Shown: positions 1-64,000 of the stretch, one piece after another
Layout: every line of letters begins with the position of its first letter
Numbering within the stretch: the stretch's first letter is position 1
Source: an uncultured Pseudomonadales bacterium
GTDB taxonomy: Bacteria > Patescibacteriota > Microgenomatia > UBA1400 > MFAQ01
Assembly (NCBI GenBank): GCA_964357975.1
Contig: CAYHNG010000001.1
Span: 47,007 to 111,006, forward strand
Length of the DNA: 64,000 nucleotides
Direction: 5' to 3'
Made by a program: the position numbers and the translations under genes
Notes under the pieces: model-generated
The model's input: only the letters and a program-made list of their open reading frames with translations
Told to the model about the DNA's origin: nothing
Databases searched by the model: none

Positions 1-494
1 TAGTAGCAGTAAATATTTTTTATGTTGGGTTTTGAAATAGGCGGAAGCGGCATAAAAACTGAGGAAAACCGCAAAGGAAACCAGAGAAGTATTTAATAAG
101 TTGGTGCTGTTTACAATCTCAGCAAAGGAGAACGCGGTGACTAGTGAAAGCACCACACCAAAAGTTTTGCCTCTGGCATTAAGGCCGGTGAGATAAGCCA
201 GAAAGACGGAAAGCACCGACAGCAAAGTAAAGCCAATCCATGGAGCCAAGATGCCGGGAATAAAAGCCGTAAAGAAGATGATGAAGTAATAGTAAAGAGG
301 TCCAAAATTGAAACCCCAGCTAGATGAGGGCGGTCCTAATAGAGGGGCACGGAGGAGGTGAATGGACTCCAGACCAATGAGGGCGTCTCGGCCCTGATCG
401 ACACTGACGTTGAGACGGCTGGTATAACCGCCAAACCTCAGGATAACTGCCAGAAGTAGGATAAGAAGCGGCCATGATTGCTTTTTAATAGACA
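1..494 (-). CDS. ArnT/GT83-like GT-C membrane glycosyltransferase, N-terminal fragment (gene runs off the left edge)
   Basis: The minus-strand frame is open from the GTG at 494 down to position 1 (VSIKKQSWPLLILLLAVILRFGGYTSRLNVSVDQGRDALIGLESIHLLRAPLLGPPSSSWGFNFGPLYYYF...). It shares the N-terminal motif set (F/V-D-Q-x-R-D, GPP-S, G-x-HGPL-YY) with the ORFs at 53327-54877, 59954-61588 and 31301-32713. It is absent from the ORF track because it has no ATG; the start is inferred. Confidence 0.5.
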
Positions 495-501
495 CAAGGT
501 T

Positions 502-1437
502 TTATAAATCTTCGAAATCGTATTTATTCCCGATAGATTCAATTTCTTTGAGGTGTTTGTGTCTATAAGTAAAGCGAAAGTATTTGGCATTGATGAGGAA
601 GTAGTAAAAACCATAGATAACTGAAGCAATGAAGCCATGTAAACCCTCTTTGTATAACTGCCAAATAAAATATTTATAAAGGGATTCTTTCAAGGGAGAT
701 AGGATCATCCTCAGAAAGAAATACCAATCAGACTTGTTCTTATCCCTTTCAAAAAGCAACAAAGCCTCCCTGGTCGAGTAATGATCTATTTTTCGGATGA
801 AGTCCACAATGGTAGGGTGTGAAAGATGCACCAGGTGTCCCCGCAGAGTAACAACACCTTTTATTTTGTTGACATACCAAGTCCTAATTAGAGGAATCTT
901 TAAAAGATATTTACCGTACCACCGGCCGGAAGATAAACTGGCGGTTTGAATACCAAACCCCTCTGCCGTCGAGTCTGTTTGATATTCAAAGATACCCTTT
1001 CGGAATAAACGGATAAAGGGTTTTTTCTTTTGGTCACTCTTATCAAAAAGCTTCCCAAACTCGTAATTGATAAAGCTGGTCTGGTAGAGATCAGCTTTTG
1101 GTTGATATTTTCCCAGTACCACCGAGCGAACCTCTCTCTGCAAAATGTAGTCCATGCGTTCGTCCACATCGAGTATCAACACCCAATCGTTTTTGGCTTT
1201 TTTGGCACCCCAGTTCTTATTTTTAAAAACAATGCCCCCAGAACGACCGGTATCCAGTAACACCCGGCAACCGAACTTTTTGGCTATTGTGGCACTTTTG
1301 TCTTCTGTCCGATAATCGACAACGACAATAATCTCCTCCGCAAAGTCACGAACGTGCCCCAGAAAGGCCGGCAGCAGTTTTTCTTCATTCATCACGGCAG
1401 TTACTATGGTAAGAGGAAGTTTGGATGTGTTGGACAT
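502..1437 (-). CDS. Glycosyltransferase family 2 (GT-A fold)
   Basis: Rossmann-like N-terminus LPLTIVTAVMNEE..., followed by EIIVVVDYRTEDKS and the DXD-type motif LILDVDE. The track start at 1452 is a TTG; I prefer the ATG at 1437 (MSNTSKLP), which removes the overlap with the upstream gene. Confidence 0.8.
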   Translation of the reverse strand: MSNTSKLPLTIVTAVMNEEKLLPAFLGHVRDFAEEIIVVVDYRTEDKSATIAKKFGCRVLLDTGRSGGIVFKNKNWGAKKAKNDWVLILDVDERMDYILQREVRSVVLGKYQPKADLYQTSFINYEFGKLFDKSDQKKKPFIRLFRKGIFEYQTDSTAEGFGIQTASLSSGRWYGKYLLKIPLIRTWYVNKIKGVVTLRGHLVHLSHPTIVDFIRKIDHYSTREALLLFERDKNKSDWYFFLRMILSPLKESLYKYFIWQLYKEGLHGFIASVIYGFYYFLINAKYFRFTYRHKHLKEIESIGNKYDFEDL

Positions 1438-1441
1438 GTGT

Positions 1442-3184
1442 CTATTGTCCAAATAAATATTTAAATAAAACAGTGTTCGATGGTCCCCTGTCTAAGGGTG
1501 CCACTTTAACCTGGCCGGAACGTGTAAGATCGGGGCTGGTTCTGAAAACTATTTTTTCGTCGGACCAGTAAATCATATATTCACCCTGCTCAATGTCCCC
1601 AATATATAGTTTACCTACAAAAGGGATGTTCCGGAAATTTTTTCCATAGATCACCACATCGGTCCAGGCCTCGTTCGTCACATCGGGGGAAACGGAAAGG
1701 ATCTTGGGTCGCGTTTCGAATTCGATGGATTTAGAGACAATTTTCCCCGAGAGAAGATTAAAAGCAAGAACGGTCAACAAGAGTGCGTAAATTGTTTTCT
1801 GGGTAATCTTGTGGAACACCAGAAAAGTGAAAAGGAGGAAAACTAACTCAGGAATCAACAAGGTTAGAAAATACCTCTGTGAGTAAGTATCCGGATAGAA
1901 GGCCACGAATTTGGGAATTACTCGGTAGATGGCCAGAGCCGGTGACAGTACAAAGAGATAGAAGACTAGGGTGGAGAAGAATATTACCAATAATGAGACA
2001 ATACAAAACAATAGTATTTTGGTGGCCAAGCGAGGAGTGGTTCTTAGCCAAAAAATAAGACCTTTTTCTTGGCTGGGATGACTGCGAATAATGGAGTCTA
2101 AAGAAAGTTGGTCTATGGTAGTGAGGTAAAAATCACGAAGATTTTGTGCATATATAGGAAGATCTCTGACCCAGTAATCCTGTGAAACTTTGAACCGATG
2201 GAAGTTGTGGAAAAAGGACTTCAGGCTGAAGGTGGCAGACGGCTTGTATTTAGTCTCATAAACCTGCTGAGCTACGGTAATGCAGAGAAACAGATAAGCC
2301 CAGACAGCCGTTTTTTCGGCATAGGCTTGGTAGCCAAAAACGAGCATCACTGGGGTTAGAACAAGGAATCCAAGTGCAAAAACGGCGGCAACTCTAGATT
2401 CAAAACGGAATCGGTGAACAATTAAACCCCAGAAGAAAAGGAGCGCAATAAAGAGGAAGTCGTAGCTTCTGGTCAGCCAAAACAAATCATAAAAAGAAAA
2501 GAACAGGGCAAATAGAGTCAGATATTGGTAGCTTAGTCCTTCCGTAAGCAGGTAGACAAGGTAAAGAATAAGAGGGAGGAAAAAGAAGAATGTGTTTAGT
2601 CGTATCTCCGGGTCACCAAAAATGTTGGAAAGCTTATTAATGAAAAAGTATGTGAACAATCTTCGATCTGAGAGTAGTTCAGCTTTGGGATACGAAGATT
2701 TGGCGGTAAAAACCGGTGTCTGGTAATCTATCAAGATGCCACTACCGGTAGCGCCTCTGAGCGACTCCAATTGAAATTCGTAGTTCTTGCCATCGGAGTT
2801 GCTAATAACGGGGAAGCCGAAGGGGAAGTGTTTACTAGGGAGAAACTGATCGGTCTCGTACTTGGCTTCGTAGTACCACCGATCTTGACCTTGTTCTTTA
2901 AGGCGGAATACCAAGGTGTCCTTGCTATCGCGATTCTGATTGTGGAAGCGAAGAGAGATAATTCCCAGATTGGTATATTTTGAACGGAAAGTACCCCAGA
3001 CCTTATCCCCTTTCAAGAGTTCTCCGGACCGGCTGGCGACCATTTGGTCCAATGTACGGACATCCAGATTGGTGGCACCGAACTCTCCGGCTTTGAGATA
3101 GTTTAGTAAGCTATATGCGCCAATTACAAAAAGAATTAAGGGGAAGACATACCTAAAGAAGAATTGACTAATCTTTTGTTTCAC
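1442..3184 (-). CDS. Polytopic membrane protein with a C-terminal IPT/TIG-like beta-sandwich domain; function unknown
   Basis: More than 10 predicted TM helices. The C-terminus SVSPDVTNEAWTDVVIYGKNF...GQVKVAPLD resembles IPT/TIG domains. The ATG at 3313 (and the one at 3277) would overlap the upstream SNase gene by 110 nt (73 nt). The GTG at 3184, 20 nt after the SNase stop, gives a classic signal-anchor N-terminus (V/M-KQKISQFFFRYVFPLILFVIGAYSLL). Confidence 0.55.
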   Translation of the reverse strand: MKQKISQFFFRYVFPLILFVIGAYSLLNYLKAGEFGATNLDVRTLDQMVASRSGELLKGDKVWGTFRSKYTNLGIISLRFHNQNRDSKDTLVFRLKEQGQDRWYYEAKYETDQFLPSKHFPFGFPVISNSDGKNYEFQLESLRGATGSGILIDYQTPVFTAKSSYPKAELLSDRRLFTYFFINKLSNIFGDPEIRLNTFFFFLPLILYLVYLLTEGLSYQYLTLFALFFSFYDLFWLTRSYDFLFIALLFFWGLIVHRFRFESRVAAVFALGFLVLTPVMLVFGYQAYAEKTAVWAYLFLCITVAQQVYETKYKPSATFSLKSFFHNFHRFKVSQDYWVRDLPIYAQNLRDFYLTTIDQLSLDSIIRSHPSQEKGLIFWLRTTPRLATKILLFCIVSLLVIFFSTLVFYLFVLSPALAIYRVIPKFVAFYPDTYSQRYFLTLLIPELVFLLFTFLVFHKITQKTIYALLLTVLAFNLLSGKIVSKSIEFETRPKILSVSPDVTNEAWTDVVIYGKNFRNIPFVGKLYIGDIEQGEYMIYWSDEKIVFRTSPDLTRSGQVKVAPLDRGPSNTVLFKYLFGQ

Positions 3185-3203
3185 AAAGCCTATTATATAG
3201 ATT

Positions 3204-3740
3204 CTATCGGCATGCGGACCAGAGACCGAGTTTGGACTCTCTTGCGTATTTTTCACTGCTCTGAAACAGAGCAACATTTTTAACGTCCGGAGGAAAAGTG
3301 GAGATTTTGGCATATCCCTCTTTGACCAATCGGTCGTTGATCATTTGTTCTCCAATATACACATAACGAAGGAGCCGGCCATAGCGGTCCGTTTCAGAGA
3401 TGTCTTTGACCAATACCACTTCCTGGCCTGTCAGCAGTTCTTCTGCTTTCTTTTTGGCCTCAGTGGCAAAACAATCGATAGTTTTGTTTTTGTTCTTCAT
3501 CTCCGGAGTGTCGACACCAATGAGACGAACTTTGATACCGCCGTTAATCTCGAAAGTATCGCCATCAATCACGCGGGTCACTTTTTCGGTAGATTTGGTT
3601 GGAGTTACTTCTTGACCGGATGGGACTAAGGTAGACCTAACTGGCTGATGTAGAAGATAGAAAGATAATAAGAAAAGATACGTACCAACCAAAAAGAATT
3701 GGAGAAAAACTTTGGAAAACTTGAAAGTCTTTATTTTCAT
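3204..3740 (-). CDS. Membrane-anchored thermonuclease / staphylococcal-nuclease (SNase) family protein
   Basis: N-terminal TM helix, then SNase hallmarks VIDGDTFEI...VRLIGVDTPE...DRYGRLLRYVY...NDRLVKEGYA. ATGA overlap with the upstream GT2 gene. Confidence 0.85.
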   Translation of the reverse strand: MKIKTFKFSKVFLQFFLVGTYLFLLSFYLLHQPVRSTLVPSGQEVTPTKSTEKVTRVIDGDTFEINGGIKVRLIGVDTPEMKNKNKTIDCFATEAKKKAEELLTGQEVVLVKDISETDRYGRLLRYVYIGEQMINDRLVKEGYAKISTFPPDVKNVALFQSSEKYARESKLGLWSACR

Positions 3741-4498
3741 CCGATGATTAAACCAACAAAGAAGGAAAGGATCGACGACGGCGATTCTTTGATAATTCTG
3801 GCGACGATCACAGTCACAGAGACCAAACTAAAAGGAAAAGCCACATGTTTGGAGATCAGCCTACCATAAGACCGGTAATACTGAGTATCTCTGCCTTTCC
3901 TATCTAACCTGGTGCCCCCGGATATGGCACGGTGATGATAAACCAAAGCGTAAGGAGAGAAGGAGATGAGACCAAACTTCCCCGCCCGAAAACTGAGGTC
4001 AATTTCCTCAAAAGCAGATAGAGGAGTTGGCCACTTTTCATCGAAGCCCGTGACCGCTAATAAGACTTTTTTTCTAAAAGACATGTTGCAGCCATAGACG
4101 AACTCCACTGTCTGCTTCTTAGTACTCCAAAAACTCTTATTGAATTTGGTTAAATAATTATTGGTTTCTCCGGTCACAACATCGTTCGACGAGGGAACTG
4201 ATTCACCATCGTTGATCACTCTTCCGGAAACGCCAATGACATTAGGATCTTCATATTCTTTGATATGGGCAGGAATAGTATCTTTGGTAATTTCGACATC
4301 ATCGTCGAAAAAGATAATAATCTCCCCTGTAGATTTTCTTAACCCTTCATTTTTGGCTCGTGAAGTATTTGGCTCGCCAGAGCCGCTTTGATCGATAATG
4401 AACACTTCACAATTTGGGGAGTATTGCAAAATTTGTCGCTTAAGATTCTCTGCGAGGCCGGGACGGTTGTAGGTAGGTATGACGACAGTAACTTTCAT
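3737..4498 (-). CDS. Glycosyltransferase family 2
   Basis: MKVTVVIPTYNRP start, DQSGSGEP, DXD motif FFDDDVEI; typical GT-A. Confidence 0.85.
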   Translation of the reverse strand: MKVTVVIPTYNRPGLAENLKRQILQYSPNCEVFIIDQSGSGEPNTSRAKNEGLRKSTGEIIIFFDDDVEITKDTIPAHIKEYEDPNVIGVSGRVINDGESVPSSNDVVTGETNNYLTKFNKSFWSTKKQTVEFVYGCNMSFRKKVLLAVTGFDEKWPTPLSAFEEIDLSFRAGKFGLISFSPYALVYHHRAISGGTRLDRKGRDTQYYRSYGRLISKHVAFPFSLVSVTVIVARIIKESPSSILSFFVGLIIG

Positions 4499-4549
4499 CG
4501 ATTCCTAATTATCCCACAAGCGCCATTGATTTGGATTCAAAAATTCAAA

Positions 4550-5632
4550 CTATGCTCCCTTGACACCTGAAAATATTCCTCCGTAACGCAACACATATTT
4601 GAAGCCCACTAAAGGCTTTAACATCTGATTGATTTCCTTGTCAGAATAGAAGCCAATGATTGGTGGGGTTAGGTGATCGAACCAATTGTGGGTGAGTAGC
4701 ATAAAGTCTGGCTCTCTCTTTTGTGTCCTGTGGGTTGGATAACATTCCTCCATGTCTCGAATGTAACTTGAGTTTTTTAAAATACTATTTGGAATTTTGA
4801 AAAACAGATACGAGGGAAGAGCCAAGAGCTTGCTAATAAGCAGTACTACCGGTAAGGGGAGGCGTAGAGTAAAAAATCTCAGAAACAAGATAAAATTTAC
4901 CAATATTGACATTAATGGCGAGTTTGGCTTAGTGTAGACCGTGCCCGTATAAAACCCTCCTATTTTTATTTTTCTGTAGACGAGTTCAATCGCCTTTTTG
5001 GGATATGGCAAATGCTGAATTACACCAATTAAATAGGCAAAATCCAGCGATCGTTCTTTAAGAAATTCGGTATAGAGATCGGCCTGGATAATGATTACAT
5101 TCTTTTGTTTTTTGCACCTTTTGGCGGCTATATCAACAGCATTGGAAAGATCGCTGCCAATCATTAGTCCTTCTTTGCCGACTGACTTGGCGGCATTTAA
5201 CAGATCCCTTCCGTTTCCGACAGCGGGGTCCCAACCCTTTTTCCCGGAAAAAAATTCAGCCCTTTTATCAACAATTTCTAAAAAATGGTTCTCGGCAAAA
5301 TCAGGAAGTTTCTTCCAGATATGCCATTCGTAGCCAAACTGTTGCTGAGTTTTTGATTTTTGTCTCTCTATCTTGTTCTTTTCCTTTATGTCGGTGATGT
5401 TTAGAAAATACTTATTTAAAATGTCGATGCGTGAAATATAGTTATAATAATAGGAATAACAGTTTTTCAGTAAATCTCCCCTTAGTAGCCTAGGAATATC
5501 TTTGATAATCGGAAAAGTGGTTTTACACCCAACACACTCTATTAATCCGTAGTCGTCCTTGTAGTCATTAACTTTTAGGCTTCCACCGCAATTAATACAA
5601 AAAATATATTTTTCGACAGCCTTGACGTTCAT
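4550..5632 (-). CDS. Class I SAM-dependent methyltransferase with an N-terminal Trm112-like zinc ribbon
   Basis: CINCGG...CVGCK zinc-ribbon pairs at the N-terminus. Methyltransferase motif I is WDPAVGNGRD, with post-I IGSDLS and motif II/III IIIQADL / AYLIGVIQHL. Confidence 0.75.
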   Translation of the reverse strand: MNVKAVEKYIFCINCGGSLKVNDYKDDYGLIECVGCKTTFPIIKDIPRLLRGDLLKNCYSYYYNYISRIDILNKYFLNITDIKEKNKIERQKSKTQQQFGYEWHIWKKLPDFAENHFLEIVDKRAEFFSGKKGWDPAVGNGRDLLNAAKSVGKEGLMIGSDLSNAVDIAAKRCKKQKNVIIIQADLYTEFLKERSLDFAYLIGVIQHLPYPKKAIELVYRKIKIGGFYTGTVYTKPNSPLMSILVNFILFLRFFTLRLPLPVVLLISKLLALPSYLFFKIPNSILKNSSYIRDMEECYPTHRTQKREPDFMLLTHNWFDHLTPPIIGFYSDKEINQMLKPLVGFKYVLRYGGIFSGVKGA

Positions 5633-5673
5633 TGATTATAATAATATATCACTGAACTTGTTTGTTTTACTGT

Positions 5674-7140
5674 TTACTTGATATCGAAACCCCACGAGTA
5701 AAGCTCCAATGGCCACTTGTCATTTGTGGATATTTCCATAGCTTCCACCCTCAGCTCAAGCTTCATGTTCTTTTTGACAAACTCTTTAATGTCTTCCGGC
5801 ATAAGTGACTGCCAATCGTTAACAATTACCAATCCTTTATGGTATTTTGCCTTTTCTATCTTAAAATCTTTGAGTGTTCTGTATTGCCACGATTTGACAA
5901 AATCTAAAAACCGCGGTTCCTTTGCGTCGATGGTAAAAATGGCCGCCGGGTTTTTGTCGGTATACCAGCTAAGTGTATCGAACGGACCGACAAAAACAGG
6001 CAATTTATCAAAATTGGGAAAGAGTTGGTATGTTTTCTGGAAAAAGGTTTTGTAATCTGCGTTTTGGACATCAGAGCTAAAGTCGGCATTTGGCGTGTAA
6101 TATGCCGCAGGCTTCCGGACGACCTTATATCCCCCTGCGTAAACCAACATGAAAACAGCCATACAAACAAAAAGTGAATTCTTGAAAAGAGACTCCCCGA
6201 CTTTTGCCCAGAAGACACCAAAAAACACAATAATCAATCCAAACAAGGGCATTAGATATCTAATATTGTGGCTATATTGAATGAAATTCCAGCTATATAG
6301 TAGTGCCAGTAACGTAGCTCCCACACCCAACTTTAGCCTTCTATCTTCGATGGTAAAAAACCCGACAAAGGCCGGCAAAGTGAATAAACCGTACTGTCTC
6401 CAAAAAAGATCTCGAAGAAAAGTTGTCCAATTGTGGTTAGGGTTAATAATAATTGGTAAAAATAGGTAAATTCTCTGCCACCAAAATAATACAAGAAAGA
6501 TGGGGACCAAAGCTATCAGGTATTTCCCAAGCTGTTTTGGATTCTTGAAAAGCAAAGGAATTGTGATACACAAATAAGGTATAAAACAGATAGATCCTAT
6601 CAGGTTATAAAGAGCGGCGATACAACTCAGTAGAATTATGCCTATGTGGAGCGAGATTTTTCTAATATCATTCTGCAAAAATGTTGAGAGATATAAGGTT
6701 ATTAAGAAAATGGTCTCAATTGCGGCATAGGGCTTGGCTTGGGTTGAATAGGCTAGATTAAGCTGAAAAAGTGTGAAGATTGTAGCGGAGAGAACACCTC
6801 CCCATTTATTGGAAAGTTTCCGGGTTAGTAAATAGACAAAAATTATCCCAAAAGTGCCCCACAAAACGCTAGGAAGACGAGCAGACCACTCTGAGAAACC
6901 AAGTATACGAAAGGCAATCGCTGTAGTGACGACCTGCAACCTTTGGTAACCGACGATCTCAATTTTAGACAGAAATGGAGTTTTCCCCAAGACCACGTCT
7001 CTTGAAAAGGAGCTAACGGCTGACTCGTCTGCCCAAAACGAGTGGTTGGTGCTTATGCCTTGGAGCCTAATACACAATCCAACGATAAATAACCCCGTAA
7101 CAAATACAATTTCCCAGATATTTCTTTTGAACCAGGTCAC
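5674..7140 (-). CDS. PMT/GT39-like GT-C membrane glycosyltransferase (polyprenol-P-sugar dependent)
   Basis: Polytopic. Loop-1 motif FWADESAVSSFSRDVVLGK...GFSEWSARLPSVLWG parallels the DE-motif paralogs at 40377-51312. GTG start at 7140. Has a roughly 120-aa C-terminal soluble domain. Confidence 0.7.
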   Translation of the reverse strand: MTWFKRNIWEIVFVTGLFIVGLCIRLQGISTNHSFWADESAVSSFSRDVVLGKTPFLSKIEIVGYQRLQVVTTAIAFRILGFSEWSARLPSVLWGTFGIIFVYLLTRKLSNKWGGVLSATIFTLFQLNLAYSTQAKPYAAIETIFLITLYLSTFLQNDIRKISLHIGIILLSCIAALYNLIGSICFIPYLCITIPLLFKNPKQLGKYLIALVPIFLVLFWWQRIYLFLPIIINPNHNWTTFLRDLFWRQYGLFTLPAFVGFFTIEDRRLKLGVGATLLALLYSWNFIQYSHNIRYLMPLFGLIIVFFGVFWAKVGESLFKNSLFVCMAVFMLVYAGGYKVVRKPAAYYTPNADFSSDVQNADYKTFFQKTYQLFPNFDKLPVFVGPFDTLSWYTDKNPAAIFTIDAKEPRFLDFVKSWQYRTLKDFKIEKAKYHKGLVIVNDWQSLMPEDIKEFVKKNMKLELRVEAMEISTNDKWPLELYSWGFDIK

Positions 7141-7148
7141 AACATATT

Positions 7149-9590
7149 CTAACTCACTCGACGGGAATGTATATCCTCTATGAAGAACAAGGTTACCAAA
7201 CTAACCACTGCCAATCCCGATATTGCTAATCCAAAATAAAACAACCGTTGAGGCCAAAATTCCACAATCAGATAGATATCAAATGAACCGTCCGGGTTTT
7301 TGTAACAAGAACTTGTTTCTTTGACACACACGCTGTAGGGATCCAGATTCCATCCGTTGGCATAATCGTTTGCCTTGAAGTAGTTCGATTCTGTAATTAT
7401 AGGATCGGATAACCAGGTATTCCAAAAACTCACTCCAGGTAAGTTGTCATTTTGGATGGTGCCATGAATTTTTTTAGAGAAAAAGTCAACCGTGTACGGC
7501 TGACTATCAGTTACCGAGTATTGATATCCAATCCATGCACCATATTTTTTGACTTTCTTTGCACCGTCACCGAGAGTGGAAACAGCATTTTGATCAATAT
7601 ACTGGACAATTTCTTCTTTATTGGCCTGATCCGGATTGTTTCTAAAGGATGTATAAATAAAATCGGAATTTATGTTCTTTTTTTGCTCTCCTGCCGGGTA
7701 TATTTTCCACCCCACATCCATTGACTCATTGAATACGAGTTTACTGGAGTCTGAGATATTTTTGAGATTTACCCTATAGGTTACGTTAGATATTTTCTTA
7801 TACTCGACAGAGGCGGAATTACCTGCGGTGACCAACTTGGGATTCTCAAGATAAAAATGCGGCAGAAAATATCTATCCGGAACTCGAAATAAGTCGAGAA
7901 GCTTTGATTGATATGCAGGCTCCAAAATGTTCCCCAAAACGTAGTTGTTCTTCCAGTATCCACCTGGGTCATCGTAACTGAATAGGTCGTTATGCCTTAA
8001 TATATACCTACTGTTTACGGAAGCGAATTTATCAAGTTTCGATTCAATATCTGTCTGAAATAAATTAAGAATGTTACAGTTAGTAGAAAATCCGGAACAG
8101 ATAGAGATAAAACTCTTACTTGATAATAAATTTAGCAGATCAACTCCTTCATGCTTTTTGTATCCAAAATCGAAAAAGCCGAATAACGCAAAGGGGTATT
8201 CATAGATGTTAGAATCATAAAGATTTTGATTAATTATTTTTGAAACATTCAAGTAGTCTTCCGGAATATATGGCAGGTTCCTATGATCCCAAAATCCGAC
8301 TTTATCTCGATAAAATACGCCGCCAGTAACGAGAGGATAACTAATTGCCAAAATTGAAATCAGACAGATGATAAATATTGATTTGAAGATGTTCTTACGA
8401 AACACCAACTCTTGTAAACTCATGCCGGCAAGTATCCCGATAGATAAAAAGATGGGGCCACCAAATTTGGTTGGGGGTGCTCTAAAGAGGTTAAACAAAG
8501 GAATCTTTGAATAGAATAATTTCCATATTTCCCCGGTGGGTCCTTGAATTCCATTGGCCAGAAGTAGGTGTAATACCAGTAGGACTAAGGAGAATAAGTA
8601 GATATGCCTAACGGTAGAGGATTTGTGTTTAACAATCAGAGAATAAAACGCGAGTATAGGGAAAACTAACAAAGAAACTTTGAAAAACACATTTTCTCTA
8701 TACAATGAAGAAAAATAGTACCAAGAATCGCCTGCCCACCCTGTTTCCCATAACCAATGGCTCGTTCCTGATAATAACCCCAGAATACCTCCTCTTTGCC
8801 CCGCCACATCGGGCCAATTAAACCCAAACGATCCGCTTTCGCTAATTAGTGACCCAGTAAACCCTGAAAGATAAAAATATCCTGTGGGAATAATCCAATA
8901 GAGATTGGTAAGAATTGAGACTATGGTTAAGATGGTAATCTTCTTTAATGAAGTCGCTTTATTTTCTGAAAGCCAATATTTTATCAATAGAAATAAGACT
9001 GAAGGGATCAATAGAGTTCCCAATGACATAGGGATGTTGCTGAGCCCCCCCCCAAAGACTAATGAGAGGGTGGCGACACCGATTAAAGACGAATTCCAGT
9101 ATTTGTGAGAATCCCAGTATCTTGAAAGCAAATACAGACATAATGGTAATGAAAGATAGATCGAAATAAGGAAAATGTGACCGTCATAAATCCTGCAGAC
9201 TACGAAAAGATTAAATACGTAATAGGCAGAAACCAGAAGGGAAACTGCATATTTTTTGAATAAATATTGAAAAAATAGCAAAGCAGAACCCAGACCAAAA
9301 CAAAATATCAACACGTAAGTGATAATTTCACCTAGAAAAACATTATTAAAAACAAATGATGCCTTTAATAAAAGTGCCATCGGTATGGCAGAGACAATCA
9401 AGGGGTTGAACTCACCAAGGTTTGAGTTTTTGGCCCATACATAAATGGTTTGATCTACACTTCCGGTCTGGAATATGGGAGCATAATCGTGGAAAATAAA
9501 GAGTCCATGTTTGAAAAAATTATAAAATATTATGCCTAACGACAAAAAAAGGGCTATTATGATAAATCTTTGAAGGGGTGTTGTTTTCAC
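7149..9590 (-). CDS. Large (813 aa) polytopic membrane protein with a roughly 400-aa C-terminal extracytoplasmic domain; possible GT-C-type glycosyltransferase
   Basis: About 12 N-terminal TM helices, then a long soluble domain. GTG start. I recognise no catalytic motif with certainty; the assignment rests on context. Confidence 0.45.
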   Translation of the reverse strand: MKTTPLQRFIIIALFLSLGIIFYNFFKHGLFIFHDYAPIFQTGSVDQTIYVWAKNSNLGEFNPLIVSAIPMALLLKASFVFNNVFLGEIITYVLIFCFGLGSALLFFQYLFKKYAVSLLVSAYYVFNLFVVCRIYDGHIFLISIYLSLPLCLYLLSRYWDSHKYWNSSLIGVATLSLVFGGGLSNIPMSLGTLLIPSVLFLLIKYWLSENKATSLKKITILTIVSILTNLYWIIPTGYFYLSGFTGSLISESGSFGFNWPDVAGQRGGILGLLSGTSHWLWETGWAGDSWYYFSSLYRENVFFKVSLLVFPILAFYSLIVKHKSSTVRHIYLFSLVLLVLHLLLANGIQGPTGEIWKLFYSKIPLFNLFRAPPTKFGGPIFLSIGILAGMSLQELVFRKNIFKSIFIICLISILAISYPLVTGGVFYRDKVGFWDHRNLPYIPEDYLNVSKIINQNLYDSNIYEYPFALFGFFDFGYKKHEGVDLLNLLSSKSFISICSGFSTNCNILNLFQTDIESKLDKFASVNSRYILRHNDLFSYDDPGGYWKNNYVLGNILEPAYQSKLLDLFRVPDRYFLPHFYLENPKLVTAGNSASVEYKKISNVTYRVNLKNISDSSKLVFNESMDVGWKIYPAGEQKKNINSDFIYTSFRNNPDQANKEEIVQYIDQNAVSTLGDGAKKVKKYGAWIGYQYSVTDSQPYTVDFFSKKIHGTIQNDNLPGVSFWNTWLSDPIITESNYFKANDYANGWNLDPYSVCVKETSSCYKNPDGSFDIYLIVEFWPQRLFYFGLAISGLAVVSLVTLFFIEDIHSRRVS

Positions 9591-9629
9591 TTGTATTCTG
9601 GAATAATGGGTTCGCGGTGGATTCTATAT

Positions 9630-10904
9630 TTATTCAGCTACAAATGAGGAGTCGAGCTTTGAGGTTGTGACAAATTGTTCCATGTCGTGAATAAATTTCC
9701 GGGTGACGATTTCCCTATTAAATGAGTTTACAACAAGTTCTCTACCCTTATTGGCGATCTTTTTTAGTAAGGTTTGGTGAGTCTGATAATATCTAATTTT
9801 TTGTTGGAGTCCGGCTAAAGTACCGTCGTAGGCAATATAGCTTACCCCATCCACAAGACCCAAATCCGTATACATATGGCTGTCAAGGCCAATATAGGCA
9901 CAGCCACAAGCCATGCCTTCAATAAAGTTGACCGATGGCAAACCAATATTTTCTTCAGGGCAAACAAACATTTTATATTTGTTGTACTTCTCCACGATGT
10001 CGAAGCTGTGATATTTCTTATGATCGGAATTGGTGAGCATTGTCCATATTTTATATCCCACCCAATCTGAGTAAAATCGCTTATTCGTAGAATGCCTTTC
10101 GTTTGTTTGAGGAGAGATATAACTATCAATGTATTTTTTAAGTGAGCCACTCTGATCGTAGATTGCTTTTCTCATTGGATGTAAAGCATTGGTTTTGAAA
10201 AAGTTTACATAATCGGAGTGAGCCTCGCTCACAAACTCTTTAGAATCCGAAAGAAGCAGAAGGGTACCTATGGCAAAGCACCTTGCAGTCCTCTTCTCAA
10301 AAGGTACTATGGACCGATACCTTTCTCGAAGAATAAAAGGCAAAACATACACTTTGTCGATAAAATTAAAATACTTCATAAAGTAGGGATTCTTCTTGAG
10401 ATTGGCCTCGCTCAACAGATATTTAATTCCCATACTTCTTACGTTTTTGGAAACCTGTGCCGTTCTGCCAAAATAATGTGTGGCGTTGAAAAGCTTCTTC
10501 CCCTTGAAAGTCTTTATTATTGATCTCTTTGCAACCTTATCGTTAAGAAATGTATCTGTGAAAGAACAAAAACCAAATAAGAGGTCGGTCTTCTCATCCA
10601 AGCCACCTCTATTAAAAATGATCTTTGCCTTAAGTGGGTTTATTCCATTTAAGAAACACCAGATATATATCTCAAAAAAAGATATTATTCTTAACAAGAA
10701 GTAGTTGTCCGAAACAAACTTGATCAGGGAGGATCCTGAGGTTAGTGAAGTTGCTGTACCATCGACAACAAACGCCATATCAGCCCGTTTTTCTTTAATT
10801 AGTTCCAGAAGAAAATCATTCTTTTGAGCATGAGGTTTGCGGAATAAAGACGAAAATAACGTTTTTCCAACTGTAGTATGGGGGTTATAAAAACACAATC
10901 TCAT
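9630..10904 (-). CDS. Glycosyltransferase, GT-B fold (GT4-like)
   Basis: C-terminal motif GLPSVNFIEGMACGCAYIG (E-x7-E-like GT4 signature). The track start at 10940 is a TTG; the ATG at 10904 (MRLCFYNP) is preferred. Confidence 0.6.
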   Translation of the reverse strand: MRLCFYNPHTTVGKTLFSSLFRKPHAQKNDFLLELIKEKRADMAFVVDGTATSLTSGSSLIKFVSDNYFLLRIISFFEIYIWCFLNGINPLKAKIIFNRGGLDEKTDLLFGFCSFTDTFLNDKVAKRSIIKTFKGKKLFNATHYFGRTAQVSKNVRSMGIKYLLSEANLKKNPYFMKYFNFIDKVYVLPFILRERYRSIVPFEKRTARCFAIGTLLLLSDSKEFVSEAHSDYVNFFKTNALHPMRKAIYDQSGSLKKYIDSYISPQTNERHSTNKRFYSDWVGYKIWTMLTNSDHKKYHSFDIVEKYNKYKMFVCPEENIGLPSVNFIEGMACGCAYIGLDSHMYTDLGLVDGVSYIAYDGTLAGLQQKIRYYQTHQTLLKKIANKGRELVVNSFNREIVTRKFIHDMEQFVTTSKLDSSFVAE

Positions 10905-10997
10905 TTTGATTTTATTTAGTATACTGCCGTTACTGAACAAAAGGCCATTCCAAAATCCCCATATTCGGATATAATTCGATTATATTTTATCCGACAT

Positions 10998-11540
10998 ATG
11001 AAAAAAAAAGAAGTATTTATCCCCAAAAGTTTAGTATTAGACGTAGACGGAGTCATGACGGACGGGCAGTTTCATTATACCGTCGAGGGAAAGGTGTCAA
11101 AAATATTTGGCCCTGAAGACAACGATGCGCTTTGTCTCTTGCAGGATAAGCTTAAGATATTTTTTGTGACTGGGGATAAGAGAGGATTCGAAATTACCAA
11201 AAGAAGGATTGTGGATGACATGCACTTCCCACTTGAGCTAGTAAGTACTTTTGAAAGAATCGAGTGGATAAAAAGCAAGCTGGACCCGGAAAACACTATT
11301 TATATGGGTGACGGAATTTTTGATGCGATAGTTTTTAACCAAATTGGATATGGTATTGCTCCGGCAAATGCTTTTTTTAAAACAAAGGAGTATGCCGATT
11401 TTATTACAAATGCCAGAGGAGGAGAAGGAGCCGTGGCAGAAGCGTGTCTTCATATCATGGATAAATTTTTTGAACCGTTTGACCCGCTAAATATACAGGT
11501 TAATAAAATTGGTGTTTGGAGTAAAAAAAATGATAAGTAA
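10998..11540 (+). CDS. KdsC-family HAD phosphatase (3-deoxy-sugar 8/9-phosphate phosphatase family)
   Basis: LVLDVDGVMTDG (HAD motif I), FVTGDKRG, GDGIFDAIVF, GGEGAVAEACLHI all follow the KdsC pattern. First gene of a translationally coupled plus-strand operon. Confidence 0.8.
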   Translation: MKKKEVFIPKSLVLDVDGVMTDGQFHYTVEGKVSKIFGPEDNDALCLLQDKLKIFFVTGDKRGFEITKRRIVDDMHFPLELVSTFERIEWIKSKLDPENTIYMGDGIFDAIVFNQIGYGIAPANAFFKTKEYADFITNARGGEGAVAEACLHIMDKFFEPFDPLNIQVNKIGVWSKKNDK

Positions 11541-12348
11541 GGACACAATATTGTGCATTTCAATTGCTGAACGACCCGGTAGTTTGGGTGCAACAATTTT
11601 CAATAACGCTTTCGAAAAGTTATCTTTGGATTATATCTATAAGCCTTTGCTGGTAAAAGCAAAGGACCTGGAAATTGCTGTTTTGGCAATTAGAGCCTTG
11701 TGCATCCGAGGTTGCGGCGTATCGATGCCTCACAAAATTGAGGTTATCCAATATCTAGATAAAGTCGATATGACAGCCAAAAAAATTGGGGCGGTTAATA
11801 CGATCGTTAATAATGACGGAACCTTGACCGGTTACAATACGGACTTTGAGGGTGCCAAAATAATAACGAAGAAAGATATTAACGTAAGAGGTTCAGATGT
11901 GTTTATTGCGGGCGCTGGGGGTGCCGCCAGAGCCATCATACAGGCTCTAATAGAAAACAAGGCCTCTAGGATATATATAACAAATAGAGACGAGCAAAAG
12001 GCGACAACGGTGGCTAAGGAATTCAAGATCGAGTTCATTCCATGGAAGGAGAAGGATATTATGTCAGGTAAGCTGCTGGTTAATGCCACGCCATTAGGGA
12101 TGAAGCTTGATGACCCGTGTATTTTTGCCGATGAAACGATTAATAACTTCGATGCCGTGATGGACGTGGTCGTAAGTTTAAATGATACCTATCTAATTAA
12201 AAGGGCCAAAGAATTTAACAAAATTACCTTACCGGGAATACGAATGTCATCTCTACAGGGAATGGTTCAATTTAAGTTGTATACTGGGGCAAATATTCCG
12301 ATAAAAATTATCGAAGAAGGAATACAAAAATTTTTAAATAAACACTAA
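11530..12348 (+). CDS. Shikimate/quinate 5-dehydrogenase (AroE)-family NAD(P)-dependent oxidoreductase
   Basis: SMPHKIEV, GAVNTIV, GYNTDFEG and the Rossmann motif AGAGGAARAI. Start moved to the ATG at 11530 (MISKDT) with GGAG 9 nt upstream; it overlaps the end of the preceding KdsC-like gene by 11 nt. Confidence 0.75.
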   Translation: MISKDTILCISIAERPGSLGATIFNNAFEKLSLDYIYKPLLVKAKDLEIAVLAIRALCIRGCGVSMPHKIEVIQYLDKVDMTAKKIGAVNTIVNNDGTLTGYNTDFEGAKIITKKDINVRGSDVFIAGAGGAARAIIQALIENKASRIYITNRDEQKATTVAKEFKIEFIPWKEKDIMSGKLLVNATPLGMKLDDPCIFADETINNFDAVMDVVVSLNDTYLIKRAKEFNKITLPGIRMSSLQGMVQFKLYTGANIPIKIIEEGIQKFLNKH

Positions 12349-12351
12349 ATT

Positions 12352-13935
12352 ATGGATTACAAAGTATGTATTTTGGCTGCTGGTTCCGGTACGCGAATGG
12401 GCAAATTATCCGATAGCATCAATAAGGCTATTCTACCAGTAAATTCTAAAGCCGTAATCTCTCATATTATCGAAAAATTCCCACCAAATATTGAAATAGT
12501 AATTGCAGTAGGACACAAAAAGGAAACGGTAATTGATTACGTTAAGCTTGCGTATCCCGAACGAAATTTTTCATTTGTCGAAATAGACAAATACATCGGT
12601 CCGGGCACCGGACCGGGCTATTCCCTTTTACAGTGCCGGAGCCAGTTAAAATGCCCTTTTGTTTTTTTTGCCGCCGATACAATTGTTCTTGAAGATGTGC
12701 CCGCTCCGGATCATAACTGGTTCGGGATTGCCCCAGTCAAAGAGACAGAGCCCTATTGTACGGTTCAAATAAAGAACAATTTGGTTTTTCAGCTTGATGA
12801 TAAAACAAAGAATGACAATAAATTTGCTTTTATTGGACTTGCCGGAGTTAGAGACTCTGAAATATTCTTTAAATCGCTGGAGAATAACAATACGAGTAAC
12901 AGTGGAGAAATTCAAGTCTCGAATGGATTTAATAGTTTGATTGAGCAAGAACTTGTGCCCATAGGATTTACATGGTTCGATACAGGGACTGAGGAAAATT
13001 ATGCTGAAACAAATAAGAATTTTTCCGGGGCTAGTAAATTTGATTTTGGAAAAGAAAGCGAGTTTATCTACTTTGTTAACGGGACGGTAGTCAAGTTTTT
13101 CGCAGATGAGAAAATTGCCAAAAACAGGTATGAACGAGCAACAAATAGCCTGTTGGGTTTGTGTCCCAAAATTGATGGTTACCGGGGGAATTTTTACTCT
13201 TACAAAAAACTGACCGGTCAAACACTTTACGATGTTTTAAATAATCACACAGTAAAGACTTTTTTAAATTGGGCCAAAGTTAATTTGTGGAAGAGAATCG
13301 AAATAACTCCCAGTGAAAAAAAGCAATTTAAAAAAGCATGTAAGGATTTTTACTATAAAAAAACAATGAAGCGTCTTAAGAAGTTTTTTGAAAAAACCGG
13401 GATTGAAGACGGTGAGACCGTCATAAATGGTATATCTGTTCCACCCCTAAAAGACCTTCTAGACAAGATAGACTGGAAGTATATTACAAATGGTGTTCCC
13501 TCTAATTTCCACGGAGATCTTCAATTTGATAATATCTTGGTTACCCGTGACCCGGTTAGTAATCTGGAAAAATTTATTTTATTGGACTGGAGACAAGACT
13601 TTGGTGGGTTGACCGGTATGGGTGATCTGTATTACGATCTTGCCAAACTTTATGGCGGGACAACACTCTCATATCAACTAATTAAACAGGGGATGTTTTC
13701 CTTTGACACCAGTGGATCAAGTGTATATTATAATTTTTATCTTAAAAACGATTTACTCGAGGCAAAGGAAGAGTTCGAGGACTTTATTATCAAAAACAAT
13801 TTCGATCTTAATAAAATAAAGATCATTACCGCACTAATCTTTCTAAACATGTCCCCCTTACATAACGACCCGTTCGATTTGATGTTATACCATTTAGGCA
13901 AGAGTCAGCTTTATCGATTGCTAAACAATAAATAA
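12352..13935 (+). CDS. Bifunctional sugar-phosphate nucleotidyltransferase (N-terminal) / APH-ChoK-type sugar kinase (C-terminal)
   Basis: N-terminus ILAAGSGTRMG is the NTP-transferase G-loop. C-terminus FHGDLQFDNILV...LLDW is the Brenner / aminoglycoside-choline kinase catalytic loop. 527 aa. Confidence 0.7.
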   Translation: MDYKVCILAAGSGTRMGKLSDSINKAILPVNSKAVISHIIEKFPPNIEIVIAVGHKKETVIDYVKLAYPERNFSFVEIDKYIGPGTGPGYSLLQCRSQLKCPFVFFAADTIVLEDVPAPDHNWFGIAPVKETEPYCTVQIKNNLVFQLDDKTKNDNKFAFIGLAGVRDSEIFFKSLENNNTSNSGEIQVSNGFNSLIEQELVPIGFTWFDTGTEENYAETNKNFSGASKFDFGKESEFIYFVNGTVVKFFADEKIAKNRYERATNSLLGLCPKIDGYRGNFYSYKKLTGQTLYDVLNNHTVKTFLNWAKVNLWKRIEITPSEKKQFKKACKDFYYKKTMKRLKKFFEKTGIEDGETVINGISVPPLKDLLDKIDWKYITNGVPSNFHGDLQFDNILVTRDPVSNLEKFILLDWRQDFGGLTGMGDLYYDLAKLYGGTTLSYQLIKQGMFSFDTSGSSVYYNFYLKNDLLEAKEEFEDFIIKNNFDLNKIKIITALIFLNMSPLHNDPFDLMLYHLGKSQLYRLLNNK

Positions 13936-13942
13936 AAACATT

Positions 13943-14947
13943 ATGGCTAATAGAATTAGTGCAAAACTAGGTATCGGACCAATGAGCAGTGAAGTAATAG
14001 AGGCCGTTTTCCGGTATTCCCACTTCTACCGGAAGCAAATCATGTTAATTGCTTCAAAAAATCAAATAGATTATGCCGGCGGATACGTTAATGGCTGGAC
14101 GACCGAACAATATGCTTTGTATGTCAAAGAAATGAGGAAAATATACGGAAATAGCGATGTAAAAATTTGTCGCGACCATTGTGGGCCAGGTTTTAATGGA
14201 ATTGATAATCTTAAAGATACTTATGAAACTATAAAACATGACATCGAAAACGACTTCGATTTAATCCACTTTGATTTTTGTCATCTTTCCGGTAACCGAG
14301 AGGAAAAGTTGACTGAAACCAAGAAGGCAATCCAATACGCTGTCAAACTAAACCCCAATATCTTGATAGAAGTGGGTACCGATGAAAACCTAGGCGTAAA
14401 CTATAGCCTGCCAAACAAATCGGAGATCGAAAAAGAAATTGATTATATACAAAGTTTCTGCAGCCCGGAGTTTTATGTTGTACAAACGGGTAGTTTGGTA
14501 AAAGAAATTAATCAGGTGGGAAATTTTAATCGAGATTTTGTTTCTCAGGTTGCTGAAATTGCAAAATCAAAAGGAATCAAAATTAAGGAACACAATGCCG
14601 ACTACCTCGACAAAGAGTCGATACAGTCGAGAAAAGACGTAGTTGGCGCCATGAATATTGCCCCACAGTTTGGCGTGGTACAAACCCAGCTGGTAGTTAC
14701 CAAATGTCTGCAGTTTGGAGTCAATTTCGAGAAGTTTTTTGGAGATATTTATGACAGTGGAAAGTGGAAGAAATGGTTGATGAATAACACAGCAGAGAAC
14801 AAGATGCTATGTGCCATTATCGGTGGTCATTATGGATTCAACTTTGAAAGTTACAAAGAGATCACCAAGAAATTAAGTGATAGTGTTGATATCAAGGAGT
14901 ATATAATCACTTCATTAATAGATATAATAGTTCACTATGATATATAA
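13943..14947 (+). CDS. GatZ/KbaZ-family TIM-barrel protein (class II tagatose-bisphosphate aldolase accessory / sugar-phosphate 4-epimerase family)
   Basis: GIGPMSSEVIEA...LIASKNQIDYAGGYVNGWTTEQYALYV...KICRDHCGPGF aligns by eye to the GatZ N-terminal pattern (G-x-SVCS...E-x-S-x-SQ-x-x-x-GGYTGMTP...GGDHLGP). Confidence 0.6.
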   Translation: MANRISAKLGIGPMSSEVIEAVFRYSHFYRKQIMLIASKNQIDYAGGYVNGWTTEQYALYVKEMRKIYGNSDVKICRDHCGPGFNGIDNLKDTYETIKHDIENDFDLIHFDFCHLSGNREEKLTETKKAIQYAVKLNPNILIEVGTDENLGVNYSLPNKSEIEKEIDYIQSFCSPEFYVVQTGSLVKEINQVGNFNRDFVSQVAEIAKSKGIKIKEHNADYLDKESIQSRKDVVGAMNIAPQFGVVQTQLVVTKCLQFGVNFEKFFGDIYDSGKWKKWLMNNTAENKMLCAIIGGHYGFNFESYKEITKKLSDSVDIKEYIITSLIDIIVHYDI

Positions 14948-15368
14948 CGCATCTCCGAAAGTGGTAACCAAGCCTTGGGGTAAAGAGCTGTGGCTCGAGC
15001 TTAATGACCGCTACTGTTACAAAAGGATCTATCTCAAAGCAGGGACAAGAACCAGTTTCCAGTATCATGAAAATAAAGTTGAGACTAATTACATTATTGA
15101 AGGAGAGGCGGAAGTATGGCTGGAAAATGAGAATGGAGGAATTGAGAAAATAATGATGAAAGCCAACGATATTTTTAATGTTCGCCCTCCACAAAAACAC
15201 AGAGTAATTGCAAAAACGGACTTGATACTACAAGAAGTATCGACCCCGGAAGTTGATGATGTAATTAGAATAGAAGATGATACCTCTAGAGCCAGCGGAA
15301 AAATTGAATCTGAACATAACAAAGCATCAGTTGACGGGAAAAAGCCAAAAAAAATAAGCTCTAATTAA
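14937..15368 (+). CDS. Cupin-domain protein, type-II phosphomannose-isomerase-like
   Basis: KPWGKELW...YCYKRIYLKAGTRTSFQYHENKVETNYIIEGEAEV matches the PMI-II C-terminal cupin pattern. Acidic, low-complexity C-terminal tail. Confidence 0.7.
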   Translation: MIYNASPKVVTKPWGKELWLELNDRYCYKRIYLKAGTRTSFQYHENKVETNYIIEGEAEVWLENENGGIEKIMMKANDIFNVRPPQKHRVIAKTDLILQEVSTPEVDDVIRIEDDTSRASGKIESEHNKASVDGKKPKKISSN

Positions 15369-15395
15369 CCAGCAGATACAAGGATATCAGGATGG

Positions 15396-16181
15396 TTATT
15401 TTGTAATTAAAATATAGAGACTGCTTATACCTAAGATGGAAAGCAGTGGATCCGGAATATGGAAAGCGGACTTTTTCAGATAATCATAAAGTGGGTCAGC
15501 TCTGTATTCATAGAAAAAATTTATTATATTGGGATTAATTAATGGTCTAGAGCTTTTTGAGAAGCCAATTTCTTTGCTAAGGTTTAGAATAGAGGCGTAG
15601 GAGTATCTTCCAATGTGGTGATAGACTGATACTTTCGAAAAAAAATTGCTCGCTTTTTCATCCTTTTTGATTCTAATTGATGAGGGACACACAAACAGGT
15701 AGGCTCCTCCTTGTTTGAGTAGTGAATAGACCTGTTCAAGATGCCTTTTAATGTCGTCTGGATGGATGTGCTCGACTACATGGTGCGAGAAGGCAAAGTC
15801 TACCTTAAGGCCTTTTATTTTGTCTCCGGGTAGTTCAAAGTCTTTGTTGTAGTGAATCTGTTCTGAATTGGTCGGAAAAACACCTTGAAGTTTGGGGACG
15901 GCCGAGAAGTAGACCTTTTTAAATTTTGATGAAAATAGTTTTATTTCAGAAATCGAAGGACTAAACAGGTATACAGACTTGTTCTGTGTCTTACCCGGAA
16001 AAAATGTGGGCAGTAGAGGATTGGAGACACCAGATTCTTTACCCAGATCCAGTTGAGCTACATCCCTATACCATCCCTTGTAATATTTTTCGGCGAGACG
16101 CATTCTAGACGGATAGTCTTTCAAAAGGTTCATTTCCTTATAAAATCCCTTTGCCTCGTTCAACACTTTCTGTTTATCCAT
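15396..16181 (-). CDS. Class I SAM-dependent methyltransferase
   Basis: KVDFAFSHHVVEHIHPDD...LLKQGGAYLFVCP (Methyltransf_11/23-like). Confidence 0.7.
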   Translation of the reverse strand: MDKQKVLNEAKGFYKEMNLLKDYPSRMRLAEKYYKGWYRDVAQLDLGKESGVSNPLLPTFFPGKTQNKSVYLFSPSISEIKLFSSKFKKVYFSAVPKLQGVFPTNSEQIHYNKDFELPGDKIKGLKVDFAFSHHVVEHIHPDDIKRHLEQVYSLLKQGGAYLFVCPSSIRIKKDEKASNFFSKVSVYHHIGRYSYASILNLSKEIGFSKSSRPLINPNIINFFYEYRADPLYDYLKKSAFHIPDPLLSILGISSLYILITK

Positions 16182-16191
16182 GATCAGCTGA

Positions 16192-17772
16192 TTATGCCGG
16201 GGCTTTCTTGTTACTAACAGGCGTATAGAGAATGGATTTGGTAGTATTCTTGAGAAAGCTTCTCATGAACAATTTAATCCCTGTATAAACTAACCTTACG
16301 GTATATCTAAGATCTTCGAAGCTATTAATTTTATTCAAAATTCTAGTTGGATTTAGATACGACATGGCTCTATAAGCAATGAAGCTCCGGTAAGCATATA
16401 GATGAAGTCTTTTGATCCTCTCTTTGTCGAAATTCATGGTCGGGGCTGCCTCTTCGTTGAGCATTTTAAACATCTCTTGATATTTCTTTTGATCAAATTT
16501 CATGGTTTTGAAAATATCATCAAAATTAAGCAGCCCTTCTTTCTTAAAGTCTTCATACACGGGTGATGTTGGCTGAGGGCTGAGAGTGAAAAAGGCAGCA
16601 AAGTCGGTTCCGGAATGTTTGGCGAATTTTATGGTGTCGAGCATCTGCTCTTTTGTTTCATAAGGGAAACCTAATATATGGGTACAGATGGTCCACATGC
16701 CAATTTTATTGGCATATTGAATCAACTCCTTCGCCTGAGATAGACTGTGTGTTTTATGAATATATTCTCGAATATCTTTATTCCCGGACTCGATGCCGAA
16801 GGTAATTCGGTAACAGCCGGCCTTTTTCATCTTTTTGATCAGCCGCTTATCAAGTGTCCAATGAGCAATACCGTTAGGAGTCGTCCACCTAATATCTAGT
16901 TTTCTTTTAATTATCTCGTCGCATATTTCACCCCATCTTTTTTTATTAACAGCGGCCGAGTCGTCCAAAAAGCCGATTTCATTTATTCCATAGGTATTGT
17001 GAAGCAGCTCAAGTTCGTCAACTGTTTTTACTGCGCTTTTGCCTCTCCAGGTCTTACCCCAGACAGCCCTCACGGTACAATAAACACAATCTCCGGGACA
17101 ACCGCGACTGGACATAATACCCAAAACGGGAGTCCTCATGGTATAAACACTACCCTTGGAAAGAGCGGCATATTTTTTGACATCGACCAACGAATAATCC
17201 AATGGAGGAAGTTTGTTCAGGTCCCAAATAAGCCGTCGCCTTTCATTTTCGATGATTTTCCTCCCCTTTTTGTACACAAGTCCTTTAACGTCAGAAACAT
17301 CTAGATTTTTCTCCAAAAGGTGATGACTCAATTCTAATAAAGTTTCTTCTCCTTCGCCAACTACAACATAATCAAACATTCCCATCCCCACAATCCATCT
17401 GGCAAATGAAGAGGCGTGATTTCCTCCAGTGACGATTTTTATCTTCGGATTTATCTTTTTGATGTAGGTCGCCAAGTTTACGATATCTTGAAAATGTCTG
17501 GAATACATACAAGACAATCCAATCAAGATAGGTTTCTTTTCAAGAATAATTTTTTTTATTTCGGCGTTTGATTTTCCGCATCTTTTCCGATTTCCGTCTT
17601 TGATCCAATCGTTAAAATCAAACATCCCCAGTTCTTCGATGCTACACGACACACCGTTGGCTTGGAGATAGGTACCAAGATTGAGTAAATTTAAGGGTAG
17701 ACTAGCCAGAATCAACTCCTGAGAGTCTTTATCAACTGTGTAGTATTGATTAAAAAGTAGAACGTCGGACAT
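16192..17772 (-). CDS. B12-binding-domain radical SAM enzyme (class B)
   Basis: N-terminal cobalamin-binding Rossmann region (KPILIGLSCMYSRHF...IVTGGNHAS), then the canonical CxxxCxxC motif SSRGCPGDCVYCT. Confidence 0.85.
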   Translation of the reverse strand: MSDVLLFNQYYTVDKDSQELILASLPLNLLNLGTYLQANGVSCSIEELGMFDFNDWIKDGNRKRCGKSNAEIKKIILEKKPILIGLSCMYSRHFQDIVNLATYIKKINPKIKIVTGGNHASSFARWIVGMGMFDYVVVGEGEETLLELSHHLLEKNLDVSDVKGLVYKKGRKIIENERRRLIWDLNKLPPLDYSLVDVKKYAALSKGSVYTMRTPVLGIMSSRGCPGDCVYCTVRAVWGKTWRGKSAVKTVDELELLHNTYGINEIGFLDDSAAVNKKRWGEICDEIIKRKLDIRWTTPNGIAHWTLDKRLIKKMKKAGCYRITFGIESGNKDIREYIHKTHSLSQAKELIQYANKIGMWTICTHILGFPYETKEQMLDTIKFAKHSGTDFAAFFTLSPQPTSPVYEDFKKEGLLNFDDIFKTMKFDQKKYQEMFKMLNEEAAPTMNFDKERIKRLHLYAYRSFIAYRAMSYLNPTRILNKINSFEDLRYTVRLVYTGIKLFMRSFLKNTTKSILYTPVSNKKAPA

Positions 17773-17834
17773 GAGATTGTTATTAATTGGTGTCTATTGA
17801 TAATAAGAGATTGTAACCCTTGAAGATGAATTTT

Positions 17835-19670
17835 TCATCCATGTTTAGAGAGCCAATAATTGACAGCGAAGATTCTTAACAATTTGAACTGATTGTTACA
17901 AGTGTTATCCATGTGCTCCCGATATAGTTTATTAACGTATTTTTGGTTGAACATATCGTTTTTCTGGTGGAGATAATGAGAAAAAGTTTCTTTTAATTCT
18001 TTCTTTATCCATTTATCCAAAGGCACACCGAACCCTTTTTTCGGTCGGTAAATAAAATCTCTCGAATAGAAACGCTCCGCTAACTTTTTGGTCAGATATT
18101 TAGTTATTCCGCCTTTTATTTTCCAATTTCCTCCAAGACCAAAGACAAACTCTGCCAGTTTGGTATCCAAAAAAGGGTTTCTCATTTCCACGGAGGCGGC
18201 CATGCAAGTCCTGTCACCTTTTACCAGGTACCAATCCGGCAATTGAAGTCGGCAATCCAAATAGAGGGCTTTATTTAATAAATCGTCTTGTTTAAATTGA
18301 CTCTCTGCTAGGTGCGCATCAGAAAATATTTCCATCATCGACAATTCTTTACTTAACAACTGCTCGGCTTCCTCCCTCAAGAAACTTCCGCTTCCAAAAA
18401 GAAATTGTCTTTCGGAAAATTCATATTGATATCCTGCCAATAATTTTTTTATATTTGGACTGACCGATGTCTTGCTCAACAATGAGGCGAGAGGCTTAAG
18501 AAACTTGGTTTTTTCGATCAAGTACTGTGCTTTGTATTTTTCGTAACCTCCGAAAATTTCATCCCCCCCATCACCGCTCAAAACCACAGTCATGTCTTTC
18601 TTAGCCTGCTTAGCTACAAAGAATAATGGTACAACGGCGGCATCAGCCAGAGGTTCATCAAGATAATCCATGATTTCCAAGAAAGTTGACTGAACATCTT
18701 TTCCGCTGAATTCACACAAATGATAATCCAAGTCGTATTTGTTGACCACTTGCTTTACGTACTTTGATTCATCAGCGCTTGGGGTGTCTTTGTAACTTAC
18801 AGTGTAGGTACAGATGTTTGAGGTGTGTTTGGCCATATAGTGGGCGATCAGACTACTGTCGATACCACCACTCAAGAACAAACCCAAAGGGACATCGGAC
18901 ATTAACCTTTTCCTAACCGAGCTATCCAGTAGTCTATCAACCTTATCGATTATCTCAACTTCATTCAGATCATCTACGATCGCTATTTGACCTAGATCCC
19001 AATATCTTTTTTTATTAATAAGCTTCCAGTTATCGATATCGAATTGAAGTGTGGTGGCGGCTTCTAGCTTGTAGACATTCTTATAAATAGTTTCCGGAGA
19101 AGGAATGTAGCCATAGAACACGAATTTTTCAATCGCAGAATAATTTAAAATTAATTTTCTTTTTATATTTGGGTTTGAAACTATTGCTTTTAGCTCTGAT
19201 GCAAAACAAAAAGAATTCTCATCTAAATAATAGTAAATAGGTTTTTTTCCAAATCTGTCTCTCCCGAGTGTAATTATATTTTTGTATTGGTCATATATTC
19301 CAAAAGCAAACATCCCGTCCAAATGTTTGACAATGTTCTGTCCGTATTCTTCATAGCCATGAACTATTGATTCAGTATCCGAGACGCTATTCCAAACGTG
19401 TTTTCTTTTTAACCCTTTTTTTACTTTTTGGAAGTTGTAGATTTCGCCATTAAAAACGATTGCTATCGAGCCATCTTCATTAAACATGGGTTGCTTGCCG
19501 TTCTCAGAGAGGTCAACTATCGATAATCTTGTTTGGCCGAGAGCGACGTTACCTGCCAGATACTTGCCTTGCTGGTCCGGTCCACGTCGAGATAATGTCG
19601 AAACCATTGTCTCGAAGAGACCTTTTTCAACTTTTTTTTGTTTTTGGATGAGGCCTACTATTCCACACAT
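17835..19670 (-). CDS. asnB: Asparagine synthetase B-type glutamine amidotransferase
   Basis: MCGIVGL N-terminal nucleophile, GEIYNF, the PP-loop SGGIDSS, and a full-length (611 aa) AsnB architecture. Confidence 0.9.
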   Translation of the reverse strand: MCGIVGLIQKQKKVEKGLFETMVSTLSRRGPDQQGKYLAGNVALGQTRLSIVDLSENGKQPMFNEDGSIAIVFNGEIYNFQKVKKGLKRKHVWNSVSDTESIVHGYEEYGQNIVKHLDGMFAFGIYDQYKNIITLGRDRFGKKPIYYYLDENSFCFASELKAIVSNPNIKRKLILNYSAIEKFVFYGYIPSPETIYKNVYKLEAATTLQFDIDNWKLINKKRYWDLGQIAIVDDLNEVEIIDKVDRLLDSSVRKRLMSDVPLGLFLSGGIDSSLIAHYMAKHTSNICTYTVSYKDTPSADESKYVKQVVNKYDLDYHLCEFSGKDVQSTFLEIMDYLDEPLADAAVVPLFFVAKQAKKDMTVVLSGDGGDEIFGGYEKYKAQYLIEKTKFLKPLASLLSKTSVSPNIKKLLAGYQYEFSERQFLFGSGSFLREEAEQLLSKELSMMEIFSDAHLAESQFKQDDLLNKALYLDCRLQLPDWYLVKGDRTCMAASVEMRNPFLDTKLAEFVFGLGGNWKIKGGITKYLTKKLAERFYSRDFIYRPKKGFGVPLDKWIKKELKETFSHYLHQKNDMFNQKYVNKLYREHMDNTCNNQFKLLRIFAVNYWLSKHG

Positions 19671-19677
19671 GGTACTT

Positions 19678-20595
19678 TCATCTTTTAATATACGACCAGT
19701 TCAGCTTTCCTGTTAACAGATATTCGATGCCGTCCGCAAACCCTAGCCAATATAACTTTATTAAGTCGAATCTAAATTCCCTCAAGACCAATAGGGAATA
19801 AGTGAGCGGCCAGAACCAGGAGAAAATGAGAGCATAAATTATTTTTTGGATGAAACTCCCATAACGAGCCACTATCACGGTTCTATTTCTCATGAGACAG
19901 TAGGCTTTTTGCTCGAACATTCCACCCATGCCTCTCGGCTTGAGATCATCATTTTTGTTCGTTTGGTGATAGGTGACCGCGCCGGACACTATTCCGCACC
20001 CATACCCCGATCTCTTGGCATGGAGGGCAAAGTCAGGTTCCGTAAAGGTCTGGACCAAACCTTCATCAAAGTATCCACACTTGGCAAATACCTCTGCTCT
20101 AATCATAAATACATTTGGGACTCCATCCGAATTTGACACCTTATGATTAGTTTCATTGATATGACCGGTTGTTTTTCCGGTAAACATATTGATTGTTTGA
20201 AAATCTAAATATTTTTTTCCGTTAGCGTAACTCATGGATGGTCCAATAATGCCATAGTCGGGATATTTTTCTGCAAAATAAATTAGTTTGGAGACCATCT
20301 TCGGATCAACAAGATTGTCATCGTCCACAAATAAAATATATTTGCCCCTTGCTTTCTTTGCACCAATATTTCGACTCTTAACCATCATCATTTGCTTTCT
20401 TTGATGTAGGACTGTAACGTGTGCTATATATGCCTTCAGGTCACCCGTGGTGATATCTTTGGTCTCATCAGTGGAACTGTCATCAACCACAATAAGCTCA
20501 GTATGTTTGGGAAGACTTGACATTTGCAAAGATTTTAGGCAGCCAATTAAATCCTGATAACGATTTCTGGTAGTGATAACAATACTCAAGATCAT
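19678..20595 (-). CDS. Glycosyltransferase family 2
   Basis: ILSIVITTRNR...LIVVDDSSTD...ILFVDDDN. The track start at 20625 is a TTG; the ATG at 20595 forms an ATGA overlap with the upstream gene. Confidence 0.85.
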   Translation of the reverse strand: MILSIVITTRNRYQDLIGCLKSLQMSSLPKHTELIVVDDSSTDETKDITTGDLKAYIAHVTVLHQRKQMMMVKSRNIGAKKARGKYILFVDDDNLVDPKMVSKLIYFAEKYPDYGIIGPSMSYANGKKYLDFQTINMFTGKTTGHINETNHKVSNSDGVPNVFMIRAEVFAKCGYFDEGLVQTFTEPDFALHAKRSGYGCGIVSGAVTYHQTNKNDDLKPRGMGGMFEQKAYCLMRNRTVIVARYGSFIQKIIYALIFSWFWPLTYSLLVLREFRFDLIKLYWLGFADGIEYLLTGKLNWSYIKR

Positions 20596-21566
20596 TTGAT
20601 AGCCGTTACCTTGATCATGGGCCAAAATAATCTACTATTAACCGCTAACCAATTAAATATTGGTCTGATCGGCTTTGGTAAGAACGCGAACTGTAAAGAG
20701 ATCTTAAAACGATCTACCCCGACTTCTTTGAAACCCGATTTCTTATGAATCCGGGTCAGTGTTGTGCCAAGAAATGACATCTCGTAACCAAATATCATGT
20801 GTCGGCCACGCAACAGTTTAATGTGAATAAATTCAGCCAACTGTCTTAATATCGGCATGTTCGGAATGTTTCCCCACAGTTGACGGTATGACAGAGAAGC
20901 AAGATTCAGATAAGGAACGGTGTTAATAGCGTATCCGCCGACCTTGAGGACTCTATACATTTCATCAACTGCCATTTTCGTATTCTTAAAATGTTCAATC
21001 ACTCCACCTCCATAGATTGCATCGATAGTATTGTCCTTTAGGGGAAGGTGAAGAATATTCCCTTGAATCAAGATAAAATTTTTGATTTTATTTTCTAATA
21101 ATAGCTGTTGGGCCACTAATAAGGCTGACATGCTTAAGTCTATGCCAATTATTAATCCAAATGACGAGGCAACTTCTTGTCCTAAAAAGAAATTTCCACA
21201 CCCGATCTCTAAATAAGTATTGGTTTTTTGTTTCTTTAAATCGAACGGGAACACACCCAGCACATCTTTCAGATAATTTTTTTTGTAGTAACTTAACTCT
21301 GCCTTATATTTCTTTTCATCCTTTTGTTCCTCATAGAAATCGTCCCACTTTTGGGAGGACAAGGTTAAATCATCACTGAGTGTTTCGGCAAAGGAAAGTA
21401 TGTTGCCAATCCTTTTCCCCAGTACAGATCTGCATGAACGGCACCGGATGATATTCTTGACTGTGATTTCAATATCTCCTTCACATCGCGGACAAAATAG
21501 GATACTTAATTTTTTATCTTGCATCTCTGAAAATTGAGTTGAGACCATTGTTGACAACAAGTTCAT
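20592..21566 (-). CDS. Class I SAM-dependent methyltransferase with an N-terminal Trm112-like zinc ribbon
   Basis: CPRCEG...CRSCRS ribbon at the N-terminus; LEIGCGNFFLG (motif I); IDAIYGGGVIEHF; VLKVGGY. The start may be an internal Met (21548 or 21524), which would reduce the 53-nt overlap with the FkbM gene. Confidence 0.75.
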   Translation of the reverse strand: MNLLSTMVSTQFSEMQDKKLSILFCPRCEGDIEITVKNIIRCRSCRSVLGKRIGNILSFAETLSDDLTLSSQKWDDFYEEQKDEKKYKAELSYYKKNYLKDVLGVFPFDLKKQKTNTYLEIGCGNFFLGQEVASSFGLIIGIDLSMSALLVAQQLLLENKIKNFILIQGNILHLPLKDNTIDAIYGGGVIEHFKNTKMAVDEMYRVLKVGGYAINTVPYLNLASLSYRQLWGNIPNMPILRQLAEFIHIKLLRGRHMIFGYEMSFLGTTLTRIHKKSGFKEVGVDRFKISLQFAFLPKPIRPIFNWLAVNSRLFWPMIKVTAIK

Positions 21567-22224
21567 ATTGATTGTTAATAAGCAGTCTCAAAATTTGTGA
21601 TTCACCACCGGTATTGTTCTGGGTGACATTTTCAATACAGATTACTTTTGGTCTGAATTTTTTCCAGTCGTTACTTTGGAGAATAATAAGGTCGTAACCT
21701 TCTGTATCGACCGATAGGAAGTCGATTTTGTTTGCTTTATATTTCCTAAACAAATCTTTCATGGGTATTGTGTCAATATTCTTGATACTTTCAATGTCGA
21801 AGCCCTGTTTGACATAGTTGTCGGCTTCTTTTTTGGAGAAAGTGGAAAGCGTGTCGGTGTAGAAATTATAAAACGAAAGCTTGCCTTGTGAGCCACTAAT
21901 ACCACAGTATATATTTGTGTCTCTAGGACGAACCCTGTTAAGCTTCATATATTTGCGCATGTTTGGCTCAACATTTATCCCCCTCCATCCCTTTTGGTAG
22001 AACCTGAAGGTATTATTAAACCGAACAGGGTCGTTTGCTCCAATATCTACATAGAAACCCTTTTTTTTACCCCCTATAACCTTATCTATCAAGAGGTCTT
22101 CCTGTCTTTGACTGTATGACCTAAGAAATAATCTGTAATAGATGACGTATTTTACTTCACTATACAAATACTGAAGTGATTTCCACAGACCATAGTGATA
22201 TATTTTTTTAATTGTGTTTTTCAT
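21514..22224 (-). CDS. FkbM-family methyltransferase
   Basis: GFYVDIGANDP...FLSVDTEGYDLIIL matches the FkbM domain signature. Confidence 0.8.
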   Translation of the reverse strand: MKNTIKKIYHYGLWKSLQYLYSEVKYVIYYRLFLRSYSQRQEDLLIDKVIGGKKKGFYVDIGANDPVRFNNTFRFYQKGWRGINVEPNMRKYMKLNRVRPRDTNIYCGISGSQGKLSFYNFYTDTLSTFSKKEADNYVKQGFDIESIKNIDTIPMKDLFRKYKANKIDFLSVDTEGYDLIILQSNDWKKFRPKVICIENVTQNNTGGESQILRLLINNQYELVVNNGLNSIFRDAR

Positions 22225-23362
22225 TTAGAGCTTGCGAGAATATCTGTTTCCAGGAAAGAGATTTGGCGTAAGTAGTTGTGTTTTTGCTTAAAATTTCCAG
22301 TTTTGTTTTGTCTTTTAAAATATCAACTATATCTTTACTTAGGTCGTTTCTTATTATAGCCCCACAACCGTTGTGGACTATCTCATTTGCATTGTATGGA
22401 ACATCCGATACGAGCACCGGTAAACCGCAGGCGAGATAGAGCTTTAGCTTGGCTGGATCGGCGAAATATGTAAAGGAGAGGTGGCCTTTATCGTCGTACT
22501 TTTCGTATGGCGCGATTGCTAGAGAGTATTGTGGTAGTTGTTTCTCGATATCCCGGTGATCCTTAATATACCCTTTGAACTCTATGAATTTGGATACATT
22601 TAGATTGGCGGCTAGTTCTTTCAAGGTATCTAAGTAATCTCCCCCGCCAAAAACTACGAACTTAAAGTTAGGGATATTTTTGGTTATGCTTGGGATTTCT
22701 TTTATGACATCTTGAATTCCCTGCTTTTTGGTAATATGTCCCATGAAGACGAGTGAGTTAGGAATTTTTTTAACACTCGGATTGAGGCGTTCTGTCCAAA
22801 CACCGACTGGCACTACTTTCTGATGACCACCGGTGAAGCCAAAATATTTTTTTCTGCCCCACTCCATGCGAGGTGAAAGGTTCCAGGTTTCATCGGCGTG
22901 TCTGACACAGAACTGATCTATTTTATGGTAGATGTAGTTTAGAACTTTGTTCTCGAAACGGTAGGGGTTGTAATCAATGACATAATAGATTACTTTCTTG
23001 ACGTGTCCCAGCTTTTTGAGAATAATTCCAGCTAAAGCATTGAGGTTGTCACTACCCACAAACAAATCCCATTGCTCGCCACTCTGCAAAACCCATTTAA
23101 CCGTGAGCCAGACGTCTTTGAAATAGGAAATTATTGCCGCTGTTTTCTTAATTTGGGAATAATCTTCAACTATCAGTTTGCCTTTAATGTATTTTTCAAA
23201 ACCTGACCCCTTGAGTTTCTTGTCAAAAAACAATGGGTGACCGATAAACAAAAGATTCTCTATAGTTTCTCCGTTTAGATAGTCCTTCAAGTCCTGAGCC
23301 GGGCCTGTTGTGTAAACATGCGTGGCTATAACTGCGGAAGATAAGGGAAGTTTTCTGTTCAC
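22208..23362 (-). CDS. Glycosyltransferase, GT-B fold (GT4-like)
   Basis: C-terminal LVFMGHITKKQG...FKFVVFGGG...GLPVLVSD. GTG start. Confidence 0.7.
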   Translation of the reverse strand: MNRKLPLSSAVIATHVYTTGPAQDLKDYLNGETIENLLFIGHPLFFDKKLKGSGFEKYIKGKLIVEDYSQIKKTAAIISYFKDVWLTVKWVLQSGEQWDLFVGSDNLNALAGIILKKLGHVKKVIYYVIDYNPYRFENKVLNYIYHKIDQFCVRHADETWNLSPRMEWGRKKYFGFTGGHQKVVPVGVWTERLNPSVKKIPNSLVFMGHITKKQGIQDVIKEIPSITKNIPNFKFVVFGGGDYLDTLKELAANLNVSKFIEFKGYIKDHRDIEKQLPQYSLAIAPYEKYDDKGHLSFTYFADPAKLKLYLACGLPVLVSDVPYNANEIVHNGCGAIIRNDLSKDIVDILKDKTKLEILSKNTTTYAKSLSWKQIFSQALNEKHN

Positions 23363-23374
23363 AGTTGTTGGGTA

Positions 23375-24310
23375 TTAGTTCTTGAGGTTGTGAAGAAACC
23401 AGTCGTATTCTATACCGATTCCCTTTTCTAGTTCCATTTGAGGTTTCCAACCAAGCGAGAGAAGTTTAGAAACATCTAACAATTTTTTGGGGGTACCGTC
23501 CGGTTTGGTTGAGTCCCAAACTATTTTCCCTTTGAAACCGACGATTTTTTTGATAATTTGGGCAAGCTCTTTAATTTTGAGATCCACTCCAGTGCCAATG
23601 TTGATGATTTCTGAGTTATCATAATGCTCCATAAGATAGACACAAGCGTCTGCCATATCATCGACGTAAAGAAATTCTCGATAGACGTTTCCCGTTCCCC
23701 ACAATACAACCTCTTTTTTATGCCCAATTTTGGCATCATGGAATTTACGGATTAAGGCAGGAAGGACGTGAGAACTATTTAAGTCAAAGTTGTCATGTGG
23801 TCCGTAAAGATTCGTAGGCATGACAGAAATGAAATTAGTTCCATATTGCTCGTTGTAGCTTTGGCACATCTTGATACCGGCAATCTTGGAAATAGCATAA
23901 GCGTCATTAGTCTCTTCTAATGGCCCGGTAAGAAGATAAGATTCTTTGATTGGCTGTTTGGCTAGCTTAGGATAAATGCAAGAGCTCCCCAGAAACATTA
24001 GTTTCTTCACTTTATTCTTCCATGAAGCATGGATAACATTGTTTTGGATCTGAAGATTATCATAGATAAAATCAGCTTTCCTTGTTTTGTTGGCCATAAT
24101 TCCACCAACTAAAGCCGCAGCCAAAAAAACATATTCCGGTTTTTCTTTTTCAAAAAAATTTTCGACTTGTACCGAACTTTCTAAATCCAGTTCAGATCTT
24201 TTCCTAGTGATGATATTGGTATAACCATTTTTTATCAAAGACCGAACGATAGCGGTCCCAACTAAACCACTTTGACCTCCGGCAACAAAAATCTTGGCGT
24301 CTTTCTTCAT
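23375..24310 (-). CDS. fcl: GDP-L-fucose synthase (GDP-4-keto-6-deoxymannose 3,5-epimerase/4-reductase)
   Basis: [28 protein letters not shown], and an overall SDR-extended layout typical of Fcl/WcaG. Start taken at the ATG at 24310 ([14 protein letters not shown] overlap) rather than the track start at 24322. Confidence 0.9.
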
Positions 24311-25335
24311 TATTGTTTCCATTTTTCACGGCTGGATTCCGCTGGAGCAATCTTACCTCTAATCCAACCATAAATATATATAAATAGGGTAGCATAGCAG
24401 GCAATGGGGTGGAAGAGCCATGCCGAATCTGGTTTTCTGATATATCCTATGACCGTCTGGTAAAGTATGGGGAAAATTAGAATACATGAAAAGACGAACT
24501 TGAGGATACCCGTCATAAATGATCCTTCCCAATCCACATCTCTATTCTTCTTGGCTTTGTGAAAGGACATATCGTTAATGCGGCGGAACTGTTTACGGAA
24601 GAACTTGGCGGCGTCGTTTTCGACGAAAGTGTGAATAATGCCGGTATCTACTTTGGCAACTTTGATTTCACCTTCTGAGCGGATTAGTTTAAGAAGAATA
24701 TCGATGTCAAATAAATAATCTGACTGTTTGGTGGCTTTTTGGAGATATTCTTTTCGAAAAATGGTGCCATTAGCACCGATGGTGGGTATGGGCTGGTGAT
24801 TGAGGGTTATTTCCAGATAGCCATTTTTCTGTACTTCAGGAAATTTGAGATCTGTCCAACGATTTGTAATATACGAAAAACGATCGTAGTTACCAATGAA
24901 GAGACAAATGGGATCGTTCATACCCAATAAGGCGAAATAGCGCGTAAGTAATGGATCTTGCCGGCGGTAGGTATAGCGAATTGGTTCGGAAACAATAATG
25001 CTCTTGTTGGTAAAAGGTTTCACCATATCGGAGAGCCAATGACTATTGGGGAGAATGTTGTCTGAATCGATAAGAGCAATAAGGTCACCTTTAGCAGCTT
25101 TCACAGCTACGGCTTTGCCGGACTCGCCGGTTCTTAATTTGTTTGGGATAACGGTCGCTCCGTACTTTTTAGCTAAACTAACAGTATTGTCCGTCGACCC
25201 TCCGTCCCCAATTAGAATTTCAATTTTTGTTTTCGGATATTTTTGAATAGAGATGGACTTTAGGCATTTTTCCAGGACTAAACCTGAGTTCAAGGTGGGG
25301 ATGACAATGGAGATGGAGGGATGTGATGGTTTCAA
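24310..25335 (-). CDS. Glycosyltransferase family 2
   Basis: [11 protein letters not shown]...GDGGSTD...IDSDN, with a C-terminal TM anchor. TTG start at 25335. Confidence 0.85.
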
Positions 25336-25364
25336 AGTTATTGGTTGTTGGTTTTTCCCAGATA

Positions 25365-25389
25365 GATCCCCGCCTTCGCGAGGATGACA
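25365..25389. repeat. Hairpin repeat copy R1 (GATCCCCGCCTTCGCGAGGATGACA), intergenic between the radical SAM and GT2 genes
   Basis: Identical 25-mer to 44896-44920. Forms a UUCG/CUUC-loop hairpin that is more stable on the minus-strand RNA (G-U in place of C-A). Confidence 0.8.
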
Positions 25390-25403
25390 TAGTAGATTAC
25401 TTG

Positions 25404-27035
25404 TTAGTCGCTCAATACATCTCCGTGTTGGCCGAGTTGTTTGGGCGAAAAGTCCATCATGTGTCCGAGAAAGCGCCAGCCGGCCATGAAGAGGAATTTG
25501 ATATCATCCAGATGTCTGATCTCGGTGATTTTTCTTAACATGAATTTGGGACTAAGAAAAGATTTGTAGAGGTCTTGGGTTAGTTCCAACACCTGTTTCT
25601 CGGTAAGTGAAGATTTCATTACCGGCTTTCTCATGTCGTAATCATCGTAGTCTTCTGACAAAAGCCAACCCTTTTCTTTACACTCTTTCCATAGCGGGGT
25701 GCCGGGATAGGGAATCACCACAGTGGCTTGCAAGGTGTCGACATAACCTTTTTCAAAACATTTCTTGGCCAGATCGACCGTGTTCCTGGCATCCTCGTAA
25801 GTTTCCCATGGGTAGCCCATCATAATAGTGAGGTGCGGGTCTAGTCCGCCCTTCTTGGCCATGCGGACACCTTCTTCGATTTGCTCTACCTTAAGCCCTT
25901 TATCGAGATGATCTAAGGTATATTGATTGGCGGACTCCATACCATAAAGGATGAAACGGAAGTTGGCTTTGCCCATTAAATCGTAATGCTCTTGCTTGAG
26001 AGCGTTGAGACGCATATTGCACCCATAGACGACTTTCTTACTGTAGCCGGACTCGATCATCATGTTACAAAAGTCAGTCAGGGGTTTGCCGATCATAAAA
26101 GTACCGGCGTCATCAAAAATTTCCTTAACATGATACTTGTCCACGACATATTTGACTTCATCAAAAAGACGCTGTGGAGTAAACCTGCGGTATGACCCAA
26201 CCGGGTTGATGGTGTGATCCCAAACACAGAAAGTGCAACGATTCCACCAACAGTCACGACCGGAGTACATATAGGTAGCGGGGGTGTACTTGTAGTTGCC
26301 GTTGTAGACCGAATAAAGTTCCCACTTAGTTAAATCACGGTCGACAAAAGGCAACTCGTTTAGATCGTGGGCGATGCTGGGTTTGCCGGAGTTGGCATAA
26401 ACCGCCTTACCCTTTCGCTTGATTGTTTCCACCGGTTTTTGTTTGATCCGCTTGTCACCCATGCGCCACCAAACACCCGCCTCTAAAGGCGTGGGTGGGG
26501 TGAGATCCCTCGACTGCGCTCGGGATGACGAAGTAAGGTGGTCGAGCAAGCTCACAATGACGAAGTCATAATCTCCACCGGTGATCAGGTAGTCGGCTTT
26601 GCTGTGATCCATCATTTCTTCCGGAGTAAAGGTAATGTGATCCCCTACCCAAACCAAAAGGAGTTTAGGAAGTTCTTTTTTGAGAAGCTTGGTGATTTCC
26701 CAATGCTTCTTGATGATCGGAGACTTGGTCTCCACCATCAAAACATCGGGTTTAAATTGTTTTAATTCTTTCAACCACTGCTCAAAAGTCTGCTCCTCCG
26801 CTATACCATCCATCCATTTGACCTTGTAGCCATGAGCAGCTGCATTGGAGGCGGCATAAGCCGGAACCATAGGATAAATGTAGGTCTTGGCGTTGAAGTA
26901 CTGGAACTGACGGTTTTGAGACAGCAGCATGACACCTTTGTCGGAAGGCATGGGAGGGTAGCCTACAACAAGCCTTAAGGGCTTGTTGGTGTTTAGTGCT
27001 AAGGGCTTGGTAACTTTTTTGGTTTTTTTTAACAT
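25404..27035 (-). CDS. B12-binding-domain radical SAM enzyme with a non-canonical Cx4CxxC cluster motif
   Basis: N-terminal Rossmann-like B12 domain. The cluster motif YSGRDCWWNRCTFCV has C-x4-C-x2-C spacing. Carries an in-frame copy of the hairpin repeat, encoding SSSRAQSRDLT in the interdomain linker. Confidence 0.75.
   Translation of the reverse strand: MLKKTKKVTKPLALNTNKPLRLVVGYPPMPSDKGVMLLSQNRQFQYFNAKTYIYPMVPAYAASNAAAHGYKVKWMDGIAEEQTFEQWLKELKQFKPDVLMVETKSPIIKKHWEITKLLKKELPKLLLVWVGDHITFTPEEMMDHSKADYLITGGDYDFVIVSLLDHLTSSSRAQSRDLTPPTPLEAGVWWRMGDKRIKQKPVETIKRKGKAVYANSGKPSIAHDLNELPFVDRDLTKWELYSVYNGNYKYTPATYMYSGRDCWWNRCTFCVWDHTINPVGSYRRFTPQRLFDEVKYVVDKYHVKEIFDDAGTFMIGKPLTDFCNMMIESGYSKKVVYGCNMRLNALKQEHYDLMGKANFRFILYGMESANQYTLDHLDKGLKVEQIEEGVRMAKKGGLDPHLTIMMGYPWETYEDARNTVDLAKKCFEKGYVDTLQATVVIPYPGTPLWKECKEKGWLLSEDYDDYDMRKPVMKSSLTEKQVLELTQDLYKSFLSPKFMLRKITEIRHLDDIKFLFMAGWRFLGHMMDFSPKQLGQHGDVLSD
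26500..26533. repeat. Hairpin repeat copy R2 (GTGAGATccctcgactgcgctcgggATGACGAAG), in-frame inside the radical SAM CDS
   Basis: GTGAGAT and ATGACGA termini shared with R3, R4 and R6. The minus strand encodes SSSRAQSRDLT. Confidence 0.7.
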
Positions 27036-27054
27036 TTATTTTTATGTTAGTAGT

Positions 27055-27088
27055 GTGAGATTCCTCCACTTCGGTCGGAATGACAAGG
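27055..27088. repeat. Hairpin repeat copy R3 (GTGAGATtcctccacttcggtcggaATGACAAGG), intergenic between the ferredoxin and radical SAM genes
   Basis: C(UUCG)G tetraloop hairpin flanked by GTGAGAT and ATGACA; 22 of 27 internal positions match R6. Confidence 0.75.
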
Positions 27089-27089
27089 T

Positions 27090-27356
27090 TTATGGAAAAA
27101 TTTGTTTACCGGAAGAGTCTCTAATAAATATAGCAAGAATGGGACAAGATCTGGCGGCTTCTTTCACTTTCTCCAATGAGTCCCCGTCCGGATCGAGAAT
27201 AATCGCTTTGCCGTCTGTATCTCGCAGAAAAAAGGTTAAGGGTGCAACAATGGAACAAGGACCGGCAGAGATGCACTTGTTTAGATCAACTGTAATAATA
27301 TACCCATCTTTTCGGACTGCTTCGCTTTTATCTTCAGTAGTGTTAACTTGGACCAT
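27090..27356 (-). CDS. Small ferredoxin-like protein (3-Cys Fer4_13/15 type)
   Basis: 88 aa; C-x-x-A-x-x-C ... C-P pattern (KCISAGPCSIVAP ... SCPILAI). TAATG-coupled to the upstream GT2 gene. Confidence 0.55.
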   Translation of the reverse strand: MVQVNTTEDKSEAVRKDGYIITVDLNKCISAGPCSIVAPLTFFLRDTDGKAIILDPDGDSLEKVKEAARSCPILAIFIRDSSGKQIFP

Positions 27357-28399
27357 TATTGTATTAGTTTATCAGTAAACAAGAATCCTTGAAGGAAACG
27401 GACCCCGTACCAAAGATGAGTGATGAAGATAATGGGGATGGAAAGAAGAGTCTGAACGAGGATAGATATCAGATCTCGGTTCTCAGATCTCAGTTTCTTG
27501 TGTTGAACAATAGTGTTGAGGATCCAGAGGGAGTTGAGGGAGAGAATAAGAAAATAGAGAGCAAAAGAGTAGATACCAACACTACGGAGGAGAGTTATTG
27601 GTTGGAGAAATGACAATGGGAGGGAGAGTATCAAAAATAAAAAACCGAAAAGGAGGAGTGTGGGGAGGAAGTAGATGGGCCTGAGGGAAGTTTCCGGGAG
27701 AATGCGAGCAAAAAAACCTCGATGAAGACCGAAGTTACCGTTTTGTCGAAGGTGAGGAAGTAGGATGGGACGACGGTGATGATAGACGATCGACTTCGGT
27801 TCGTAAATAATTTTTTTATTTAGTTTGTGAGTAAGGTCTAAACAAAGTTTGGTATCCTCGCCCGGCCAAAAGTTGGAGTCATAGCCACCAACCTTCATGA
27901 AATCTGTTTTGCGAACAGCCAGATTCATGGAAGGATAATCGTCAACGTACTGTTTTTTACCAGGAAGAAAGCGGTAGGTATATGGACCGGCACCGATGGG
28001 AGACGCCGACGCCCACCCGGAAGCCTCCTCTCGCCAGCTAACTACCTGAGGAGTCACGCCCGGTCCGCCAACCCCAGCAATCTCGGCTTTTTGAAAATGA
28101 GGGACGAGACTGGCTAGCCAACTCTTGCTAGGAAATGCATCGTCATCGATGAAAGCCAAAATCTCTCCTTTGGCCATCTTAGCTCCGGCATCTCGTTTCT
28201 CCGCCGGCCCGACATAATGGCCATATGATTTTTGGCGAAGTTTAGGATAATCCAGATCTACATGGTAGTCGCAGACCAAAATAATTTCGAAGTTTTTGTA
28301 GGTTTGTTTCTCGATGGAGTCAAGACACTCGATCAGATACGGGTTCTTTTTTTTGTAATCGATGACGATGACGGAGACTAGGGGAGGTTTACGGTTCAT
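27356..28399 (-). CDS. Glycosyltransferase family 2 with a C-terminal membrane anchor
   Basis: LVSVIVIDYKKKN...ILAFIDDDAFP, then about four TM helices. Confidence 0.8.
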   Translation of the reverse strand: MNRKPPLVSVIVIDYKKKNPYLIECLDSIEKQTYKNFEIILVCDYHVDLDYPKLRQKSYGHYVGPAEKRDAGAKMAKGEILAFIDDDAFPSKSWLASLVPHFQKAEIAGVGGPGVTPQVVSWREEASGWASASPIGAGPYTYRFLPGKKQYVDDYPSMNLAVRKTDFMKVGGYDSNFWPGEDTKLCLDLTHKLNKKIIYEPKSIVYHHRRPILLPHLRQNGNFGLHRGFFARILPETSLRPIYFLPTLLLFGFLFLILSLPLSFLQPITLLRSVGIYSFALYFLILSLNSLWILNTIVQHKKLRSENRDLISILVQTLLSIPIIFITHLWYGVRFLQGFLFTDKLIQ

Positions 28400-28462
28400 G
28401 GTTATTTGACAAATGTTGATTGTAACTGTATTATCTATTTAGTTAATCTCGCGGATGGGTGT

Positions 28463-29104
28463 TTACACCGGTTCAGCGAGATTTTCGCGTTTTAGCTTCA
28501 CCCAACTGGTTTTATATACCTTGACTTTCTTGGAAATAATACGAAAGAAGTTAGACCTTTTTGTAATTCTCGCTAAATAGCTTCCTGAGACCATGTCAGC
28601 ACAATTTACCGCCCTTTCTCTCTGGCTGTCAACGTGTCTTATCTTTGCGATTCTCGGATATTTACGGAAGATGTATTCATTAAACTCGTTTTGAGATCTC
28701 TCATTGTGGAAATGTCGGTCAAATGTAATCTCCATTTCGGACTTGTTGAATGATTTCATTACTTTGTTGATTAGTTTACTAGCCGCCATCGAATAGTTTA
28801 GAGGGCTATCCTGAACTTTCTTGTTACTCTTGTTTATTTCCAAGACGTAAACTTTAATCTCAAGATTACTAAGCTCCGTCAAATATTTGGTTTTGATATT
28901 ATCACTAGCTTTGTAATACTTTATTTCAGACATTATTTTATGTTTTCTACTTGATGACTTTCTAAGTTTGTTGGCTATTCCCACGAGGTCTCCTTGCTCT
29001 CTTGTTGCTACAGCACCGAGTATAAAATATTTATCTCTAGTGTCCGGTAATGTCCCCGACTCATCAATAAAGATATATATTTTCTTCTTGTGAGCAGGTG
29101 TCAT
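28463..29104 (-). CDS. DUF3800-family protein
   Basis: N-terminal IYIFIDESG motif characteristic of DUF3800. ATGA overlap with the upstream GT2 gene. Confidence 0.5.
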   Translation of the reverse strand: MTPAHKKKIYIFIDESGTLPDTRDKYFILGAVATREQGDLVGIANKLRKSSSRKHKIMSEIKYYKASDNIKTKYLTELSNLEIKVYVLEINKSNKKVQDSPLNYSMAASKLINKVMKSFNKSEMEITFDRHFHNERSQNEFNEYIFRKYPRIAKIRHVDSQRERAVNCADMVSGSYLARITKRSNFFRIISKKVKVYKTSWVKLKRENLAEPV

Positions 29105-29961
29105 TCTGTTTTTGAATGGTAGCGGAGTTTAAGATTGGGATCTGATTCCCAGTGGTCTGAGCCACCATCGTCGTAATAACGAAGAATGTAAGTTCGATAA
29201 ATAATGGCGAAATAGTCGATGAAATAATTCCTCACTGATGACAGATCGACGTTACTGGCAAAGTTGTGAGTGATCTCCACCGGAGATTCATAAATTTTCT
29301 TGAAGCCAAGGTGGTTGGCGACAGTAAGAATTTCCAGATCAAAAGCCCAGCGCTTGACGATGAGGCGAGGAAGAACTTCGACCAGAACATCTCGACTAAA
29401 GACTTTAAGGCCTGTTTGGGTATCGGAGACATTCAGGCCAAAAACAAACTTGGTGGCCTTTTGGACGAGATAGGAGAGGAGTTTTCTTCGCCACGGATAG
29501 AACACCTTACTGGCGTGATGGCGTTTACTGCCAATAATGATATCCGCCTCGTACCACTTCATGTGTTCCAGTGCCAAGCCGATTCCTTTTGCATTTAAAT
29601 CGTTGCCCGCGTCGATAAAAGCGATTGTTCCGCCTTTGGCGCGGGCCATGCCATAACGCACCGCATAACCCTTGCCCTTGTTTACCTCATAGGTATAGAT
29701 TCGGCAGTTCTTGGCTTTGAACGACTTGGCCAGCTCTGCCGTTTTGTCCTTACTGTTTTTTTGTCCGTCAACAACGCAAATTAACTCATATGGACGATTC
29801 AGAAGATCTAGATAAAGCTTAATGGTAGAAAGATCGTTGTAAATAGTTTTGCAGTTATATGCCGGGACAATTACCGAGAGGAGAGAAGGATCAACTAAGC
29901 CGTGTGATTTAATTTTCTTTTTGGCCTTTTTGGGCATGAGGAGATTATAATCGATATACAC
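29101..29961 (-). CDS. GT2 polyprenol-phosphate glycosyltransferase (Dpm1/GtrB-like)
   Basis: SVIVPAYN, VVDGQKNSKDKT, GKGYAVRYGMARAKGGTIAFIDAGNDL, SDTQTGLKVFSRDVL fit the Dpm1/GtrB family. Start is the GTG at 29961, or alternatively the ATG at 29937. Confidence 0.7.
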   Translation of the reverse strand: MYIDYNLLMPKKAKKKIKSHGLVDPSLLSVIVPAYNCKTIYNDLSTIKLYLDLLNRPYELICVVDGQKNSKDKTAELAKSFKAKNCRIYTYEVNKGKGYAVRYGMARAKGGTIAFIDAGNDLNAKGIGLALEHMKWYEADIIIGSKRHHASKVFYPWRRKLLSYLVQKATKFVFGLNVSDTQTGLKVFSRDVLVEVLPRLIVKRWAFDLEILTVANHLGFKKIYESPVEITHNFASNVDLSSVRNYFIDYFAIIYRTYILRYYDDGGSDHWESDPNLKLRYHSKTE

Positions 29962-29970
29962 GTTGATGGA

Positions 29971-30018
29971 GTGAGATTGCCACGGTTCGGAGTACCGAAA
30001 CTCGCAATGACGAAAAGG
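29971..30018. repeat. Hairpin repeat copy R4 (GTGAGATtgccacGGTTCGGagtaCCGAAACtcgcaATGACGAAAAGG), intergenic between the flippase and Dpm1-like genes
   Basis: Same GTGAGAT and ATGACGA termini around a longer GGUUCGG/CCGAAAC hairpin. Lies immediately upstream of the GTG start at 29961. Confidence 0.7.
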
Positions 30019-30019
30019 G

Positions 30020-31270
30020 TTATTGGTTTTTGGTGTGGGAGAAGAGGAAAAATAAAAGAGAGGAGACTAGGCAAAGTTGGATAGCGAAGTTGGACCAGAT
30101 GACGAGCGAGAAGGAATCACGAAAAACATAAAAAAGTAATGGCTGGACTACTGTGGCGGCCAGAAGAAAGAGATTGGCACGAGGACGGCCGGTGGCCATA
30201 AGGTAAGCAACCAGAAACTGACCAAGAGCCAGGAAAACCATAGTGAAAGCAAAAATAGAGAGAAAGGGAGCGGCCTCCAGATAAGCGGCACCGGAAAGTA
30301 TCCGAATAATCAGAGTCGGGAACAAACCAAAAATGCTCGCGCCGATAAAACCAAAAAGGACGATCACAGCCCCTAGCTTGACAAAAATTGTTTTGGCCGA
30401 ACCAAAAGCCGCATGGCGATGAGAAGCCATCGGAAGAACCAAAGAGATAATGGGGGTTAATCCAAAAAGAATCATCCGTCCCAAAATGGACAAGGAAGAA
30501 TAGATACCGGAGAGATGAGGGTTGAACAAGGCTCGGACCATGAGGACATCGGTAGAAATCAGCGACATGGTACCGAGCGCATAAATAAAGCTATAGCCCA
30601 TAAAGCCGCCCAAAGAAAAGTGAGGAGAATTCTTTATGACGATCTTCGGATAAACTGAAGGACGAATGTTGAAGAAAATTATTATGGAAGTGACGACGCT
30701 ACCCAAAAGCTGACCAATGACGGCGCCGGTGGCTCCAAAGCCAAATTTGATGAGTAGAATGGAAAAAACAATGGTCAGAAAAATACTGACTAAACCCAAG
30801 AAGGTTTGGAAAACAAACCTTTGGTAAGCCACCAAATAAGAACCGATGATAGTTTGGTAGAGGGAAATAAAGACACTAATTCCTAAAACAATAAAGGCAA
30901 GTGAGTGGGCCTTGAAGATAAAGGATAAAGGCCCGGACAAAAGAATCAGAGCAAGTCCCAAAAAAACAGCGATGGGGGTAACGGTGCGAAGGAGGTAATG
31001 AAAAAAGAGATTGATGGAAGTTCTGTCGTCTTTTCCTTTGAACTCAGCAACGTATTTAGTGATCACGGTAGCGATAGTGCCGGTAGGAATGCCTAAGAGA
31101 TACGTCAGGGAAAGATAAGACAAGAATTCACCGTACTCTGCCGGAGCCAGGAAGCGAAGAAGAATGAGGTGGAAAAAATAGCGAAAAACACTTAAGGCAA
31201 AACTACCAAAATAAAAGATGGCGGTGGACCGAGCTGTAGGTGTAGAAATCGCACGAAAAATTCGCTTCAT
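30020..31270 (-). CDS. Oligosaccharide/polysaccharide flippase (Wzx-like, MOP superfamily)
   Basis: 416 aa, about 12 TM helices; PST-family layout. Confidence 0.65.
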   Translation of the reverse strand: MKRIFRAISTPTARSTAIFYFGSFALSVFRYFFHLILLRFLAPAEYGEFLSYLSLTYLLGIPTGTIATVITKYVAEFKGKDDRTSINLFFHYLLRTVTPIAVFLGLALILLSGPLSFIFKAHSLAFIVLGISVFISLYQTIIGSYLVAYQRFVFQTFLGLVSIFLTIVFSILLIKFGFGATGAVIGQLLGSVVTSIIIFFNIRPSVYPKIVIKNSPHFSLGGFMGYSFIYALGTMSLISTDVLMVRALFNPHLSGIYSSLSILGRMILFGLTPIISLVLPMASHRHAAFGSAKTIFVKLGAVIVLFGFIGASIFGLFPTLIIRILSGAAYLEAAPFLSIFAFTMVFLALGQFLVAYLMATGRPRANLFLLAATVVQPLLFYVFRDSFSLVIWSNFAIQLCLVSSLLFFLFSHTKNQ

Positions 31271-31300
31271 GGCTAATATAGTTTACGCTATTATTAATGC

Positions 31301-32713
31301 ATGAAGGCATGGAAAAAATATTGGGTGTGGCCGGTCGCGATACTTCTGATGGGAATGTTTTGGTGGATGAGGTTTAGCGATATCAGAACATCTTTTTTCT
31401 TTTTCAATGATATGGGAAGGGACTCTCTAGTGTTATGGGATTGGAAAGCCACAGGTAAACCTCCCCTCTTGGGACCTCAGGCCAGTGCAATGCCAATGAA
31501 CCAAAGTGCTGTTTATTATTACATGCTGTATCCATTGTTTCTGATGTTCGGAGGGGCGACAGTGAGCGCTTTATACACAAATGCATTACTGTACATCGTG
31601 TGTTTTGTGGCGGGATTAGTACTGCTCAAGAATCACAACAAGCTTCGGGTGGCGCTACTGGTGTCATTTTTTCTGGCCACTATTCACCCACAGTACATAA
31701 TTCAAAACAGATTTGTCTGGAATCCTTCATTTATACCTCCGCTCCTATCAGTATCGTTTATTAGTTTGTATTTGCTGACAGAAAAATTTAACTTGCGGAG
31801 ATTGATGGTTTTTTCGATCTCGATGGCTTTGGCGGTAGCGATCCATTTTCCGGCCGGTCCGTTCATGTTGGCGGCTATGACATACATGGCCTTATTTTGG
31901 AAAAAGAACAGAGTCTACTCAATTCTGGTTTTAATTGGTTTTTTGATATTCTTTAATCTGCCTTCTTTGGTGTTTGAAGCCAGACACGACCTTCTCATCA
32001 CCAAAAGTTTATTCAGTCACCAGTGGATTGGCACACAACAATTCACCATAGTTCAAAACATAGATAGATTGGCTAACTTTACCTTTTCGTTGGAGAACAA
32101 GACTATTGATTTGTTTTTATTGGTAACCGTACTAATCTATGGAATTTTTGTATTTATAAAAAAACCAAAAGAATTTGAGGGAATGTTGGGATTTTTATTT
32201 GTGTTTTCCTTTTTAGTCACCATTGCCAGCAAAATGGCTTTCCATTCTCATTATATTTTCGGATTCACTACCTTGATATTTTTACTGATTTCCGGACTTC
32301 CAAAAAACTTTAAATGGATGGTTATTGTGGTTTTTGTCTTGGTTTATTTGAATCCAAATGTGACCAAACAGTATTTTGTGACCGCCCCCAGAACAGTAGA
32401 ACAAATGGAGCAATGTTTCGCCAAAGTATGTGGAGAAATTAAGGATCCTATCTTTGTCTCGACTCAAGCCGGGTTTCACTCATTTCACAATGGTCCGGAA
32501 CACAGATTCCTGATGAAGAAAGCCGGATGCAATGTGAAATATGTGGAAGACCCTTCTCAAATAGCTAATTTGATGGCGGTAGTGCTGGATGACTCCAATT
32601 ATGTACAAGGGGCAACCAACTATAACGAATTGACACTCTTTGGAAAAAGCAAGGAAATCAAAAGGTTTACCTGTCAAGATAATTTTGGAGTGGTGATATT
32701 GGAGAGAGATTAA
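31301..32713 (+). CDS. ArnT/GT83-like GT-C membrane glycosyltransferase
   Basis: FFFNDMGRDSLVLWDW...GPQASAMPMNQSAVYYY N-terminal motif set; polytopic. Confidence 0.6.
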   Translation: MKAWKKYWVWPVAILLMGMFWWMRFSDIRTSFFFFNDMGRDSLVLWDWKATGKPPLLGPQASAMPMNQSAVYYYMLYPLFLMFGGATVSALYTNALLYIVCFVAGLVLLKNHNKLRVALLVSFFLATIHPQYIIQNRFVWNPSFIPPLLSVSFISLYLLTEKFNLRRLMVFSISMALAVAIHFPAGPFMLAAMTYMALFWKKNRVYSILVLIGFLIFFNLPSLVFEARHDLLITKSLFSHQWIGTQQFTIVQNIDRLANFTFSLENKTIDLFLLVTVLIYGIFVFIKKPKEFEGMLGFLFVFSFLVTIASKMAFHSHYIFGFTTLIFLLISGLPKNFKWMVIVVFVLVYLNPNVTKQYFVTAPRTVEQMEQCFAKVCGEIKDPIFVSTQAGFHSFHNGPEHRFLMKKAGCNVKYVEDPSQIANLMAVVLDDSNYVQGATNYNELTLFGKSKEIKRFTCQDNFGVVILERD

Positions 32714-34117
32714 CTAAATTTCCAGGTCACGGAGCAGATTTATTTTTATTGAGCTTTTCTCGTTTGATTTTTGGGCGCCGTAAATCCACCCGAAAGCTTC
32801 GTCTGCAGGACACGATACCGGTTTACCGGCATATGACCGGAAGAGATAGCACCAGCCACCGTATGCTGAGTAGCCAACTTCATCTTTTGTTCCTAAAATG
32901 ATGGAATATGGTTGGTTTTGAATATCTTTGGTAACTTTGATAATTCTTTCCTTTCGGGACACCAAACCATACTTTGATTGTTCACAAGTGAAAATGGTAA
33001 CTGCAGAGGAGAGAACAAAAATAAGAATTAGGAACCAGGAAATTTTCGGGTTTAATGAAGAAAGAAGTATCCCCGAAAAAACGGAAAATAGGGTGAAGAA
33101 GCTGAGGAGGTAGTATTCGATCACGTTACCGGGATAAAGAAGATACGAGATAATTGAAATAATAAGCATCGCAAAAAGAAGCAAGAATTTTTTGTCTCTC
33201 TTGGCTCTAAAAAAAGAAAAAACTAAGATTCCTAAAGAAAAGGATGACAGAAGAAAGACGGAACCGGTGGGTACCCCCGCGCCTCCAAAGCCCATTTCTG
33301 CCTGAACTGACGTCCGAGGACGTAGATACCAGAAACGACTAAGCGAGTTCCAGGTGGTGGATAAACGGCTTGGCAATCTATCTATTATCGAGATATCGCC
33401 TTGTGCTGTGAGCATGCGAAGTGGGGTACGCAGATTGTCGAAATTATGGACCTTGTCGAAGACAAGAAGTGGAGAAATCAAAATTAGATATACGACGATG
33501 GAAGATATCCACGTACTAAAATTGATTCTCTTGAAGGATTTAAAAACGAGAAAGAAAATTACCGGCCAGAACATGAGCAGTGAAAGGTGAATATGGAGCG
33601 CCGTAGCCATAATGGCTGAAACGAGAACAAACCAACGAGTATTTTTCTGAGATTTGTATAAAGAAAATAACAACCAAACCGTAAGTAGCGGAATGGGAGA
33701 TGGATTCCAGAAACGACGATCAAAGAAATTCAAGAGAGGAGATCCTGCGTAAAAAAATGAAGAAAAAATGGCTACCGATGGTGAAAATAGTCGAGATGAA
33801 ACAAAGTATATGGAAATAACCGTAGCCAGACCGAGTAGGGGGGCGAAATAGGCAAGAATAAGAGGATCTCCTCCGGAGAAGAAGAATAAGAGAGCGTTTA
33901 AATAGGTGAACGCAGGCCCGAGATAAAAGCCGGTATTTCCGGCGCTTACTCCAATCCAGATGGGGTGAAAATCCTGAACCTGTGACCAAGCAAGAAAGGC
34001 TTGATATTCTTCATCAAAATTGAAACTAAACCACTCACCTGCTTTCCAAAAACGGAGAAAGAGAAGAAAGACAAATAATAAAACCGGAAGAATGTGAACC
34101 GGTTTTATTTTTGTCAT
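32714..34117 (-). CDS. ArnT/GT83-like GT-C membrane glycosyltransferase
   Basis: FSFNFDEEYQAFLAW...GNTGFYLGPAFTYL resembles the ArnT DE-x-RYAE motif; polytopic. Confidence 0.6.
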   Translation of the reverse strand: MTKIKPVHILPVLLFVFLLFLRFWKAGEWFSFNFDEEYQAFLAWSQVQDFHPIWIGVSAGNTGFYLGPAFTYLNALLFFFSGGDPLILAYFAPLLGLATVISIYFVSSRLFSPSVAIFSSFFYAGSPLLNFFDRRFWNPSPIPLLTVWLLFSLYKSQKNTRWFVLVSAIMATALHIHLSLLMFWPVIFFLVFKSFKRINFSTWISSIVVYLILISPLLVFDKVHNFDNLRTPLRMLTAQGDISIIDRLPSRLSTTWNSLSRFWYLRPRTSVQAEMGFGGAGVPTGSVFLLSSFSLGILVFSFFRAKRDKKFLLLFAMLIISIISYLLYPGNVIEYYLLSFFTLFSVFSGILLSSLNPKISWFLILIFVLSSAVTIFTCEQSKYGLVSRKERIIKVTKDIQNQPYSIILGTKDEVGYSAYGGWCYLFRSYAGKPVSCPADEAFGWIYGAQKSNEKSSIKINLLRDLEI

Positions 34118-34138
34118 TAGAATTAGTTTAGCATTCAG

Positions 34139-35242
34139 CTATATTAATCTTTCCCAGGGATACTCCGAATGGCCGAAGTGGCCGTACCTGGCAGTTTTTT
34201 GATAAATGGGCTGTAGCAAAGCGAGACCGGAAATGATGCCGGCGACGGAAAGATCCAACAGCTTCCAGGCAAAATCTTCGATGATTTTTTGATCTTTTTT
34301 GTTGGTGCCATAAGTTTCTATGGCCTTTCCCACCGGATCTTTGACACCGATGGCATAGGCCAGCTGGACTTCGCAACGATCGGCCAATTTGGCGGCCACG
34401 ATATTCTTGGCAATAAATCTGGCGGCATAGGCCCCTGACCGATCGACCTTCGTAAGATCCTTGCCCGAAAAACAACCTCCGCCGATTCTGCCCATACCAC
34501 CATAGGTATCGACGACAATTTTCCGGCCGGTAACTCCCGTATCCGAAGCAGGACCGCCAATTTCCCAAGCACCTGTGCCGTTGAAGATCACATTTTTGAG
34601 GGAGATTTGGGGCAGGTGATATTTTTCGAGAAGCGGGACAATTGAAAGTTTGTAGAGATACTCTTTGATTTCCTCGCGGGCCATCTTCGGATCTTGGGGT
34701 TTGGCTAAGACAATTTTCTCGACCGAAATCGGGCGACCATTTGCGTATTTAACGGTGACTTGAGATTTTCCGTCCGGGCGGAGAAAAGGTAACTCTTTCA
34801 CAAACAACAAATCCATGGACTCTGCGAGCTCGTGGGCCAGAGTAATGGGGAGCGGCATGAGCTGTGCGGTCTCATTGGTGGCGTAACCAAACATCATACC
34901 CTGATCCCCTGCTCCCCCATCGTCAACGCCAACGGCAATATCTTTGGACTGTTCATGGATGTAAACCTCGATATCGGTTTGAGGACCAAAGCGGTATTCG
35001 TCTCGGGTATAGCCTAAGTCCCGAATAACTTTTTTGGCTAGGCTTTGGTAATCGAGTGAACGGGGACAGGTAATCTCCCCGGCCATAATCAGCTTGTTGG
35101 TAGTCACAAGCGATTCACAAGCCACACGAGAATGTGGATCGGCCTGGAGAGCGGCATCTAATACGGCATCCGAGATCTGATCACAGATCTTATCCGGGTG
35201 GCCGGCGCAAACGGACTCAGACGAAAAGAGGGAATAGTTCAT
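34139..35242 (-). CDS. metK: S-adenosylmethionine synthetase
   Basis: SESVCAGHPDKICDQISDA, GAGDQGMMFGYA and GGGCFSGKD hallmark motifs. Confidence 0.95.
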   Translation of the reverse strand: MNYSLFSSESVCAGHPDKICDQISDAVLDAALQADPHSRVACESLVTTNKLIMAGEITCPRSLDYQSLAKKVIRDLGYTRDEYRFGPQTDIEVYIHEQSKDIAVGVDDGGAGDQGMMFGYATNETAQLMPLPITLAHELAESMDLLFVKELPFLRPDGKSQVTVKYANGRPISVEKIVLAKPQDPKMAREEIKEYLYKLSIVPLLEKYHLPQISLKNVIFNGTGAWEIGGPASDTGVTGRKIVVDTYGGMGRIGGGCFSGKDLTKVDRSGAYAARFIAKNIVAAKLADRCEVQLAYAIGVKDPVGKAIETYGTNKKDQKIIEDFAWKLLDLSVAGIISGLALLQPIYQKTARYGHFGHSEYPWERLI

Positions 35243-35345
35243 TTTATTTTTCCTCTAATTGATAACAGAGGCTTGTCATTTTGGCACCGCGACCTGAATT
35301 GGCTCGGTTGTCGTCCGCCTATGGCGGAACTCTTGACAGCTAGGA
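35243..35345 (-). ncRNA. Candidate SAM riboswitch (SAM-I/SAM-IV clan) in the metK 5' leader
   Basis: The minus-strand RNA reads GCUGUCAAGAGUUCCGCCAUAGGCGGACGACAACCGAGCCAAUUCAGGUCGCGGUGCCAAAAUGACAAGCCUCUGUUAUCAAUUAGAGGAAAAAUAAAAAUG. It contains UCAAGAG (P1/J1-2), CAACC...GGUGCC (the P3 strands of SAM-I/IV) and AUGACAAGC, which can close P1 against GCUGUCA. A downstream CCUCU...AGAGG hairpin can sequester the probable Shine-Dalgarno sequence. Confidence 0.45.
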
Positions 35346-35364
35346 TAATATTAACACGAAATGA

Positions 35365-36495
35365 TTAGGCTACGAAGTAGCCGCGTGTGAAGAAAATGAT
35401 GGAGAGAATGGATAAAACGATGCAAGTGGCATAGAGACTGTACTTAATGAAGGGATGTTGTTTCTCGATCCAAAACGCCATGACCATGAACACCGGGAAA
35501 AGCACTAATGTAAATCGGGGCATGCTCATAAAGGTACCTGAAAATGTGGGCAGCAAGAAAGACAGCAAAACAAATAGCCAGTAAGAGAAACGAATTCTTC
35601 TAAAGAAAATAATTAAAGCGGTGACAATCAACACGGCCGAAAACAACTCCAAGACGACGGTAAAGTAGAGAGGGTCCCAGTCGGTAAAAATTAACATTTT
35701 GAAATAGCGGAAGAAGACCTGGTGGAGAAGAATTAGTTTGTCTACTGTCCGGCCACCAAAGACAGATTGAATGTGGAAAAAGAATAATGGATCTCCGGTT
35801 TTGAGATATTGAAAACGCATAAAAGAAAAAAGCCCTAGTGGAGGAAGAAGTAACCACAGAGCAGAAAAATTAACAGACTTTTTTATATCTTTGCCGTACA
35901 TGAGCCAGAACTCGTAAATAATGGAAGGCCAGAGAAAGATACCGGTGATCCGGGTGGCCGAAGCGATCGCGGCCACAACACAGGCCAGAAAAAAGTGTTG
36001 GCGGCGAATAAGGTAAAAAGTGAGAACCGTCAGTAGAAGAAACAAAGACTCGGTGTAGACCGAGCCAAAAAAGAAGGCCGTGGGAAATAAGAGTATCAAC
36101 ATAATAGTAAGGCGAGAGACCTTCTTAGTGAAGTCCAGCGCGGTTAGACGATAGAGGAAATAAAGAGCCAGGATGAGATAGACATGAGAGAGAAAGAGCC
36201 CCGAAGCCAGGTAATTGCCGAATAGATTGAAAGTTCTTACTGTCCAAGGATAAACCGGGAAGAAAGCATAGTCCATGTCGGTCTTGTGCTGATAGCCATA
36301 ACCAAACTGAGCAAGGTCAAGATAATGAAGGCCATCAAAGTTGGACCACATGGAAAAAATGTTTCCGACAGAGGGCTTTTCGGTGAGACTCGTGAAACGG
36401 GTACGGGGAGGCAGAAGAAACATGGCCGGGAGAGCGATGAGAATAATCAGAACTCGCCAACCTAAAACGAGTTTGAAGATTTCTTTGATGGACAT
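35365..36495 (-). CDS. Polytopic membrane protein, putative GT-C mannosyltransferase-like (PIG-V/DUF2029-like)
   Basis: 376 aa, about 10 TM helices, conserved HYLDLAQFGYGY loop; assignment tentative. Confidence 0.4.
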   Translation of the reverse strand: MSIKEIFKLVLGWRVLIILIALPAMFLLPPRTRFTSLTEKPSVGNIFSMWSNFDGLHYLDLAQFGYGYQHKTDMDYAFFPVYPWTVRTFNLFGNYLASGLFLSHVYLILALYFLYRLTALDFTKKVSRLTIMLILLFPTAFFFGSVYTESLFLLLTVLTFYLIRRQHFFLACVVAAIASATRITGIFLWPSIIYEFWLMYGKDIKKSVNFSALWLLLPPLGLFSFMRFQYLKTGDPLFFFHIQSVFGGRTVDKLILLHQVFFRYFKMLIFTDWDPLYFTVVLELFSAVLIVTALIIFFRRIRFSYWLFVLLSFLLPTFSGTFMSMPRFTLVLFPVFMVMAFWIEKQHPFIKYSLYATCIVLSILSIIFFTRGYFVA

Positions 36496-38177
36496 TACGG
36501 TTTTGTCACTCCATTTCTAAGTCGAGAAATTACACGCTCTTCCCCCATTACTTGCATCATTTCGTATAGATCTGGTGTCATGGTCTTTCCAGATAGCGCA
36601 ATGCGAAGGACCATCGCTACGTCGCCAAGATGACCTCTGTATCCTTGTGTATTACTCTTGTATTCTTTCATAGATGACGCATACCCAAGTGATAAGCACA
36701 CCACTTTTAGTTTCTCAAACCAGATCTCTTTTGTGTCTGAATAGTGATAGCTGGTCAGAAATTTCTTGATAATTTCTTTGACTTTCAATGGGTCGGTAAT
36801 GTTTTCGGTGGTAATTGGAAAAACTGCTTGATCAAAAATTTCATCGTAGAAGAATCCGAACAAGTCAGGTATCTGAGACCATTGTGAGATATCTTTTCTA
36901 TTTTTATCTCCTTCGCGCTCAATGTTGAGAATGCTAATTGAATACTCTTTATCCATTGTAAATATGCGATGAAATTCAGAGTTGAACTTTTGAGACCAAT
37001 CACATACCAATGAATATATCTCATCGACCTTCATGGTAGAAATTTCTTGCTTGCAGATATCCAAGAACTTAACCATATCAAACAGGGCCCCAGATGATCC
37101 CATGTGGACAAGGGTGAGGGGGAAATCCAAAAGCGAGGTGTGTGGATTCTCCTTCCTCCATTTTTCAAATCCGGAATCGGCGATGTTCAACACATAAGCT
37201 CTGACTGCTTTTGCGGGAATACCAAGTTTAAGATAATAAGAAGTATCAGCCTCCGGATCTTTTCTCTTGCTAAGCTTTCTTTTGGTGGTCTCTCCGTCCA
37301 TTTTCATGACTGGGGATAAATGTCCGAATTTCGGTCGATCCCAACCAAAAGCATCAATGATCTGCAGATGAAGTGGTAACGAAGGTAGCCATTCATCGCC
37401 ACGAATTACTTGGTTAACCCCCTGCAGATGATCGTCAACCATAGCGGCCAAATGATAGACAGGTAATCCTAGTCCTGTTGAAGCAGACTTCATTAAGACA
37501 TAGTCGGTATCATTTCCCGGAAGTGTAACTCGACCCTTTATAGAGTCGGTAAAAGTGGAGACAGTGAAATTCAGTGGTGAGCGGAAGCGGATGGCAAAGG
37601 TTTCTCCAGCGGCTAACTTGTCTTTTATGTTGTCGAGAGAAAGGTTTCGGCATGCGGCGTACTTACCGTAATACCCCGTTCTTTCTTTGTTGGAAACTTG
37701 AGTCTGTCGAGCTAATTCAAGTTTCTCGGCATTACAGAAACAAGGATAGGCCATACCCCTTTTTAGTAGGGTTTTGATGGCCGATAAGTAGACTTCCTGT
37801 CGATGACTTTGGATGTATGGTCCATATTGACCGACCTCCTCGTCTCCTAATATGGGTCCTTCGGAATATTGGACACCAAATTCCCTTAAAGCAGTGATTA
37901 TTGTTTTTATTCCGCCAACAACTTCCCTATTTTTATCTGTATCTTCGATCCTTAAAAAAAAGACACCGCTACTCAAGTGAGCAATTTGCTCATTCACCAT
38001 CGAGGTGAAGATCAGTCCAAAGTGAGCAAAACCGGTAGGGCTGGGAGCGACACGAACCACCAGAGCACCTTCTGGTAGCTTCCTTTTTGGATAACGGAGC
38101 TCGATCTCTGAGAGTTCGAGGGTGGATTCCGGAACAAGCAGCTTCGCTAATTCAGTGTTGGTTAATTTGTCTACCAT
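36495..38177 (-). CDS. gltX: Glutamate--tRNA ligase
   Basis: VVRVAPSPTGFAHFG (HIGH-type) and KLSKRK (KMSKS) motifs; 560 aa. Confidence 0.9.
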   Translation of the reverse strand: MVDKLTNTELAKLLVPESTLELSEIELRYPKRKLPEGALVVRVAPSPTGFAHFGLIFTSMVNEQIAHLSSGVFFLRIEDTDKNREVVGGIKTIITALREFGVQYSEGPILGDEEVGQYGPYIQSHRQEVYLSAIKTLLKRGMAYPCFCNAEKLELARQTQVSNKERTGYYGKYAACRNLSLDNIKDKLAAGETFAIRFRSPLNFTVSTFTDSIKGRVTLPGNDTDYVLMKSASTGLGLPVYHLAAMVDDHLQGVNQVIRGDEWLPSLPLHLQIIDAFGWDRPKFGHLSPVMKMDGETTKRKLSKRKDPEADTSYYLKLGIPAKAVRAYVLNIADSGFEKWRKENPHTSLLDFPLTLVHMGSSGALFDMVKFLDICKQEISTMKVDEIYSLVCDWSQKFNSEFHRIFTMDKEYSISILNIEREGDKNRKDISQWSQIPDLFGFFYDEIFDQAVFPITTENITDPLKVKEIIKKFLTSYHYSDTKEIWFEKLKVVCLSLGYASSMKEYKSNTQGYRGHLGDVAMVLRIALSGKTMTPDLYEMMQVMGEERVISRLRNGVTKP

Positions 38178-38276
38178 TTTTTGTCAGAGTCGATTGTTAC
38201 GGCTAATTCCCGACAATTCTGCATTCAAATTATATCGCATTTGGATAACTCCTATCCACGCGCCACCATTTTGGAT

Positions 38277-38303
38277 TGATAGGGAGAAAAGCTATGATAT
38301 AAT
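38277..38303 (+). promoter_or_regulatory. Sigma-70-like promoter with an extended -10 (TGaTATAAT) driving the small ORF
   Basis: TTGATA at 38277-38282 and TGATATAAT at 38295-38303. A divergent TATAAT for gltX lies on the other strand at about 38231-38236. Confidence 0.4.
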
Positions 38304-38337
38304 AGAGGTGTTACAAATTTAAGAAAAGGAGTATGTT

Positions 38338-38418
38338 ATGAATAACTTCGTTTATAACGCTGGTCCTGAGGACGAAGGTGACGATACTGAAGATGGTGGT
38401 GGGGGCTGGGAACACTAG
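38338..38418 (+). CDS. 26-aa acidic small ORF (MNNFVYNAGPEDEGDDTEDGGGGWEH) forming a mini transcription unit
   Basis: AAGGAG at 38326-38331, 6 nt upstream of the ATG; open for 26 codons to a TAG at 38416-38418; the terminator follows immediately. Confidence 0.4.
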   Translation: MNNFVYNAGPEDEGDDTEDGGGGWEH

Positions 38419-38438
38419 TATTGAGTGAGCATCCGAAC

Positions 38439-38462
38439 AACCGCCCAAACTGGGCGGTTTTA
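38439..38462. terminator. Rho-independent terminator hairpin (CCGCCCA-aac-TGGGCGG + TTTT), probably bidirectional
   Basis: 7-bp GC-rich stem followed by a T-run on the plus strand. It sits between the converging small ORF and the GT4 gene, overlapping the GT4 stop. Confidence 0.55.
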
Positions 38463-39500
38463 AATTGCGAGGTTTGATTGTTTCAGGACATTTTGATACA
38501 CGTCGAGGGTGAGGCGGGCGGTTTTGGACCAGGAAAATTCTTTGGCTTTATCTTTGGCCAATGAGATTTGCCTAGCTTTAGCACTGGAGGAAAGATGAAG
38601 CGCTTTATTTATGGATCTTTCCATTGATTTAAGTCTTTTAGGATTAAAGGTAATGGCTTCGTCGTGATAAATCTCCGGTAGGCTGGAGGTCTTCGAGCTG
38701 GCTATTAGGCAACCGGAAGTCATGGCCTCCAGAAGCGGCAAACCAAAGCCTTCGTAATATGATGGCTGAACATAGAGAGAGGCCAGATGGAACATGGTGT
38801 TGAAATCTTCGTTGCTGACATACCCGGGATAAATGACGTGGTTGTAAACTTGAAGGCGAACCAGGTCAATGAGCTCCGGGTGAACCGGCTTGACCACTTC
38901 TTTGAGCATTCCCTTTCCGACAATCACCAGAGGGATTCCCAGTCGGTCGGTAACTTCCGCAAGAGAGGGTAAATTTTTGTTGGGATTGGGTCCGGCCGCT
39001 AAAGTTAGGACAAATTTGTCAGGTAGATTGAACTTCTTCTTGACCTCGGCGAGCTTGGCCGGTGACGGAAGAACTTTGTAGTCATCATCAACCGCGAGCG
39101 GAGTAACAAAGATTTTTTCCGGAGAAACTCGAAAATACTTTTCGATATCCCGCTTGGAACTTTCGGAGTCGGTAATAATGGCTGAGACAGAGCGAAGCGA
39201 ATACCATTGTCGAAGTAGATTGATAGTGCCCTTGATCCCTTTGGGATAGCGAGCCGCCATAACCAGAGGAGTGAGATCGTGAATGGTGACAATGGTTGGT
39301 TTGTCTTTTTTTAGAGGCAGGGTGGGATAAAAAAGATCAAAGAAGGGATAGTGGATAATGTCGGGATCTTTGTCTGTTAATTTGACGTCGGAGAGTTTTC
39401 CCAAAGATTGGATTAGGTGGTCGGCATAAATGCCCACTCCCCTACCGGAAGAATGATCACCACCAGCAATAAAGACTTTAACGGGGGGCATATTCTTCAT
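38460..39500 (-). CDS. Glycosyltransferase family 4 (GT-B)
   Basis: EGFGLPLLEAMTSGCLIASS signature. Confidence 0.8.
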   Translation of the reverse strand: MKNMPPVKVFIAGGDHSSGRGVGIYADHLIQSLGKLSDVKLTDKDPDIIHYPFFDLFYPTLPLKKDKPTIVTIHDLTPLVMAARYPKGIKGTINLLRQWYSLRSVSAIITDSESSKRDIEKYFRVSPEKIFVTPLAVDDDYKVLPSPAKLAEVKKKFNLPDKFVLTLAAGPNPNKNLPSLAEVTDRLGIPLVIVGKGMLKEVVKPVHPELIDLVRLQVYNHVIYPGYVSNEDFNTMFHLASLYVQPSYYEGFGLPLLEAMTSGCLIASSKTSSLPEIYHDEAITFNPKRLKSMERSINKALHLSSSAKARQISLAKDKAKEFSWSKTARLTLDVYQNVLKQSNLAI

Positions 39501-40380
39501 CTTTATATAATTCCCAAAGCTTCATATAAGAAAAGGCATGGTGCAGACCGGAGTAAAGCGAAAATACAAAACCGGGAAAACCATCGAGGAAACCGCGGTA
39601 ACGGAAGTAGAGACCTAAGAAAGTAGCCAGTGGTTTGAAGAATAAATAGTTGAGAGTATTGAAGAAAGTAATTTTGACACCTGCGGTTTTCATTTGGGTA
39701 GCTTTGAGACTGGAATAGCGATTCTCTCGAAGAAGATAGCGCGAGAAAGTGGGTGTACCAAAATGGTTCATGTCGGACTTTAGCCAGCCGACAGTCCCAC
39801 GAACAACCATCTGTTCGTGAACGTCTTTTCCGGGAAGCTCGGCTTTACCTCTTTGGAAGAGCCTGATGACCGGATCCGGGTACTGTCCTGCATGCATAAG
39901 AACACCCTTTAAAAAGTAGTTCTTTCGGGGAAGCCAGTAGGCGGCGGCTGGCTCCCTCAGTATCTTTGGTTCAGGAAAAAACATGCCGACCGGCAGGCAG
40001 GCTTTTACAAATTTATTGACTGATTTTTTGAGAGGAGAGATCCAGGAATCATAGCCAGAATAGCTGCCATCGAGAATGCCAACAACTTCTCTCTTCATCT
40101 CGGGCGTGATCACCTCATCGGTGTCTAACTGTAAAATCCAATCTGATTTTGCGTGATCATTGGCAATTTTCTTTTGAATATGAAAAATGGGGCTGTTCTC
40201 GCGGATCAAGACTTTGGCGCCCAGCTTTTTGGCAATTTCGGCGGTTTTGTCTGTGGAAGTGCCGTCTACAACGATAATCTCGTCGACCCAATCCTTGACG
40301 GAATTCAGGCAATCGGCAATACAATCCTCGTTATTGTATGAGGCCATAGTGACCGAGATGGTTTGACGTTTGGATTTCAT
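39478..40380 (-). CDS. Glycosyltransferase family 2
   Basis: ISVTMASYNNED...DEIIVVDGTSTD...LQLDTDE; paralogous to 502-1437. Confidence 0.8.
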   Translation of the reverse strand: MKSKRQTISVTMASYNNEDCIADCLNSVKDWVDEIIVVDGTSTDKTAEIAKKLGAKVLIRENSPIFHIQKKIANDHAKSDWILQLDTDEVITPEMKREVVGILDGSYSGYDSWISPLKKSVNKFVKACLPVGMFFPEPKILREPAAAYWLPRKNYFLKGVLMHAGQYPDPVIRLFQRGKAELPGKDVHEQMVVRGTVGWLKSDMNHFGTPTFSRYLLRENRYSSLKATQMKTAGVKITFFNTLNYLFFKPLATFLGLYFRYRGFLDGFPGFVFSLYSGLHHAFSYMKLWELYKDEEYAPR

Positions 40381-42053
40381 TTGGTGGAGAGGAATTTGTA
40401 CATGGGATGGCCGGCGGGGTCGTTTATCGTATAAATAACGGCCTTGTCGTCGACCGACTCATCAGCTGAGATTATAAGGGTATTGGGCAGTTTTTTGTCC
40501 TCTCCGTAGTTAATGGAGCGAAATTCGAACTTGCCGAAGCTCCGGACGGTCGAAAAACCGAACTTGTCTCTGGGAGTCATGACTAGCTCTGACTGAAGTA
40601 CTCTTGGATCATACTTCAGGAAAAAGGCCATTAAAATATATGGCTGGTCGTAGCGGTCGGAGATGAGGATGCGATCGTAGTTGTAATACTGTTGACCTAC
40701 ATACTCTGCGATTTGGTCAAAGCCATACTGCCAGGCGTAAGGGAGTACTTTGGGATAATGGACATAGTAGAGGTGTAAGTACCTGGCTACCGAGTAGCCT
40801 CCAAAAAGAAACACAATGAAGCAAACACCGGATACCAACCATTTTTTCTGTGTCCTGAGCAAGAGGTTTACAAAGACCGCAAGACCGAGAGCCGAGATCA
40901 CTGAAAGAGGAATAACCATATTCTGAGAGCGCAACGCGTGGGGGGACTGAAAGGTGAGAGCGGCCGCCAGCGGAGAAATAAGGAACCAGATAAAAATAAA
41001 CTTTTTCCCTTTGGAATCTAATTTTAGTAGAGAGAAAAGTCCGAGAAAATAGAAGGGAACCAGGAATAGATAAGATTGTCCTGTTTCGGGAACCTTACTC
41101 CGGGCAATCTCGTCTCCGGTAACAAAAAGGAATCGGGGAGAAAAATGAGCTAAATAATTTTTGACAAATCTGAGACCATATGAAAGATATTGGTTGTGTA
41201 GCGCCTTGATGGCGATTGTTTCTTGTGGGTGTGCCCGGCGCATCTCCAATGCTTGCCAGAGAGGACCAGTATCGGAAAAGACCGAGACACCGGAAAAGCG
41301 GGACTGCCCTTCTTTGGAAAGAAGTTGACTGGCGATGGGCAAAGAAAGAAGAAGTCCGAGAAACACAGAAATCATTAGGGCGCGAATATTAGTGGAGACT
41401 AGTTGGCGCCAGTAGAGAATGACTAGCGTAAGAGCCAGAAGCGGAGAGATGATTCTGGCCGAGTGGTAGGTATATAGACTGACAGCAAAGGCCGTAACAA
41501 AAAGGTAAAAATATTTTGTCTGCTTGCCGGTAGGAACTGTTTTTTCGATAGCCTTAAAGAAGGACCATAGTCCGAGTAGGATGAAAAAAAGTGCAGCATT
41601 AACCTCCCAACCACCTCTTGAGAACTGAAGATGCCAGGGTGAAACCGCCAGGACAAGGGCTGATAATAATGCAAACCTCTTGGTTTTAACGTGACACTCT
41701 TCATCTTGAGTATCTTTCCGGAATAACAAATTAACGAGCAAAAATAATAAATAAACGGAGGCGGTGCCCAATAGCGCGGAAGGAAGGCGAACGGACCAGA
41801 CAGTGGGACCAAGTAGTTTAACAAAAGGCAGGACCAGATAAAAATAGACCGGTGGCTTGTAATCATCAAAGGATCTAAACACCAGGGGCCAAGAAACTGA
41901 GTGTTCGTCTTTGCCCGTTTCCAGAAGCGACCAGGCGTTGTAACCGATAGCGGCTTCATCGGCGTTTAGACCGGCCGGAAACCGGTCTAAAGCGAATAGT
42001 CTGAGGACTGATGCCAAAATGAGTATGAGGATGATGGGAAGATGTTTTTTCAT
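40377..42053 (-). CDS. PMT/GT39-family GT-C glycosyltransferase, tandem paralog 1 of 6
   Basis: MKKHLPIILILILASVLRLF...GLNADEAAIGYNAWSLLETGKDEH...FRSFDDYKPPVYFYL...SVRLPSALLG, about 11 TM helices and a roughly 130-aa C-terminal soluble domain. ATGA-coupled to the upstream gene. Confidence 0.75.
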   Translation of the reverse strand: MKKHLPIILILILASVLRLFALDRFPAGLNADEAAIGYNAWSLLETGKDEHSVSWPLVFRSFDDYKPPVYFYLVLPFVKLLGPTVWSVRLPSALLGTASVYLLFLLVNLLFRKDTQDEECHVKTKRFALLSALVLAVSPWHLQFSRGGWEVNAALFFILLGLWSFFKAIEKTVPTGKQTKYFYLFVTAFAVSLYTYHSARIISPLLALTLVILYWRQLVSTNIRALMISVFLGLLLSLPIASQLLSKEGQSRFSGVSVFSDTGPLWQALEMRRAHPQETIAIKALHNQYLSYGLRFVKNYLAHFSPRFLFVTGDEIARSKVPETGQSYLFLVPFYFLGLFSLLKLDSKGKKFIFIWFLISPLAAALTFQSPHALRSQNMVIPLSVISALGLAVFVNLLLRTQKKWLVSGVCFIVFLFGGYSVARYLHLYYVHYPKVLPYAWQYGFDQIAEYVGQQYYNYDRILISDRYDQPYILMAFFLKYDPRVLQSELVMTPRDKFGFSTVRSFGKFEFRSINYGEDKKLPNTLIISADESVDDKAVIYTINDPAGHPMYKFLSTK

Positions 42054-43708
42054 TAAGGTTTGGTTTTGATGACCCGAAAGAGAATGTGATGATCTGGAGT
42101 TTCGATTTGTCTAAACAGATCCACGTTAGGTCCGGTAATATCGAACTGATTGTTGATATTTCCCTCAGATCCGATAAAGAGAGTGTCTTTTTGAGTCATC
42201 ATGTCGGAAGAGCCAAACTGGTGGAACTCAACACTACCGACTTTGTCCACTTTTCCGACGTCCAAACCGCCGCTAATAAAATCGTTATTTTTTTGATAAG
42301 TAGCCGGGTCATATGCGGTGTAAAAAACGTAATAGATATATGGCTGACCGTAGACATCGGTAAAGACAACTTTCTTGGCCGGATGGTCTTTAATAATTTG
42401 AACTACCTGCTTGTAGCCGTAGTTGAACTCTTTGGAAAAGACAGTCTGGGAATGAAAAAAGTACACATCAAAGACGTATATTGCGCATAGGGTGTAGATA
42501 CCGGCAATGAGTGCGAAGAATATTTTTGAATTTGTATAAAGATAATAGATACCCAGACCAGCAATTATAGAGAGTGGAACAACCATAAAGAGAGCTCTGA
42601 CGGTGGAGAACTCAGCCAAAGTCAGTGAGGCGGGAATGGGCGAGATAAGAAGCAGTCCGAGAATTAATGCCGTTGTTCTGTCCGGGGTGTCATGACTACC
42701 TGGAGAAAGGTTTTTGACTAGCCAGATAAAACCTAGAACTAACCAGATGAACTCTAAAGGATTGAGCGCTCCCAATCCGGGAAGGTGTCCCCTTTCGGAA
42801 ACAATGGGGCCTTCGTAGAAGAGGACTTCGGGTGAAAAGTGATACAGATAACGGGAGAGAACAAGCCTAGTTGAAAGTTCTTTTTGGTTATGGAAAAGAT
42901 TTAAGGAGGTAGAATTTTGATTGTCTATCTCCCTTGTTATTTGGGGTATCCCCGGTTTGTAGTTGAAGATGCTCAGAGTTGTAAGCCGATTACCGGCGCT
43001 GCCAAATACAGAACCGAAGAAAATCCAGAGACCAAACAGAATAAATGGAAAAAGCGACAACAGCTTTTTGGGCTTTAGATATGGAGTAAAACTAGACCAA
43101 AATTCTTTCCAGTAAATAACAAGAAAAAGTAGAAAGACCAGAGGAGTTAAAAGTTTGGCCGCTTGGTACATGGCCAACGAGAGACAAGCCAATAGCAAAG
43201 AGGGGTAGAGAGCTGATTTTCCCTTTAGAAACCGGAGAAAATAGTAAAGAGCAAAAATGGTCAGCGTGGTGAAAACGTTTACTTCCCAAGCCCCGTGACC
43301 AAAGTGCACCGCCCACGGAGAAATAGCGAGGGCCAGAGCCGCAAAAGAACCTGGTTTGTGGGTGGATTTGGTGGAGAAAATTTCGTTAGTGAGAAGATAG
43401 ATGCCGAAGATGGCGAGAATGCCGGCAAGAGCGCTAGGGAAACGAACTGCAAATTCATTGAGACCAAAGATGGCCACCGAGGGGACCGCAAGATAAATAT
43501 AAGCACCTGGTTTGTAATCTCCAAAACTCTTGAAGACTAAGGGCAAGAAAGCGCCGTGTTCATCCCGCCCGGTCTTCAGCAGGGAGTAGGCGTTGTAACC
43601 GATGGCCGCCTCGTCCCAAGTGAGCCCGTTTGGGACGGACGACAATTGCCACAAACGAAGAAACGTTCCTAGTAGTAGGGCAATGATCAAAAGAATATAT
43701 TTCTTCAT
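42053..43708 (-). CDS. PMT/GT39-family GT-C glycosyltransferase, tandem paralog 2
   Basis: GLTWDEAAIGYNAYSLLKTGRDEHG...FKSFGDYKPGAYIYL; divergent C-terminal domain; TAATG coupling. Confidence 0.75.
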   Translation of the reverse strand: MKKYILLIIALLLGTFLRLWQLSSVPNGLTWDEAAIGYNAYSLLKTGRDEHGAFLPLVFKSFGDYKPGAYIYLAVPSVAIFGLNEFAVRFPSALAGILAIFGIYLLTNEIFSTKSTHKPGSFAALALAISPWAVHFGHGAWEVNVFTTLTIFALYYFLRFLKGKSALYPSLLLACLSLAMYQAAKLLTPLVFLLFLVIYWKEFWSSFTPYLKPKKLLSLFPFILFGLWIFFGSVFGSAGNRLTTLSIFNYKPGIPQITREIDNQNSTSLNLFHNQKELSTRLVLSRYLYHFSPEVLFYEGPIVSERGHLPGLGALNPLEFIWLVLGFIWLVKNLSPGSHDTPDRTTALILGLLLISPIPASLTLAEFSTVRALFMVVPLSIIAGLGIYYLYTNSKIFFALIAGIYTLCAIYVFDVYFFHSQTVFSKEFNYGYKQVVQIIKDHPAKKVVFTDVYGQPYIYYVFYTAYDPATYQKNNDFISGGLDVGKVDKVGSVEFHQFGSSDMMTQKDTLFIGSEGNINNQFDITGPNVDLFRQIETPDHHILFRVIKTKP

Positions 43709-45432
43709 GGAATAGAAGTAATTATAAACGCCGGAGACCCGTCTAAGTAATTCACCGTCTTAATGACATGGGCGTTGACCGGGACGTGACCCGCAGAAGT
43801 AATCAAGAGGCTTCTCTGTGTGGAGATCTCTCCTCCACTCTCCAGAGGAAGAGTCTTGATGGAAGTGACCGGAATCTGCCAATCGTTGACAAAATAAACA
43901 TTGTCTATCTTATCCGTCCAGTACCAATCCGATTTTTGGAAACGAATATTGTCTTTGTTTGGCTGAACAATTTTCGGCTCTATCCGATCAAAGAAGGCGT
44001 AAAAAATATGCGGCTCTCCGAAACGTTTGGTGATAAAAAAGCGATCGTATTCGTGCCGATGATCTTGGACATAGGTCATTACTTCCGCGTAGCCAAATTG
44101 CCAGGACGCAGAATAGGTAGTAGCATAATTCCCAAAATACTGTCTAAGGTAAAACCCGAAGGAGACACCAATCCACAGAGCCAACAAAATCAGAGAGAGT
44201 CTAGTAAATTTGTGAGGAATAAACCTCAACAGCCGGGATAAACCCAGACCGGCAAAAATAATGATGGCCGGGATCATAGGATTTGGACGGAGTGCTTGCG
44301 GAGGATCGATGGTCAGACTGGCCGCGACTGGGGAAAGGAGTAACCAAGCATAGAGGAATTTTAGAGATTCGGAACCTCGCAATAACGACAGGTGTGATAA
44401 AAAACCAAGAAGAGCCAGTAAGAAGACGGGGAGAGTTAAAAGGTTTTGGCCGGGAATGGCAAACTGGAACTGGGCCCCCCATTGTTGGGAGAAAAACTGA
44501 GGTGAGAAATAGCCGATATAGTTCTTGGTAAAAGTAGTGAAAAAATAAACAGGACGGTTATAAACCAATTTAGAGACGAGTGGACCCAGAGAACTTTGAG
44601 ACCTTTGCTCCCCAATTTGAAAAACAGTGGCCGGTGAAAGAATCTTGAGCTTTTCATAACGAGCCGTACCTGCCCCAAGAAAGACCTGATATATGACTAG
44701 CCCAGAGAAAAGGAGTGCGAGAACAAGAGAGGTGATTAGTGCAAAGTGGTTGGTGCGAGGTGCACGAAGATTGGGACGAAAAATAAGAAAAGAGACCACC
44801 ACGAGCAAAGGCACAAAGACGCGGGCAGTGTTGTAGGTATGCAGAGAGAGGCCTAACAGTATAACGGAGGGGAGTAAAGAGGTTTTTGTTTGGTGGATCC
44901 CCGCCTTCGCGAGGATGACACTATCGGAACTGTGGAAGAATTTTAGTAAGAAGTAGAAGCCGAAGATTATTAAAGTAAGAGATAGATTGGCTTCTAAGGC
45001 CGGGCGAGAGATGAAGAAATGCCAGGGAGAAATGGTGAGGAGAAGCGCAGTAATTAGTGCGAAGTGTTTGGTTTTTTGAGAAAAAAGCTCGCGGGTTAGA
45101 AAATAAATTCCCGGAATGGCAAGAGTGCCGGCGAGAGCAGAGATAAATCGAACCGAAAAAGTACTAAGACCAAAAAGCCAGACAGGAATGGTGGTGAGAT
45201 AAATATATAAAGGTAGCTTGTAATCCCCGAAGGCTCGAAAGATTAGAGGAAACCTAACTCCCCACTCGTCTCTCCCGGTGAGCAAAATGGAATAAGCATT
45301 GTACCCATGACTCGCTTCATCCCAATTCAAGGCGACGGGAAAAGCGTCTAATTTCCAAAAGCGGAGTAGACCACCAAGCAAGGTGAACAAAAACAGCAGT
45401 AATAGTGGCCGATTATTAATAATGGACTTCAT
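43705..45432 (-). CDS. PMT/GT39-family GT-C glycosyltransferase, tandem paralog 3
   Basis: ALNWDEASHGYNAYSILLTGRDEWG...FRAFGDYKLPLYIYL. Carries an in-frame copy of the 25-nt repeat, encoding SVILAKAGIH in a loop. Confidence 0.75.
   Translation of the reverse strand: MKSIINNRPLLLLFLFTLLGGLLRFWKLDAFPVALNWDEASHGYNAYSILLTGRDEWGVRFPLIFRAFGDYKLPLYIYLTTIPVWLFGLSTFSVRFISALAGTLAIPGIYFLTRELFSQKTKHFALITALLLTISPWHFFISRPALEANLSLTLIIFGFYFLLKFFHSSDSVILAKAGIHQTKTSLLPSVILLGLSLHTYNTARVFVPLLVVVSFLIFRPNLRAPRTNHFALITSLVLALLFSGLVIYQVFLGAGTARYEKLKILSPATVFQIGEQRSQSSLGPLVSKLVYNRPVYFFTTFTKNYIGYFSPQFFSQQWGAQFQFAIPGQNLLTLPVFLLALLGFLSHLSLLRGSESLKFLYAWLLLSPVAASLTIDPPQALRPNPMIPAIIIFAGLGLSRLLRFIPHKFTRLSLILLALWIGVSFGFYLRQYFGNYATTYSASWQFGYAEVMTYVQDHRHEYDRFFITKRFGEPHIFYAFFDRIEPKIVQPNKDNIRFQKSDWYWTDKIDNVYFVNDWQIPVTSIKTLPLESGGEISTQRSLLITSAGHVPVNAHVIKTVNYLDGSPAFIITSIP
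44896..44920. repeat. Hairpin repeat copy R5 (identical 25-mer to R1), in-frame inside PMT paralog 3
   Basis: Exact 25/25 match to 25365-25389. Encodes SVILAKAGIH in an inter-helix loop of the 43705-45432 protein. Confidence 0.8.
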
Positions 45433-47119
45433 AATAAAGAGGTTCGCCGGAAGGCAAGCTAATTATGTCACCAATCGCAGCCACAGAACGAATATCACTG
45501 GTGTCTACCTCCGGGCGGGTCAGATAATAGTGGGCATTGGGAAGAGGGTTGATGGGCTTGTTTTGGTAATCAATCATGGTGGCAATATAAAGATCGGAGT
45601 CCCCTATCCTGTTTCCGTCCAAATTGAAGTTTCCCGAAGTAGAGTTGTAGACAGTGTGCTGTAGTTCAAACTCTTGAAATTTGCGTGGGTTAAAACCGGT
45701 GTAATAAAGATAAAAAATCAAAGGGTATTCGTACTTGGGAGAAATGATCACCGGTTCACCAGGATGCCGACTGACGGATTGCATAAGTTCTTGCATTCCG
45801 GCGCTCCATGATCTTTCTGAGGTATAGCGATAATGAGACCAATAGTCATGTAGATATAAAGAGGAATCGGCAAAAAGTAAAAGAAGTACTAAAGCCGTTA
45901 GCCACTTTGAGTAAGAGAACAACTGATCAAAACCAAAAGAGACAACCAAGACCAAAGGCAGTATGAGCATAAAAATCCGAGAGGAATGGGTGGCTCCATC
46001 TCTCGTCAGAGCAGAAGGAAGAATGGCGGCAACGGAAAGGACTACGACAAAAAGGAGGAACTTGGCGTGTTTCCCTGCGGCTAATCGGTAAAGACCATAA
46101 AGCAGGGGAATAAGAAGGGCTTTCTCCAGCATGCCCCAACCCTGCACCGCGTGTCGAGGATTCGTATCCCCTTGAAGGAAGAGATAGTCGAAAGAGATGG
46201 GACTGACGACATTTTTGATAAACACCTGAAGAACGGACAAAACTTTGTTATGGGTGGCTTTACTAATTAGGTCGGTAGTTGAGCCAACCGGTGCTGATGG
46301 ACCAAGATCTTCTTTCCTCAAAAAATTAATTTCGGTAGGTATCGTGGGGTCGGTAAAAATAGAGATCTCGTTGAAACGCCTAGCAGCTCCACCGTTGATA
46401 ACTACCACCCCTAGAGGAATAAAGAGAATAATTAGCCATAGAGAAAGTTTCTTTCCCCACAAATGTTCTTTGGTACCAGGAAGGAGGAGGAGAACTAGGG
46501 GGATAAAAAGTAGAGCCAATTTGGCCGTGCTGTAGATCATAGGAGTAAGAGAAAACAATATCAAAGAGACGATAATAGCCCAGACTCTTTTGTGGATTAA
46601 GAAATGAGTGTAGAAAAATAAACCGGCCAGATAAACCGTAAATAACATAGAGAGCTCAAAGCCTATACGAGAGTAAGTAAAGTGCCAGGGAATAATTGAC
46701 AAAACCAAAGCAGACCAAAAACCGAAAGAGGATCCGGTTTTTGGGGATGAAAATCCAAATAATTTAGAGAGATTATTAGCCAGGAAAAATATCGCCACGA
46801 TTCCTAGTATGGAGAAAATGGCCGGAGTAAGGCGAATAGCCAAATCCATAGTAACACCAGGTATCAGTGAGACTAGGGCGGTAGCGTATATGGGTAAGGC
46901 TGTGCGAACATCAGAAAAAGAGTGAAACTGCAGAGGAAGGAAATTTCCTTGATAATCTTTTCCCGTCGACAAAAAGGAACGGGCTTGATAACCGATGTCC
47001 ACCTCATCGGAAAAAAGACTGATCGGATTTTGTTGTAAGCCGGATAGCCTAAGACTAGCTCCTACCAGAAGAACCAAGAATAATGGCCAGTACCGGCTAA
47101 AGAGGTCTTTTATTTTCAT
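45416..47119 (-). CDS. PMT/GT39-family GT-C glycosyltransferase, tandem paralog 4
   Basis: SLFSDEVDIGYQARSFLSTGKDYQG...FHSFSDVRTALPIY. Confidence 0.7.
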   Translation of the reverse strand: MKIKDLFSRYWPLFLVLLVGASLRLSGLQQNPISLFSDEVDIGYQARSFLSTGKDYQGNFLPLQFHSFSDVRTALPIYATALVSLIPGVTMDLAIRLTPAIFSILGIVAIFFLANNLSKLFGFSSPKTGSSFGFWSALVLSIIPWHFTYSRIGFELSMLFTVYLAGLFFYTHFLIHKRVWAIIVSLILFSLTPMIYSTAKLALLFIPLVLLLLPGTKEHLWGKKLSLWLIILFIPLGVVVINGGAARRFNEISIFTDPTIPTEINFLRKEDLGPSAPVGSTTDLISKATHNKVLSVLQVFIKNVVSPISFDYLFLQGDTNPRHAVQGWGMLEKALLIPLLYGLYRLAAGKHAKFLLFVVVLSVAAILPSALTRDGATHSSRIFMLILPLVLVVSFGFDQLFSYSKWLTALVLLLLFADSSLYLHDYWSHYRYTSERSWSAGMQELMQSVSRHPGEPVIISPKYEYPLIFYLYYTGFNPRKFQEFELQHTVYNSTSGNFNLDGNRIGDSDLYIATMIDYQNKPINPLPNAHYYLTRPEVDTSDIRSVAAIGDIISLPSGEPLYYEVHY

Positions 47120-48789
47120 TTGTACTTCGGATTCGTTTTTAATATTCTCAAGGCCACCTTTCCGTCGGGAAAGGGTATTTCTTTGATTATAGACAAATTG
47201 TGATCTTTTATTTGAACTTCCGACATGGCTAGATAGTCTGCTACCAAATACTGCTCTACAGCGTCCGTGTCGGGTCCCCAGACAATACTTTTAACGGTAA
47301 TATTTCCCAGTTTTTTGGTGTCGCTTCTGTTGAGACTGGTATAGTAATCTGCGGCTGAGACCTCAAAGTTTTCGCGTTGGTAGAGAGCGGGGTCGTATTT
47401 GAGGAAAAACATCATCAGGATATAACTATCTCCTCGCGAACTGTCCACCACGATGGGAAGTTGTGGATTAAGACCGGGAATCTCTTTGACTACCAACTCC
47501 CAACCATAGTTCCAGAACTTGGAATTGAAATAATCGTTAAAGTAAAAAATGGAGATAAACATCCTCACCGACGAAAAAATCACGAGAAGAGTAATGAGCG
47601 ATAATTTCAACTTTGAAGATATGGATGGAAGAATCTCCCAGAGTTTAATAAGACCAAAAGAAATAATCAGAATCTGGGGAATAACCAAAGGAAGCGATCG
47701 AAGAGTTGAGTAAGGATCTCTTGTGAGGGCGGCGGGAATGGGAGACGCTAGGAGAAGTGTAAAAACATAGAAAGTAAGATCTTTCAGGTGTCTTTCTTTG
47801 AAGAGAAAATACAACCCAATCAGATATAGAGGGAATTGCCAAACAAAAAAAGTTCCCAGACCGGGATAGGGCAATCGAGGTCCCGAGTCCCCCAGAGAAA
47901 ACATATAGCGGGGGGAAAGATAAGAACCATAGAGGGAAAGGAACTCCTTAAATGCCAAAATCTGAGGATTGTTTGTGAGATCGTGAACGAGACCTTTTCC
48001 CTCCTGATAACCCCAAACATTTTTCCCTGAAGCGGCAAAAATATTTAAGGCGGCTGAGCGCGCCTGGAAACCGGGAGTTCCGATAATTTGAAGAGTTGGA
48101 AGAAAAATAACGAAGGCTAAGACCAAACTAACAAGAATTGGGGTTAGATGATGTTTTAGTTCAGAAAATATGACCGGGGAATAGCGTAGTACGAACACAA
48201 CGAGGAGTACGGGGACGATAATTATTTCTGCCCGATAGGCCATCATGGAAATCACAAAAGATAAAGCGGCCGGAAGAAATAACCAAGATTTTTTAAGAGC
48301 ACTCATGATAAAAGGAGATCCCAGCAATAAGAAAAACAAAGCGACGTTGGCTTCATAAGCCGTACGACTATAGTTAATATGCCATGGAGAAATGGCCAGG
48401 AGAAAAGTAGTTACTAGTGCAAGGTGGTTGGTGCGAGGTGCAAGCTGACGGACCAGCAGATAGAGCAAGGGTAGGCTAAGAAAACCGAAAAGGGCTGATG
48501 GAAGTCTGACCGAGAAAACAGAGAGATCTAAAAAATGAATGATAGGAATCAGAAGGTAGGAATAAACCGGGCTCTGAAAAGTGGAAAAGGAGCGAAACAT
48601 GACGGGCAACCACTTGCCATACTCGTCCATGTCGGTTTTGAAGACTGAATAAGCGTTGTAGCCAAGTGAAGCCTCGTCCACGTACAGTCCGAGCGGAGTT
48701 TGCCCTAGTTTGTAAAAGCGGAAGAAGGCTCCAAGCAACAAAGCCAAAAATAAGAGAATCGCCGGTAGATATTTATTTGCTTGTTTCAT
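47116..48789 (-). CDS. PMT/GT39-family GT-C glycosyltransferase, tandem paralog 5
   Basis: GLYVDEASLGYNAYSVFKTDMDEYG...FRSFSTFQSPVYSYL. Confidence 0.75.
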   Translation of the reverse strand: MKQANKYLPAILLFLALLLGAFFRFYKLGQTPLGLYVDEASLGYNAYSVFKTDMDEYGKWLPVMFRSFSTFQSPVYSYLLIPIIHFLDLSVFSVRLPSALFGFLSLPLLYLLVRQLAPRTNHLALVTTFLLAISPWHINYSRTAYEANVALFFLLLGSPFIMSALKKSWLFLPAALSFVISMMAYRAEIIIVPVLLVVFVLRYSPVIFSELKHHLTPILVSLVLAFVIFLPTLQIIGTPGFQARSAALNIFAASGKNVWGYQEGKGLVHDLTNNPQILAFKEFLSLYGSYLSPRYMFSLGDSGPRLPYPGLGTFFVWQFPLYLIGLYFLFKERHLKDLTFYVFTLLLASPIPAALTRDPYSTLRSLPLVIPQILIISFGLIKLWEILPSISSKLKLSLITLLVIFSSVRMFISIFYFNDYFNSKFWNYGWELVVKEIPGLNPQLPIVVDSSRGDSYILMMFFLKYDPALYQRENFEVSAADYYTSLNRSDTKKLGNITVKSIVWGPDTDAVEQYLVADYLAMSEVQIKDHNLSIIKEIPFPDGKVALRILKTNPKYK

Positions 48790-49605
48790 TTATTTAAGAA
48801 TAATTCGGGCCAATTCCATGAGGGATAGAGGCAGGAATAAAAAAGAGAAAAAGAGATAATACACTGAAGGAAGCGTAAAGATTTTTCTGAGGCCTAGCAA
48901 ACAGATGAGAGAGATGGGCAGATACAAAACCAGATCAAACTTGTCTGGGTTATTGATTAGAGCAATGGAAAATATTCCGGCTAGGAGTGTAGACAATATC
49001 CACGTCCGACTCCTACTCTTGACCAAGAAATAGAGCCCCACCAGGAAGGGAATTATGGCAGAGAATGAGAACTTTTGGAGGTTTTGGTTTTCGAAAATTT
49101 CTCGAGGATGGAGAGAAAAGAAATAATTATTTTGATCCAGGGAAGTAAAAATATTAGCCTTGAATTTATCCTGAAAAATATCGGTTTTGTTGTGATAAAG
49201 TCTGGCAAGGTTTCTACTGGGGATGAGGGAAATCTTTTTGTTTAAAGTATCGAAGGCTAGAGGGTCAGGGGTAAAAATAGAGTAAGCATAAAAGGTCTTC
49301 CAAGAAAATAGAGAAATAAATATTAGGATAACGGCGTAAATAACCAGAGACGTCTTTTTGAAATCAGACCAGTAAAAAATGGTGATGATAACCGGAAATA
49401 ATAAATAGGCCGGGTGAATTAGTGGCAAAACCAAATAAGCAAAATAATGATATTTGAATTTCTTAGTGTAAAGAAGCCAGTCAATCGACAAAACTAAGGC
49501 GGCGACGATAAAAATGGCCGAGTCGGTACGACTCGCTAAAATCAAAGAAAGCGGCCAGAAGATAAAGATGAGGATGGCGGATGTCCAAAAAATTAGATTC
49601 TTCAT
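48790..49605 (-). CDS. Small polytopic membrane protein (HNKTD-motif family), unknown function
   Basis: About 8 TM helices. The loop LARLYHNKTDIF is shared with 51309-52013. The track start at 49614 is a TTG; the ATG at 49605 (MKNLIFW) is preferred. Confidence 0.5.
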   Translation of the reverse strand: MKNLIFWTSAILIFIFWPLSLILASRTDSAIFIVAALVLSIDWLLYTKKFKYHYFAYLVLPLIHPAYLLFPVIITIFYWSDFKKTSLVIYAVILIFISLFSWKTFYAYSIFTPDPLAFDTLNKKISLIPSRNLARLYHNKTDIFQDKFKANIFTSLDQNNYFFSLHPREIFENQNLQKFSFSAIIPFLVGLYFLVKSRSRTWILSTLLAGIFSIALINNPDKFDLVLYLPISLICLLGLRKIFTLPSVYYLFFSFLFLPLSLMELARIILK

Positions 49606-49629
49606 GATAGTCAATTAGAATTATATGCG

Positions 49630-51312
49630 TTATCGATCGGAAACGGCATATAAGCCTGAAGACCGGTTGAGAAAGGGTACGAATAAACGCTGTTTGGAGG
49701 AACCAAGAATCTCTTTGGGTAGGCTCCACGGACCGGCAATATAGAGATTATCTTGACCGTGATCGATGTCCGGCCAGTTGATGGGTGTAAAAAGATAATT
49801 ATCGAAGTCGCTTCCACCAAGCTTTCTGCGAGGATCGGAATTGTAAATATTTGGGTCATACTGTGAATAAAAGAGGAAGTAGAGAAACGGAACGCCGTAG
49901 GTATAGGGACCTTGCGTACCGAATTGAGGGTCGACGTAAACTCGGTCGTACTCCCCGTGATGCTCACCGGCAAAAATGGCCACCTGTTTCCAGCCGAAAG
50001 ACCTGGTTTCCGAAAGCTCCACCGGATAGTGAAGGGTATAGAAGTCCATGAATCGGACTATGCCAAAAAGATAGCCGGCGATAACCAGGACAAGCAAGAG
50101 ATGTTTCATTGTGTTGGTGCGTACTGCACCCAAGCATTGCGTAAGCCCGAGAGCAATAAGGATAGAAATTACAGGGACTACATTTAGGGTCCGCAGTGAG
50201 TGCTGGCTGTTGTTGGTGATAGAGGCCGGCAAGAAAGAGAGAAGAAACCAAACGAGAAGGATCCGAGTAACAAAGCTTTCGGTGATAGAGGCATTGAAAA
50301 ATTTCTTGGACGAGAGTAAAAGCCAGAAACCAATGAGGAGAAAGGGGTACTCGATGGCCAAGATCACTCCCTGACCGGGCCAGCCCGGTGTAGACAGACC
50401 AAGCCCGTTTCCGAGATAAAAATTGGCGGAAAAATATTCCATAAATCTTTTGAACCATAAACCAGCGAGTCCAATGATGGAGGTAAATGAAGCGAGGGGG
50501 TGGTAAGAAAACTTCGGTAAAAGACCATTGGTATAGTCGTAATCTTTTGACAAAAAGGTCATGCCGGCTCTGGATGCTCCCGGACCGATGATAAAGTTTT
50601 GAACAAAGAAGAAAGTGACGCCAAAGAAAAGAACACCGGTGATCAAGAGAGAGACCTTATCCTTCCGGTACCATCCGGTAAGACAGTGAAGAAAGTATCG
50701 ATAATCAGCCAGAATAAAGAAAATGTTGAGGAGAGGCACAACGATTTTGGTAGAGTGATAGGTAATGGCCGAGAGATAGGCAAAGACGAACATAAAAAAG
50801 AAATGAAGCAAACGGCCCGACTTTCGAAACTCAAAGAGAAAGAGCAGATTGGCCAGCAAAAAAGTAAGGGCAAGAACGGCCTCGAAACCGGAACGAGAAA
50901 AAACAATCAACCAGGGAGATAAAGAGAAAAGAAGAGCGGTTAAATAAGACAAGAGTGAATATTTTTGGTTAAAAATATGCCGCCTAGTTAGATACCAAAG
51001 TAGAAAAATGTTGAAGGCGGAGAAAATGGCCACCGGAAGCCGCACACTCCATTCATTTAGACCCAGAAGCCAAACAAAGGGAACTGTCAGATAAACAAGC
51101 ACCGGTGCCTTATAGTCCCCGACCGAACGGAAAGAAATCGGAAACGGGATTCCCCACTCATCCTTACCGGTTTTCAAGATAGAAAAAGCGTTATAACCGA
51201 TGGAGACTTCGTCGATGGTTAAATGTGGCGGGTACTCGGTTAGTCGATAAAGGCGGGTAAAGTAGGTGATAACGAGGATGATGACCCAAAATAATATTTT
51301 CTGTTTGGTCAT
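49630..51312 (-). CDS. PMT/GT39-family GT-C glycosyltransferase, tandem paralog 6
   Basis: HLTIDEVSIGYNAFSILKTGKDEWG...FRSVGDYKAPVLVYL. Confidence 0.75.
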   Translation of the reverse strand: MTKQKILFWVIILVITYFTRLYRLTEYPPHLTIDEVSIGYNAFSILKTGKDEWGIPFPISFRSVGDYKAPVLVYLTVPFVWLLGLNEWSVRLPVAIFSAFNIFLLWYLTRRHIFNQKYSLLSYLTALLFSLSPWLIVFSRSGFEAVLALTFLLANLLFLFEFRKSGRLLHFFFMFVFAYLSAITYHSTKIVVPLLNIFFILADYRYFLHCLTGWYRKDKVSLLITGVLFFGVTFFFVQNFIIGPGASRAGMTFLSKDYDYTNGLLPKFSYHPLASFTSIIGLAGLWFKRFMEYFSANFYLGNGLGLSTPGWPGQGVILAIEYPFLLIGFWLLLSSKKFFNASITESFVTRILLVWFLLSFLPASITNNSQHSLRTLNVVPVISILIALGLTQCLGAVRTNTMKHLLLVLVIAGYLFGIVRFMDFYTLHYPVELSETRSFGWKQVAIFAGEHHGEYDRVYVDPQFGTQGPYTYGVPFLYFLFYSQYDPNIYNSDPRRKLGGSDFDNYLFTPINWPDIDHGQDNLYIAGPWSLPKEILGSSKQRLFVPFLNRSSGLYAVSDR

Positions 51313-52013
51313 AGCTTAAAGTAGGCGGTGATATTCAGCTGGTACAGAAGGTAGACGATATTGGCTATCAGAAAACCAAGCTGAGTCTTTTTTGAAGTTG
51401 TAGAAAAGCCGACAACAGAGAGGAGGGCGAGAAAAAAGAGCACGGCGAAACTAAAGACAAGTGCTTGGTCTACGTAGATAAGACCGGTGAGTAAAAGGAG
51501 AAGGCTCAGAGCCGGAACAAAAAAGTATAAATTGTGAACAGGTTTTTCCCGATGAGCAAAACGAAAATAACGATAAAGAAAATAAATATCCCACGGAAAA
51601 AGATAGCCTAACGGATAGTACTGGTCTAGCCGGTGCCAAAACCCTGAGGCAAAAAGCGCCATTGGGGACAAGAGTTTGTCGAAGTTGTTGATGAAGGTGA
51701 GAGACAGGTCCGTTTTGTTATGAATTAACCTGGAAAGGAGACTGCTTTGGAACTGAGGATGTTCCCCCCTTTGAGCATTGATAGCATTCAGTAAACCCAG
51801 ATCAAGGCCGAGTCGTGGCTTTAGGATAGTCAAGGCAAAGACGATGAGCGCCAGAAAAATAAGAAATTGACCAAGAGATGGTTTTTGGAAAAGATTAAAA
51901 AGTAGATATCCAAGCGATAAGGAGAGAAAAAGAAATAAGGGAGGTTGTCCGGAGAAGACGATAAAAGGTATTAACAAAAGATAGAGAAAGCCAAAGAGGC
52001 CAATTTTTGGCAT
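51309..52013 (-). CDS. Small polytopic membrane protein (HNKTD-motif family), unknown function
   Basis: LSRLIHNKTDLSLTFINNFDKL loop; paralog of 48790-49605. Confidence 0.5.
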   Translation of the reverse strand: MPKIGLFGFLYLLLIPFIVFSGQPPLFLFLSLSLGYLLFNLFQKPSLGQFLIFLALIVFALTILKPRLGLDLGLLNAINAQRGEHPQFQSSLLSRLIHNKTDLSLTFINNFDKLLSPMALFASGFWHRLDQYYPLGYLFPWDIYFLYRYFRFAHREKPVHNLYFFVPALSLLLLLTGLIYVDQALVFSFAVLFFLALLSVVGFSTTSKKTQLGFLIANIVYLLYQLNITAYFKL

Positions 52014-52015
52014 AT

Positions 52016-53266
52016 CTACTTAAGGTGTCCCCTCCTCCTTGTTTGAAGAAGGTCGAAAATAAGAAAGAGACTGACGCCGGCAAACAGACTTCTCACTGAG
52101 CTTTTCAAGAAAACCAAGTCTGTTTTGGCCGCTAAAAGTTTATCAATACCGGGAAAATTATTTAAGCTTTGGTTGATCACGGCGAAAAGCCCTACAGAAA
52201 GAGAGTTATCGAACGTAAGGACAATAAAGATGTAACAGGCAAGTAGCGTCAAATGGAGCCAGAGGTTGCGCCACCGATTGGCGACCAACTCAATAACGAT
52301 GAAAGGAGAAACCCAAAGAAACCACTGGGGGTGGTAATGAGTGACCGAAAAGAGAAGAAGAAAATAACCCAGATAATATTTCCATAATTTCTGAATTGGG
52401 TGGGAAGCCCGGAAGGCGTGTAAGTAGATGAGAACCACTCCGAGAAGATAAGGATAGACACCTTCGGCGGCAGTCACCATCCATTCCATATAGAACATCT
52501 TTTGTGATTTGGCGCCAAATACCATGTACTTGAACGCTGATGAGGACAGAAAGGGAGCAATGGTGAGGAAATATGGAACTAAGCCACAAAGGGCAATCTT
52601 CAGACGATCCCAAAAATCTTTACCGGCAAAGATAATAAAGGGGAGAAGAAAGATGGGATATTGTTTGTAGGCGGCACCTAAAGAAATCATTACAGCCGCC
52701 AGATAAAGATTTTTCCTTTTGGCGAAATAGAGAGAAAGGACGGTGAATAGTGCCGGGATTATATCGAAAACACCCATGGAAAAAGTGGCGTAGAAAGTGA
52801 CCGGATTAAATAACCAGAGCAGGAATGCCCACTTCTTTTGTTTCTCTTCATCGAAAAGGGAGGCCAAAGCAAAAGCCATGCCGATATCGATCAGAAGATA
52901 GGGGAGTTTTAAAAGGATTAGGTTAAAAGATAAATTGGGAAGGGTATATACCGACACTCCACTCATCAAGTCCAAAAAGAACTTTTCCGGGATTATCCAA
53001 GAAAACATTTTGAGAAAACTGCCCAGTGTGAAGTATGTCAGAGGCGGATAGATAAATATGTCCCCTACTCCGAAATTTTGTACTAACGGATGAGTAGTCG
53101 GGAGACTAACGAGATGGTCGTAAATATTGGAAACGTTTTTGTAAGCAAAAAAGTAACTGGTCAGTACCTGTCCGGAGAGATCGGGGTGAAAAGTGATACC
53201 CATGACGACGAGCCGTAGAATAATGGCGACGATTAGAGCTACCCAAAGCGCTTTGGTGAGTTTCAT
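52016..53266 (-). CDS. Polytopic membrane protein, putative GT-C glycosyltransferase (DUF2029/GT87-like)
   Basis: 416 aa, about 11 TM helices, conserved HPD...Y loop near the N-terminus; tentative. Confidence 0.4.
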   Translation of the reverse strand: MKLTKALWVALIVAIILRLVVMGITFHPDLSGQVLTSYFFAYKNVSNIYDHLVSLPTTHPLVQNFGVGDIFIYPPLTYFTLGSFLKMFSWIIPEKFFLDLMSGVSVYTLPNLSFNLILLKLPYLLIDIGMAFALASLFDEEKQKKWAFLLWLFNPVTFYATFSMGVFDIIPALFTVLSLYFAKRKNLYLAAVMISLGAAYKQYPIFLLPFIIFAGKDFWDRLKIALCGLVPYFLTIAPFLSSSAFKYMVFGAKSQKMFYMEWMVTAAEGVYPYLLGVVLIYLHAFRASHPIQKLWKYYLGYFLLLFSVTHYHPQWFLWVSPFIVIELVANRWRNLWLHLTLLACYIFIVLTFDNSLSVGLFAVINQSLNNFPGIDKLLAAKTDLVFLKSSVRSLFAGVSLFLIFDLLQTRRRGHLK

Positions 53267-53326
53267 TTTGATGATTTAGTATACCAAGTCCTGAAGTAAG
53301 GATGAAATATTTGTTAGAATTGGAGG

Positions 53327-54877
53327 GTGAGACAAAATAAATGGCTAATTTTAGGTGGTATCTTTATCTTGGCACTATTGGTCCGATTTTATGCTTTTCG
53401 GGAAAGTGTTTATTTTGGCTTTGACCAAGCCAGAGATGCTTACATTTCGCAAGATATTTTTCTAAAACATGATTTGAGATTTATTGGTCCTCCGGTGTCC
53501 GGGGATACCGGACTATTTCACGGACCACTCTTTTGGTACATCTTAGGACCAATTTATCTGCTGTTAAACGGTGACCCGGCTTTGGTATCCGGAGTTTTCA
53601 GAATACTGAACGCGCTAGGAGTGTTTCTGGTTTTTGGCATCAGCGGATCACTTTTTGGTCCGTTTGTAGGCTACATCTCTGCTTTGTTCTACGCGTTCTC
53701 CTATGAACAGAGTCAGTATTCTCTCTATGTCGGCAATCCCGCACTGGGCGTCCTTTCTGTAATGTTGATATTTTTGGGGGCCGTTTTAATTTATAAAAAC
53801 AGTAAATACGCCAAATGGAGTCCTCTACTAATGCTGGGAGGGGCGGCTTTTTCGATGCAGATGAACCTGATGTTTGTCTACACCTTCGCTATCGTGGCCA
53901 CTTTACTATTTTTACTAAGGAACAAAATAGGCAAAATTGCCGGAAAGTTTTGGTTGTGGGGAATGGTGTTAACAGGTTTGCTACTCTCTACCTTTTTATT
54001 GGTGGAAATTAAATACAATTTCCGAAGTTTCCGGCTGGCCTCCACTATGCTAAAAGCCGGTTATGGGGTGATGGACGCGACGGCTTCCAAATATGTACTT
54101 TTCTTAAACAAAGAGATGGCCATGTATCGTGATAACGTTTTGGCGACAAATAATCAAACTGCGCTAATGGTTTTGGCTATGTTTGTTTCGGTTTGGGTCT
54201 TGTATCAGGCAATTAAAAACAAGAACTTCCAGATTTTAGCGGTGTGGTTGTTTGGTTGGCTTTTCCTAATGATGCTAGGTGGACATACCGCCTATTACAC
54301 TAACGCCGGTCTGGGAACGGCCGTGATTATTGCCGTCGCCGTACTGATAGAAAAAATAAAAAACATCAATAAGTATTTAGCCATCATTTACTGTGGACTA
54401 ATTATCTGGGGAAACTTAAATATGATAAAGACACAAGCTCCGAAAAGTCTGATCCAAGAAATGATTACCCAACAGTCGATGAAGCTTGCCGACGAACACA
54501 AAATGATTGACGAAATGTATACCATTGCCGAAGGTAAGGGCTTTACGGTGCGAATGACCGGAGTGCCCTACAATATTCAAACAGTTTGGGCTTATCTTTT
54601 TCATCAATATGGCTTACCAAAGTATGGCTACCTGCCTTTCTGGGAAGTGGGCAATGTCACGGCTTTCCCCGGCGAGATGCCCGTACCCAAGAGTGGTTCA
54701 ACCTGTCTAAGATTTTTGGGAAGAGAGCCCATGCATGGGCTACCACAAGTATTAGTGGACAATGATGAGGGATTGGAAAAAAAGTTTTCTATAATGGTGA
54801 ACAAGAAGAGTATTGGCAGCTTTACTCTGGAAACTCGAATGTCTATTGACGCTGATTGCCACGACCGCAGACCTTAA
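53327..54877 (+). CDS. ArnT/GT83-like GT-C membrane glycosyltransferase
   Basis: YFGFDQARDAYISQDIFLKHDLRFIGPPVSGDTGLFHGPLFWYILGP. GTG start at 53327; the nearby ATG at 53341 is out of frame. Confidence 0.6.
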   Translation: MRQNKWLILGGIFILALLVRFYAFRESVYFGFDQARDAYISQDIFLKHDLRFIGPPVSGDTGLFHGPLFWYILGPIYLLLNGDPALVSGVFRILNALGVFLVFGISGSLFGPFVGYISALFYAFSYEQSQYSLYVGNPALGVLSVMLIFLGAVLIYKNSKYAKWSPLLMLGGAAFSMQMNLMFVYTFAIVATLLFLLRNKIGKIAGKFWLWGMVLTGLLLSTFLLVEIKYNFRSFRLASTMLKAGYGVMDATASKYVLFLNKEMAMYRDNVLATNNQTALMVLAMFVSVWVLYQAIKNKNFQILAVWLFGWLFLMMLGGHTAYYTNAGLGTAVIIAVAVLIEKIKNINKYLAIIYCGLIIWGNLNMIKTQAPKSLIQEMITQQSMKLADEHKMIDEMYTIAEGKGFTVRMTGVPYNIQTVWAYLFHQYGLPKYGYLPFWEVGNVTAFPGEMPVPKSGSTCLRFLGREPMHGLPQVLVDNDEGLEKKFSIMVNKKSIGSFTLETRMSIDADCHDRRP

Positions 54878-55689
54878 TTCCGTAGTTTCTTGTACTTGAC
54901 GATTTTCTGCCATCTTTGGCCCACGCGCAGAACAAAGTTTAATAAAGCCGAGCCGATGACACCATGGTAGATCTGAGCCGATCTGGCCAGAGGGCTTTTG
55001 AGGTGGTTAGTAAAATTGCCACTAACCCCATGAGCATGTTGAACTTTGGCCTTTGGGAGATAATAAATCGGAAGTCCATATTGGTGAAGACGGCGGCAAA
55101 ATTCGACATCCTCATAATAAAGAAAGAACCTTTCGTCTAATCCTCCGACGTAGTTGAGAACCGACTTTGGAACCAAGAAGGCGGCCATGACCGCAACGTC
55201 CACAGTGGTAACTTCATCTCCCGGATTGTATTTGTTAAAGCAATCCTTACAGCCAAAAAAGTAAAACTTGATGGCATTGACTATTGTAGGGAACTTGAAA
55301 CAGGAAGGCTGAATATTGCCATCATTATTAAGGAGACGTGGCGCAACCGCACCCAACTTGGAAGTTTTCTTGGCAAAATCCAAGAGGTACTTGAGGGCAG
55401 AGCCGACAATGCGAGTGTCCGGATTGATGATCAAAACATACTCACCGTGACAAATTTTTATCCCTTGATTGATCGCTTTCGAAAAACCGATGTTTTCGGT
55501 GTTTCTGATAACTGTTGGCTTTAAAGGATGTTTTTGAGCTCTGTCGGCTCCTTTATCTCCGGGATAGTTATCAACTACGATAATTTCTTTGGAGATACTG
55601 TCACGATTCTTCTGAATTGAGTCCAAAAAAGGGACGATGGTGTCTTCCGATTTGTAACCGACAGTGATGATGGACAGATCAATTTGCAT
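54874..55689 (-). CDS. Glycosyltransferase family 2
   Basis: LSIITVGYKSED...EIIVVDN...LIINPDTR. Confidence 0.85.
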   Translation of the reverse strand: MQIDLSIITVGYKSEDTIVPFLDSIQKNRDSISKEIIVVDNYPGDKGADRAQKHPLKPTVIRNTENIGFSKAINQGIKICHGEYVLIINPDTRIVGSALKYLLDFAKKTSKLGAVAPRLLNNDGNIQPSCFKFPTIVNAIKFYFFGCKDCFNKYNPGDEVTTVDVAVMAAFLVPKSVLNYVGGLDERFFLYYEDVEFCRRLHQYGLPIYYLPKAKVQHAHGVSGNFTNHLKSPLARSAQIYHGVIGSALLNFVLRVGQRWQKIVKYKKLRN

Positions 55690-56557
55690 AGGGAGTGTTC
55701 ACTAATTGAAAAACTTGTTGGTCGGAAAGAAGGAAGTTTCGCCTACGGCCTTTGGTTATATAGTCTTTGAGGGCGGTAAAAACTACTTTCAAATATCTGG
55801 GGTGTTTGAAGGAGTTGCTTACAAGAAAACCGACATGGGAAAGCAACATTTTAAAATCGGAGAAATTTTGCCAAGTAAAGAGAAGCTCGTTCCTCTGTTT
55901 GACCAGATCCATATATTGCTTATTTTTAAGACCAAAAGTTGATTCGTGATGATGGACGACTTTGGGTTCCGGCGCCCAGATAATTTTGTAGCCGGACCGC
56001 CAGGCGCGCCAACCAATGTCGATATCCTCCCAGTAGGCCGGGCTATAAATCTCATTAAAACCGCCTAGTTTATCCCAAATAGAACGACGGAGTATACAGC
56101 TTCCTCCGGAAGGCCAAGCCGAAAAATGAGGATGTTTTTTGTCCTCGCCTCGGACAAACTGGAACTTCCCCGAATGCCAAGATACTTGGGGCCAGGAAGA
56201 GTTTTCTTCATTAAAGTTGACCGCGAAAACTTTGGGGTCTTGGAAATACTTGAGAGCCGACTGGATATAACCGGACTGAGGATAGACGTCATTATTGATA
56301 AAAACCAGAAAGTCGGCTTTGGAGTGTGAGACACCTTCGTTGACCGATTTGGAGAAGCCGATATTTTCCTCGTGGCGAATGCAGATAACTTGGGGTGCCC
56401 ACTTCTTCATATATTTCGGGGCATTATCAGTACCTCCATCGTCAACCACAATAATTTTATCGACCTCAGGAGAAGTCTTGATAACTACCGGAAGATTTTT
56501 TTCCAAAAGCCACTCGGCGTTGTAGGAAGGAATGACGATATCTATGGTTGGTTTCAT
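55679..56557 (-). CDS. Glycosyltransferase family 2
   Basis: IDIVIPSYNAE...IIVVDDGGTD...LVFINNDV. Confidence 0.85.
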   Translation of the reverse strand: MKPTIDIVIPSYNAEWLLEKNLPVVIKTSPEVDKIIVVDDGGTDNAPKYMKKWAPQVICIRHEENIGFSKSVNEGVSHSKADFLVFINNDVYPQSGYIQSALKYFQDPKVFAVNFNEENSSWPQVSWHSGKFQFVRGEDKKHPHFSAWPSGGSCILRRSIWDKLGGFNEIYSPAYWEDIDIGWRAWRSGYKIIWAPEPKVVHHHESTFGLKNKQYMDLVKQRNELLFTWQNFSDFKMLLSHVGFLVSNSFKHPRYLKVVFTALKDYITKGRRRNFLLSDQQVFQLVNTPYAN

Positions 56558-56614
56558 CCTGCCTAAAGTATATCAGGAGGTGGAATGGTTTAGGCCACTT
56601 AACTAATGAAGGTT

Positions 56615-57523
56615 TTAGATTGACAAGAAATCAAGCACCCTACTCAGCAGGCTTTGCTTGGACGCCAATGTAAATCCGGATACCCCAGACACCTTAACTT
56701 CTGTAGGAATTGTGACAGTAAATAATCCGAGTAATTTTTGAACCATAACACCGTCAATTAGATACAAAACCTGTCCGTTTTCAACAACAAGTTCTAATCG
56801 TTCCAGCGAACCGGATGGCGTGACACGAAAGTTTAGATCATCTGAAACCAACTTGACAGCTTCCTCAGGGAGAATCTTGACCTCAAACTCCTTTCCCTCT
56901 GACTCGACAAAAATCTGTTGAGTTTTCGGGTCTATGTTTAGTGATAACTCTGTATGAACAGTGGTACTGCCTTGAGTGATCTCTATCGAGCTATCATCCG
57001 GGCTATTTTTGAAACTGACCACACCGTGTTCAATTTCCATCTCTATCTCTTTATCCTCTATTTCTTCGGTTTCACCAGACTCACTAGCGACCAATATTTT
57101 CATACTACTTTCGCTTTGAATCTTGATTTGTTCAATACTTTCTTGCTTCTGCTCCTTGTCTTCCTCTTCGATCTTTTTGACTATTTCACTATTAGTTTCT
57201 CTGATTTTTTGTTCTTCCTCGTCATTCTTTTTGAGTTGCTCCCTAACTCTTTCGATCTCTTTTTTGCCCGCTTCTTTTTGCTTTTCTTCTTCAATTTGCT
57301 CCTGCTCTTCTACCACTTCATTTTGTTCTTCAGCCTCCTTCGGCTCTTGATTTTCATCCCGTTCCACATCTCCTGCCTTATCGTCTTCATCCCCTAACAC
57401 AGAAGGTGAAGATTGGGTAATGTTTCCATTTAAGTCGATTCTGATTAAAGCGTAAACTGGTTTGGATACAAAGACGACGAATAAAGCGGTTAATATTAAT
57501 GGGATAAGAGATTTGTTTGTCAT
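56615..57523 (-). CDS. Secreted or membrane-anchored protein with a Glu/Lys/Gln-rich low-complexity (coiled-coil-like) region
   Basis: Signal-anchor MTNKSLIPLILTALFVVFVSKPVYA, then a roughly 120-aa EEQ/EK-rich repeat region and a C-terminal beta-rich domain. Confidence 0.6.
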   Translation of the reverse strand: MTNKSLIPLILTALFVVFVSKPVYALIRIDLNGNITQSSPSVLGDEDDKAGDVERDENQEPKEAEEQNEVVEEQEQIEEEKQKEAGKKEIERVREQLKKNDEEEQKIRETNSEIVKKIEEEDKEQKQESIEQIKIQSESSMKILVASESGETEEIEDKEIEMEIEHGVVSFKNSPDDSSIEITQGSTTVHTELSLNIDPKTQQIFVESEGKEFEVKILPEEAVKLVSDDLNFRVTPSGSLERLELVVENGQVLYLIDGVMVQKLLGLFTVTIPTEVKVSGVSGFTLASKQSLLSRVLDFLSI

Positions 57524-57730
57524 GTAGTCATGTTAGCACGATAACCAAAAAGGCGACGATATTGACTATACAACCACGCTCTCCTTTTGAATCCTCTCAA
57601 TTAAGTCACCTCTGAGAAATCTCACACGTCATCGCCCAAAGATATCATAAGTTGATGGACTGGCTCCCCTCCTCCTAATAACTACACATGGACTATAATT
57701 GAGAGGTGATTGTAATTACCCCATATTGAG

Positions 57731-59986
57731 ATGAAAAGAATACTCAGGTTTTGGCCCTTCTTGGTTTTTGTGATTGCTTGTTTTGTTTATTATTGGCGAG
57801 TATTTTTGAAGGGGGATGTCCCCTTTCCGGGAGACCTAATGGTTGGAGCCTACCTGCCCTGGCTGGAGAACAAGTGGGGCTTCCCTACCGGTGTGCCGGT
57901 AAAAAACCCCTTAATATCGGATATTTTTTCGCAGTTCTATATGTGGAAGAGTTTGGTGGCCGAATCGTGGCGACACCTCCAAATTCCTCTGTGGAATCCC
58001 TTCTCGTATTCCGGGTACCCTTTGATGGCTAATTTCCATTCCGGCGCATTTTATCCGCTGGGTTTTCTCTATCTACTACTGGGAGATATTAAGGGTTGGG
58101 ATTTTCTGGTGGTACTACCTTCGCTGGCTACCGCTATCACGATGTATTTATATCTCCGACAAATTAAAGTCAAGAAGGTTGGAGCGGTGGCCGGTGGCAT
58201 TATTTATGCCTACTCCGGCTTTGCTATTAGCTGGGCCCAGTTTGTGACCGCTGCCCATGCCATGATCTGGATGCCCTTGATCTTTATTGTGTTGGAAAAA
58301 TTTTTCGACTCCAAAAAAACCCACTATCTGTACTATCTACCCCTGATCTTCTTTCTACTGATTACCTCAGGACACTTCCAGATAATGGTCTATATCACAG
58401 TGTTGACTGTAATCTATTTTGCCTGGAAATGGATGGAGGCCAAAGACTATAAATTGTTTCTGGCGACCATCGTCCCCGGACTGCTGACACTAGGGCTAGC
58501 AGCTTTTCAGATGTTACCCACATTGGAACTAACCAAATACGGGCTGAGGTCGGTAGAAAACTATATTGCCGGATATAACTACGGTTTACTGCCTATAAAG
58601 TATTTGACTACTTTGATTGCGCCTGATTATTTTGGTAACCCCGCAACAGGAAACTTCTTTGGAGTCTTCAACTATCATGAAGCCATTTTTTACACGGGAG
58701 TTTTAACGGTTTTCTGTTTTGTTCTGTCTCTTTTTCTCTATAAATCCAATAAATATGTCAGATTCTTCCTCTTCGCTACAATAATCGCCTTTCTATTCGG
58801 CTTTGACACGCCGCTCGGAAAAGCAGTTTACACCTTTAACGTCCCGGGTTTGTCGACCAGTGCGGCAGGTAGAATAGCCGTGATCTTTTCTATGAGTCTG
58901 GCGGTATTGTCGGGCATCGTTTTGTCTAACTTAGAAAAGATTAGTTTTAATAAAATATTGTTTACTATCGGAATTATTGGTTTGGCCTACTCAACAATTT
59001 ATTACTTGGCTCGTTTTACCGACGGAATATTGCTGTCTCCCAATAATCCCGGTATGCTTCTGGCTCAGAGAAGAGCTGTAACTTTAAGAAATTTGATTTT
59101 ACCCGGTGCTTTTGTCGGCCTGTATTCGCTGATTTTTCTCTTGGCTAAAAAGTGGAAAGTTCTGACCGGTCTGCTGATAGTGGTAATTTGTCTGGAAATG
59201 TTTAGATTTGGTTGGAAGTATATTCCGTTTGTGCCGGAAAGAATTGTTTACCCCGATACGCCAGTGATTTCCTTTTTAAAAGAAAAGGCAGAAGCGGAAG
59301 TCTTTAGAATCGATCGGGAAAGAGCAGAGATCATGCCACCGGCTACTTGGATGCAGTACCGCTTTATGAGCCCTTCCGGATACGATCCGATGGCTATAAA
59401 AGACTATGCAAGCGCTTATCAGGAGAAAATAAACGGAAACTTTAGTGGTCAAGTAGGAAGATACTCGGAGCTGGAAAGATACGATTCGAAGGCGTTGGGT
59501 GATTTTAACGTTAAGTATTTGTTGGTGATTAAGAGAGATAAGGTTGGTAAACTTGGGGGGGATAACATTAACTATTCGATAAATCAAAAGGAGTGGAAAA
59601 AGGTTTTTGAAAGTAGTGCCACAGCAATTCTGGAAAATATATACTATCAACCCAGAGCTAGGTACTTGGGTGAAGCAGGTGGTGGTATAACGATCACCTC
59701 CTATACTCCAAACACCATTAAACTTTCCTACCTTGATGGGGCAAATAAAACCTTATTGCTAGCCGATACCTGGTATCCAGGTTGGAAGGCGTTCGTAAAT
59801 AACAAAGAAGTAGAAATTGAAAAATGCGAAGGTATTTTCCGATGTATTAAACTTACCGACAAAGTAGGTGAAGTGGTGTTTGATTATCAACCGGCCAGCT
59901 TTTGGCTGGGACTCAAGATTAGCATAGTCAGCGCGCTACTCACTCTGGTCGCACTATTTAGAACAAGGAGCCATCAGGCGGACTGA
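57731..59986 (+). CDS. YfhO-like large polytopic membrane protein (GT-C-type glycosyltransferase family)
   Basis: 751 aa: about 13 N-terminal TM helices, a roughly 240-aa extracytoplasmic domain and a final C-terminal TM helix, which is YfhO-type topology. Its 3' end overlaps the converging gene by 33 nt. Confidence 0.45.
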   Translation: MKRILRFWPFLVFVIACFVYYWRVFLKGDVPFPGDLMVGAYLPWLENKWGFPTGVPVKNPLISDIFSQFYMWKSLVAESWRHLQIPLWNPFSYSGYPLMANFHSGAFYPLGFLYLLLGDIKGWDFLVVLPSLATAITMYLYLRQIKVKKVGAVAGGIIYAYSGFAISWAQFVTAAHAMIWMPLIFIVLEKFFDSKKTHYLYYLPLIFFLLITSGHFQIMVYITVLTVIYFAWKWMEAKDYKLFLATIVPGLLTLGLAAFQMLPTLELTKYGLRSVENYIAGYNYGLLPIKYLTTLIAPDYFGNPATGNFFGVFNYHEAIFYTGVLTVFCFVLSLFLYKSNKYVRFFLFATIIAFLFGFDTPLGKAVYTFNVPGLSTSAAGRIAVIFSMSLAVLSGIVLSNLEKISFNKILFTIGIIGLAYSTIYYLARFTDGILLSPNNPGMLLAQRRAVTLRNLILPGAFVGLYSLIFLLAKKWKVLTGLLIVVICLEMFRFGWKYIPFVPERIVYPDTPVISFLKEKAEAEVFRIDRERAEIMPPATWMQYRFMSPSGYDPMAIKDYASAYQEKINGNFSGQVGRYSELERYDSKALGDFNVKYLLVIKRDKVGKLGGDNINYSINQKEWKKVFESSATAILENIYYQPRARYLGEAGGGITITSYTPNTIKLSYLDGANKTLLLADTWYPGWKAFVNNKEVEIEKCEGIFRCIKLTDKVGEVVFDYQPASFWLGLKISIVSALLTLVALFRTRSHQAD

Positions 59987-61588
59987 GGCATGCCAGGGGA
60001 AGACTTTTTCTTTGACGAGACAGAGTTTCGAGAAATTACCTAACCAAGCTTGTGTTCTAATAGGCATATCCATATCCTCTTCGATGATTAGAAAGGTGAA
60101 AGCTTGTGAACCAGCATCCCTCTTGTTGGTCCAGATTTTATCGACATCTCGGATATATTCCGGTTGACCGGGTAAATAAGCTGTTTCGATGGGCTCGTAA
60201 CCATATTTCCAATTGCCATACCACCAGAAAAGATGATTGTATGGAAAATCGTAAACGGAAGGAAGATAGCTGTAAACTTTAAAGCCCTGACCATTCGCGT
60301 TTTGATAAACCCAATCAAGGGCCGCAATTTCGTTCCTCATATTACTTCGATCATCCGAGGGTTTCCCGGCTACGTCTCGTGTGTAATCCCATTGAGACTT
60401 AAGGGAGTAATAAATCAGTATTCCAACAAGAAGGCCGATGAAAACCTTAAAAACAATGGCCTTCCTTTCCCAGAGGTAATCCAAAAAGCATCCAAAAAAT
60501 ATCACCAGAGGAACCGAGAGACCCAATGTATACCATTCCTTAAGCTTTTGAGGGAAGAGAAGATAAAAGATGGCGGAAAATACCATGAACCAGAAAGAAA
60601 GCGACCAGGTTTTCATCCCGGTGTACATTGATTTTTTAACAGAGAATGATAAGAAAATAAAGATAACCAAACTGAGAAGATAGAGGTAGGGCACGTAATT
60701 CGGAGGTAAATGGGTAGAACGGATAACTAATAGCTGAAAATGATCCCAGCGCTGAGCTAACTTTTCGGCAAAATTAATTTTCTCTCCGAGCATGGTGCCT
60801 TGTCCGGAGAATTCTCCCAGTAGAAGTTTCGTCATTATAAAGCCGTGTTTGAATTCAAATAGAACTTGAGGCAGAAGGGTGATGCCAAAACCAACAACTA
60901 GAGGAGTGGTACTTTTAAGTGGAGTGAGATCTCTCCACTTCGGTCGAGATGACGAGAATAATAAATACAGGAGGGCGAAAGGAAAAAACAAAATTCCGAA
61001 AGCGGCCTCGATTTGCATGGCCAGTCCGGAGACTAGACCGAGCACAAGAAGAGTTATTGGTGCGGGGTTATTAGATTTAGGTGCGAGGTGATTGGTGCGA
61101 AGGGCAAAAGCGAAAACGGCAAAATAGAGAGTGGTGAAAAAAACCATCGAATTGGCGTTCCAAAAATATCTGGCGGTATTAAAGCCTGTGGGCATGAGAA
61201 ACAAAAGGATGGAAACGATGGTGGCCAACGTAGGACGTTCTTTTCTGAGGACTAACCAGAGAGCGATGACCAAGAGTTGATACCAAAGGATTTGCCAGTA
61301 AACCACAAAGGCCGGGTTTCCACCGCCGAGAACGAAGGGAGTGAGGTTAAAGTAATACCAAAAAGGACCGAGAAGAACTCCATTGATACTGGTGGTGGGG
61401 CCGACTAGCCGCGGTGTATGAGTAACCACCATGTGGCGCATATCGACCATGTCTCTTCCTTGATCTGTAGTAAAAGGAAAATTGTAATTGGCGACCTCCA
61501 TGATTTTTAATACTGAGCTTGCCAACAGAATCACGAGGAAAAGAATCAGGAGGATATTTTTTTTCAAAACATCGTACACCCGTTTCAT
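59954..61588 (-). CDS. ArnT/GT83-like GT-C membrane glycosyltransferase
   Basis: FPFTTDQGRDMVDMRHMVVTHTPRLVGPTTSINGVLLGPFWYYF. Carries an in-frame copy of the hairpin repeat, encoding SSSRPKWRDLT in a loop. Confidence 0.6.
   Translation of the reverse strand: MKRVYDVLKKNILLILFLVILLASSVLKIMEVANYNFPFTTDQGRDMVDMRHMVVTHTPRLVGPTTSINGVLLGPFWYYFNLTPFVLGGGNPAFVVYWQILWYQLLVIALWLVLRKERPTLATIVSILLFLMPTGFNTARYFWNANSMVFFTTLYFAVFAFALRTNHLAPKSNNPAPITLLVLGLVSGLAMQIEAAFGILFFPFALLYLLFSSSRPKWRDLTPLKSTTPLVVGFGITLLPQVLFEFKHGFIMTKLLLGEFSGQGTMLGEKINFAEKLAQRWDHFQLLVIRSTHLPPNYVPYLYLLSLVIFIFLSFSVKKSMYTGMKTWSLSFWFMVFSAIFYLLFPQKLKEWYTLGLSVPLVIFFGCFLDYLWERKAIVFKVFIGLLVGILIYYSLKSQWDYTRDVAGKPSDDRSNMRNEIAALDWVYQNANGQGFKVYSYLPSVYDFPYNHLFWWYGNWKYGYEPIETAYLPGQPEYIRDVDKIWTNKRDAGSQAFTFLIIEEDMDMPIRTQAWLGNFSKLCLVKEKVFPWHASVRLMAPCSK
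60924..60956. repeat. Hairpin repeat copy R6 (GTGAGATctctccacttcggtcgagATGACGAG), in-frame inside the ArnT-like CDS
   Basis: About 27 of 33 positions identical to R2; the minus strand encodes SSSRPKWRDLT. Confidence 0.75.
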
Positions 61589-62658
61589 AACAAGAGTTTA
61601 ATTTTTTCGAAAAAGTTGCCGATCGAGAAAAATCTGGATCGATCGAAGGCTTTTTTGGCCATCTCAGTAAGGACACTAGGATCTTGAATTAGCTCATTGG
61701 TTTTCGTAATGATTTCGGAACTGTCTTCACACAAATACCCCGATCCGGTAGTGATGATTTCTTTTTGACCACCTTTATTAATGACAATAGGAACACAACC
61801 GGAAGCCATAGCCTCGACTGTGACCATGCCAAAGTGTTCGACCTTTTCCGGATCAGTTTGCTCGTTGACCCCTAGCCCTGCGGCGTGCCAAAAGAACTTG
61901 GCCTGAGCGTAAAGTTTCTTTAGTTCATTAAAATCCGGATTGATGACGAACTCGACATCTAAACCTTTGGCAGCGGTTTTTAACTTTTGAAGCACTATCT
62001 CATCGCCCTTGAGCCCCCCGGCCAAGATGAGCCGATAGCCCTTAACCTTCTCGGAAAGCCCTCTAAATGCTTCTATCAAAATATCCTGTCTTTTGCTATG
62101 CGAGGGAGAATCAAAACGGGCGACGGAGAGGATGACGTTGTCTTTTTTCCCCGGAGTGAAACCATCGATGTCGATTGGTGGATAAAGAACAAAGCTTTTA
62201 TCTTTCGGAAGATTTTTCTCCAGAACGTTTCTGGTGAAGTTGGAGTTGTAAACAAACTTTTTGATAAAAACCGATTTAAGGTTATTGATAGTGGTATTGC
62301 CACCCATTTTTTTGAAAGGTACCTGGAGATGAACAAGATTGTTCTTGGAGAATAAAAAGGGCAGACTACCATCACTGACCCAAAAAATCAGATCGTAGTC
62401 TTTGGTAAACTTGAGTCTTTCGGCGTAAGCCGACTTTTGACTACAAAGCCCATAGGCTTCCGGGTCGACAGATATTCGGGAAAGATCTAAACCAAAACGA
62501 GATTGCGCCAAATCCAGGTGTTTTCTGTCCGACCAGGCCAAAACCACATCATAATTATTTTTGATGAGCCCCAGAGCAAAGGTGAGGACGTAGCGCTCCC
62601 CTCCTCCGAGAGTGTCCAAATACGGATCAAAAATTAAGGCCTTTTTCATTACCGGCAT
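61585..62658 (-). CDS. Glycosyltransferase family 4 (GT-B)
   Basis: EHFGMVTVEAMASGCVPIV signature; ATGA coupling. Confidence 0.8.
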   Translation of the reverse strand: MPVMKKALIFDPYLDTLGGGERYVLTFALGLIKNNYDVVLAWSDRKHLDLAQSRFGLDLSRISVDPEAYGLCSQKSAYAERLKFTKDYDLIFWVSDGSLPFLFSKNNLVHLQVPFKKMGGNTTINNLKSVFIKKFVYNSNFTRNVLEKNLPKDKSFVLYPPIDIDGFTPGKKDNVILSVARFDSPSHSKRQDILIEAFRGLSEKVKGYRLILAGGLKGDEIVLQKLKTAAKGLDVEFVINPDFNELKKLYAQAKFFWHAAGLGVNEQTDPEKVEHFGMVTVEAMASGCVPIVINKGGQKEIITTGSGYLCEDSSEIITKTNELIQDPSVLTEMAKKAFDRSRFFSIGNFFEKIKLLL

Positions 62659-62667
62659 GTGTCTATT

Positions 62668-64000
62668 CTATTCTAAAAGTGAAGTTTCTGTTTTGTAGAT
62701 AGAAACGTTAGAGTTTGAATAGACTAAAGGATAACCGACTTGGTTAAAATCGGTGGATAGAGAGGTGTAAATGTAATTGATGCCATATTGGTTTACGATA
62801 TCCTTGATATATCCACTATCGGAGGCAGAGGCAAAAAACAAGCTTTGGACATTCTTTCGGTAACTATCATCTATACCCAGTAGCCAAGCGATATTGCCAC
62901 CGGTATAAAAAGTTCTTCTTTCGGCTAGGGCGGAAACTTTCATCTTTTTGTTGTCAAAAACGGGATCAACCATGATGATAGAGTACTTATCGGAATTGTT
63001 TTTTAGATACTGTAAAGCCGAATACTCATCTTTGTTGACAATGTATTCATGAAATTTCCGGACATTAAAAAAGTCTTTCCCGATGATAAAAAGAAAAATT
63101 GGTATCATTAACGCCAGAAGAAGTTTGCCCCGTTTTATGGAAGATAAGAATAGGCCAAAAGTAAAACCCATGAAGATGATGGCCACCTGACCGAACTGAA
63201 CTGCGTTAAAGGGGTCCGGTTGAGGAGTGACAACCAATGGTAGTGCAAGAGAAATAAGAATACAAAGAAGCAGAAAAAGATTTTGTTGGCGTTGTTTTTG
63301 GTACGATTTAATCAAATAGATAATTCCCAATAATTTAATCCAAAAATTTCCCAGTAAATAAAGACAGATTTTTTCGATTTCCATTTGGGTGAGTCTGAGC
63401 CAATTACCCTTTGATTGATAGTGAAGATATTTCAGATAAAAACCCTCCACACTAAACCTCTCCGGGTCCTCTACCATCTTGGTAAGTAGCCAGCCAGGCC
63501 TGAAAGTTAAGGGGAAGTTATGACCGGATCCGGTTCTGTCACTGACTATCAGAAAGATTGATCCGGACAAGACCAACAAAAGTAAGGCGGGAAATAGGCT
63601 CCGGAATCCATCCTCTTTGATCCGGAACAAACAGATGATTCCAAAGGCCAAAGAGATAGGGATAGCAAAAAATATTTTAACTCCAAAGAGAAGAGAGATA
63701 GCCACAGCGGCCAGATAGCCAAATTTGACCGATTTTGAAGAGAACCAACGGAAGACAAATAGGGTCCCTAATATGATTAGAATGTAGCCAATGCCCGTGT
63801 GCAAATTGATGAGCTGATCATACGGCTGATCCAGCATAAAGGCATTGCCACTCCAGGTGGAGTTCTTGATGACCAACGGTTTAATAAATGCGGCCGACCC
63901 CACAAATAAAGTGGTGATTACACAGATAATGGACCAGAAGTCGTCCAAGTTGAAAGTCTTGGCCAGTTTGAAGATAACAAACGATAAGAGGAAACAAACC
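62668..64000 (-). CDS. Polytopic membrane protein, 5'-partial (frame remains open to the right edge)
   Basis: The track start at 63948 is a TTG, and the frame stays open upstream to position 64000 (…VLFLLSFVIFKLAKTFNLDDFW…), so the true start lies outside the window. About 9 TM helices plus a C-terminal soluble domain. Confidence 0.5.
   Translation of the reverse strand, partial: VCFLLSFVIFKLAKTFNLDDFWSIICVITTLFVGSAAFIKPLVIKNSTWSGNAFMLDQPYDQLINLHTGIGYILIILGTLFVFRWFSSKSVKFGYLAAVAISLLFGVKIFFAIPISLAFGIICLFRIKEDGFRSLFPALLLLVLSGSIFLIVSDRTGSGHNFPLTFRPGWLLTKMVEDPERFSVEGFYLKYLHYQSKGNWLRLTQMEIEKICLYLLGNFWIKLLGIIYLIKSYQKQRQQNLFLLLCILISLALPLVVTPQPDPFNAVQFGQVAIIFMGFTFGLFLSSIKRGKLLLALMIPIFLFIIGKDFFNVRKFHEYIVNKDEYSALQYLKNNSDKYSIIMVDPVFDNKKMKVSALAERRTFYTGGNIAWLLGIDDSYRKNVQSLFFASASDSGYIKDIVNQYGINYIYTSLSTDFNQVGYPLVYSNSNVSIYKTETSLLE

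Follow-up and report, generated by a model that had tools for sequence, protein, structure and literature searches.

A conserved cassette around a predicted polyprenyl-phosphate glycosyltransferase and a Wzx-like transporter in a glycosyltransferase-rich Candidatus Collierbacteria locus

Introduction

In Gtr-type three-component systems (GtrB synthase, GtrA flippase and a GT-C glycosyltransferase; also CsbB/GtcA/YfhO), a cytoplasmic Dpm1/GtrB-class GT2 enzyme, a flippase and a GT-C are encoded together. Other transporter classes have been proposed for the flipping step: GacK, a Wzx homologue, is the proposed flippase of GlcNAc-P-undecaprenol (10.1101/180810), and a MATE-family flippase has been proposed for undecaprenyl-phosphate ribofuranose (PMC11127046). 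In haloarchaea, dolichol monophosphate carries a glycan that AglJ starts and AglG extends, with the MOP-type proteins Agl15 and AglR as proposed flippases (PMC3871713).

Here we describe a locus from a groundwater Candidatus Collierbacteria (CPR) genome. The window, by which we mean the whole 64-kb stretch of DNA that was analysed, holds ~53 genes, 28-29 of which encode glycosyltransferases. An earlier note on this DNA had proposed a complete and self-contained system of synthase, flippase and GT-C transferases; we find a synthase-flippase pairing that is strongly supported by gene order and fusion, and a conserved unit that appears to be larger than this pair.

Results

The interval 28463-31270 comprises three minus-strand genes, encoding a MOP-superfamily transporter of the PST (Wzx-like) family, a GT2 enzyme that we term GT2a, and a DUF3800 protein. 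The interval had been described as a synthase and a flippase; both genes are present, but the third, unrelated gene (28463-29104, minus strand; PF12686, 45.6 bits), which overlaps GT2a by 4 bp, went unmentioned. As it is missing from 68 of 68 related loci, the closest relative L003 included, we regard the DUF3800 gene as a lineage-specific insertion between GT2a and a second GT2 gene, GT2b, that stands outside the pathway. The transporter gene lies directly upstream of GT2a on the same strand, separated by an 82-bp gap, which agrees, as far as sequence can show, with the operon proposed previously; scans for promoters and terminators yielded no usable signal, and the operon is putative. The same 416-aa transporter is encoded on an ENA Hainich groundwater contig. 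In the window its gene is the first of 16 that point in the same direction, among them three more soluble glycosyltransferases and numerous tailoring enzymes. Downstream of the cassette, Pfam assigns the co-directional glycan-building and tailoring genes at 15396-25335 (minus strand; short gaps or overlaps) to a GT2, an NDP-sugar epimerase/dehydratase, a GT4, FkbM and SAM methyltransferases, a GT2, an AsnB-type amidotransferase, a second B12 radical-SAM enzyme and a methyltransferase; their order is the same on ENA contig L001.

GT2a (29101-29937, minus strand; 278 aa; PF00535, 69 bits) is a polyprenyl-phosphate glycosyltransferase-like GT2 of the Dpm1/GtrB/ArnC class. Translation almost certainly begins at the ATG at 29937 and not at the first codon of the full open reading frame, 29101-29961; the ENA contig is called in this way, and all homologues agree. 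The assignment of this frame to the Dpm1/GtrB type in the earlier note held up under profile and structure searches. Queried against all solved structures, the GT2a family profile placed PfDPMS (5.5e-10), GtrB (8e-9) and ArnC (1e-6) first, and the best 25 Foldseek matches of the GT2a model were ArnC, DPMS and GtrB only, at TM-scores to the reference enzymes of only ~0.5-0.65. K146/R147, R159 and S163, all invariant, correspond in the alignment to Arg117, Arg131 and Ser135 of DPMS, which bind the lipid phosphate. Among NCBIfam models PpgS scored best (49.6 against a cut-off of 370) and AglJ third, all matches falling far below cut-offs. No phmmer match was detected between GT2a and the other eight GT2s of the window, and its close and fused relatives are all unnamed metagenomic proteins. 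GT2a possesses no hydrophobic segment and no membrane helix.

The nucleotide-sugar site of GT2a departs from that of DPMS. The metal motif is DAGND, and DAG(N/S)D across the CPR clade, in place of the canonical DAD; the position of the metal-binding Asp91 of DPMS is an invariant Gly. The guanine-binding Asp39 is likewise replaced by an invariant Gly, as in the 'DG' motif that GtrB and other UDP-sugar enzymes carry. The two substitutions make GDP-mannose an unlikely donor, and the Asp39 replacement casts doubt on the source annotation, 'dolichol-phosphate mannosyltransferase', which is probably wrong about the sugar.

Beyond the DUF3800 gene lies GT2b (27356-28399, minus strand; 347 aa; PF00535, 59.9 bits), a second cytoplasmic GT2 with four C-terminal hydrophobic peaks, predicted to be four membrane helices. 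Its NCBIfam matches are weak (MftF-, AglG- and EpsD-like), and its PDB matches are generic elongating GT2s, for example GalT1 and PglI; we propose that GT2b extends the GT2a product, anchors GT2a, or both. An 88-aa ferredoxin (27090-27356, minus strand; precomputed Pfam Fer4_15/Fer4_13 on the identical ENA gene), a homologue of which follows a fused GT2a-GT2b in locus L034, is likely the electron donor of the B12-binding radical-SAM enzyme encoded next (25404-27035, minus strand; PF04055 and PF02310). Of the cassette members, the radical-SAM enzyme shows the highest conservation, its orthologues outside Patescibacteria, archaea among them, being 43-57% identical. Orthologues sit directly 3' of GT2b in CPR, Omnitrophota, Latescibacterota, Gemmatimonas, Chlamydiae, Lentisphaerae and archaea; across 16 non-Microgenomates loci, radical SAM domains occur in 8 and B12-binding domains in 7 of 94 neighbours.

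Two kinds of evidence tie these genes together: i) gene order, the transporter and GT2a being coupled in 31 of 65 related genome loci (30 adjacent, with the transporter immediately upstream, and 1 fused) and GT2b being coupled to GT2a in 30 of 65 (24 adjacent downstream, 6 fused), and ii) fusion, since 149 distant GT2a homologues, taken as 50%-cluster representatives, include 38 transporter-GT2a, 20 GT2a-GT2b and 4 transporter-GT2a-GT4 proteins. The 38 transporter-GT2a fusions have no GT2b in the same polypeptide, and some loci, such as L042, L044 and L058, possess the transporter and GT2a pair with no GT2b nearby. Cassette loci were found in CPR, Dormibacterota, Gemmatimonas, Omnitrophota, Latescibacterota, Chlamydiae, Lentisphaerae, and DPANN and other archaea. 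The three-component reading thus stands as to the pairing of synthase and flippase (31/65 loci, 38/149 fusions) and falls short as to the extent of the unit, which appears to be a widespread, often fused four-gene cassette of transporter, GT2a, second cytoplasmic GT2 and B12 radical-SAM enzyme. The coupling counts for transporter, GT2a and GT2b, the fusions, and the conservation of the radical-SAM enzyme in other phyla and archaea go beyond the earlier note and are new here.

The transporter (30020-31270, minus strand; Pfam Polysacc_synt_3), our proposed flippase, has ~12 predicted membrane helices. PST families are its only Pfam matches and its fold is MOP, which bears out the earlier proposal of a MOP-family flippase rather than a MATE or other transporter. 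Structure comparison alone places MATE transporters slightly above WzxE, and the Polysacc_synt_3 score, 24.5 bits where 23 is the cut-off, is marginal; the latter would suit a protein that is no glycolipid flippase at all, being instead a MATE-like small-molecule exporter or the lipid II flippase of the cell, its link to GT2a having some other explanation. We consider this highly improbable: MATE and MurJ Pfam models are matched neither by the window protein nor by 25 homologues, 11 and 9 of which match the two PST models; the cassette occurs in archaea (L039, L041, L056), which are without peptidoglycan; and in 38 representatives transporter and glycosyltransferase form a single polypeptide.

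Given its Wzx-like transporter, the locus might also belong to an ordinary Wzx-dependent pathway, in which a phosphoglycosyltransferase encoded elsewhere makes a polyprenyl-pyrophosphate sugar for extension by GT2a, GT2b and the GT2 and GT4 enzymes encoded downstream, and the transporter flips the finished unit, the Dpm1/GtrB likeness being general GT2 similarity. The transporter-led 16-gene run has a layout typical of repeat-unit clusters, and GT2a scores below every curated family cut-off and is without the canonical DAD motif. However, neither a phosphoglycosyltransferase (52 window proteins scanned) nor a recognisable Wzy was detected in the 64 kb, and no phosphoglycosyltransferase appears in the top 25 families of the 94 cassette neighbours at 16 diverse loci. 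The best sequence and structure matches of GT2a are exclusively lipid-monophosphate glycosyltransferases, and the invariance of the residues equivalent to the lipid-phosphate-binding positions of DPMS points the same way. To our knowledge, no flippase fused to a non-initiating glycosyltransferase has been described. Taken together, these observations make the Wzx-dependent account improbable.

For GT-C enzymes we count 15 supported genes in the window and one more weakly supported; the '17 or more' claimed previously was an upper-range guess. The count includes one copy cut by the left window edge and leaves out 1442-3313 and 62668-63948, neither of which received a family assignment. Eleven GT-C genes match Pfam PMT_2, GT87 or YfhO, while those at 45416-47119, 31301-32713 and 59954-61588 were added by paralogy or iterated profiles. 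With 9 GT2 and 4 GT4/GT1-type genes besides, the total of 28-29 comes close to the ~31 glycosyltransferases claimed for the 64 kb, and the high density is upheld; since 29 glycosyltransferase genes were thought worth remarking on in an entire published Microgenomates genome (PMC7143001), the density in the window is real and high.

The GT-C most tightly linked to the cassette is a 376-aa PMT_2/PIG-V-like protein (35365-36495, minus strand; PMT_2 23.6 bits, below the 26.1 cut-off), whose orthologues directly precede the transporter gene at about a dozen CPR loci; PMT_2 is matched by 11 and PIG-V (Mannosyl_trans2) by 5 of 17 orthologues. Two GT-Cs lie between the cassette and metK, one on the minus strand (32714-34117; PMT_2, 31.7 bits) and one on the plus strand (31301-32713), placed in the same cluster by iterated profile search and sharing the loop-1 acidic motif. 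Six diverged paralogues, 25-33% identical, form a tandem array (40377-51312, minus strand) with PMT_2 matches in five copies, the sixth (45416-47119) being placed by paralogy (E 1e-30 to 1e-37); each carries a loop-1 'DE' motif, and a 274-aa membrane protein (48790-49614) lies inside the array. Comparable arrays are found upstream of the cassette in loci L013, L014, L017 and L022. Further along are a GT87-type enzyme (52016-53266, minus strand; PF09594, 28.7 bits), a PMT_2-type enzyme (53327-54877, plus strand; PF13231, 29.1 bits), a YfhO-type enzyme (57731-59986, plus strand; PF09586, 63.2 bits) and a PMT_2-cluster enzyme recognised by iterated profiles (59954-61588, minus strand). Towards the left edge lie a PMT_2 GT-C (5674-7140, minus strand; PF13231, 34.8 bits), the weakly supported candidate, an 813-aa, weakly AftD-like polytopic protein (7149-9590, minus strand; PF11847 in two distant homologues) with homologues near the cassette in L017, L019, L034, L041 and L055, and the N-terminal part of a PMT_2-cluster GT-C cut by the window edge (1-490, minus strand), which reaches 52 bits with the family profile of 59954-61588 and matches 53327-54877 by phmmer (4e-9).

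Discussion

On balance we favour a model in which 25404-31270 is one copy of a conserved cassette, composed of the PST-family flippase, GT2a, GT2b, the ferredoxin and the B12 radical-SAM enzyme, that makes and exports a polyprenyl-monophosphate-linked glycosyl donor. From gene families, the GT2a fold and residue conservation, synteny and domain fusions, we infer the individual catalytic steps and their order, the sugar, the size of the flipped species (a single sugar or a longer glycan) and the GT-Cs that use it. On the cytoplasmic side, GT2a would use a nucleotide sugar, probably a UDP-sugar, to glycosylate polyprenyl phosphate, and would be kept at the membrane by the four C-terminal helices of GT2b, by the flippase, or by both; GT2b would probably add a second sugar, and the radical-SAM enzyme would probably modify the lipid-linked sugar. 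The PST transporter would then flip the product to the outer face, where the 376-aa GT-C and probably many of the other ~14 GT-Cs would transfer it onto surface acceptors. The terms complete and self-contained go too far, as donor-sugar specificity, acceptor and lipid-carrier synthesis are not identifiable in the window.

A simpler scheme deserves weighing, in which the product of GT2a is a polyprenyl-phosphate monosaccharide that the MOP transporter flips and whose sugar the GT-Cs each add to different acceptors, with GT2b, the radical-SAM enzyme and the downstream glycosyltransferases building a separate glycan that may be the acceptor. Transporter and GT2a form the invariant core, as illustrated by the 38 fusions with no GT2b in the same polypeptide and by the loci with no GT2b nearby. 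Studied members of the PMT_2, PIG-V-like, YfhO and GT87 families, moreover, use single-sugar lipid donors, with which a two-sugar or modified donor is an awkward fit. MOP-type flippases of single-sugar lipids also have precedents (10.1101/180810; PMC11127046). Yet a second cytoplasmic glycosyltransferase is joined to GT2a in one polypeptide at 6 loci and, among the representatives, in 20 GT2a-GT2b and 4 transporter-GT2a-GT4 proteins, and GT2b is the neighbour of GT2a at 24 more loci; fusion usually denotes consecutive or cooperative steps, and the most conserved member, the radical-SAM enzyme, is left without a role. The larger unit and the frequent fusion of GT2a to a second GT2 or a GT4 thus fit poorly with a one-sugar Gtr-type scheme, which we rate as possible but unlikely, and the flipped species is probably more elaborate than one sugar.

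Compared with Gtr-type systems, the likeness lies in the component classes: GtrB is among the nearest structures of GT2a, and the window encodes one YfhO-type and many PMT_2-type GT-Cs. The window is, however, without a GtrA-family small flippase, possessing a 12-helix PST/MOP transporter instead; GT2a is without membrane helices, where GtrB has two, and carries DAG(N/S)D rather than DAD; the cassette adds a second cytoplasmic GT2 and a B12 radical-SAM enzyme; and ~15 GT-C genes replace one. The Streptococcus pyogenes GacI/GacJ/GacK/GacL system (group A carbohydrate side chain) and the Citrobacter pentofuranose system likewise combine a lipid-phosphate sugar synthase, a MOP-superfamily flippase and a GT-C, the likeness seen here being one of component class. 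They are the direct precedent, in that flipping of a lipid-monophosphate sugar has been proposed there for a Wzx- or MATE-type protein, flippase activity being putative in those systems too, and the requirement of GacI for its small membrane partner GacJ would be analogous to the proposed anchoring of GT2a; unlike the cassette, they have no fused or adjacent second glycosyltransferase or radical-SAM enzyme.

With Dpm1 (PfDPMS, 5MLZ), GT2a has in common the GT-A fold and the equivalents of the lipid-phosphate-binding Arg/Arg/Ser, and its amphipathic helices are located at the positions of the DPMS interface helices; Foldseek-aligned identity to PfDPMS chains is only ~19-23%, and Asp39 and Asp91 are both Gly. 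Human DPM1 (with DPM3) is a soluble catalytic subunit in need of a membrane partner (PMC5526996), as GT2a would be. N-glycosylation in Haloferax volcanii (AglJ, AglG and further enzymes, Agl15/AglR, AglD/AglS) likewise starts with a Dpm1-like GT2 on a lipid monophosphate, and proceeds by GT2 extension and a proposed MOP-type flip. The matches of GT2a to the AglJ model and of GT2b to the AglG model are weak and far below cut-offs; the cassette occurs in archaea too, but the host of the window is a bacterium, an AglB/STT3 oligosaccharyltransferase was not detected in the window, and the radical-SAM member and gene fusions have no Agl counterpart. The pathway appears to be a variant of the known three-component and archaeal Agl-type pathways.

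Gene organization

Approximately 53 genes fill the 64-kb window with nearly no spacer between them. Neither tRNAs nor Rfam matches were detected in the window, the latter including a cobalamin riboswitch near the B12 enzymes. Region 28463–31270 holds three open reading frames, all on the minus strand. These encode a Wzx-like transporter of the MOP superfamily (30020–31270, 416 aa), a family 2 glycosyltransferase (hereafter GT2a), and a DUF3800 protein (28463–29104) that overlaps GT2a by 4 bp and lies between it and a second, membrane GT2 (GT2b; 27356–28399, minus strand, 347 aa). The GT2a frame spans 29101–29961; its start in homologues and in the ENA gene call is the ATG at 29937 (MPKK..., 278 aa). 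The window belongs to a genome of Candidatus Collierbacteria (Microgenomates, CPR). The nearest GT2a homologues carry the names Collierbacteria or Microgenomates, and an identical transporter protein is encoded by a metagenome contig from Hainich groundwater (ENA ERZ1292624). None of the 68 related loci has the DUF3800 gene, not even that of the closest relative (89% identical), and it thus looks like a recent insertion in an otherwise conserved gene order.

A promoter scan of 15–33 kb returned 49 promoter-like sites against 39 ± 6.7 expected; over the same range, a terminator scan gave 24 sites against 15.8 ± 3.7 expected, and none of those on the minus strand, the gene strand, was intergenic. 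Neither scan helped to define operons. Throughout 30000–52000, where the single plus-strand gene is 31301–32713, both skews of the plus strand are positive (GC, +0.04 to +0.22; AT, +0.02 to +0.31), which may stem from membrane proteins rich in Phe, Leu and Ile; the 16–22 kb region is likewise minus-strand coding, yet its skews are negative. The 623-aa membrane protein encoded at 1442–3313 (minus strand), with a weak C-terminal IPT/TIG-like match (E 0.012), adjoins a membrane-anchored staphylococcal-nuclease homologue (3204–3740, minus strand, 89.6 bits) in surroundings otherwise made up of glycosylation genes.

Classification of GT2a

As a single sequence, GT2a is assigned by Pfam only to the GT2 family (PF00535, 69 bits), and it scores below every NCBIfam cut-off. 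The polyprenyl-phospho-GalNAc synthase PpgS ranks first (49.6 bits, cut-off 370) and AglJ third, with the ArnC and dolichyl-phosphate hexose transferase models lower, among mostly generic GT2 models. Scores this far below the cut-offs of the characterised models place GT2a, as judged from its sequence, in a separate and uncharacterised subfamily, apart from PpgS, AglJ, ArnC and the dolichyl-phosphate hexose transferases. A profile built from 25 homologues and searched against all PDB sequences recovered the dolichyl-phosphate mannose synthase (DPMS) PfDPMS at 42 bits (5.5e-10), GtrB at 38.5 (8e-9) and ArnC at 31.5 (1e-6), with other GT2 enzymes at or below 29 bits; by a moderate margin, GT2a is nearer to proven lipid-phosphate GT2 enzymes than to other members of the family. 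The AF2 model (pLDDT 80, pTM 0.81) displays the alternating strands and helices of a GT-A fold, and a Foldseek search with it returned exclusively ArnC, DPMS and GtrB at ranks 1–25, followed by glucosyl- and mannosyl-3-phosphoglycerate synthases. The earlier note had taken the GT2 at 29101–29961 to be of the Dpm1/GtrB type, and the profile and fold searches, together with the invariant lipid-phosphate residues described below, bear this out.

In DPMS, Arg117, Ser135 and Arg131 have been assigned to binding of the dolichyl phosphate group (PMC5526996). In a sequence alignment that takes the PDB chain's 22-residue offset into account, and was made without a bound-ligand model, Arg117, Arg131 and Ser135 of PfDPMS correspond to K146/R147, R159 and S163 of GT2a, which are invariant in 25/25 homologues; GT2a is thus predicted to keep the lipid-phosphate-binding residues of DPMS. 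The canonical DAD motif is absent from GT2a, which carries D117-A-G119-N-D121 in its place; neither G119 nor D121 varies within the CPR clade, and DPMS Asp91 aligns to the motif Gly and DPMS Gln93 to its Asp. This metal motif differs by group, reading DAG(N/S)D in the CPR clade, DSGME in WWE3-like relatives and DADLD in non-CPR homologues. The guanine-binding Asp39 of DPMS is replaced by an invariant Gly, and the 'VDG' motif of GT2a resembles 'NDGS' in GtrB, a UDP-glucose enzyme, which suggests a UDP-sugar as a more likely donor than GDP-mannose.

No hydrophobic segment or membrane helix was found in GT2a. Amphipathic helices at residues 159–177 and 240–257 are positioned where the interface helices of DPMS lie, and the fusions described below suggest GT2b or the transporter as a candidate membrane partner. 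The window encodes eight further GT2 enzymes, to none of which GT2a has phmmer similarity. We considered whether another of them could be a Dpm1-like enzyme and rejected this, as the best matches of all eight are generic elongating GT2 models.

A PST-family transporter

The 416-aa transporter has approximately 12 membrane helices in a MOP fold. Taken alone it is marginal in Pfam (PF13440, Polysacc_synt_3, 24.5 bits against a cut-off of 23), and the family emerges from its relatives: among 25 homologues, 11 matched PF01943 (Polysacc_synt), nine matched PF13440 and none matched another family, while fused relatives score up to 67 bits on PF13440. Assignment to the PST family comes from sequence; structure confirms the MOP superfamily and not the family, as the position of the transporter inside the superfamily could not be resolved by fold searches. 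Searches against PDB sequences, with the single sequence or with a profile, gave zero matches. A different transporter family, such as MATE, would have undone the earlier proposal of a flippase at this position; PST models were matched and MATE and MurJ models were not, in the transporter and the 25 homologues alike, so that the putative flippase stands as a PST-family protein. A lipid II flippase was also considered and rejected, since the cassette that contains the transporter occurs in archaea as well.

Synteny and fusions define a conserved cassette

We collected 68 genome loci encoding GT2a relatives and searched their open reading frames with profiles; counts refer to the 65 loci where the GT2a match was solid. 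In 30/65 the transporter is directly upstream of GT2a on the same strand, in 1/65 it is fused to GT2a, and a further 14 loci have it within 10 kb. A homologue of GT2b, which consists of a catalytic domain and four C-terminal helices, is directly downstream of GT2a in 24/65 and fused to it in 6/65. GT2b as a processive synthase was entertained and rejected, a QxxRW-type motif not being seen by eye. The loci are drawn from CPR lineages, Dormibacterota, Gemmatimonas, Omnitrophota, Latescibacterota, Chlamydiae, Lentisphaerae, Actinomycetota, and DPANN and other archaea; the cassette thus occurs in many phyla and in bacteria as well as archaea, often with its members joined in one polypeptide.

When 1.84 billion cluster representatives were searched exhaustively, 362 GT2a relatives were recovered at E ≤ 1e-30. 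Among the best 149 of these 362, which were typed, there were 38 transporter–GT2a fusions, 20 GT2a–GT2b fusions, four transporter–GT2a–GT4 triple fusions and two TPR–GT2a–GT2b proteins, all of them metagenomic. The triple fusions, with a PST transporter, are the representatives P0286, P0332, P0386 and P0392 (~1060–1090 aa); P0357 and P0361 are the TPR proteins. Fusion of transporter and GT2a argues strongly that the transporter would handle the product of GT2a. GT2a is also frequently fused to a second cytoplasmic glycosyltransferase, which argues for a flipped species that would often contain more than one sugar.

Downstream of GT2b, a small ferredoxin gene (27090–27356, minus strand) is followed by that of a B12-binding radical-SAM enzyme (25404–27035, minus strand). 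Orthologues occupy the same position in loci across phyla, with 49–57% identity in other bacterial phyla and 43–45% in archaea; the 43–57% of this enzyme compares with ~21–29% for the transporter, and the radical-SAM enzyme is the most conserved partner in the cassette. The related loci with orthologues include L033, L041, L049, L052, L055, L056, L060 and L068. Against PDB sequences, the enzyme gave only weak matches, to 9ccb and AprD4. For the radical-SAM enzymes Cds and HpnJ, which remodel the head groups of lipid-linked sugars, C-methylation or ring contraction has been proposed (PMC13459092). As a speculative precedent, these enzymes suggest that modification of a lipid-linked sugar by the cassette enzyme could likewise be a C-methylation or a ring contraction.

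Among 94 cassette neighbours in 16 non-Microgenomates loci, Pfam families were led by GT2 (9), GT4 (8), radical SAM (8) and B12-binding (7), followed by NDP-sugar epimerase/dehydratase (6), PMT_2 (3) and PMT (2). Phosphoglycosyltransferase families were absent from the top 25 of this tally, and around the cassette in other loci Wzy polymerases did not figure among the top families either.

The GT-C complement

Membrane glycosyltransferases (GT-C) were counted when polytopic, matching a GT-C family model or paralogous to a protein that does, and with a first outer loop that carries an acidic motif. Of the 17 or more GT-C enzymes claimed earlier, the evidence carries 15 (11 from Pfam, three from paralogy and one fragment at the left edge), with one further weak case. 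The Pfam group comprises 11 proteins matching PMT_2, GT87 or YfhO. Its weakest member, the 376-aa GT-C at 35365–36495 (minus strand), has 17 orthologues, 11 of which match PMT_2 and five PIG-V, confirming it as a GT-C at the family level by sequence; its family gave zero matches to PDB sequences. Six GT-C genes form a tandem array at 40377–51312, the copies being 25–33% identical and each having a 'DE' motif in loop 1; 45416–47119 is a clear paralogue inside this array. The products of 31301–32713 and 59954–61588 enter a PMT_2-like cluster through iterated profiles, one more copy is truncated where the window begins on the left, and 7149–9590 is weakly AftD-like. A Pfam scan at relaxed stringency (E up to 10) gave no usable match for the two further GT-C candidates, 1442–3313 and 62668–63948, or for 48790–49614, 51309–52013 and 56615–57523. 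With nine GT2 and four GT4-type enzymes, the grand total of glycosyltransferases is 28–29; literature searches on CPR glycosyltransferases turned up no more than a brief mention of a Microgenomates genome with 29 glycosyltransferase genes.

The tightest link between a GT-C and the cassette is that of the 376-aa GT-C, which is the immediate upstream neighbour of the transporter, in turn contiguous with GT2a, in ~12 CPR loci. In the window, where metK and two additional GT-C genes separate it from the transporter, all three fall within ~6.5 kb (29101–36495). The proposed genetic linkage of synthase, flippase and GT-C enzymes is upheld by this arrangement.

Several features of the GT-C region are recorded here as observations. 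The housekeeping genes metK (SAM synthetase, 34139–35242, minus strand) and gltX (glutamyl-tRNA synthetase, 36495–38177, minus strand) sit amid the GT-C genes; in relatives, a gap of ~1.8 kb separates the array from the 376-aa GT-C at the equivalent place. Two short polytopic proteins in or beside the array (48790–49614 and 51309–52013, minus strand) have an 'HNKTD' motif in common, and could represent remnants of GT-C enzymes or else accessory subunits; a related 'HNK' occurs mid-protein in the GT-C at 45416–47119. The 302-aa product of 56615–57523 (minus strand), with an N-terminal hydrophobic segment and a long Glu/Lys-rich low-complexity region, lacks a Pfam match and may be a secreted or surface protein, conceivably a target of glycosylation.

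A model for the cassette

From the observed families, fold, conserved residues, synteny and fusions, we infer the following chemistry. GT2a, predicted from sequence to transfer a sugar to polyprenyl phosphate, would do so at the inner face of the membrane, held there by GT2b and/or the transporter. GT2b, here probably together with the radical-SAM enzyme, would elaborate the lipid-linked sugar. Fusion and adjacency to GT2a suggest that the PST transporter would then flip the lipid-linked glycan, and GT-C enzymes would consume the flipped product outside. The earlier note had read the locus as a self-contained polyprenol-phosphate-sugar system; the note was largely right, and the evidence backs its core idea of a synthase matched with a flippase to feed GT-C enzymes. 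The unit is larger and odder than a simple Gtr-type system. Only tentatively, and with the balance of probability against it, we raise the broader reading that the four-gene cassette of PST transporter, GT2a, GT2b and B12 radical-SAM enzyme constitutes an unrecognised pathway of two domains of life, in which a radical-SAM-modified sugar or disaccharide is built on polyprenyl monophosphate and exported, in Microgenomates supplying ~15 GT-C enzymes. If true, the cassette would be the central supply line for these surface-decorating enzymes.

Bacteria of the CPR have very small genomes, have not been cultured and are believed to live in attachment to other cells. More than half of this 64-kb window from a CPR bacterium is given to glycosyltransferases, and knowledge of how the lipid-linked donors are produced and exported would be the entry point to the surface chemistry of such bacteria. 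An undescribed modification of a lipid-linked sugar is suggested by the conserved B12 radical-SAM partner, and the cassette is small enough for expression in E. coli.

Comparison with known systems

Gtr-type three-component systems are a near analogy, differing in their GtrA-family flippase; no window protein has a Pfam match to this small flippase and the remaining gaps are too small for one. The Wzx/Wzy-dependent repeat-unit pathway employs an initiating phosphoglycosyltransferase and the Wzy polymerase, and neither was detected by Pfam in the 64-kb window, though the rest of the genome could encode one. Near analogies are also found in the Citrobacter pentofuranose system, where the flippase is of the MATE family, and in streptococcal GacI/J/K/L, where the Wzx homologue GacK is proposed to flip GlcNAc-P-undecaprenol. 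In haloarchaeal Agl pathways, glycans are built on dolichol monophosphate by AglJ and then AglG, and the MOP-type Agl15 and AglR are used. The flipping step is still proposed, and not proven, for GacK, AglR and the Citrobacter flippase; fusions of a transporter to a Dpm1/GtrB-class synthase provide 'Rosetta stone' evidence that such transporters would handle lipid-monophosphate sugars.

Follow-up and report, generated by a model that had tools for sequence, protein, structure and literature searches.

The window, by which we mean the whole 64-kb stretch of DNA that was analyzed, carries on its minus strand a metK gene encoding an S-adenosylmethionine (SAM) synthetase of 367 amino acids. All three Pfam domains of this enzyme (PF00438, PF02772 and PF02773) were matched with E values from 1e-32 to 4e-60, and the start codon AUG lies at 35242..35240 (-). 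In a protein comparison the nearest match of MetK, at 91% identity, came from a Microgenomates-group MAG, followed by many matches of approximately 70% identity that are named Candidatus Shapirobacteria; based on these relatives, the host is a bacterium of the Patescibacteria/CPR. On the 5' side of the metK leader a gene with a weak PMT_2 glycosyltransferase match (35365..36495, -) stops about 10 nt short of a predicted extended -10 promoter, which puts the predicted transcription start at about 35341-35340 (-), at the 5' end of helix P1 of the leader. As nearly all of the 57 metK leaders that we compared have a -10-like TAnnnT box with its end 7-9 nt upstream of P1, the metK transcript probably begins at P1. 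TTGACA at -35 is also present in many of the relatives that have a four-way junction. A generic sigma-70 scan called no promoter at the metK leader, because a good -35 element is absent, and a sequence scan found no terminator-like site in or around it.

The functional element in this leader extends on the minus strand from about 35340, where P1 and the predicted transcript begin, to about 35238, and it reads from 5' to 3' GCUGUC-AAGAGU-UCCGCC-AUA-GGCGGA-CGACA-ACCGAGCC-AAUUCA-GGUCGCGGU-GCCAAAAU-GACAAG-CCUCUG-UUAUCAAU-UAGAGG-AAAAAUAAA-AUG. It can be described as a SAM-clan three-way junction made of P1, AAGAG, a plain P2, a P3 set between CAACC and GGUGC, and an A-rich J3/1, after which a further hairpin follows (Table 1). 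P1, P2, P3 and the CCUCUG/UAGAGG hairpin were all recovered by the unconstrained MFE fold of the leader. In P1 the pairs are C35335-G35277, U35336-A35276, G35337-C35275, U35338-A35274 and C35339-G35272, with A35273 bulged, and G35340 could extend the helix by pairing with C35271. P3 consists of ACCG/CGGU and GCC/GG-C with an A/G internal loop and a bulged U between them, and its loop, L3, is AAUUCA at 35300..35295 (-).

The original prediction, which had proposed a SAM-I/IV-clan riboswitch for metK at 35243-35345, had its coordinates right, and the core strings that it named were all found on the minus strand: GCUGUCA at 35340..35334, UCAAGAG at 35336..35330, CAACC at 35310..35306 and GGUGCC at 35288..35283. 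The string AUGACAAGC, said to close P1, lies at 35279..35271 (-), and GCUGUCA pairs there with UGACA-A-GC, leaving one bulged A. It had also been noted that a K-turn in P2 and a P4 are lacking, and this agrees with the fold. P2 is a perfect hairpin that has neither an internal loop nor a K-turn and leaves no room for a pseudoknot at its tip (PK-1), and CAAAAU alone spans the distance from GGUGC to the 3' strand of P1, a junction hairpin (P4) thus being absent from the window copy.

Table 1. Positions of metK and of the elements of its leader in the window.
Feature	Position	Strand	Basis or remark
Predicted extended -10 promoter, TGtTAATAT	35348..35356	-	TGnTAnnAT invariant in the five closest leaders
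P1 5' strand, GCUGUC	35335..35340	-	Sequence and MFE fold
J1/2, AAGAGU, conserved SAM-clan junction	35329..35334	-	Alignment with the consensus of RF01725 and RF00634 (AAGAG / AuGAG)
P2, UCCGCC-AUA-GGCGGA	35314..35328	-	Perfect 6-bp hairpin with a 3-nt loop
J2/3 and P3, CGACA-ACCGAGCC-AAUUCA-GGUCGCGGU	35286..35313	-	MFE fold; CAACC...GGUG core aligned to the Rfam consensus
GC of the GGUGC core and J3/1, CAAAAU	35278..35285	-	Fits the J3/1 'uaaAaa' of the RF01725 consensus
P1 3' strand, GACAAG	35272..35277	-	Sequence, MFE fold and pairing in relatives
SD-sequestering hairpin, CCUCUG / UAGAGG	35252..35271	-	Covarying in 57 leaders
Candidate 3' strand of a vestigial PK-2, UGAA (start-codon UG and AA)	35238..35241	-	Could pair with UUCA in L3 (35298..35295)
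metK, S-adenosylmethionine synthetase	34139..35242	-	Predicted regulated gene; three S-AdoMet synthetase Pfam domains

At the gathering scores, an Rfam scan of the whole 64-kb window gave no match. A permissive cmscan of 301 nt gave a match to the full SAM-IV model (RF00634, positions 1-116) with 33.8 bits against a cut-off of 38 and an E value of 1.7e-4, which amounts to roughly 0.04 when scaled to the whole window. In this permissive scan clan CL00012 was the only Rfam signal at the leader, as the predicted clan membership would have it. The score of the window copy for SAM-I/IV (RF01725) was hidden by clan competition and is hence below 33.8 bits, against a gathering score of 41.1. RF00162 gave no match in the window, its best score among the relatives being 26.1 bits against a cut-off of 44.4, and neither the window scan nor the local scan matched the Rfam families of SAM-II, SAM-III/SMK box, SAM-V or SAM-VI. 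Considered by itself, the copy in the window belongs to clan CL00012 with a sub-threshold score; a gathering score is a sensitivity threshold rather than a structural feature. The RF01725 gathering score was passed by orthologous leaders, namely L082 (41.3), L083 (44.9), L084 (45.2), L166 (52.6), L189 (46.5) and L186 (42.6), and the gathering score of RF00634 was reached by none of the relatives scanned. Among the 13 four-way-junction relatives tested, 10 had no Rfam match at E<1. A covariance-model match, proposed as a check on the prediction, was therefore obtained at a significant level with RF01725 for relatives, and the window copy itself stayed below the gathering scores. As to the view of the element as a divergent, minimal clan member, the copy does not reach the gathering score of any Rfam family, and the word 'minimal' has to be taken in a relative sense, as members without P4 are already known in the family.

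We collected contigs with MetK homologues at 66-91% identity and additionally scanned metagenomes with a pattern of the conserved core. Filtering for a downstream metK start left 57 distinct leaders, and about 45 further pattern matches were chance occurrences in GC-rich coding DNA. A MetK-based scan of a genome collection was swamped by universal MetK peptide motifs, and the only relatives seen there were L001 and L002.

A covariance model was built from the 27 leaders with a three-way junction, 25 of which were realigned, leaving out the window copy and its near-twin L081. In these 25 relatives 90% of the cells of P1-P3 were standard pairs, compared to 32-41% when the partners were slid by 1-3 columns, and the P1-P3 covariation score of 0.293 (0.130 when shuffled) was reached in 0 of 500 shuffles and exceeded that of every slid control. 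Changes on both sides were seen in each of the six P2 pairs and in the two uppermost P3 pairs, and the sequence of P2 was wholly different in L082, L084 and L087. P1 was paired in 97.6% of cells; the inner P1 pairs, the lower P3 pairs and the core are invariant partly since the search pattern fixed them and give no covariation evidence. Comparison of the leaders of metK orthologs, the other check that had been proposed, thus gave conservation of P1, P2 and P3, with covariation in P2 and at the top of P3. Searched with the model of 25 sequences, from which it had been left out, the window gave one match in 64 kb, at 35231..35346 (-), with 125.6 bits and an E value of 1.9e-26. The same model recovered all four-way-junction relatives at 37-68 bits and found L091, which the search pattern had not selected, at 41.5 bits.

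The consensus of RF01725 has a 5-bp P1, AAGAG, a plain P2, CAACC-P3-GGUG, an A-rich J3/1 of six nucleotides, the 3' strand of P1 and, one nucleotide later, a hairpin, and the layout of the window element agrees with it. The copy has the binding core of the SAM clan (P1, a J1/2 of the form A(A/C)GAG and the CAACC...GGUGC P3, arranged as a junction) as well as the two marks of RF01725, a plain P2 without PK-1 and a hairpin immediately 3' of P1. SAM-I/IV variants are defined by a P2 without internal loop and without a P2-tip pseudoknot (PMC2864571 Additional file 1; PMC6890682). It had been suggested that the element is more like SAM-IV or the SAM-I/IV variants, and of these the plain P2 without PK-1 fits SAM-I/IV. 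Judged from its sequence, the metK leader is a real and ordinary SAM-clan riboswitch of the known SAM-I/IV type, with SAM as its presumed ligand.

Two other readings of these data bear on whether the RNA exists and to which family it belongs. Chance matches to short motifs in the AT-rich spacer between the genes, with no structured RNA, would agree with the fact that no Rfam family reached its gathering score in the window. This reading is refuted by the leave-out match at the exact site (E ~2e-26), by the orthologues that pass an Rfam gathering score and by the 57 leaders, in which P2, P3 and the SD helix (see below) have changed in a compensatory way, and we give it practically no weight; because the leave-out model finds this single site and the local SAM-IV match has an E value of 1.7e-4, the SAM-clan element is not a product of chance. 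An assignment to SAM-IV (RF00634) instead of SAM-I/IV draws on the best Rfam score of the window copy and on the string GUCAnGAGU, which fits the SAM-IV consensus. That top score arises because the P1/J1/2 string GUCAnGAG alone resembles SAM-IV, and at 33.8 bits it is below the gathering score of 38. The P2 of the window, a perfect hairpin with a 3-nt loop, cannot form PK-1, the alignment to SAM-IV lacks 4 of the 10 pairs that the model has in the 3' hairpin, and all orthologues that are at a gathering score reach that of RF01725 and none that of RF00634. Membership of SAM-IV is therefore very improbable.

The hairpin that follows P1 contains the Shine-Dalgarno (SD) sequence. The SD, AGAGG, is part of its 3' arm UAGAGG (35257..35252), with which the anti-SD arm CCUCUG (35271..35266) pairs across a loop of 8 nt; taken in isolation, the hairpin of the window has a dG of -6.4 kcal/mol. 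Rfam labels the hairpin in this position P4, and the papers on SAM-IV cryo-EM and on RNA-Puzzles name it P5. In all 57 leaders the helix follows the last P1 pair without any intervening nucleotide, and the purine-rich SD makes up its 3' arm, which stops 4-12 nt (mostly 6-7) short of AUG. In L166 the helix was aligned to the post-P1 hairpin of the RF01725 model. This strict adjacency to P1 holds across two junction architectures and down to MetK identities of approximately 66%. The 57 leaders have 16 distinct arm pairs with compensatory changes, including CCUCUG/UAGAGG, CCUUUA/UAAAGG, CCUCUU/AGGAGG, UCUCU/GGAGA, UCCGAUU/AAUCGGG, CCC/GGG and CCA/UGG. For this helix an anchored script was used; MAFFT and covariance-model realignment both left the A-rich SD arm out of register. 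The anchored stem had a mean length of 5.5 bp, compared to 1.6 bp in shuffles and 1.3-2.3 bp with the anchor slid upstream, and it lost about one pair per nucleotide when the anchor was moved downstream. Watson-Crick pairs averaged 3.9 between a leader's own arms and 2.4 between swapped arms, with 0 of 5000 permutations as good. The CCUCU (35271..35267, -) and AGAGG (35256..35252, -) that had been predicted to form an SD-occluding 3' helix are thus in place, and the helix is conserved and covarying in the 57 leaders; occlusion of the SD by it is predicted.

The covarying SD helix, together with the lack of a terminator, indicates that control of metK would be translational. With RNAfold the SD hairpin formed whether P1 was enforced or blocked; the probability of the SD:anti-SD pairing was ~0.7 both unconstrained and with P1 blocked, and 0.28 with P1 enforced. 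No conserved competing helix for an ON state was found by RNAfold under constraints. Pairings of the J1/2 AAGAG or of the SD with CUCUU/CCCUCU in codons 4-6 were considered for the ON state and were dropped, being non-conserved. One may speculate that the AGAG of J1/2 serves as an SD mimic for the anti-SD; it fits most arms and fails for L114 and L188, and such a fit is an expected by-product of an SD-like sequence.

Two architectures were found among the 57 leaders. In 27 of them (including the window copy) GGUGC and the 3' strand of P1 are only about 6 nt apart, and in 30 a covarying hairpin lies at this site. The crystallized SAM-I/IV RNA 4L81 reads GGUGC-UCA-CACCG-GAGA-CGGUG-GAUCC, that is, with a junction P4 present (PMC5393176). 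The junction hairpin of the 30 leaders has the same topology as this P4 and fits the variable junction hairpin of the original seed alignment. As 4L81 and the seed alignment show that a junction P4 already occurs in SAM-I/IV, forms with and without it both lie inside the known SAM-I/IV family, and a transition from SAM-I to SAM-I/IV within one lineage, considered as a novelty, was dropped on this ground. In a neighbor-joining tree of MetK the P4-less leaders make up one main clade, with the window, and a separate pair (L110 and L191), so P4 was lost or gained at least twice.

The second pseudoknot, PK-2, a hallmark of the SAM-I/IV family, would be formed by L3 and the tail. In the window UUCA:UGAA gives 4 contiguous pairs (p ~0.24), and AAUUCA against UGAACU gives 5 of 6 pairs with an A.C mismatch. 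PK-2 is clear in L084 and L166, with 6 perfect pairs over the start codon (AGUUCA:UGAACU, p ~0.01 each), and has 5 pairs in L144; in L166 its pairs are fully compensated and were aligned to those positions that form the pseudoknot in the Rfam model. L082, L083, L124, L162, L186 and L202 lack PK-2, and in most close relatives L3 is A-rich or a 4-nt loop without a complement in the tail. The published RF01725 seed alignment includes members with a 1-nt L3, and PK-2 is thus not universal in the SAM-I/IV family. In the 57 leaders none of the pairings L3:tail, L3:hairpin-loop, L2:tail, L2:hairpin-loop and L2:J3/1 or J3/4 was enriched over shuffles. To judge by its pairing potential, PK-2 appears vestigial in the window copy, 4 contiguous pairs being no more than chance. 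Trausch and co-workers are said to have described PK-2, in 2014, as part of the regulatory switch in the SAM-I/IV member that they studied.

It is possible, and in our view rather doubtful, that the window clade of Microgenomates metK leaders represents a minimal SAM-clan aptamer free of pseudoknots and of P4, in which the SD hairpin stacked on P1 would be the sole peripheral element. PK-1 is impossible in the clade because the P2 loops have 3-5 nt, and PK-2 is impossible or unsupported in most members because L3 is short and A-rich or has 4 nt. If such pseudoknot-free RNAs bind SAM and regulate, the pseudoknots that are thought to organize the SAM-I, SAM-IV and SAM-I/IV folds would not be strictly required, and the expression platform itself would be the stabilizing peripheral domain.

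Taking these observations together, we consider it highly likely that the metK leader (-, ~35340 to 35238) of this Microgenomates-group bacterium is a SAM-sensing riboswitch of SAM-I/IV architecture that works as a translational OFF switch. That SAM is the ligand, that the switch works in the OFF direction and that the coupling step consists of stacking or tertiary stabilization are inferences. Transcription would start at the extended -10 promoter, a few nucleotides before P1. When abundant, SAM would bind in the pocket of P1, J1/2 (AAGAG) and P3 (CAACC/GGUGC), upon which P1 would close, stack directly on the 6-bp SD hairpin and hold it shut; pairing of L3 over the start codon may add to this in some relatives, and weakly in the window. 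The 30S ribosome would then be kept off and less SAM synthetase be made, which would amount to feedback control of SAM synthesis. Because folding gives the SD hairpin with or without P1, and no ON-state helix, the coupling would have to rest on stacking or tertiary contacts; in these folding models a ligand-driven change in the access to the SD is not explained by secondary structure alone. The main argument for a coupling, an indirect one, is the spacing of zero nucleotides between P1 and the hairpin, which is seen in all 57 leaders.

The same folding results could be read differently. If the aptamer were real and the SD hairpin a constitutive damper of translation that does not respond to SAM, a hairpin predicted with or without P1 and the lack of a conserved competing helix would be as expected, and the weak or absent PK-2 of the window clade would agree. 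SAM would then act otherwise, for instance by L3-only occlusion of the start codon, mRNA decay or Rho-dependent termination, or the regulation would be weak or lost. We regard this as improbable, given that the helix comes right after P1 in each of the 57 leaders, as expected if P1 and hairpin are coupled by stacking, and that this hairpin is also present in the RF01725 consensus, where it lies one nucleotide past P1. Another question concerns the ligand. Tandem A-U/U-A pairs in P1 have been implicated in sulfonium recognition in SAM-I. The P1 pair adjoining U-A is G-C in 57 of 57 leaders, compared to A-U in the SAM-I/IV consensus and in 4L81, and this could point to an aptamer with a shifted specificity, e.g. 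for S-adenosylhomocysteine or another SAM-related compound. The chance of such a shift seems very slim, however, as the SAM-IV consensus has the same gGUC/GAcc P1 and SAM-IV is a SAM riboswitch according to PMC6890682, metK, the gene under control, is a classic SAM-repressed target, and the other core positions all fit the clan consensus. By analogy with the SAM-IV consensus, a GUC/GAC P1 would be compatible with the binding of SAM.

The SAM-I/IV class itself is already known (Weinberg 2010; structure 4L81). Specific to the present case are a sub-threshold copy in a CPR bacterium, an SD inside the post-P1 hairpin, a G-C for A-U at one P1 pair, as in SAM-IV, and a clade without evident P4 or PK-2. 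A threshold-based Rfam scan reports nothing at this leader, the copy being below every curated cut-off. Patescibacteria have tiny genomes, and their gene regulation is poorly known. No paper on natural riboswitches in Patescibacteria was found in the literature searched, the coverage of which was incomplete, and Rfam full-hit lists may include such MAGs. The leader would represent a predicted cis-acting RNA feedback control of SAM synthesis in Microgenomates. The 57 leaders form a natural comparison series, in which the core and the expression platform are constant, some leaders have P4 and others do not, and PK-2 ranges from present through vestigial to absent. With this series one could test which of the peripheral elements are needed by the SAM-clan pocket. 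Additionally, a compact native and putatively ligand-responsive leader of ~100 nt could serve for controlled expression in Patescibacteria.

Occlusion of the ribosome binding site in a SAM-dependent manner, without a terminator, is known from SAM-II, SAM-III/SMK box, SAM-V and SAM-VI, which control SAM- or methionine-related genes. Their functional logic is the one proposed for the window, whereas their folds and binding pockets are unrelated. With SAM-I (S-box, RF00162) the window element shares the ligand-binding core strings, the arrangement of P1, P2 and P3 and metK as a typical target, but the K-turn in P2, PK-1, the P4 of the four-way junction and the intrinsic terminator of SAM-I are all absent. 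SAM-IV (RF00634; cryo-EM PMC6890682) is alike in the GUC/GAC P1, the A-GAG junction, the lack of a junction P4 and the hairpin after P1. It has a P2 split into P2a and P2b by an internal loop, a PK-1 between the tip of P2 and the strand 3' of P3, and a well-formed PK-2 (PMC6890682), whereas the window has neither the split P2 nor PK-1, and a PK-2 of at most 4 bp. Compared to SAM-I/IV (RF01725; Weinberg et al. 2010, PMC2864571; crystal structure 4L81, Trausch et al. 2014), in which the consensus places the SD downstream of the post-P1 hairpin, the window has its SD inside the 3' arm of this hairpin. The L3:tail PK-2 of SAM-I/IV appears to be only vestigial in the window, over the start codon, and is lacking in most close relatives, and the P1 pair adjoining U-A is G-C instead of the A-U of the consensus and 4L81. 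SAM-I/IV was described from 'several phyla, marine', and the host of the window belongs to the Patescibacteria/Microgenomates. The window and SAM-I/IV are alike in the core, in an undivided P2 without PK-1, in a short A-rich J3/1, in a hairpin that directly adjoins P1 on its 3' side and in their location in the leader of a gene of SAM metabolism.

Based on an Rfam scan of 13 metK leaders from related contigs in which a P4 hairpin occupies the junction (four-way-junction leaders), it was found that ten gave zero matches at E<1 (L094, L097, L101, L114, L138, L148, L174, L179, L180 and L188), and the remaining three scored just 26-35 bits. The SAM-I/IV core, the junction P4 and the SD hairpin are all present in the ten missed leaders. 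The leave-out model, a covariance model built from 25 three-way-junction leaders that exclude the window and its near-twin L081, gave 37-68 bits on the four-way-junction leaders. Most SAM riboswitches of Microgenomates and Shapirobacteria seem to escape the current Rfam models. A scan of the whole 64-kb window (1-64000) at Rfam gathering scores brought no family to threshold, and tRNA, rRNA, RNase P and other RNA families were without a match in it.

The metK gene of the window has PMT_2-family glycosyltransferase-like genes on either side, with a class I Glu/Gln-tRNA synthetase gene further upstream, and the metK genes of three related contigs (L082, L083, L089) are likewise flanked by glycosyltransferase genes. 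Within the genome collection, the proteins most closely related to the window's MetK are encoded on the MAG contigs L001 (63% identity) and L002 (57% identity), both labeled 'uncultured Gammaproteobacteria', an assignment that looks doubtful because their MetK is CPR-like. Upstream of its metK, L001 has a 32.9-bit match to the SAM-I/IV variant family RF01725 that includes a very large insertion. Additionally, three matches to the search pattern built from the conserved core (L104, L146, L147) resemble SAM-clan aptamers, with covarying P2 and P3, and have no Microgenomates-type metK downstream. Their contigs are GC-rich and come from soil and termite gut, L104 and L146 scored 27 bits with the leave-out model on the core only, and all three probably represent SAM riboswitches from other phyla.

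Coordinates of the features in the window and in related contigs
Feature	Location	Strand
Surroundings of metK with PMT_2-family (dolichyl-phosphate-mannose-type) membrane glycosyltransferase-like genes	window 32714-34117, 35365-36495, 36495-38177	minus
metK codons 4-7, UCC CUC UUU UCG	window 35219-35231	minus
Example four-way-junction leaders without Rfam match	L094:4049-4182; L180:2025-2160	
RF01725 match	L001:126-297	
Leader with two candidate anti-SD partners	L161:5562-5735	
SAM-clan-like aptamers	L104:12383-12453; L146:699-766; L147	

The early metK coding sequence contains CCCUCUU, a complement of the SD (AGAGG) as well as of J1/2 (AAGAG), and RNAfold pairs this segment in the MFE structures that it predicts for the window, L082 and L084. 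The segment may act as a second, downstream anti-SD, or its complementarity may be a mere by-product of the conserved MetK N-terminus MNYSLFSSESV.

In the leader of L161, the anti-SD segment has two candidate partners, a local hairpin CUCCGAUG-AAA-CAUCGGGG directly 3' of P1 and an 11-bp long-range helix CUCCGAUGAAA/UUUUAUUGGAG formed with the actual SD, which lies about 45 nt further 3'. L161 could, in contrast to the other leaders, be a genuine two-state expression platform.

Some variation was also observed in P3 and P2. P3 of L174 carries AGUUCA, the complement of its own start region UGAACU, whereas in L098 and L183 the L3 sequence repeats the start region in sense orientation (UAUGAAUC and UCUGAACU, respectively) instead of complementing it, which may be due to chance. 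Four relatives (L101, L138, L174 and L179) differ from the plain P2 of the remaining leaders in having a long P2 interrupted by an internal loop, for example UCUCC-UUU-CCAC...GUGG-AGUA-GGGG, and may have retained a turn-forming P2 like that of SAM-I or SAM-IV.

Follow-up and report, generated by a model that had tools for sequence, protein, structure and literature searches.

The stretch of DNA analysed here as a whole (64 kb; hereafter the window) is about 97% coding, and its largest true intergenic gap (282 nt) lies between gltX, which encodes a glutamyl-tRNA synthetase (GluRS) of 560 aa (positions 36495-38177, minus strand; PF00749 and PF19269), and a GT4 gene (38460-39500), which is also on the minus strand. 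The plus strand of this gap carries a compact unit (38276-38462), referred to below as the mini-gene, in which a promoter, a Shine-Dalgarno (SD) sequence, a short open reading frame (ORF) and a terminator-like hairpin follow one another. The promoter consists of the -35 hexamer TTGATA (38276-38281), a 16-nt spacer and the extended -10 element TGaTATAAT (38295-38303; TG at 38295-38296, TATAAT at 38298-38303), which together score 11/12. The transcription start, placed by its distance from the -10 element, would leave a 5' untranslated region (UTR) of about 26-27 nt (38311-38337), where the SD sequence AAGGAG (38326-38331) is separated by 6 nt from the ATG (38338). The ORF itself (38338-38418) has 26 codons and a TAG stop and specifies the peptide MNNFVYNAGPEDEGDDTEDGGGGWEH, of 2.8 kDa and with a net charge of about -8. 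It is followed by the hairpin AACCGCCCA-AAC-TGGGCGGTT (38439-38459, plus strand; 9 bp) and then by TTAAATT, which runs to 38466. An earlier note on this DNA had described the extended -10 promoter, the AAGGAG placed 6 nt upstream of the ATG and the 26-codon ORF, and all three are present as it had reported. It had also called the gap a divergent-promoter region between gltX and the GT4 gene; this is correct for gltX, whose own promoter (TGGATA-18-TATAAT; 38229-38258, minus strand) stands back to back with that of the mini-gene, but the GT4 gene converges on the mini-gene, and its stop codon abuts the hairpin. As read from these signals, the unit would be transcribed away from gltX, from one of a pair of back-to-back promoters, as a monocistronic mRNA of about 155-190 nt.

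Judged by its sequence, the mini-gene promoter is strong and of the sigma-70 type, its -10 element being extended, and it is the sole match of at least 11/12 with a TG in the window when both strands (128 kb) are considered. Some 4 pairs made up of AAGGAG and a suitably spaced ATG are found in these 128 kb, so that a lone intergenic pair is unremarkable by itself. As for the hairpin, which the earlier note had given as 7 bp of GC pairs followed by a T-run, its presence stands while its dimensions do not: the stem has 9 bp with a 7-bp core (predicted -15.1 kcal/mol), and the U-tract amounts to 4 U only, as against 7-8 U in the homologues described below. Because of this short U-run, the window hairpin was not flagged by the terminator rule that flagged the copy on contig L018.

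The same unit, divergent from gltX, was present on six further metagenomic contigs (L018, L019, L020, L024, L025 and L026), which were identified by fetching the contigs of GltX relatives at 65-68% identity and then running a profile search with the peptides that these contained; the GltX proteins of the six are about 57-70% identical over the spans compared. In these homologues the place of the -35 hexamer is taken by TTGACA, TTGACC or TTGATA, the -10 element is kept as TATAAT or TATAGT, usually with the TG, and the promoter scores 11-12/12 in the window, L019 and L020. All seven loci have UTRs of 25-34 nt (inferred from the distance to the -10 element) and a strong SD of the type AAGGAG(GTGA), appearing as AAGGAG or AAGGAGGTG(A), 5-7 nt upstream of the start. 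The terminator hairpin is kept in 6 of the 7, its stem ACCGCCC/GGGCGGT recurring in four other loci and, as a G.U variant, in L025, while the spacer between stop codon and hairpin varies from 21 to 31 nt and is not conserved in sequence. An ordered unit of promoter, SD, ORF and terminator, lying in the largest gap and conserved elsewhere, is thus far beyond chance.

The genomic setting is conserved on one side only. In every mini-gene-carrying locus (7/7) gltX is adjacent and divergent, and the element TATAATTTG upstream of gltX is kept in L018, L020, L024 and L025. The downstream neighbour of the mini-gene differs in every locus and both outer flanks are reshuffled from lineage to lineage, which leaves a full-length, apparently housekeeping GluRS as its only conserved neighbour; in the window, the neighbours of the unit are this GluRS and glycosyltransferases. 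In the GltX identity matrix, the carriers fall in a clade whose GltX proteins are at least 64% identical to one another, and they are found on several of its deep branches, which points to long retention of the mini-gene. Several members of the clade (L004 and L015, L023, and P0002) do not have it beside gltX, and it is therefore dispensable or movable; in L004, the sole near relative in the genome collection scan (GltX 66% identical), an AAA-ATPase gene lies upstream of gltX instead.

Alignment of the seven loci bears directly on whether the ORF is translated. Peptide lengths are 26, 32 or 34 aa, so that the indels measure 6, 18 or 24 nt and are all in-frame. The sequences share the motif M-x-x-Φ-Φ-[YF]-x-x-[DG]-P-(0-8 aa)-x-x-x-G-D-D-[TS]-x-x-G-x-G-G-W-E-H-stop, in which M1, P10, one Asp of the acidic block, G-D-D, a further Gly and G-G-W-E-H are invariant, and the stop codon follows directly after the His of GGWEH in all seven. 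The N-terminal part varies and takes the indels; the final 16 residues are the best conserved. The refuting observation set beforehand was that relatives would not keep the reading frame, and what we found is that the frame is intact at the six other loci, as are the place of the stop and the 16 residues at the C-terminus. The synonymous-substitution bias that the earlier note had suggested looking for is evident: variable alignment columns at codon positions 1, 2 and 3 number 11, 12 and 25 of 31 (Fisher p = 7e-5), and pairwise pS (0.30-0.87) exceeds pN (0.07-0.29). Moreover, the codon-usage log-odds of the window ORF, 8.8 bits, would rank in the top 10% among genuine coding windows, and 0.7% of spurious ORFs attain it. 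As far as comparative sequence can tell, the short ORF is under purifying selection, and it is very probably a real, selected and translated gene. The micropeptide, one of several possibilities that the earlier note had offered, is the one that gained support from this combination of kept frame, stop and C-terminus, third-position substitutions and exclusively in-frame indels. Our main reading, to which we give a probability of roughly 0.8, is that the mini-gene is a genuine protein-coding microgene and the founder of a small, undescribed 'GGWEH' family of microproteins of 26-34 aa.

Gene callers had annotated the ORF in 3 of the 7 loci, never with a name, and had missed it in the other 4; the 5.8-billion protein set does not contain it for the window contig. 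Prodigal has a minimum gene length of 90 nt, and the window ORF is shorter than this. When 1.84 billion representatives of protein clusters were searched in full with HMMER, only the clusters P0121 and P0122 were recovered, apart from a low-complexity repeat protein (P0127). Some 8 distinct peptide sequences are now known, all from one narrow uncultivated clade; the 0.1-µm groundwater source and the gene content suggest that it belongs to the Patescibacteria/CPR. There was no match to the peptide in Pfam, NCBIfam, PHROGs or PADLOC and no significant one among PDB sequences (a single one at E = 0.41), and no description of a GGWEH peptide was found in the literature. Searches with modified queries were equally empty: comparing the peptide with the first 17 loci by tblastn produced noise only, a chimeric sense-plus-antisense query yielded no candidate among 5.8 billion proteins, a tandem-duplicated peptide query had no match in viral contigs and JGI metagenomes, and a degenerate synthetic alignment (two patterns, one across an artificial junction) matched nothing. 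The pattern suited to such a scan is GGNGGNTGGGARCAYTAR. On the best reading of these sequence searches, the GGWEH microproteins would constitute a new, previously undescribed family.

The window peptide contains 8 acidic residues (D+E) among 26, or 31%, rather than the approximately 35% first reported, together with 6 G. Its net charge is -8.4 (-5 to -11 across the family); there is no hydrophobic transmembrane segment, nor any stretch of more than 3 hydrophobic residues. AlphaFold, with an alignment only 3 sequences deep, predicted no secondary structure (pLDDT 57), which fits a disordered peptide. The product is most simply understood as a soluble, cytoplasmic, intrinsically disordered and strongly acidic peptide, and from its signals the mini-gene would be efficiently transcribed and translated. 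Two conserved elements are candidate contact sites, namely the N-terminal aromatic/hydrophobic triad with x-x-[DG]-P and the C-terminal G-D-D-[T/S]-x-x-G-x-G-G-W-E-H-COOH.

Small ORF-encoded proteins of fewer than 50 aa have reportedly been catalogued in bacteria by large comparative screens (Sberro et al. 2019; Storz, Wolf and Ramamurthi 2014). Like these, the mini-gene is unannotated, falls below the length cut-offs of gene callers, is recognisable only through its conserved frame, ribosome-binding site and purifying selection, and forms a monocistronic unit that has a promoter and a terminator to itself. The bacterial microproteins characterised so far are mostly hydrophobic membrane peptides with a single helix, whereas the GGWEH peptide has no hydrophobic helix, carries a charge of about -8, seems disordered and matches no described family; it would add a soluble, highly acidic and probably disordered family to a repertoire made up mostly of membrane peptides, and would do so from an uncultivated groundwater lineage about whose small proteins almost nothing is known. 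It also exposes an annotation blind spot, since a gene with textbook expression signals, selected across about 65% GluRS identity, is invisible to standard annotation. A type I toxin or other small membrane peptide was rejected in view of the 8 D/E, the 6 G, the net charge of -8.4 and the lack of a hydrophobic segment. Pup and UBact are proteins of about 50-70 aa that end in GG[Q/E], the final residue being the one that is ligated; the GGWEH peptide resembles them in being small, acidic and disordered with Gly-Gly near its C-terminus, but it ends in GGWEH, has 26-34 aa, matches no HMM and has no ligase or depupylase genes among the scanned neighbours, and this candidate was likewise rejected. 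The C-terminal block also recalls DxDxDG or EF-hand-like calcium-binding loops (D-x-[DNS]-x-[DNS]-G), which have a bidentate acidic residue at position 12, and the Excalibur motif DxDxDGxxCE. As in those loops, positions 1, 3 and 5 of D-D-[T/S]-x-[D/Q/E]-G-x-G-G-W-E-H bear oxygen in their side chains and position 6 is a Gly; unlike EF-hand loops, however, the block has its Glu at position 11, no hydrophobic residue at 8 and no flanking helices, and the Pfam EF-hand and Excalibur models did not match the peptide even at E <= 10. At the level of sequence we regard the likeness as a resemblance only.

The microprotein offers two testable handles, the invariant GGWEH at its C-terminus and the back-to-back arrangement with gltX, which is likewise conserved; as to function, its linkage to gltX is the sole lead. 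We consider it somewhat more probable than not that it works as a free peptide in trans and not in cis. In the mechanism that we would propose, with moderate to low certainty, the divergent promoter region shared with gltX would bring about co-expression, and the free peptide would act in trans by binding a partner, either a basic protein surface or a divalent cation, through the acidic, oxygen-rich loop of its C-terminus and its terminal Trp and His. A more specific proposal, which we hold to be unlikely, is that the microprotein is a dedicated partner of GluRS or the Glu-tRNA pathway (for example, an acidic mimic of the tRNA backbone regulating a non-discriminating GluRS or the transamidosome), or else a cation-loaded cofactor peptide. 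Either would explain why the adjacency to gltX has survived while the outer flanks were reshuffled, and a GluRS partner, if true, would be without precedent as a small protein encoded beside the bacterial aminoacyl-tRNA synthetase that it regulates.

Action in cis is the first alternative to be weighed. Here the C-terminal residues (about 16) would stall the ribosome in the exit tunnel at or near the stop codon, as in TnaC or SpeFL, and would thereby modulate termination, read-through, the fate of the mRNA or the activity of the back-to-back gltX promoter. The size range of the family, 26-34 aa, is typical of arrest peptides such as TnaC, SpeFL and SecM; as in TnaC, SpeFL and amino-acid operon leaders, the mini-gene couples a strong ribosome-binding site with C-terminal conservation at the stop and a terminator after it. 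The peak of conservation in the last 16 residues, absolute in the five before the stop, and the tight linkage to a gene of the translation apparatus agree with such a role. Unlike leader or arrest peptides, however, the mini-gene has no same-orientation gene downstream in the window (the next gene is convergent), no conserved antiterminator and no run of regulatory codons. A scan for antiterminator/terminator alternatives over the ORF revealed none shared between loci, the terminator hairpin being the only common structure, and this hairpin lies at a variable distance (21-31 nt past the stop), beyond the footprint of a stalled ribosome. The number of Glu codons per ORF (2-4) is not conserved, which argues against a sensor of Glu-tRNA. 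Finally, the N-terminal aromatic triad and P10 are also kept, in spite of a spacing to the C-terminus that differs by 8 residues between loci. The leader peptide envisaged in the earlier note finds no backing in these observations, and cis action by an arrest or sensor peptide is, on balance, improbable.

Conservation in two parts, a hydrophobic motif near the N-terminus and an invariant aromatic core at the C-terminus, would suit the precursor or scaffold of a ribosomally synthesized, modified peptide (RiPP), with F-I-Y-x-x-D-P serving as leader recognition element and GGWEH as the modified core, perhaps with Trp cross-linked to His or with the C-terminus extended in a tRNA-dependent way. The mini-gene is small and has a strong ribosome-binding site and a terminator to itself, which is in keeping with this, W-x-H resembles the aromatic-x-His cross-link sites of biarylitides, and the neighbouring gene makes Glu-tRNA, which is used by LanB-type and PEARL enzymes. 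Yet no modifying enzyme, protease or exporter is conserved beside the mini-gene, and no NCBIfam or Pfam precursor model matches it; we give a RiPP very little credence. The B12-radical-SAM gene of the window lies 11 kb from the mini-gene, within a sugar-modification cluster.

A non-coding small RNA (sRNA) is more doubtful still. In that case the promoter and terminator, which fit an sRNA of about 155 nt equally well, would define the gene, the SD, ATG and ORF would be fortuitous or secondary, and function would reside in the purine-rich body (AAGGAG, GAGGA, GAAGGTGA and GGTGGTGGGGG), where SD-like or GGA motifs occur several times; the transcript does fold better than shuffled controls (z = -2.8). 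Codon-periodic substitutions, in-frame indels and the fixed stop largely refute this reading; the RNAalifold covariation term is unfavourable (+1.72), with the terminator as the only common structure, and Rfam gave nothing at gathering score over the whole window nor at E <= 10 over 38150-38520. With no Rfam match and no covariation outside the terminator, the dual-function sRNA once suggested is neither needed nor supported. The antisense ORF of 45 codons (38311-38448, minus strand) can practically be dismissed as a real gene for a small hydrophobic peptide: it is on the strand of nearly all genes, co-directional with the surrounding operon, with its TTG start placed 11 nt past the stop of GT4 and with a codon log-odds (7.5 bits) nearly that of the sense frame, but its open frame is to be expected because the sense ORF is free of Leu and Ser, and it is refuted by the distribution of variation (25/31 at antisense first positions against 11/31 at antisense third), and a TTA codon in L024 that is an antisense stop and the lack of start-site signals, the TTG lying inside the hairpin loop, also speak against it.

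Within the coding reading, the SD of the mini-gene also sets it apart. The earlier note had judged this SD stronger than those of most genes in the window, and the count bears it out: an SD-like 5-mer occurs near an early start in only 4 of 58 long window ORFs, compared with 9 of 58 in the interior control. In the relatives, 8 of 45 called starts, the mini-gene included, are clearly SD-led, and several starts have a -10-like box a few nucleotides upstream. We infer that the mini-gene is among the few SD-led genes of a lineage in which most genes are SD-less or leaderless, and that the SD, though rare there, does function. The several other SD-led genes on related contigs weaken the idea of it being the only SD gene of an SD-blind organism, and together with the leaderless-looking starts they indicate that the ribosome is probably not SD-blind. 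In Flavobacteriia, an SD-blind lineage, rpsU (bS21) is the one strongly SD-led gene (PMC7797042, PMC9976891, PMC13000453). Like rpsU, the mini-gene is very short and has an extended, conserved SD (AAGGAGGTGA) in a setting where ordinary genes have none; unlike rpsU, it shares SD use with other genes of the relatives, and its product is acidic and unrelated to bS21, a basic ribosomal protein, with no autoregulatory link shown. The retention of the full AAGGAGGTGA by the mini-gene, when ordinary genes lack an SD, suggests that the anti-SD is still used for a privileged subset of mRNAs.

An earlier note had described, between gltX and a GT4 glycosyltransferase gene, a self-contained mini-gene, and this unit was borne out by reading nucleotides 37900 to 38800 and by the ORF listing. 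On the plus strand, a -35 box TTGATA (38276-38281) is followed, after a 16-nt spacer, by an extended -10 box TGaTATAAT (38295-38303), a Shine-Dalgarno sequence (SD) AAGGAG (38326-38331) with a 6-nt spacer to the ATG at 38338, a 26-codon ORF (38338-38418; TAG stop at 38416-38418) encoding MNNFVYNAGPEDEGDDTEDGGGGWEH, and a hairpin AACCGCCCA-AAC-TGGGCGGTT (38439-38459) with TTAAATT directly 3' of it. Since gltX (36495-38177; Pfam tRNA-synt_1c and Anticodon_2 domains) and the GT4 gene (38460-39500), whose stop codon adjoins the hairpin, both lie on the minus strand, the mini-gene is divergent from the former and convergent with the latter. The promoter scan placed a gltX promoter, TGGATA-18-TATAAT, at 38258-38229 (minus strand). 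At its other end gltX shares one base (36495) with the start of the next ORF; its product, the glutamyl-tRNA synthetase (GluRS), has 560 aa, and its best named relatives are of the Clostridia type (about 545-550 aa, 45-49% identity).

Taken singly, none of the elements of such a unit is rare: the window has 50 copies of AAGGAG, an ATG lies at SD spacing downstream of AAGGAG about four times in 128 kb, and open frames of 26 codons starting with ATG are nothing special. What is unusual is that promoter, SD, ORF and terminator follow one another in order and at close spacing. No other site on either strand of the window scores 11/12 or better and has TG as this promoter does (11/12 in the scan, plus the TG extension), and the pattern CCGCCC-N3-8-GGGCGG has one site, at the mini-gene hairpin, against 0.01 expected. 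The stem has a predicted stability of -15.1 kcal/mol; the terminator rule left it unflagged because just four U follow it. The codon-usage log-odds of the ORF, 8.8 bits, is higher than in 90% of genuine 25-codon stretches taken from genes of the window; of 138 spurious ORFs comparable in length, 0.7% reach it.

The window derives from a Hainich aquifer groundwater metagenome (0.1-µm filter), with identical contigs in ENA and Logan. The closest GltX among 5.8 billion proteins is 69% identical, and there are therefore no close relatives. When contigs carrying GltX homologues were examined individually, four loci (L018, L019, L020 and L024; GltX 65-68% identical) each proved to have, divergent from gltX, a promoter and an SD, then a short ORF that ends with GGWEH and a stop, then a hairpin. 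A search profile built from their peptides brought up the called proteins P0121 (contig L026) and P0122 (contig L025), both with gltX divergent upstream; the clusters also contain a further variant, P0125, as well as P0124, a call of 41 aa that is over-extended. HMMER found no other credible family member among 1.84 billion cluster representatives. The peptides read (M/V)KIYFYGKDPNDEGDDTVDGGGGWEH in L018 (GTG start), MGELIFKIDPNDEGDDTVDGGGGWEH in L024, MSMFIYQQDPGTDKSGDDGGDDTDQGEGGWEH in L020, MNMFIFHEDPGTDKSGDNGGDDTDQGEGGWEH in L025, MNKFIYQQDPGPDTSGDDGGDDSDQGEGGWEH for P0125, MDEFIYQQDPPLGPDTSGDDGGDDSSEGEGGWEH in L019 and MDKFFYQQDPGTGQDTSGDDGGDDSSEGEGGWEH in L026. In four of the seven loci the ORF had not been called as a gene, and in the remaining three it is nameless. 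Another contig with a GltX homologue, L004 (CAYTOI010000004.1), bears the public label "uncultured Pseudomonadales bacterium", which looks unreliable; its GltX shares 90-91% identity with P0008, P0009 and P0010, from JGI and ENA metagenomes, and 65-66% with that of the window.

Aligned codon by codon, the seven DNA sequences (the window and six loci) show that (i) length differences are of 6, 18 or 24 nt, (ii) the stop codon directly follows His in all seven, (iii) in the last eight codons changes are almost confined to third positions (for example, GGT GGT GGG GGC TGG GAA CAC versus GGT GGA GGA GGT TGG GAG CAC), (iv) variable columns at codon positions 1, 2 and 3 number 11, 12 and 25 of 31 (Fisher p = 7e-5), and (v) pairwise pN is 0.07-0.29 versus a pS of 0.30-0.87, the latter often saturated. 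At the level of sequence comparison, this alignment is decisive for the coding status. An antisense ORF (38311-38448; 45 codons, TTG start), itself codon-aligned, scores 7.5 bits, close to the sense score, but is refuted in that its first positions are the variable ones and L024 brings an antisense stop. As to a structured small RNA, the terminator is the sole supported common RNA structure, with an unfavourable covariation term; the 5' UTR and the stop-to-hairpin spacer are unalignable across loci, SD excepted, individual transcript folds differ among loci, the start-codon hairpin of the window is not conserved, and Rfam gave no match to the mini-gene region. We conclude that the predicted transcript is an mRNA encoding a peptide under selection rather than a structured sRNA, and among the readings that the earlier note had offered (micropeptide, leader or regulatory peptide, dual-function small RNA) the micropeptide passed the test proposed there, the frame being kept and the indels being in frame.

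In all seven loci the mini-gene stands head-to-head with gltX, with 88-160 nt between start codons. The neighbour on its other side changes from locus to locus, being the GT4 gene in the window, a 92-aa gene in L019, a convergent 122-aa gene in L025 and, in L018, an ORF recognised by eye whose N-terminus is hydrophobic. In the GltX identity matrix and UPGMA tree, carriers are spread over several deep branches of one clade of at least 64% mutual identity, so that the gltX/mini-gene pair is probably ancestral to this clade. The linkage is persistent, not obligatory, since gltX lacks the mini-gene as its neighbour in L004 and L015 (AAA-ATPase gene upstream), in L023 (TspO upstream), in P0002 (61-nt gap) and in the entire sister clade with mreB upstream (L016, L017, L021 and L022). 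It may reflect co-regulation via the shared back-to-back promoters or a functional interaction of the peptide with GluRS, or may be the mere result of the junction being a small rearrangement target. A leader sensing Glu-tRNA is unlikely, because the number of Glu codons varies among loci.

The promoters of the other loci are of the same kind (TTGACA-17-TATAAT, 12/12, in L019; TTGACC-17-TGaTATAAT in L020; similar in L025 and L026), with inferred UTR lengths of 25-34 nt. All seven loci have AAGGAG or AAGGAGGTG(A) as their SD, and several homologues have a maximal 10-nt SD. In the window this SD is an outlier, as almost all of the roughly 50 genes lack one; an SD-like 5-mer was seen at any early start in 4 of 58 long ORFs versus 9 of 58 interior controls. 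On related contigs a clear SD precedes 8 of 45 called starts, mini-gene included, and several called starts with a -10-like box a few nt before the ATG look like those of leaderless mRNAs. Numerous gene starts of the lineage have a TATAAT-like box about 5-12 nt before the ATG and no SD (L015 7773, 7750; L016 2905, 7322, 8223, 9992; L018 1622; L019 1122, 792; L021 4156; window, e.g., 5632, 43708 and 49614, minus strand), which suggests widespread leaderless mRNAs. SD pairing is thus used selectively in this lineage, the mini-gene being part of a privileged SD-led minority. The situation resembles, without being the same as, that of the SD-blind Flavobacteriia, in which rpsU is nonetheless SD-led (PMC9976891, PMC13000453, PMC7797042).

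The terminator stem ACCGCCC/GGGCGGT is identical in five loci (window, L018, L019, L020 and L024), L025 having a G.U variant. It is near-invariant even though the adjoining non-coding sequence is unalignable; with zero compensatory changes, its conservation exceeds the needs of a generic intrinsic terminator. A second hairpin (GTGCCTGCGAAGCAGGCAC or GTGCCTGTGAAGCAGGCAC) directly follows in L019 and L020, with a degenerate copy in L025. In L026 the terminator is replaced (402-668) by short GC-rich palindromes, e.g., GTCCCGAGTATGACTCGGGAG, GTCCCGAACTTTGTTCGGGG and GTCCCGACCTTACTAGGTCGGGG; this segment carries a gene call (88 aa) but resembles a repeat element that was inserted, rather than coding sequence.

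The GGWEH peptides, with a net charge of -5 to -11 and a pI of about 4, have neither a signal sequence nor a hydrophobic segment, and AlphaFold predicted no secondary structure (pLDDT 57, shallow alignment). Their conservation is bipartite: an aromatic/hydrophobic triad (residues 4-6) followed by x-x-[DG]-P and, after 0-8 residues, a C-terminal G-D-D-[T/S]-x-x-G-x-G-G-W-E-H. The peptide would be abundant and cytoplasmic, and would act in trans, binding via both conserved elements. Its oxygen-rich D-D-[T/S]-x-[D/Q/E]-G is arranged similarly to the DxDxDG cation-binding loop; no model matches, and we regard this resemblance as a lead, not a finding. The invariant C-terminus and the gltX pairing are likewise leads to function.

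No family match was found in Pfam, NCBIfam, PHROG or PADLOC, the single match among PDB sequences was insignificant, and the motif GGWEH was absent from 8 million full-text papers. Attenuator leaders, structured sRNAs, RiPP precursors, type I toxins and Pup/UBact were discarded, as the mini-gene fails their defining tests. The GGWEH peptides are a new family inside a known category, small ORF-encoded proteins, of which their acidic, non-membrane character is atypical. The finding of a new, conserved microprotein family in an uncultivated lineage is solid, its significance being tempered by the fact that small unannotated genes are in general a common class.

The intergenic space that holds the mini-gene (38178-38459; 282 nt) is the largest true one of the window, counting an 88-aa ORF (27090-27356, minus strand) whose Cys pattern is ferredoxin-like (…NKCISAGPCSIVAP…SCPILA…) and which occupies most of the sole larger gap, an apparent 320 nt beside a B12-binding radical-SAM gene (25404-27035). 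Upstream of metK (34139-35242, minus strand), a 122-nt gap (35243-35364) contains a plus-strand TTGACA box as well as a hairpin (CCGCCTATGGCGG); the Rfam scan gave no SAM riboswitch and no other family there. The remainder of the window is a dense, nearly all minus-strand cell-envelope glycosylation island. Six large ORFs (550-575 aa) lie head to tail at 40377-51312 (minus strand), and the two of them covered by the scan, 40377-42053 and 42053-43708, match PMT_2 (ArnT/PMT-like membrane glycosyltransferases); around them are GT2, GT4, GT87 and YfhO genes, an epimerase and a flippase-like gene, with further parts of the island at 32714-34117, 35365-36495 and 53327-54877.
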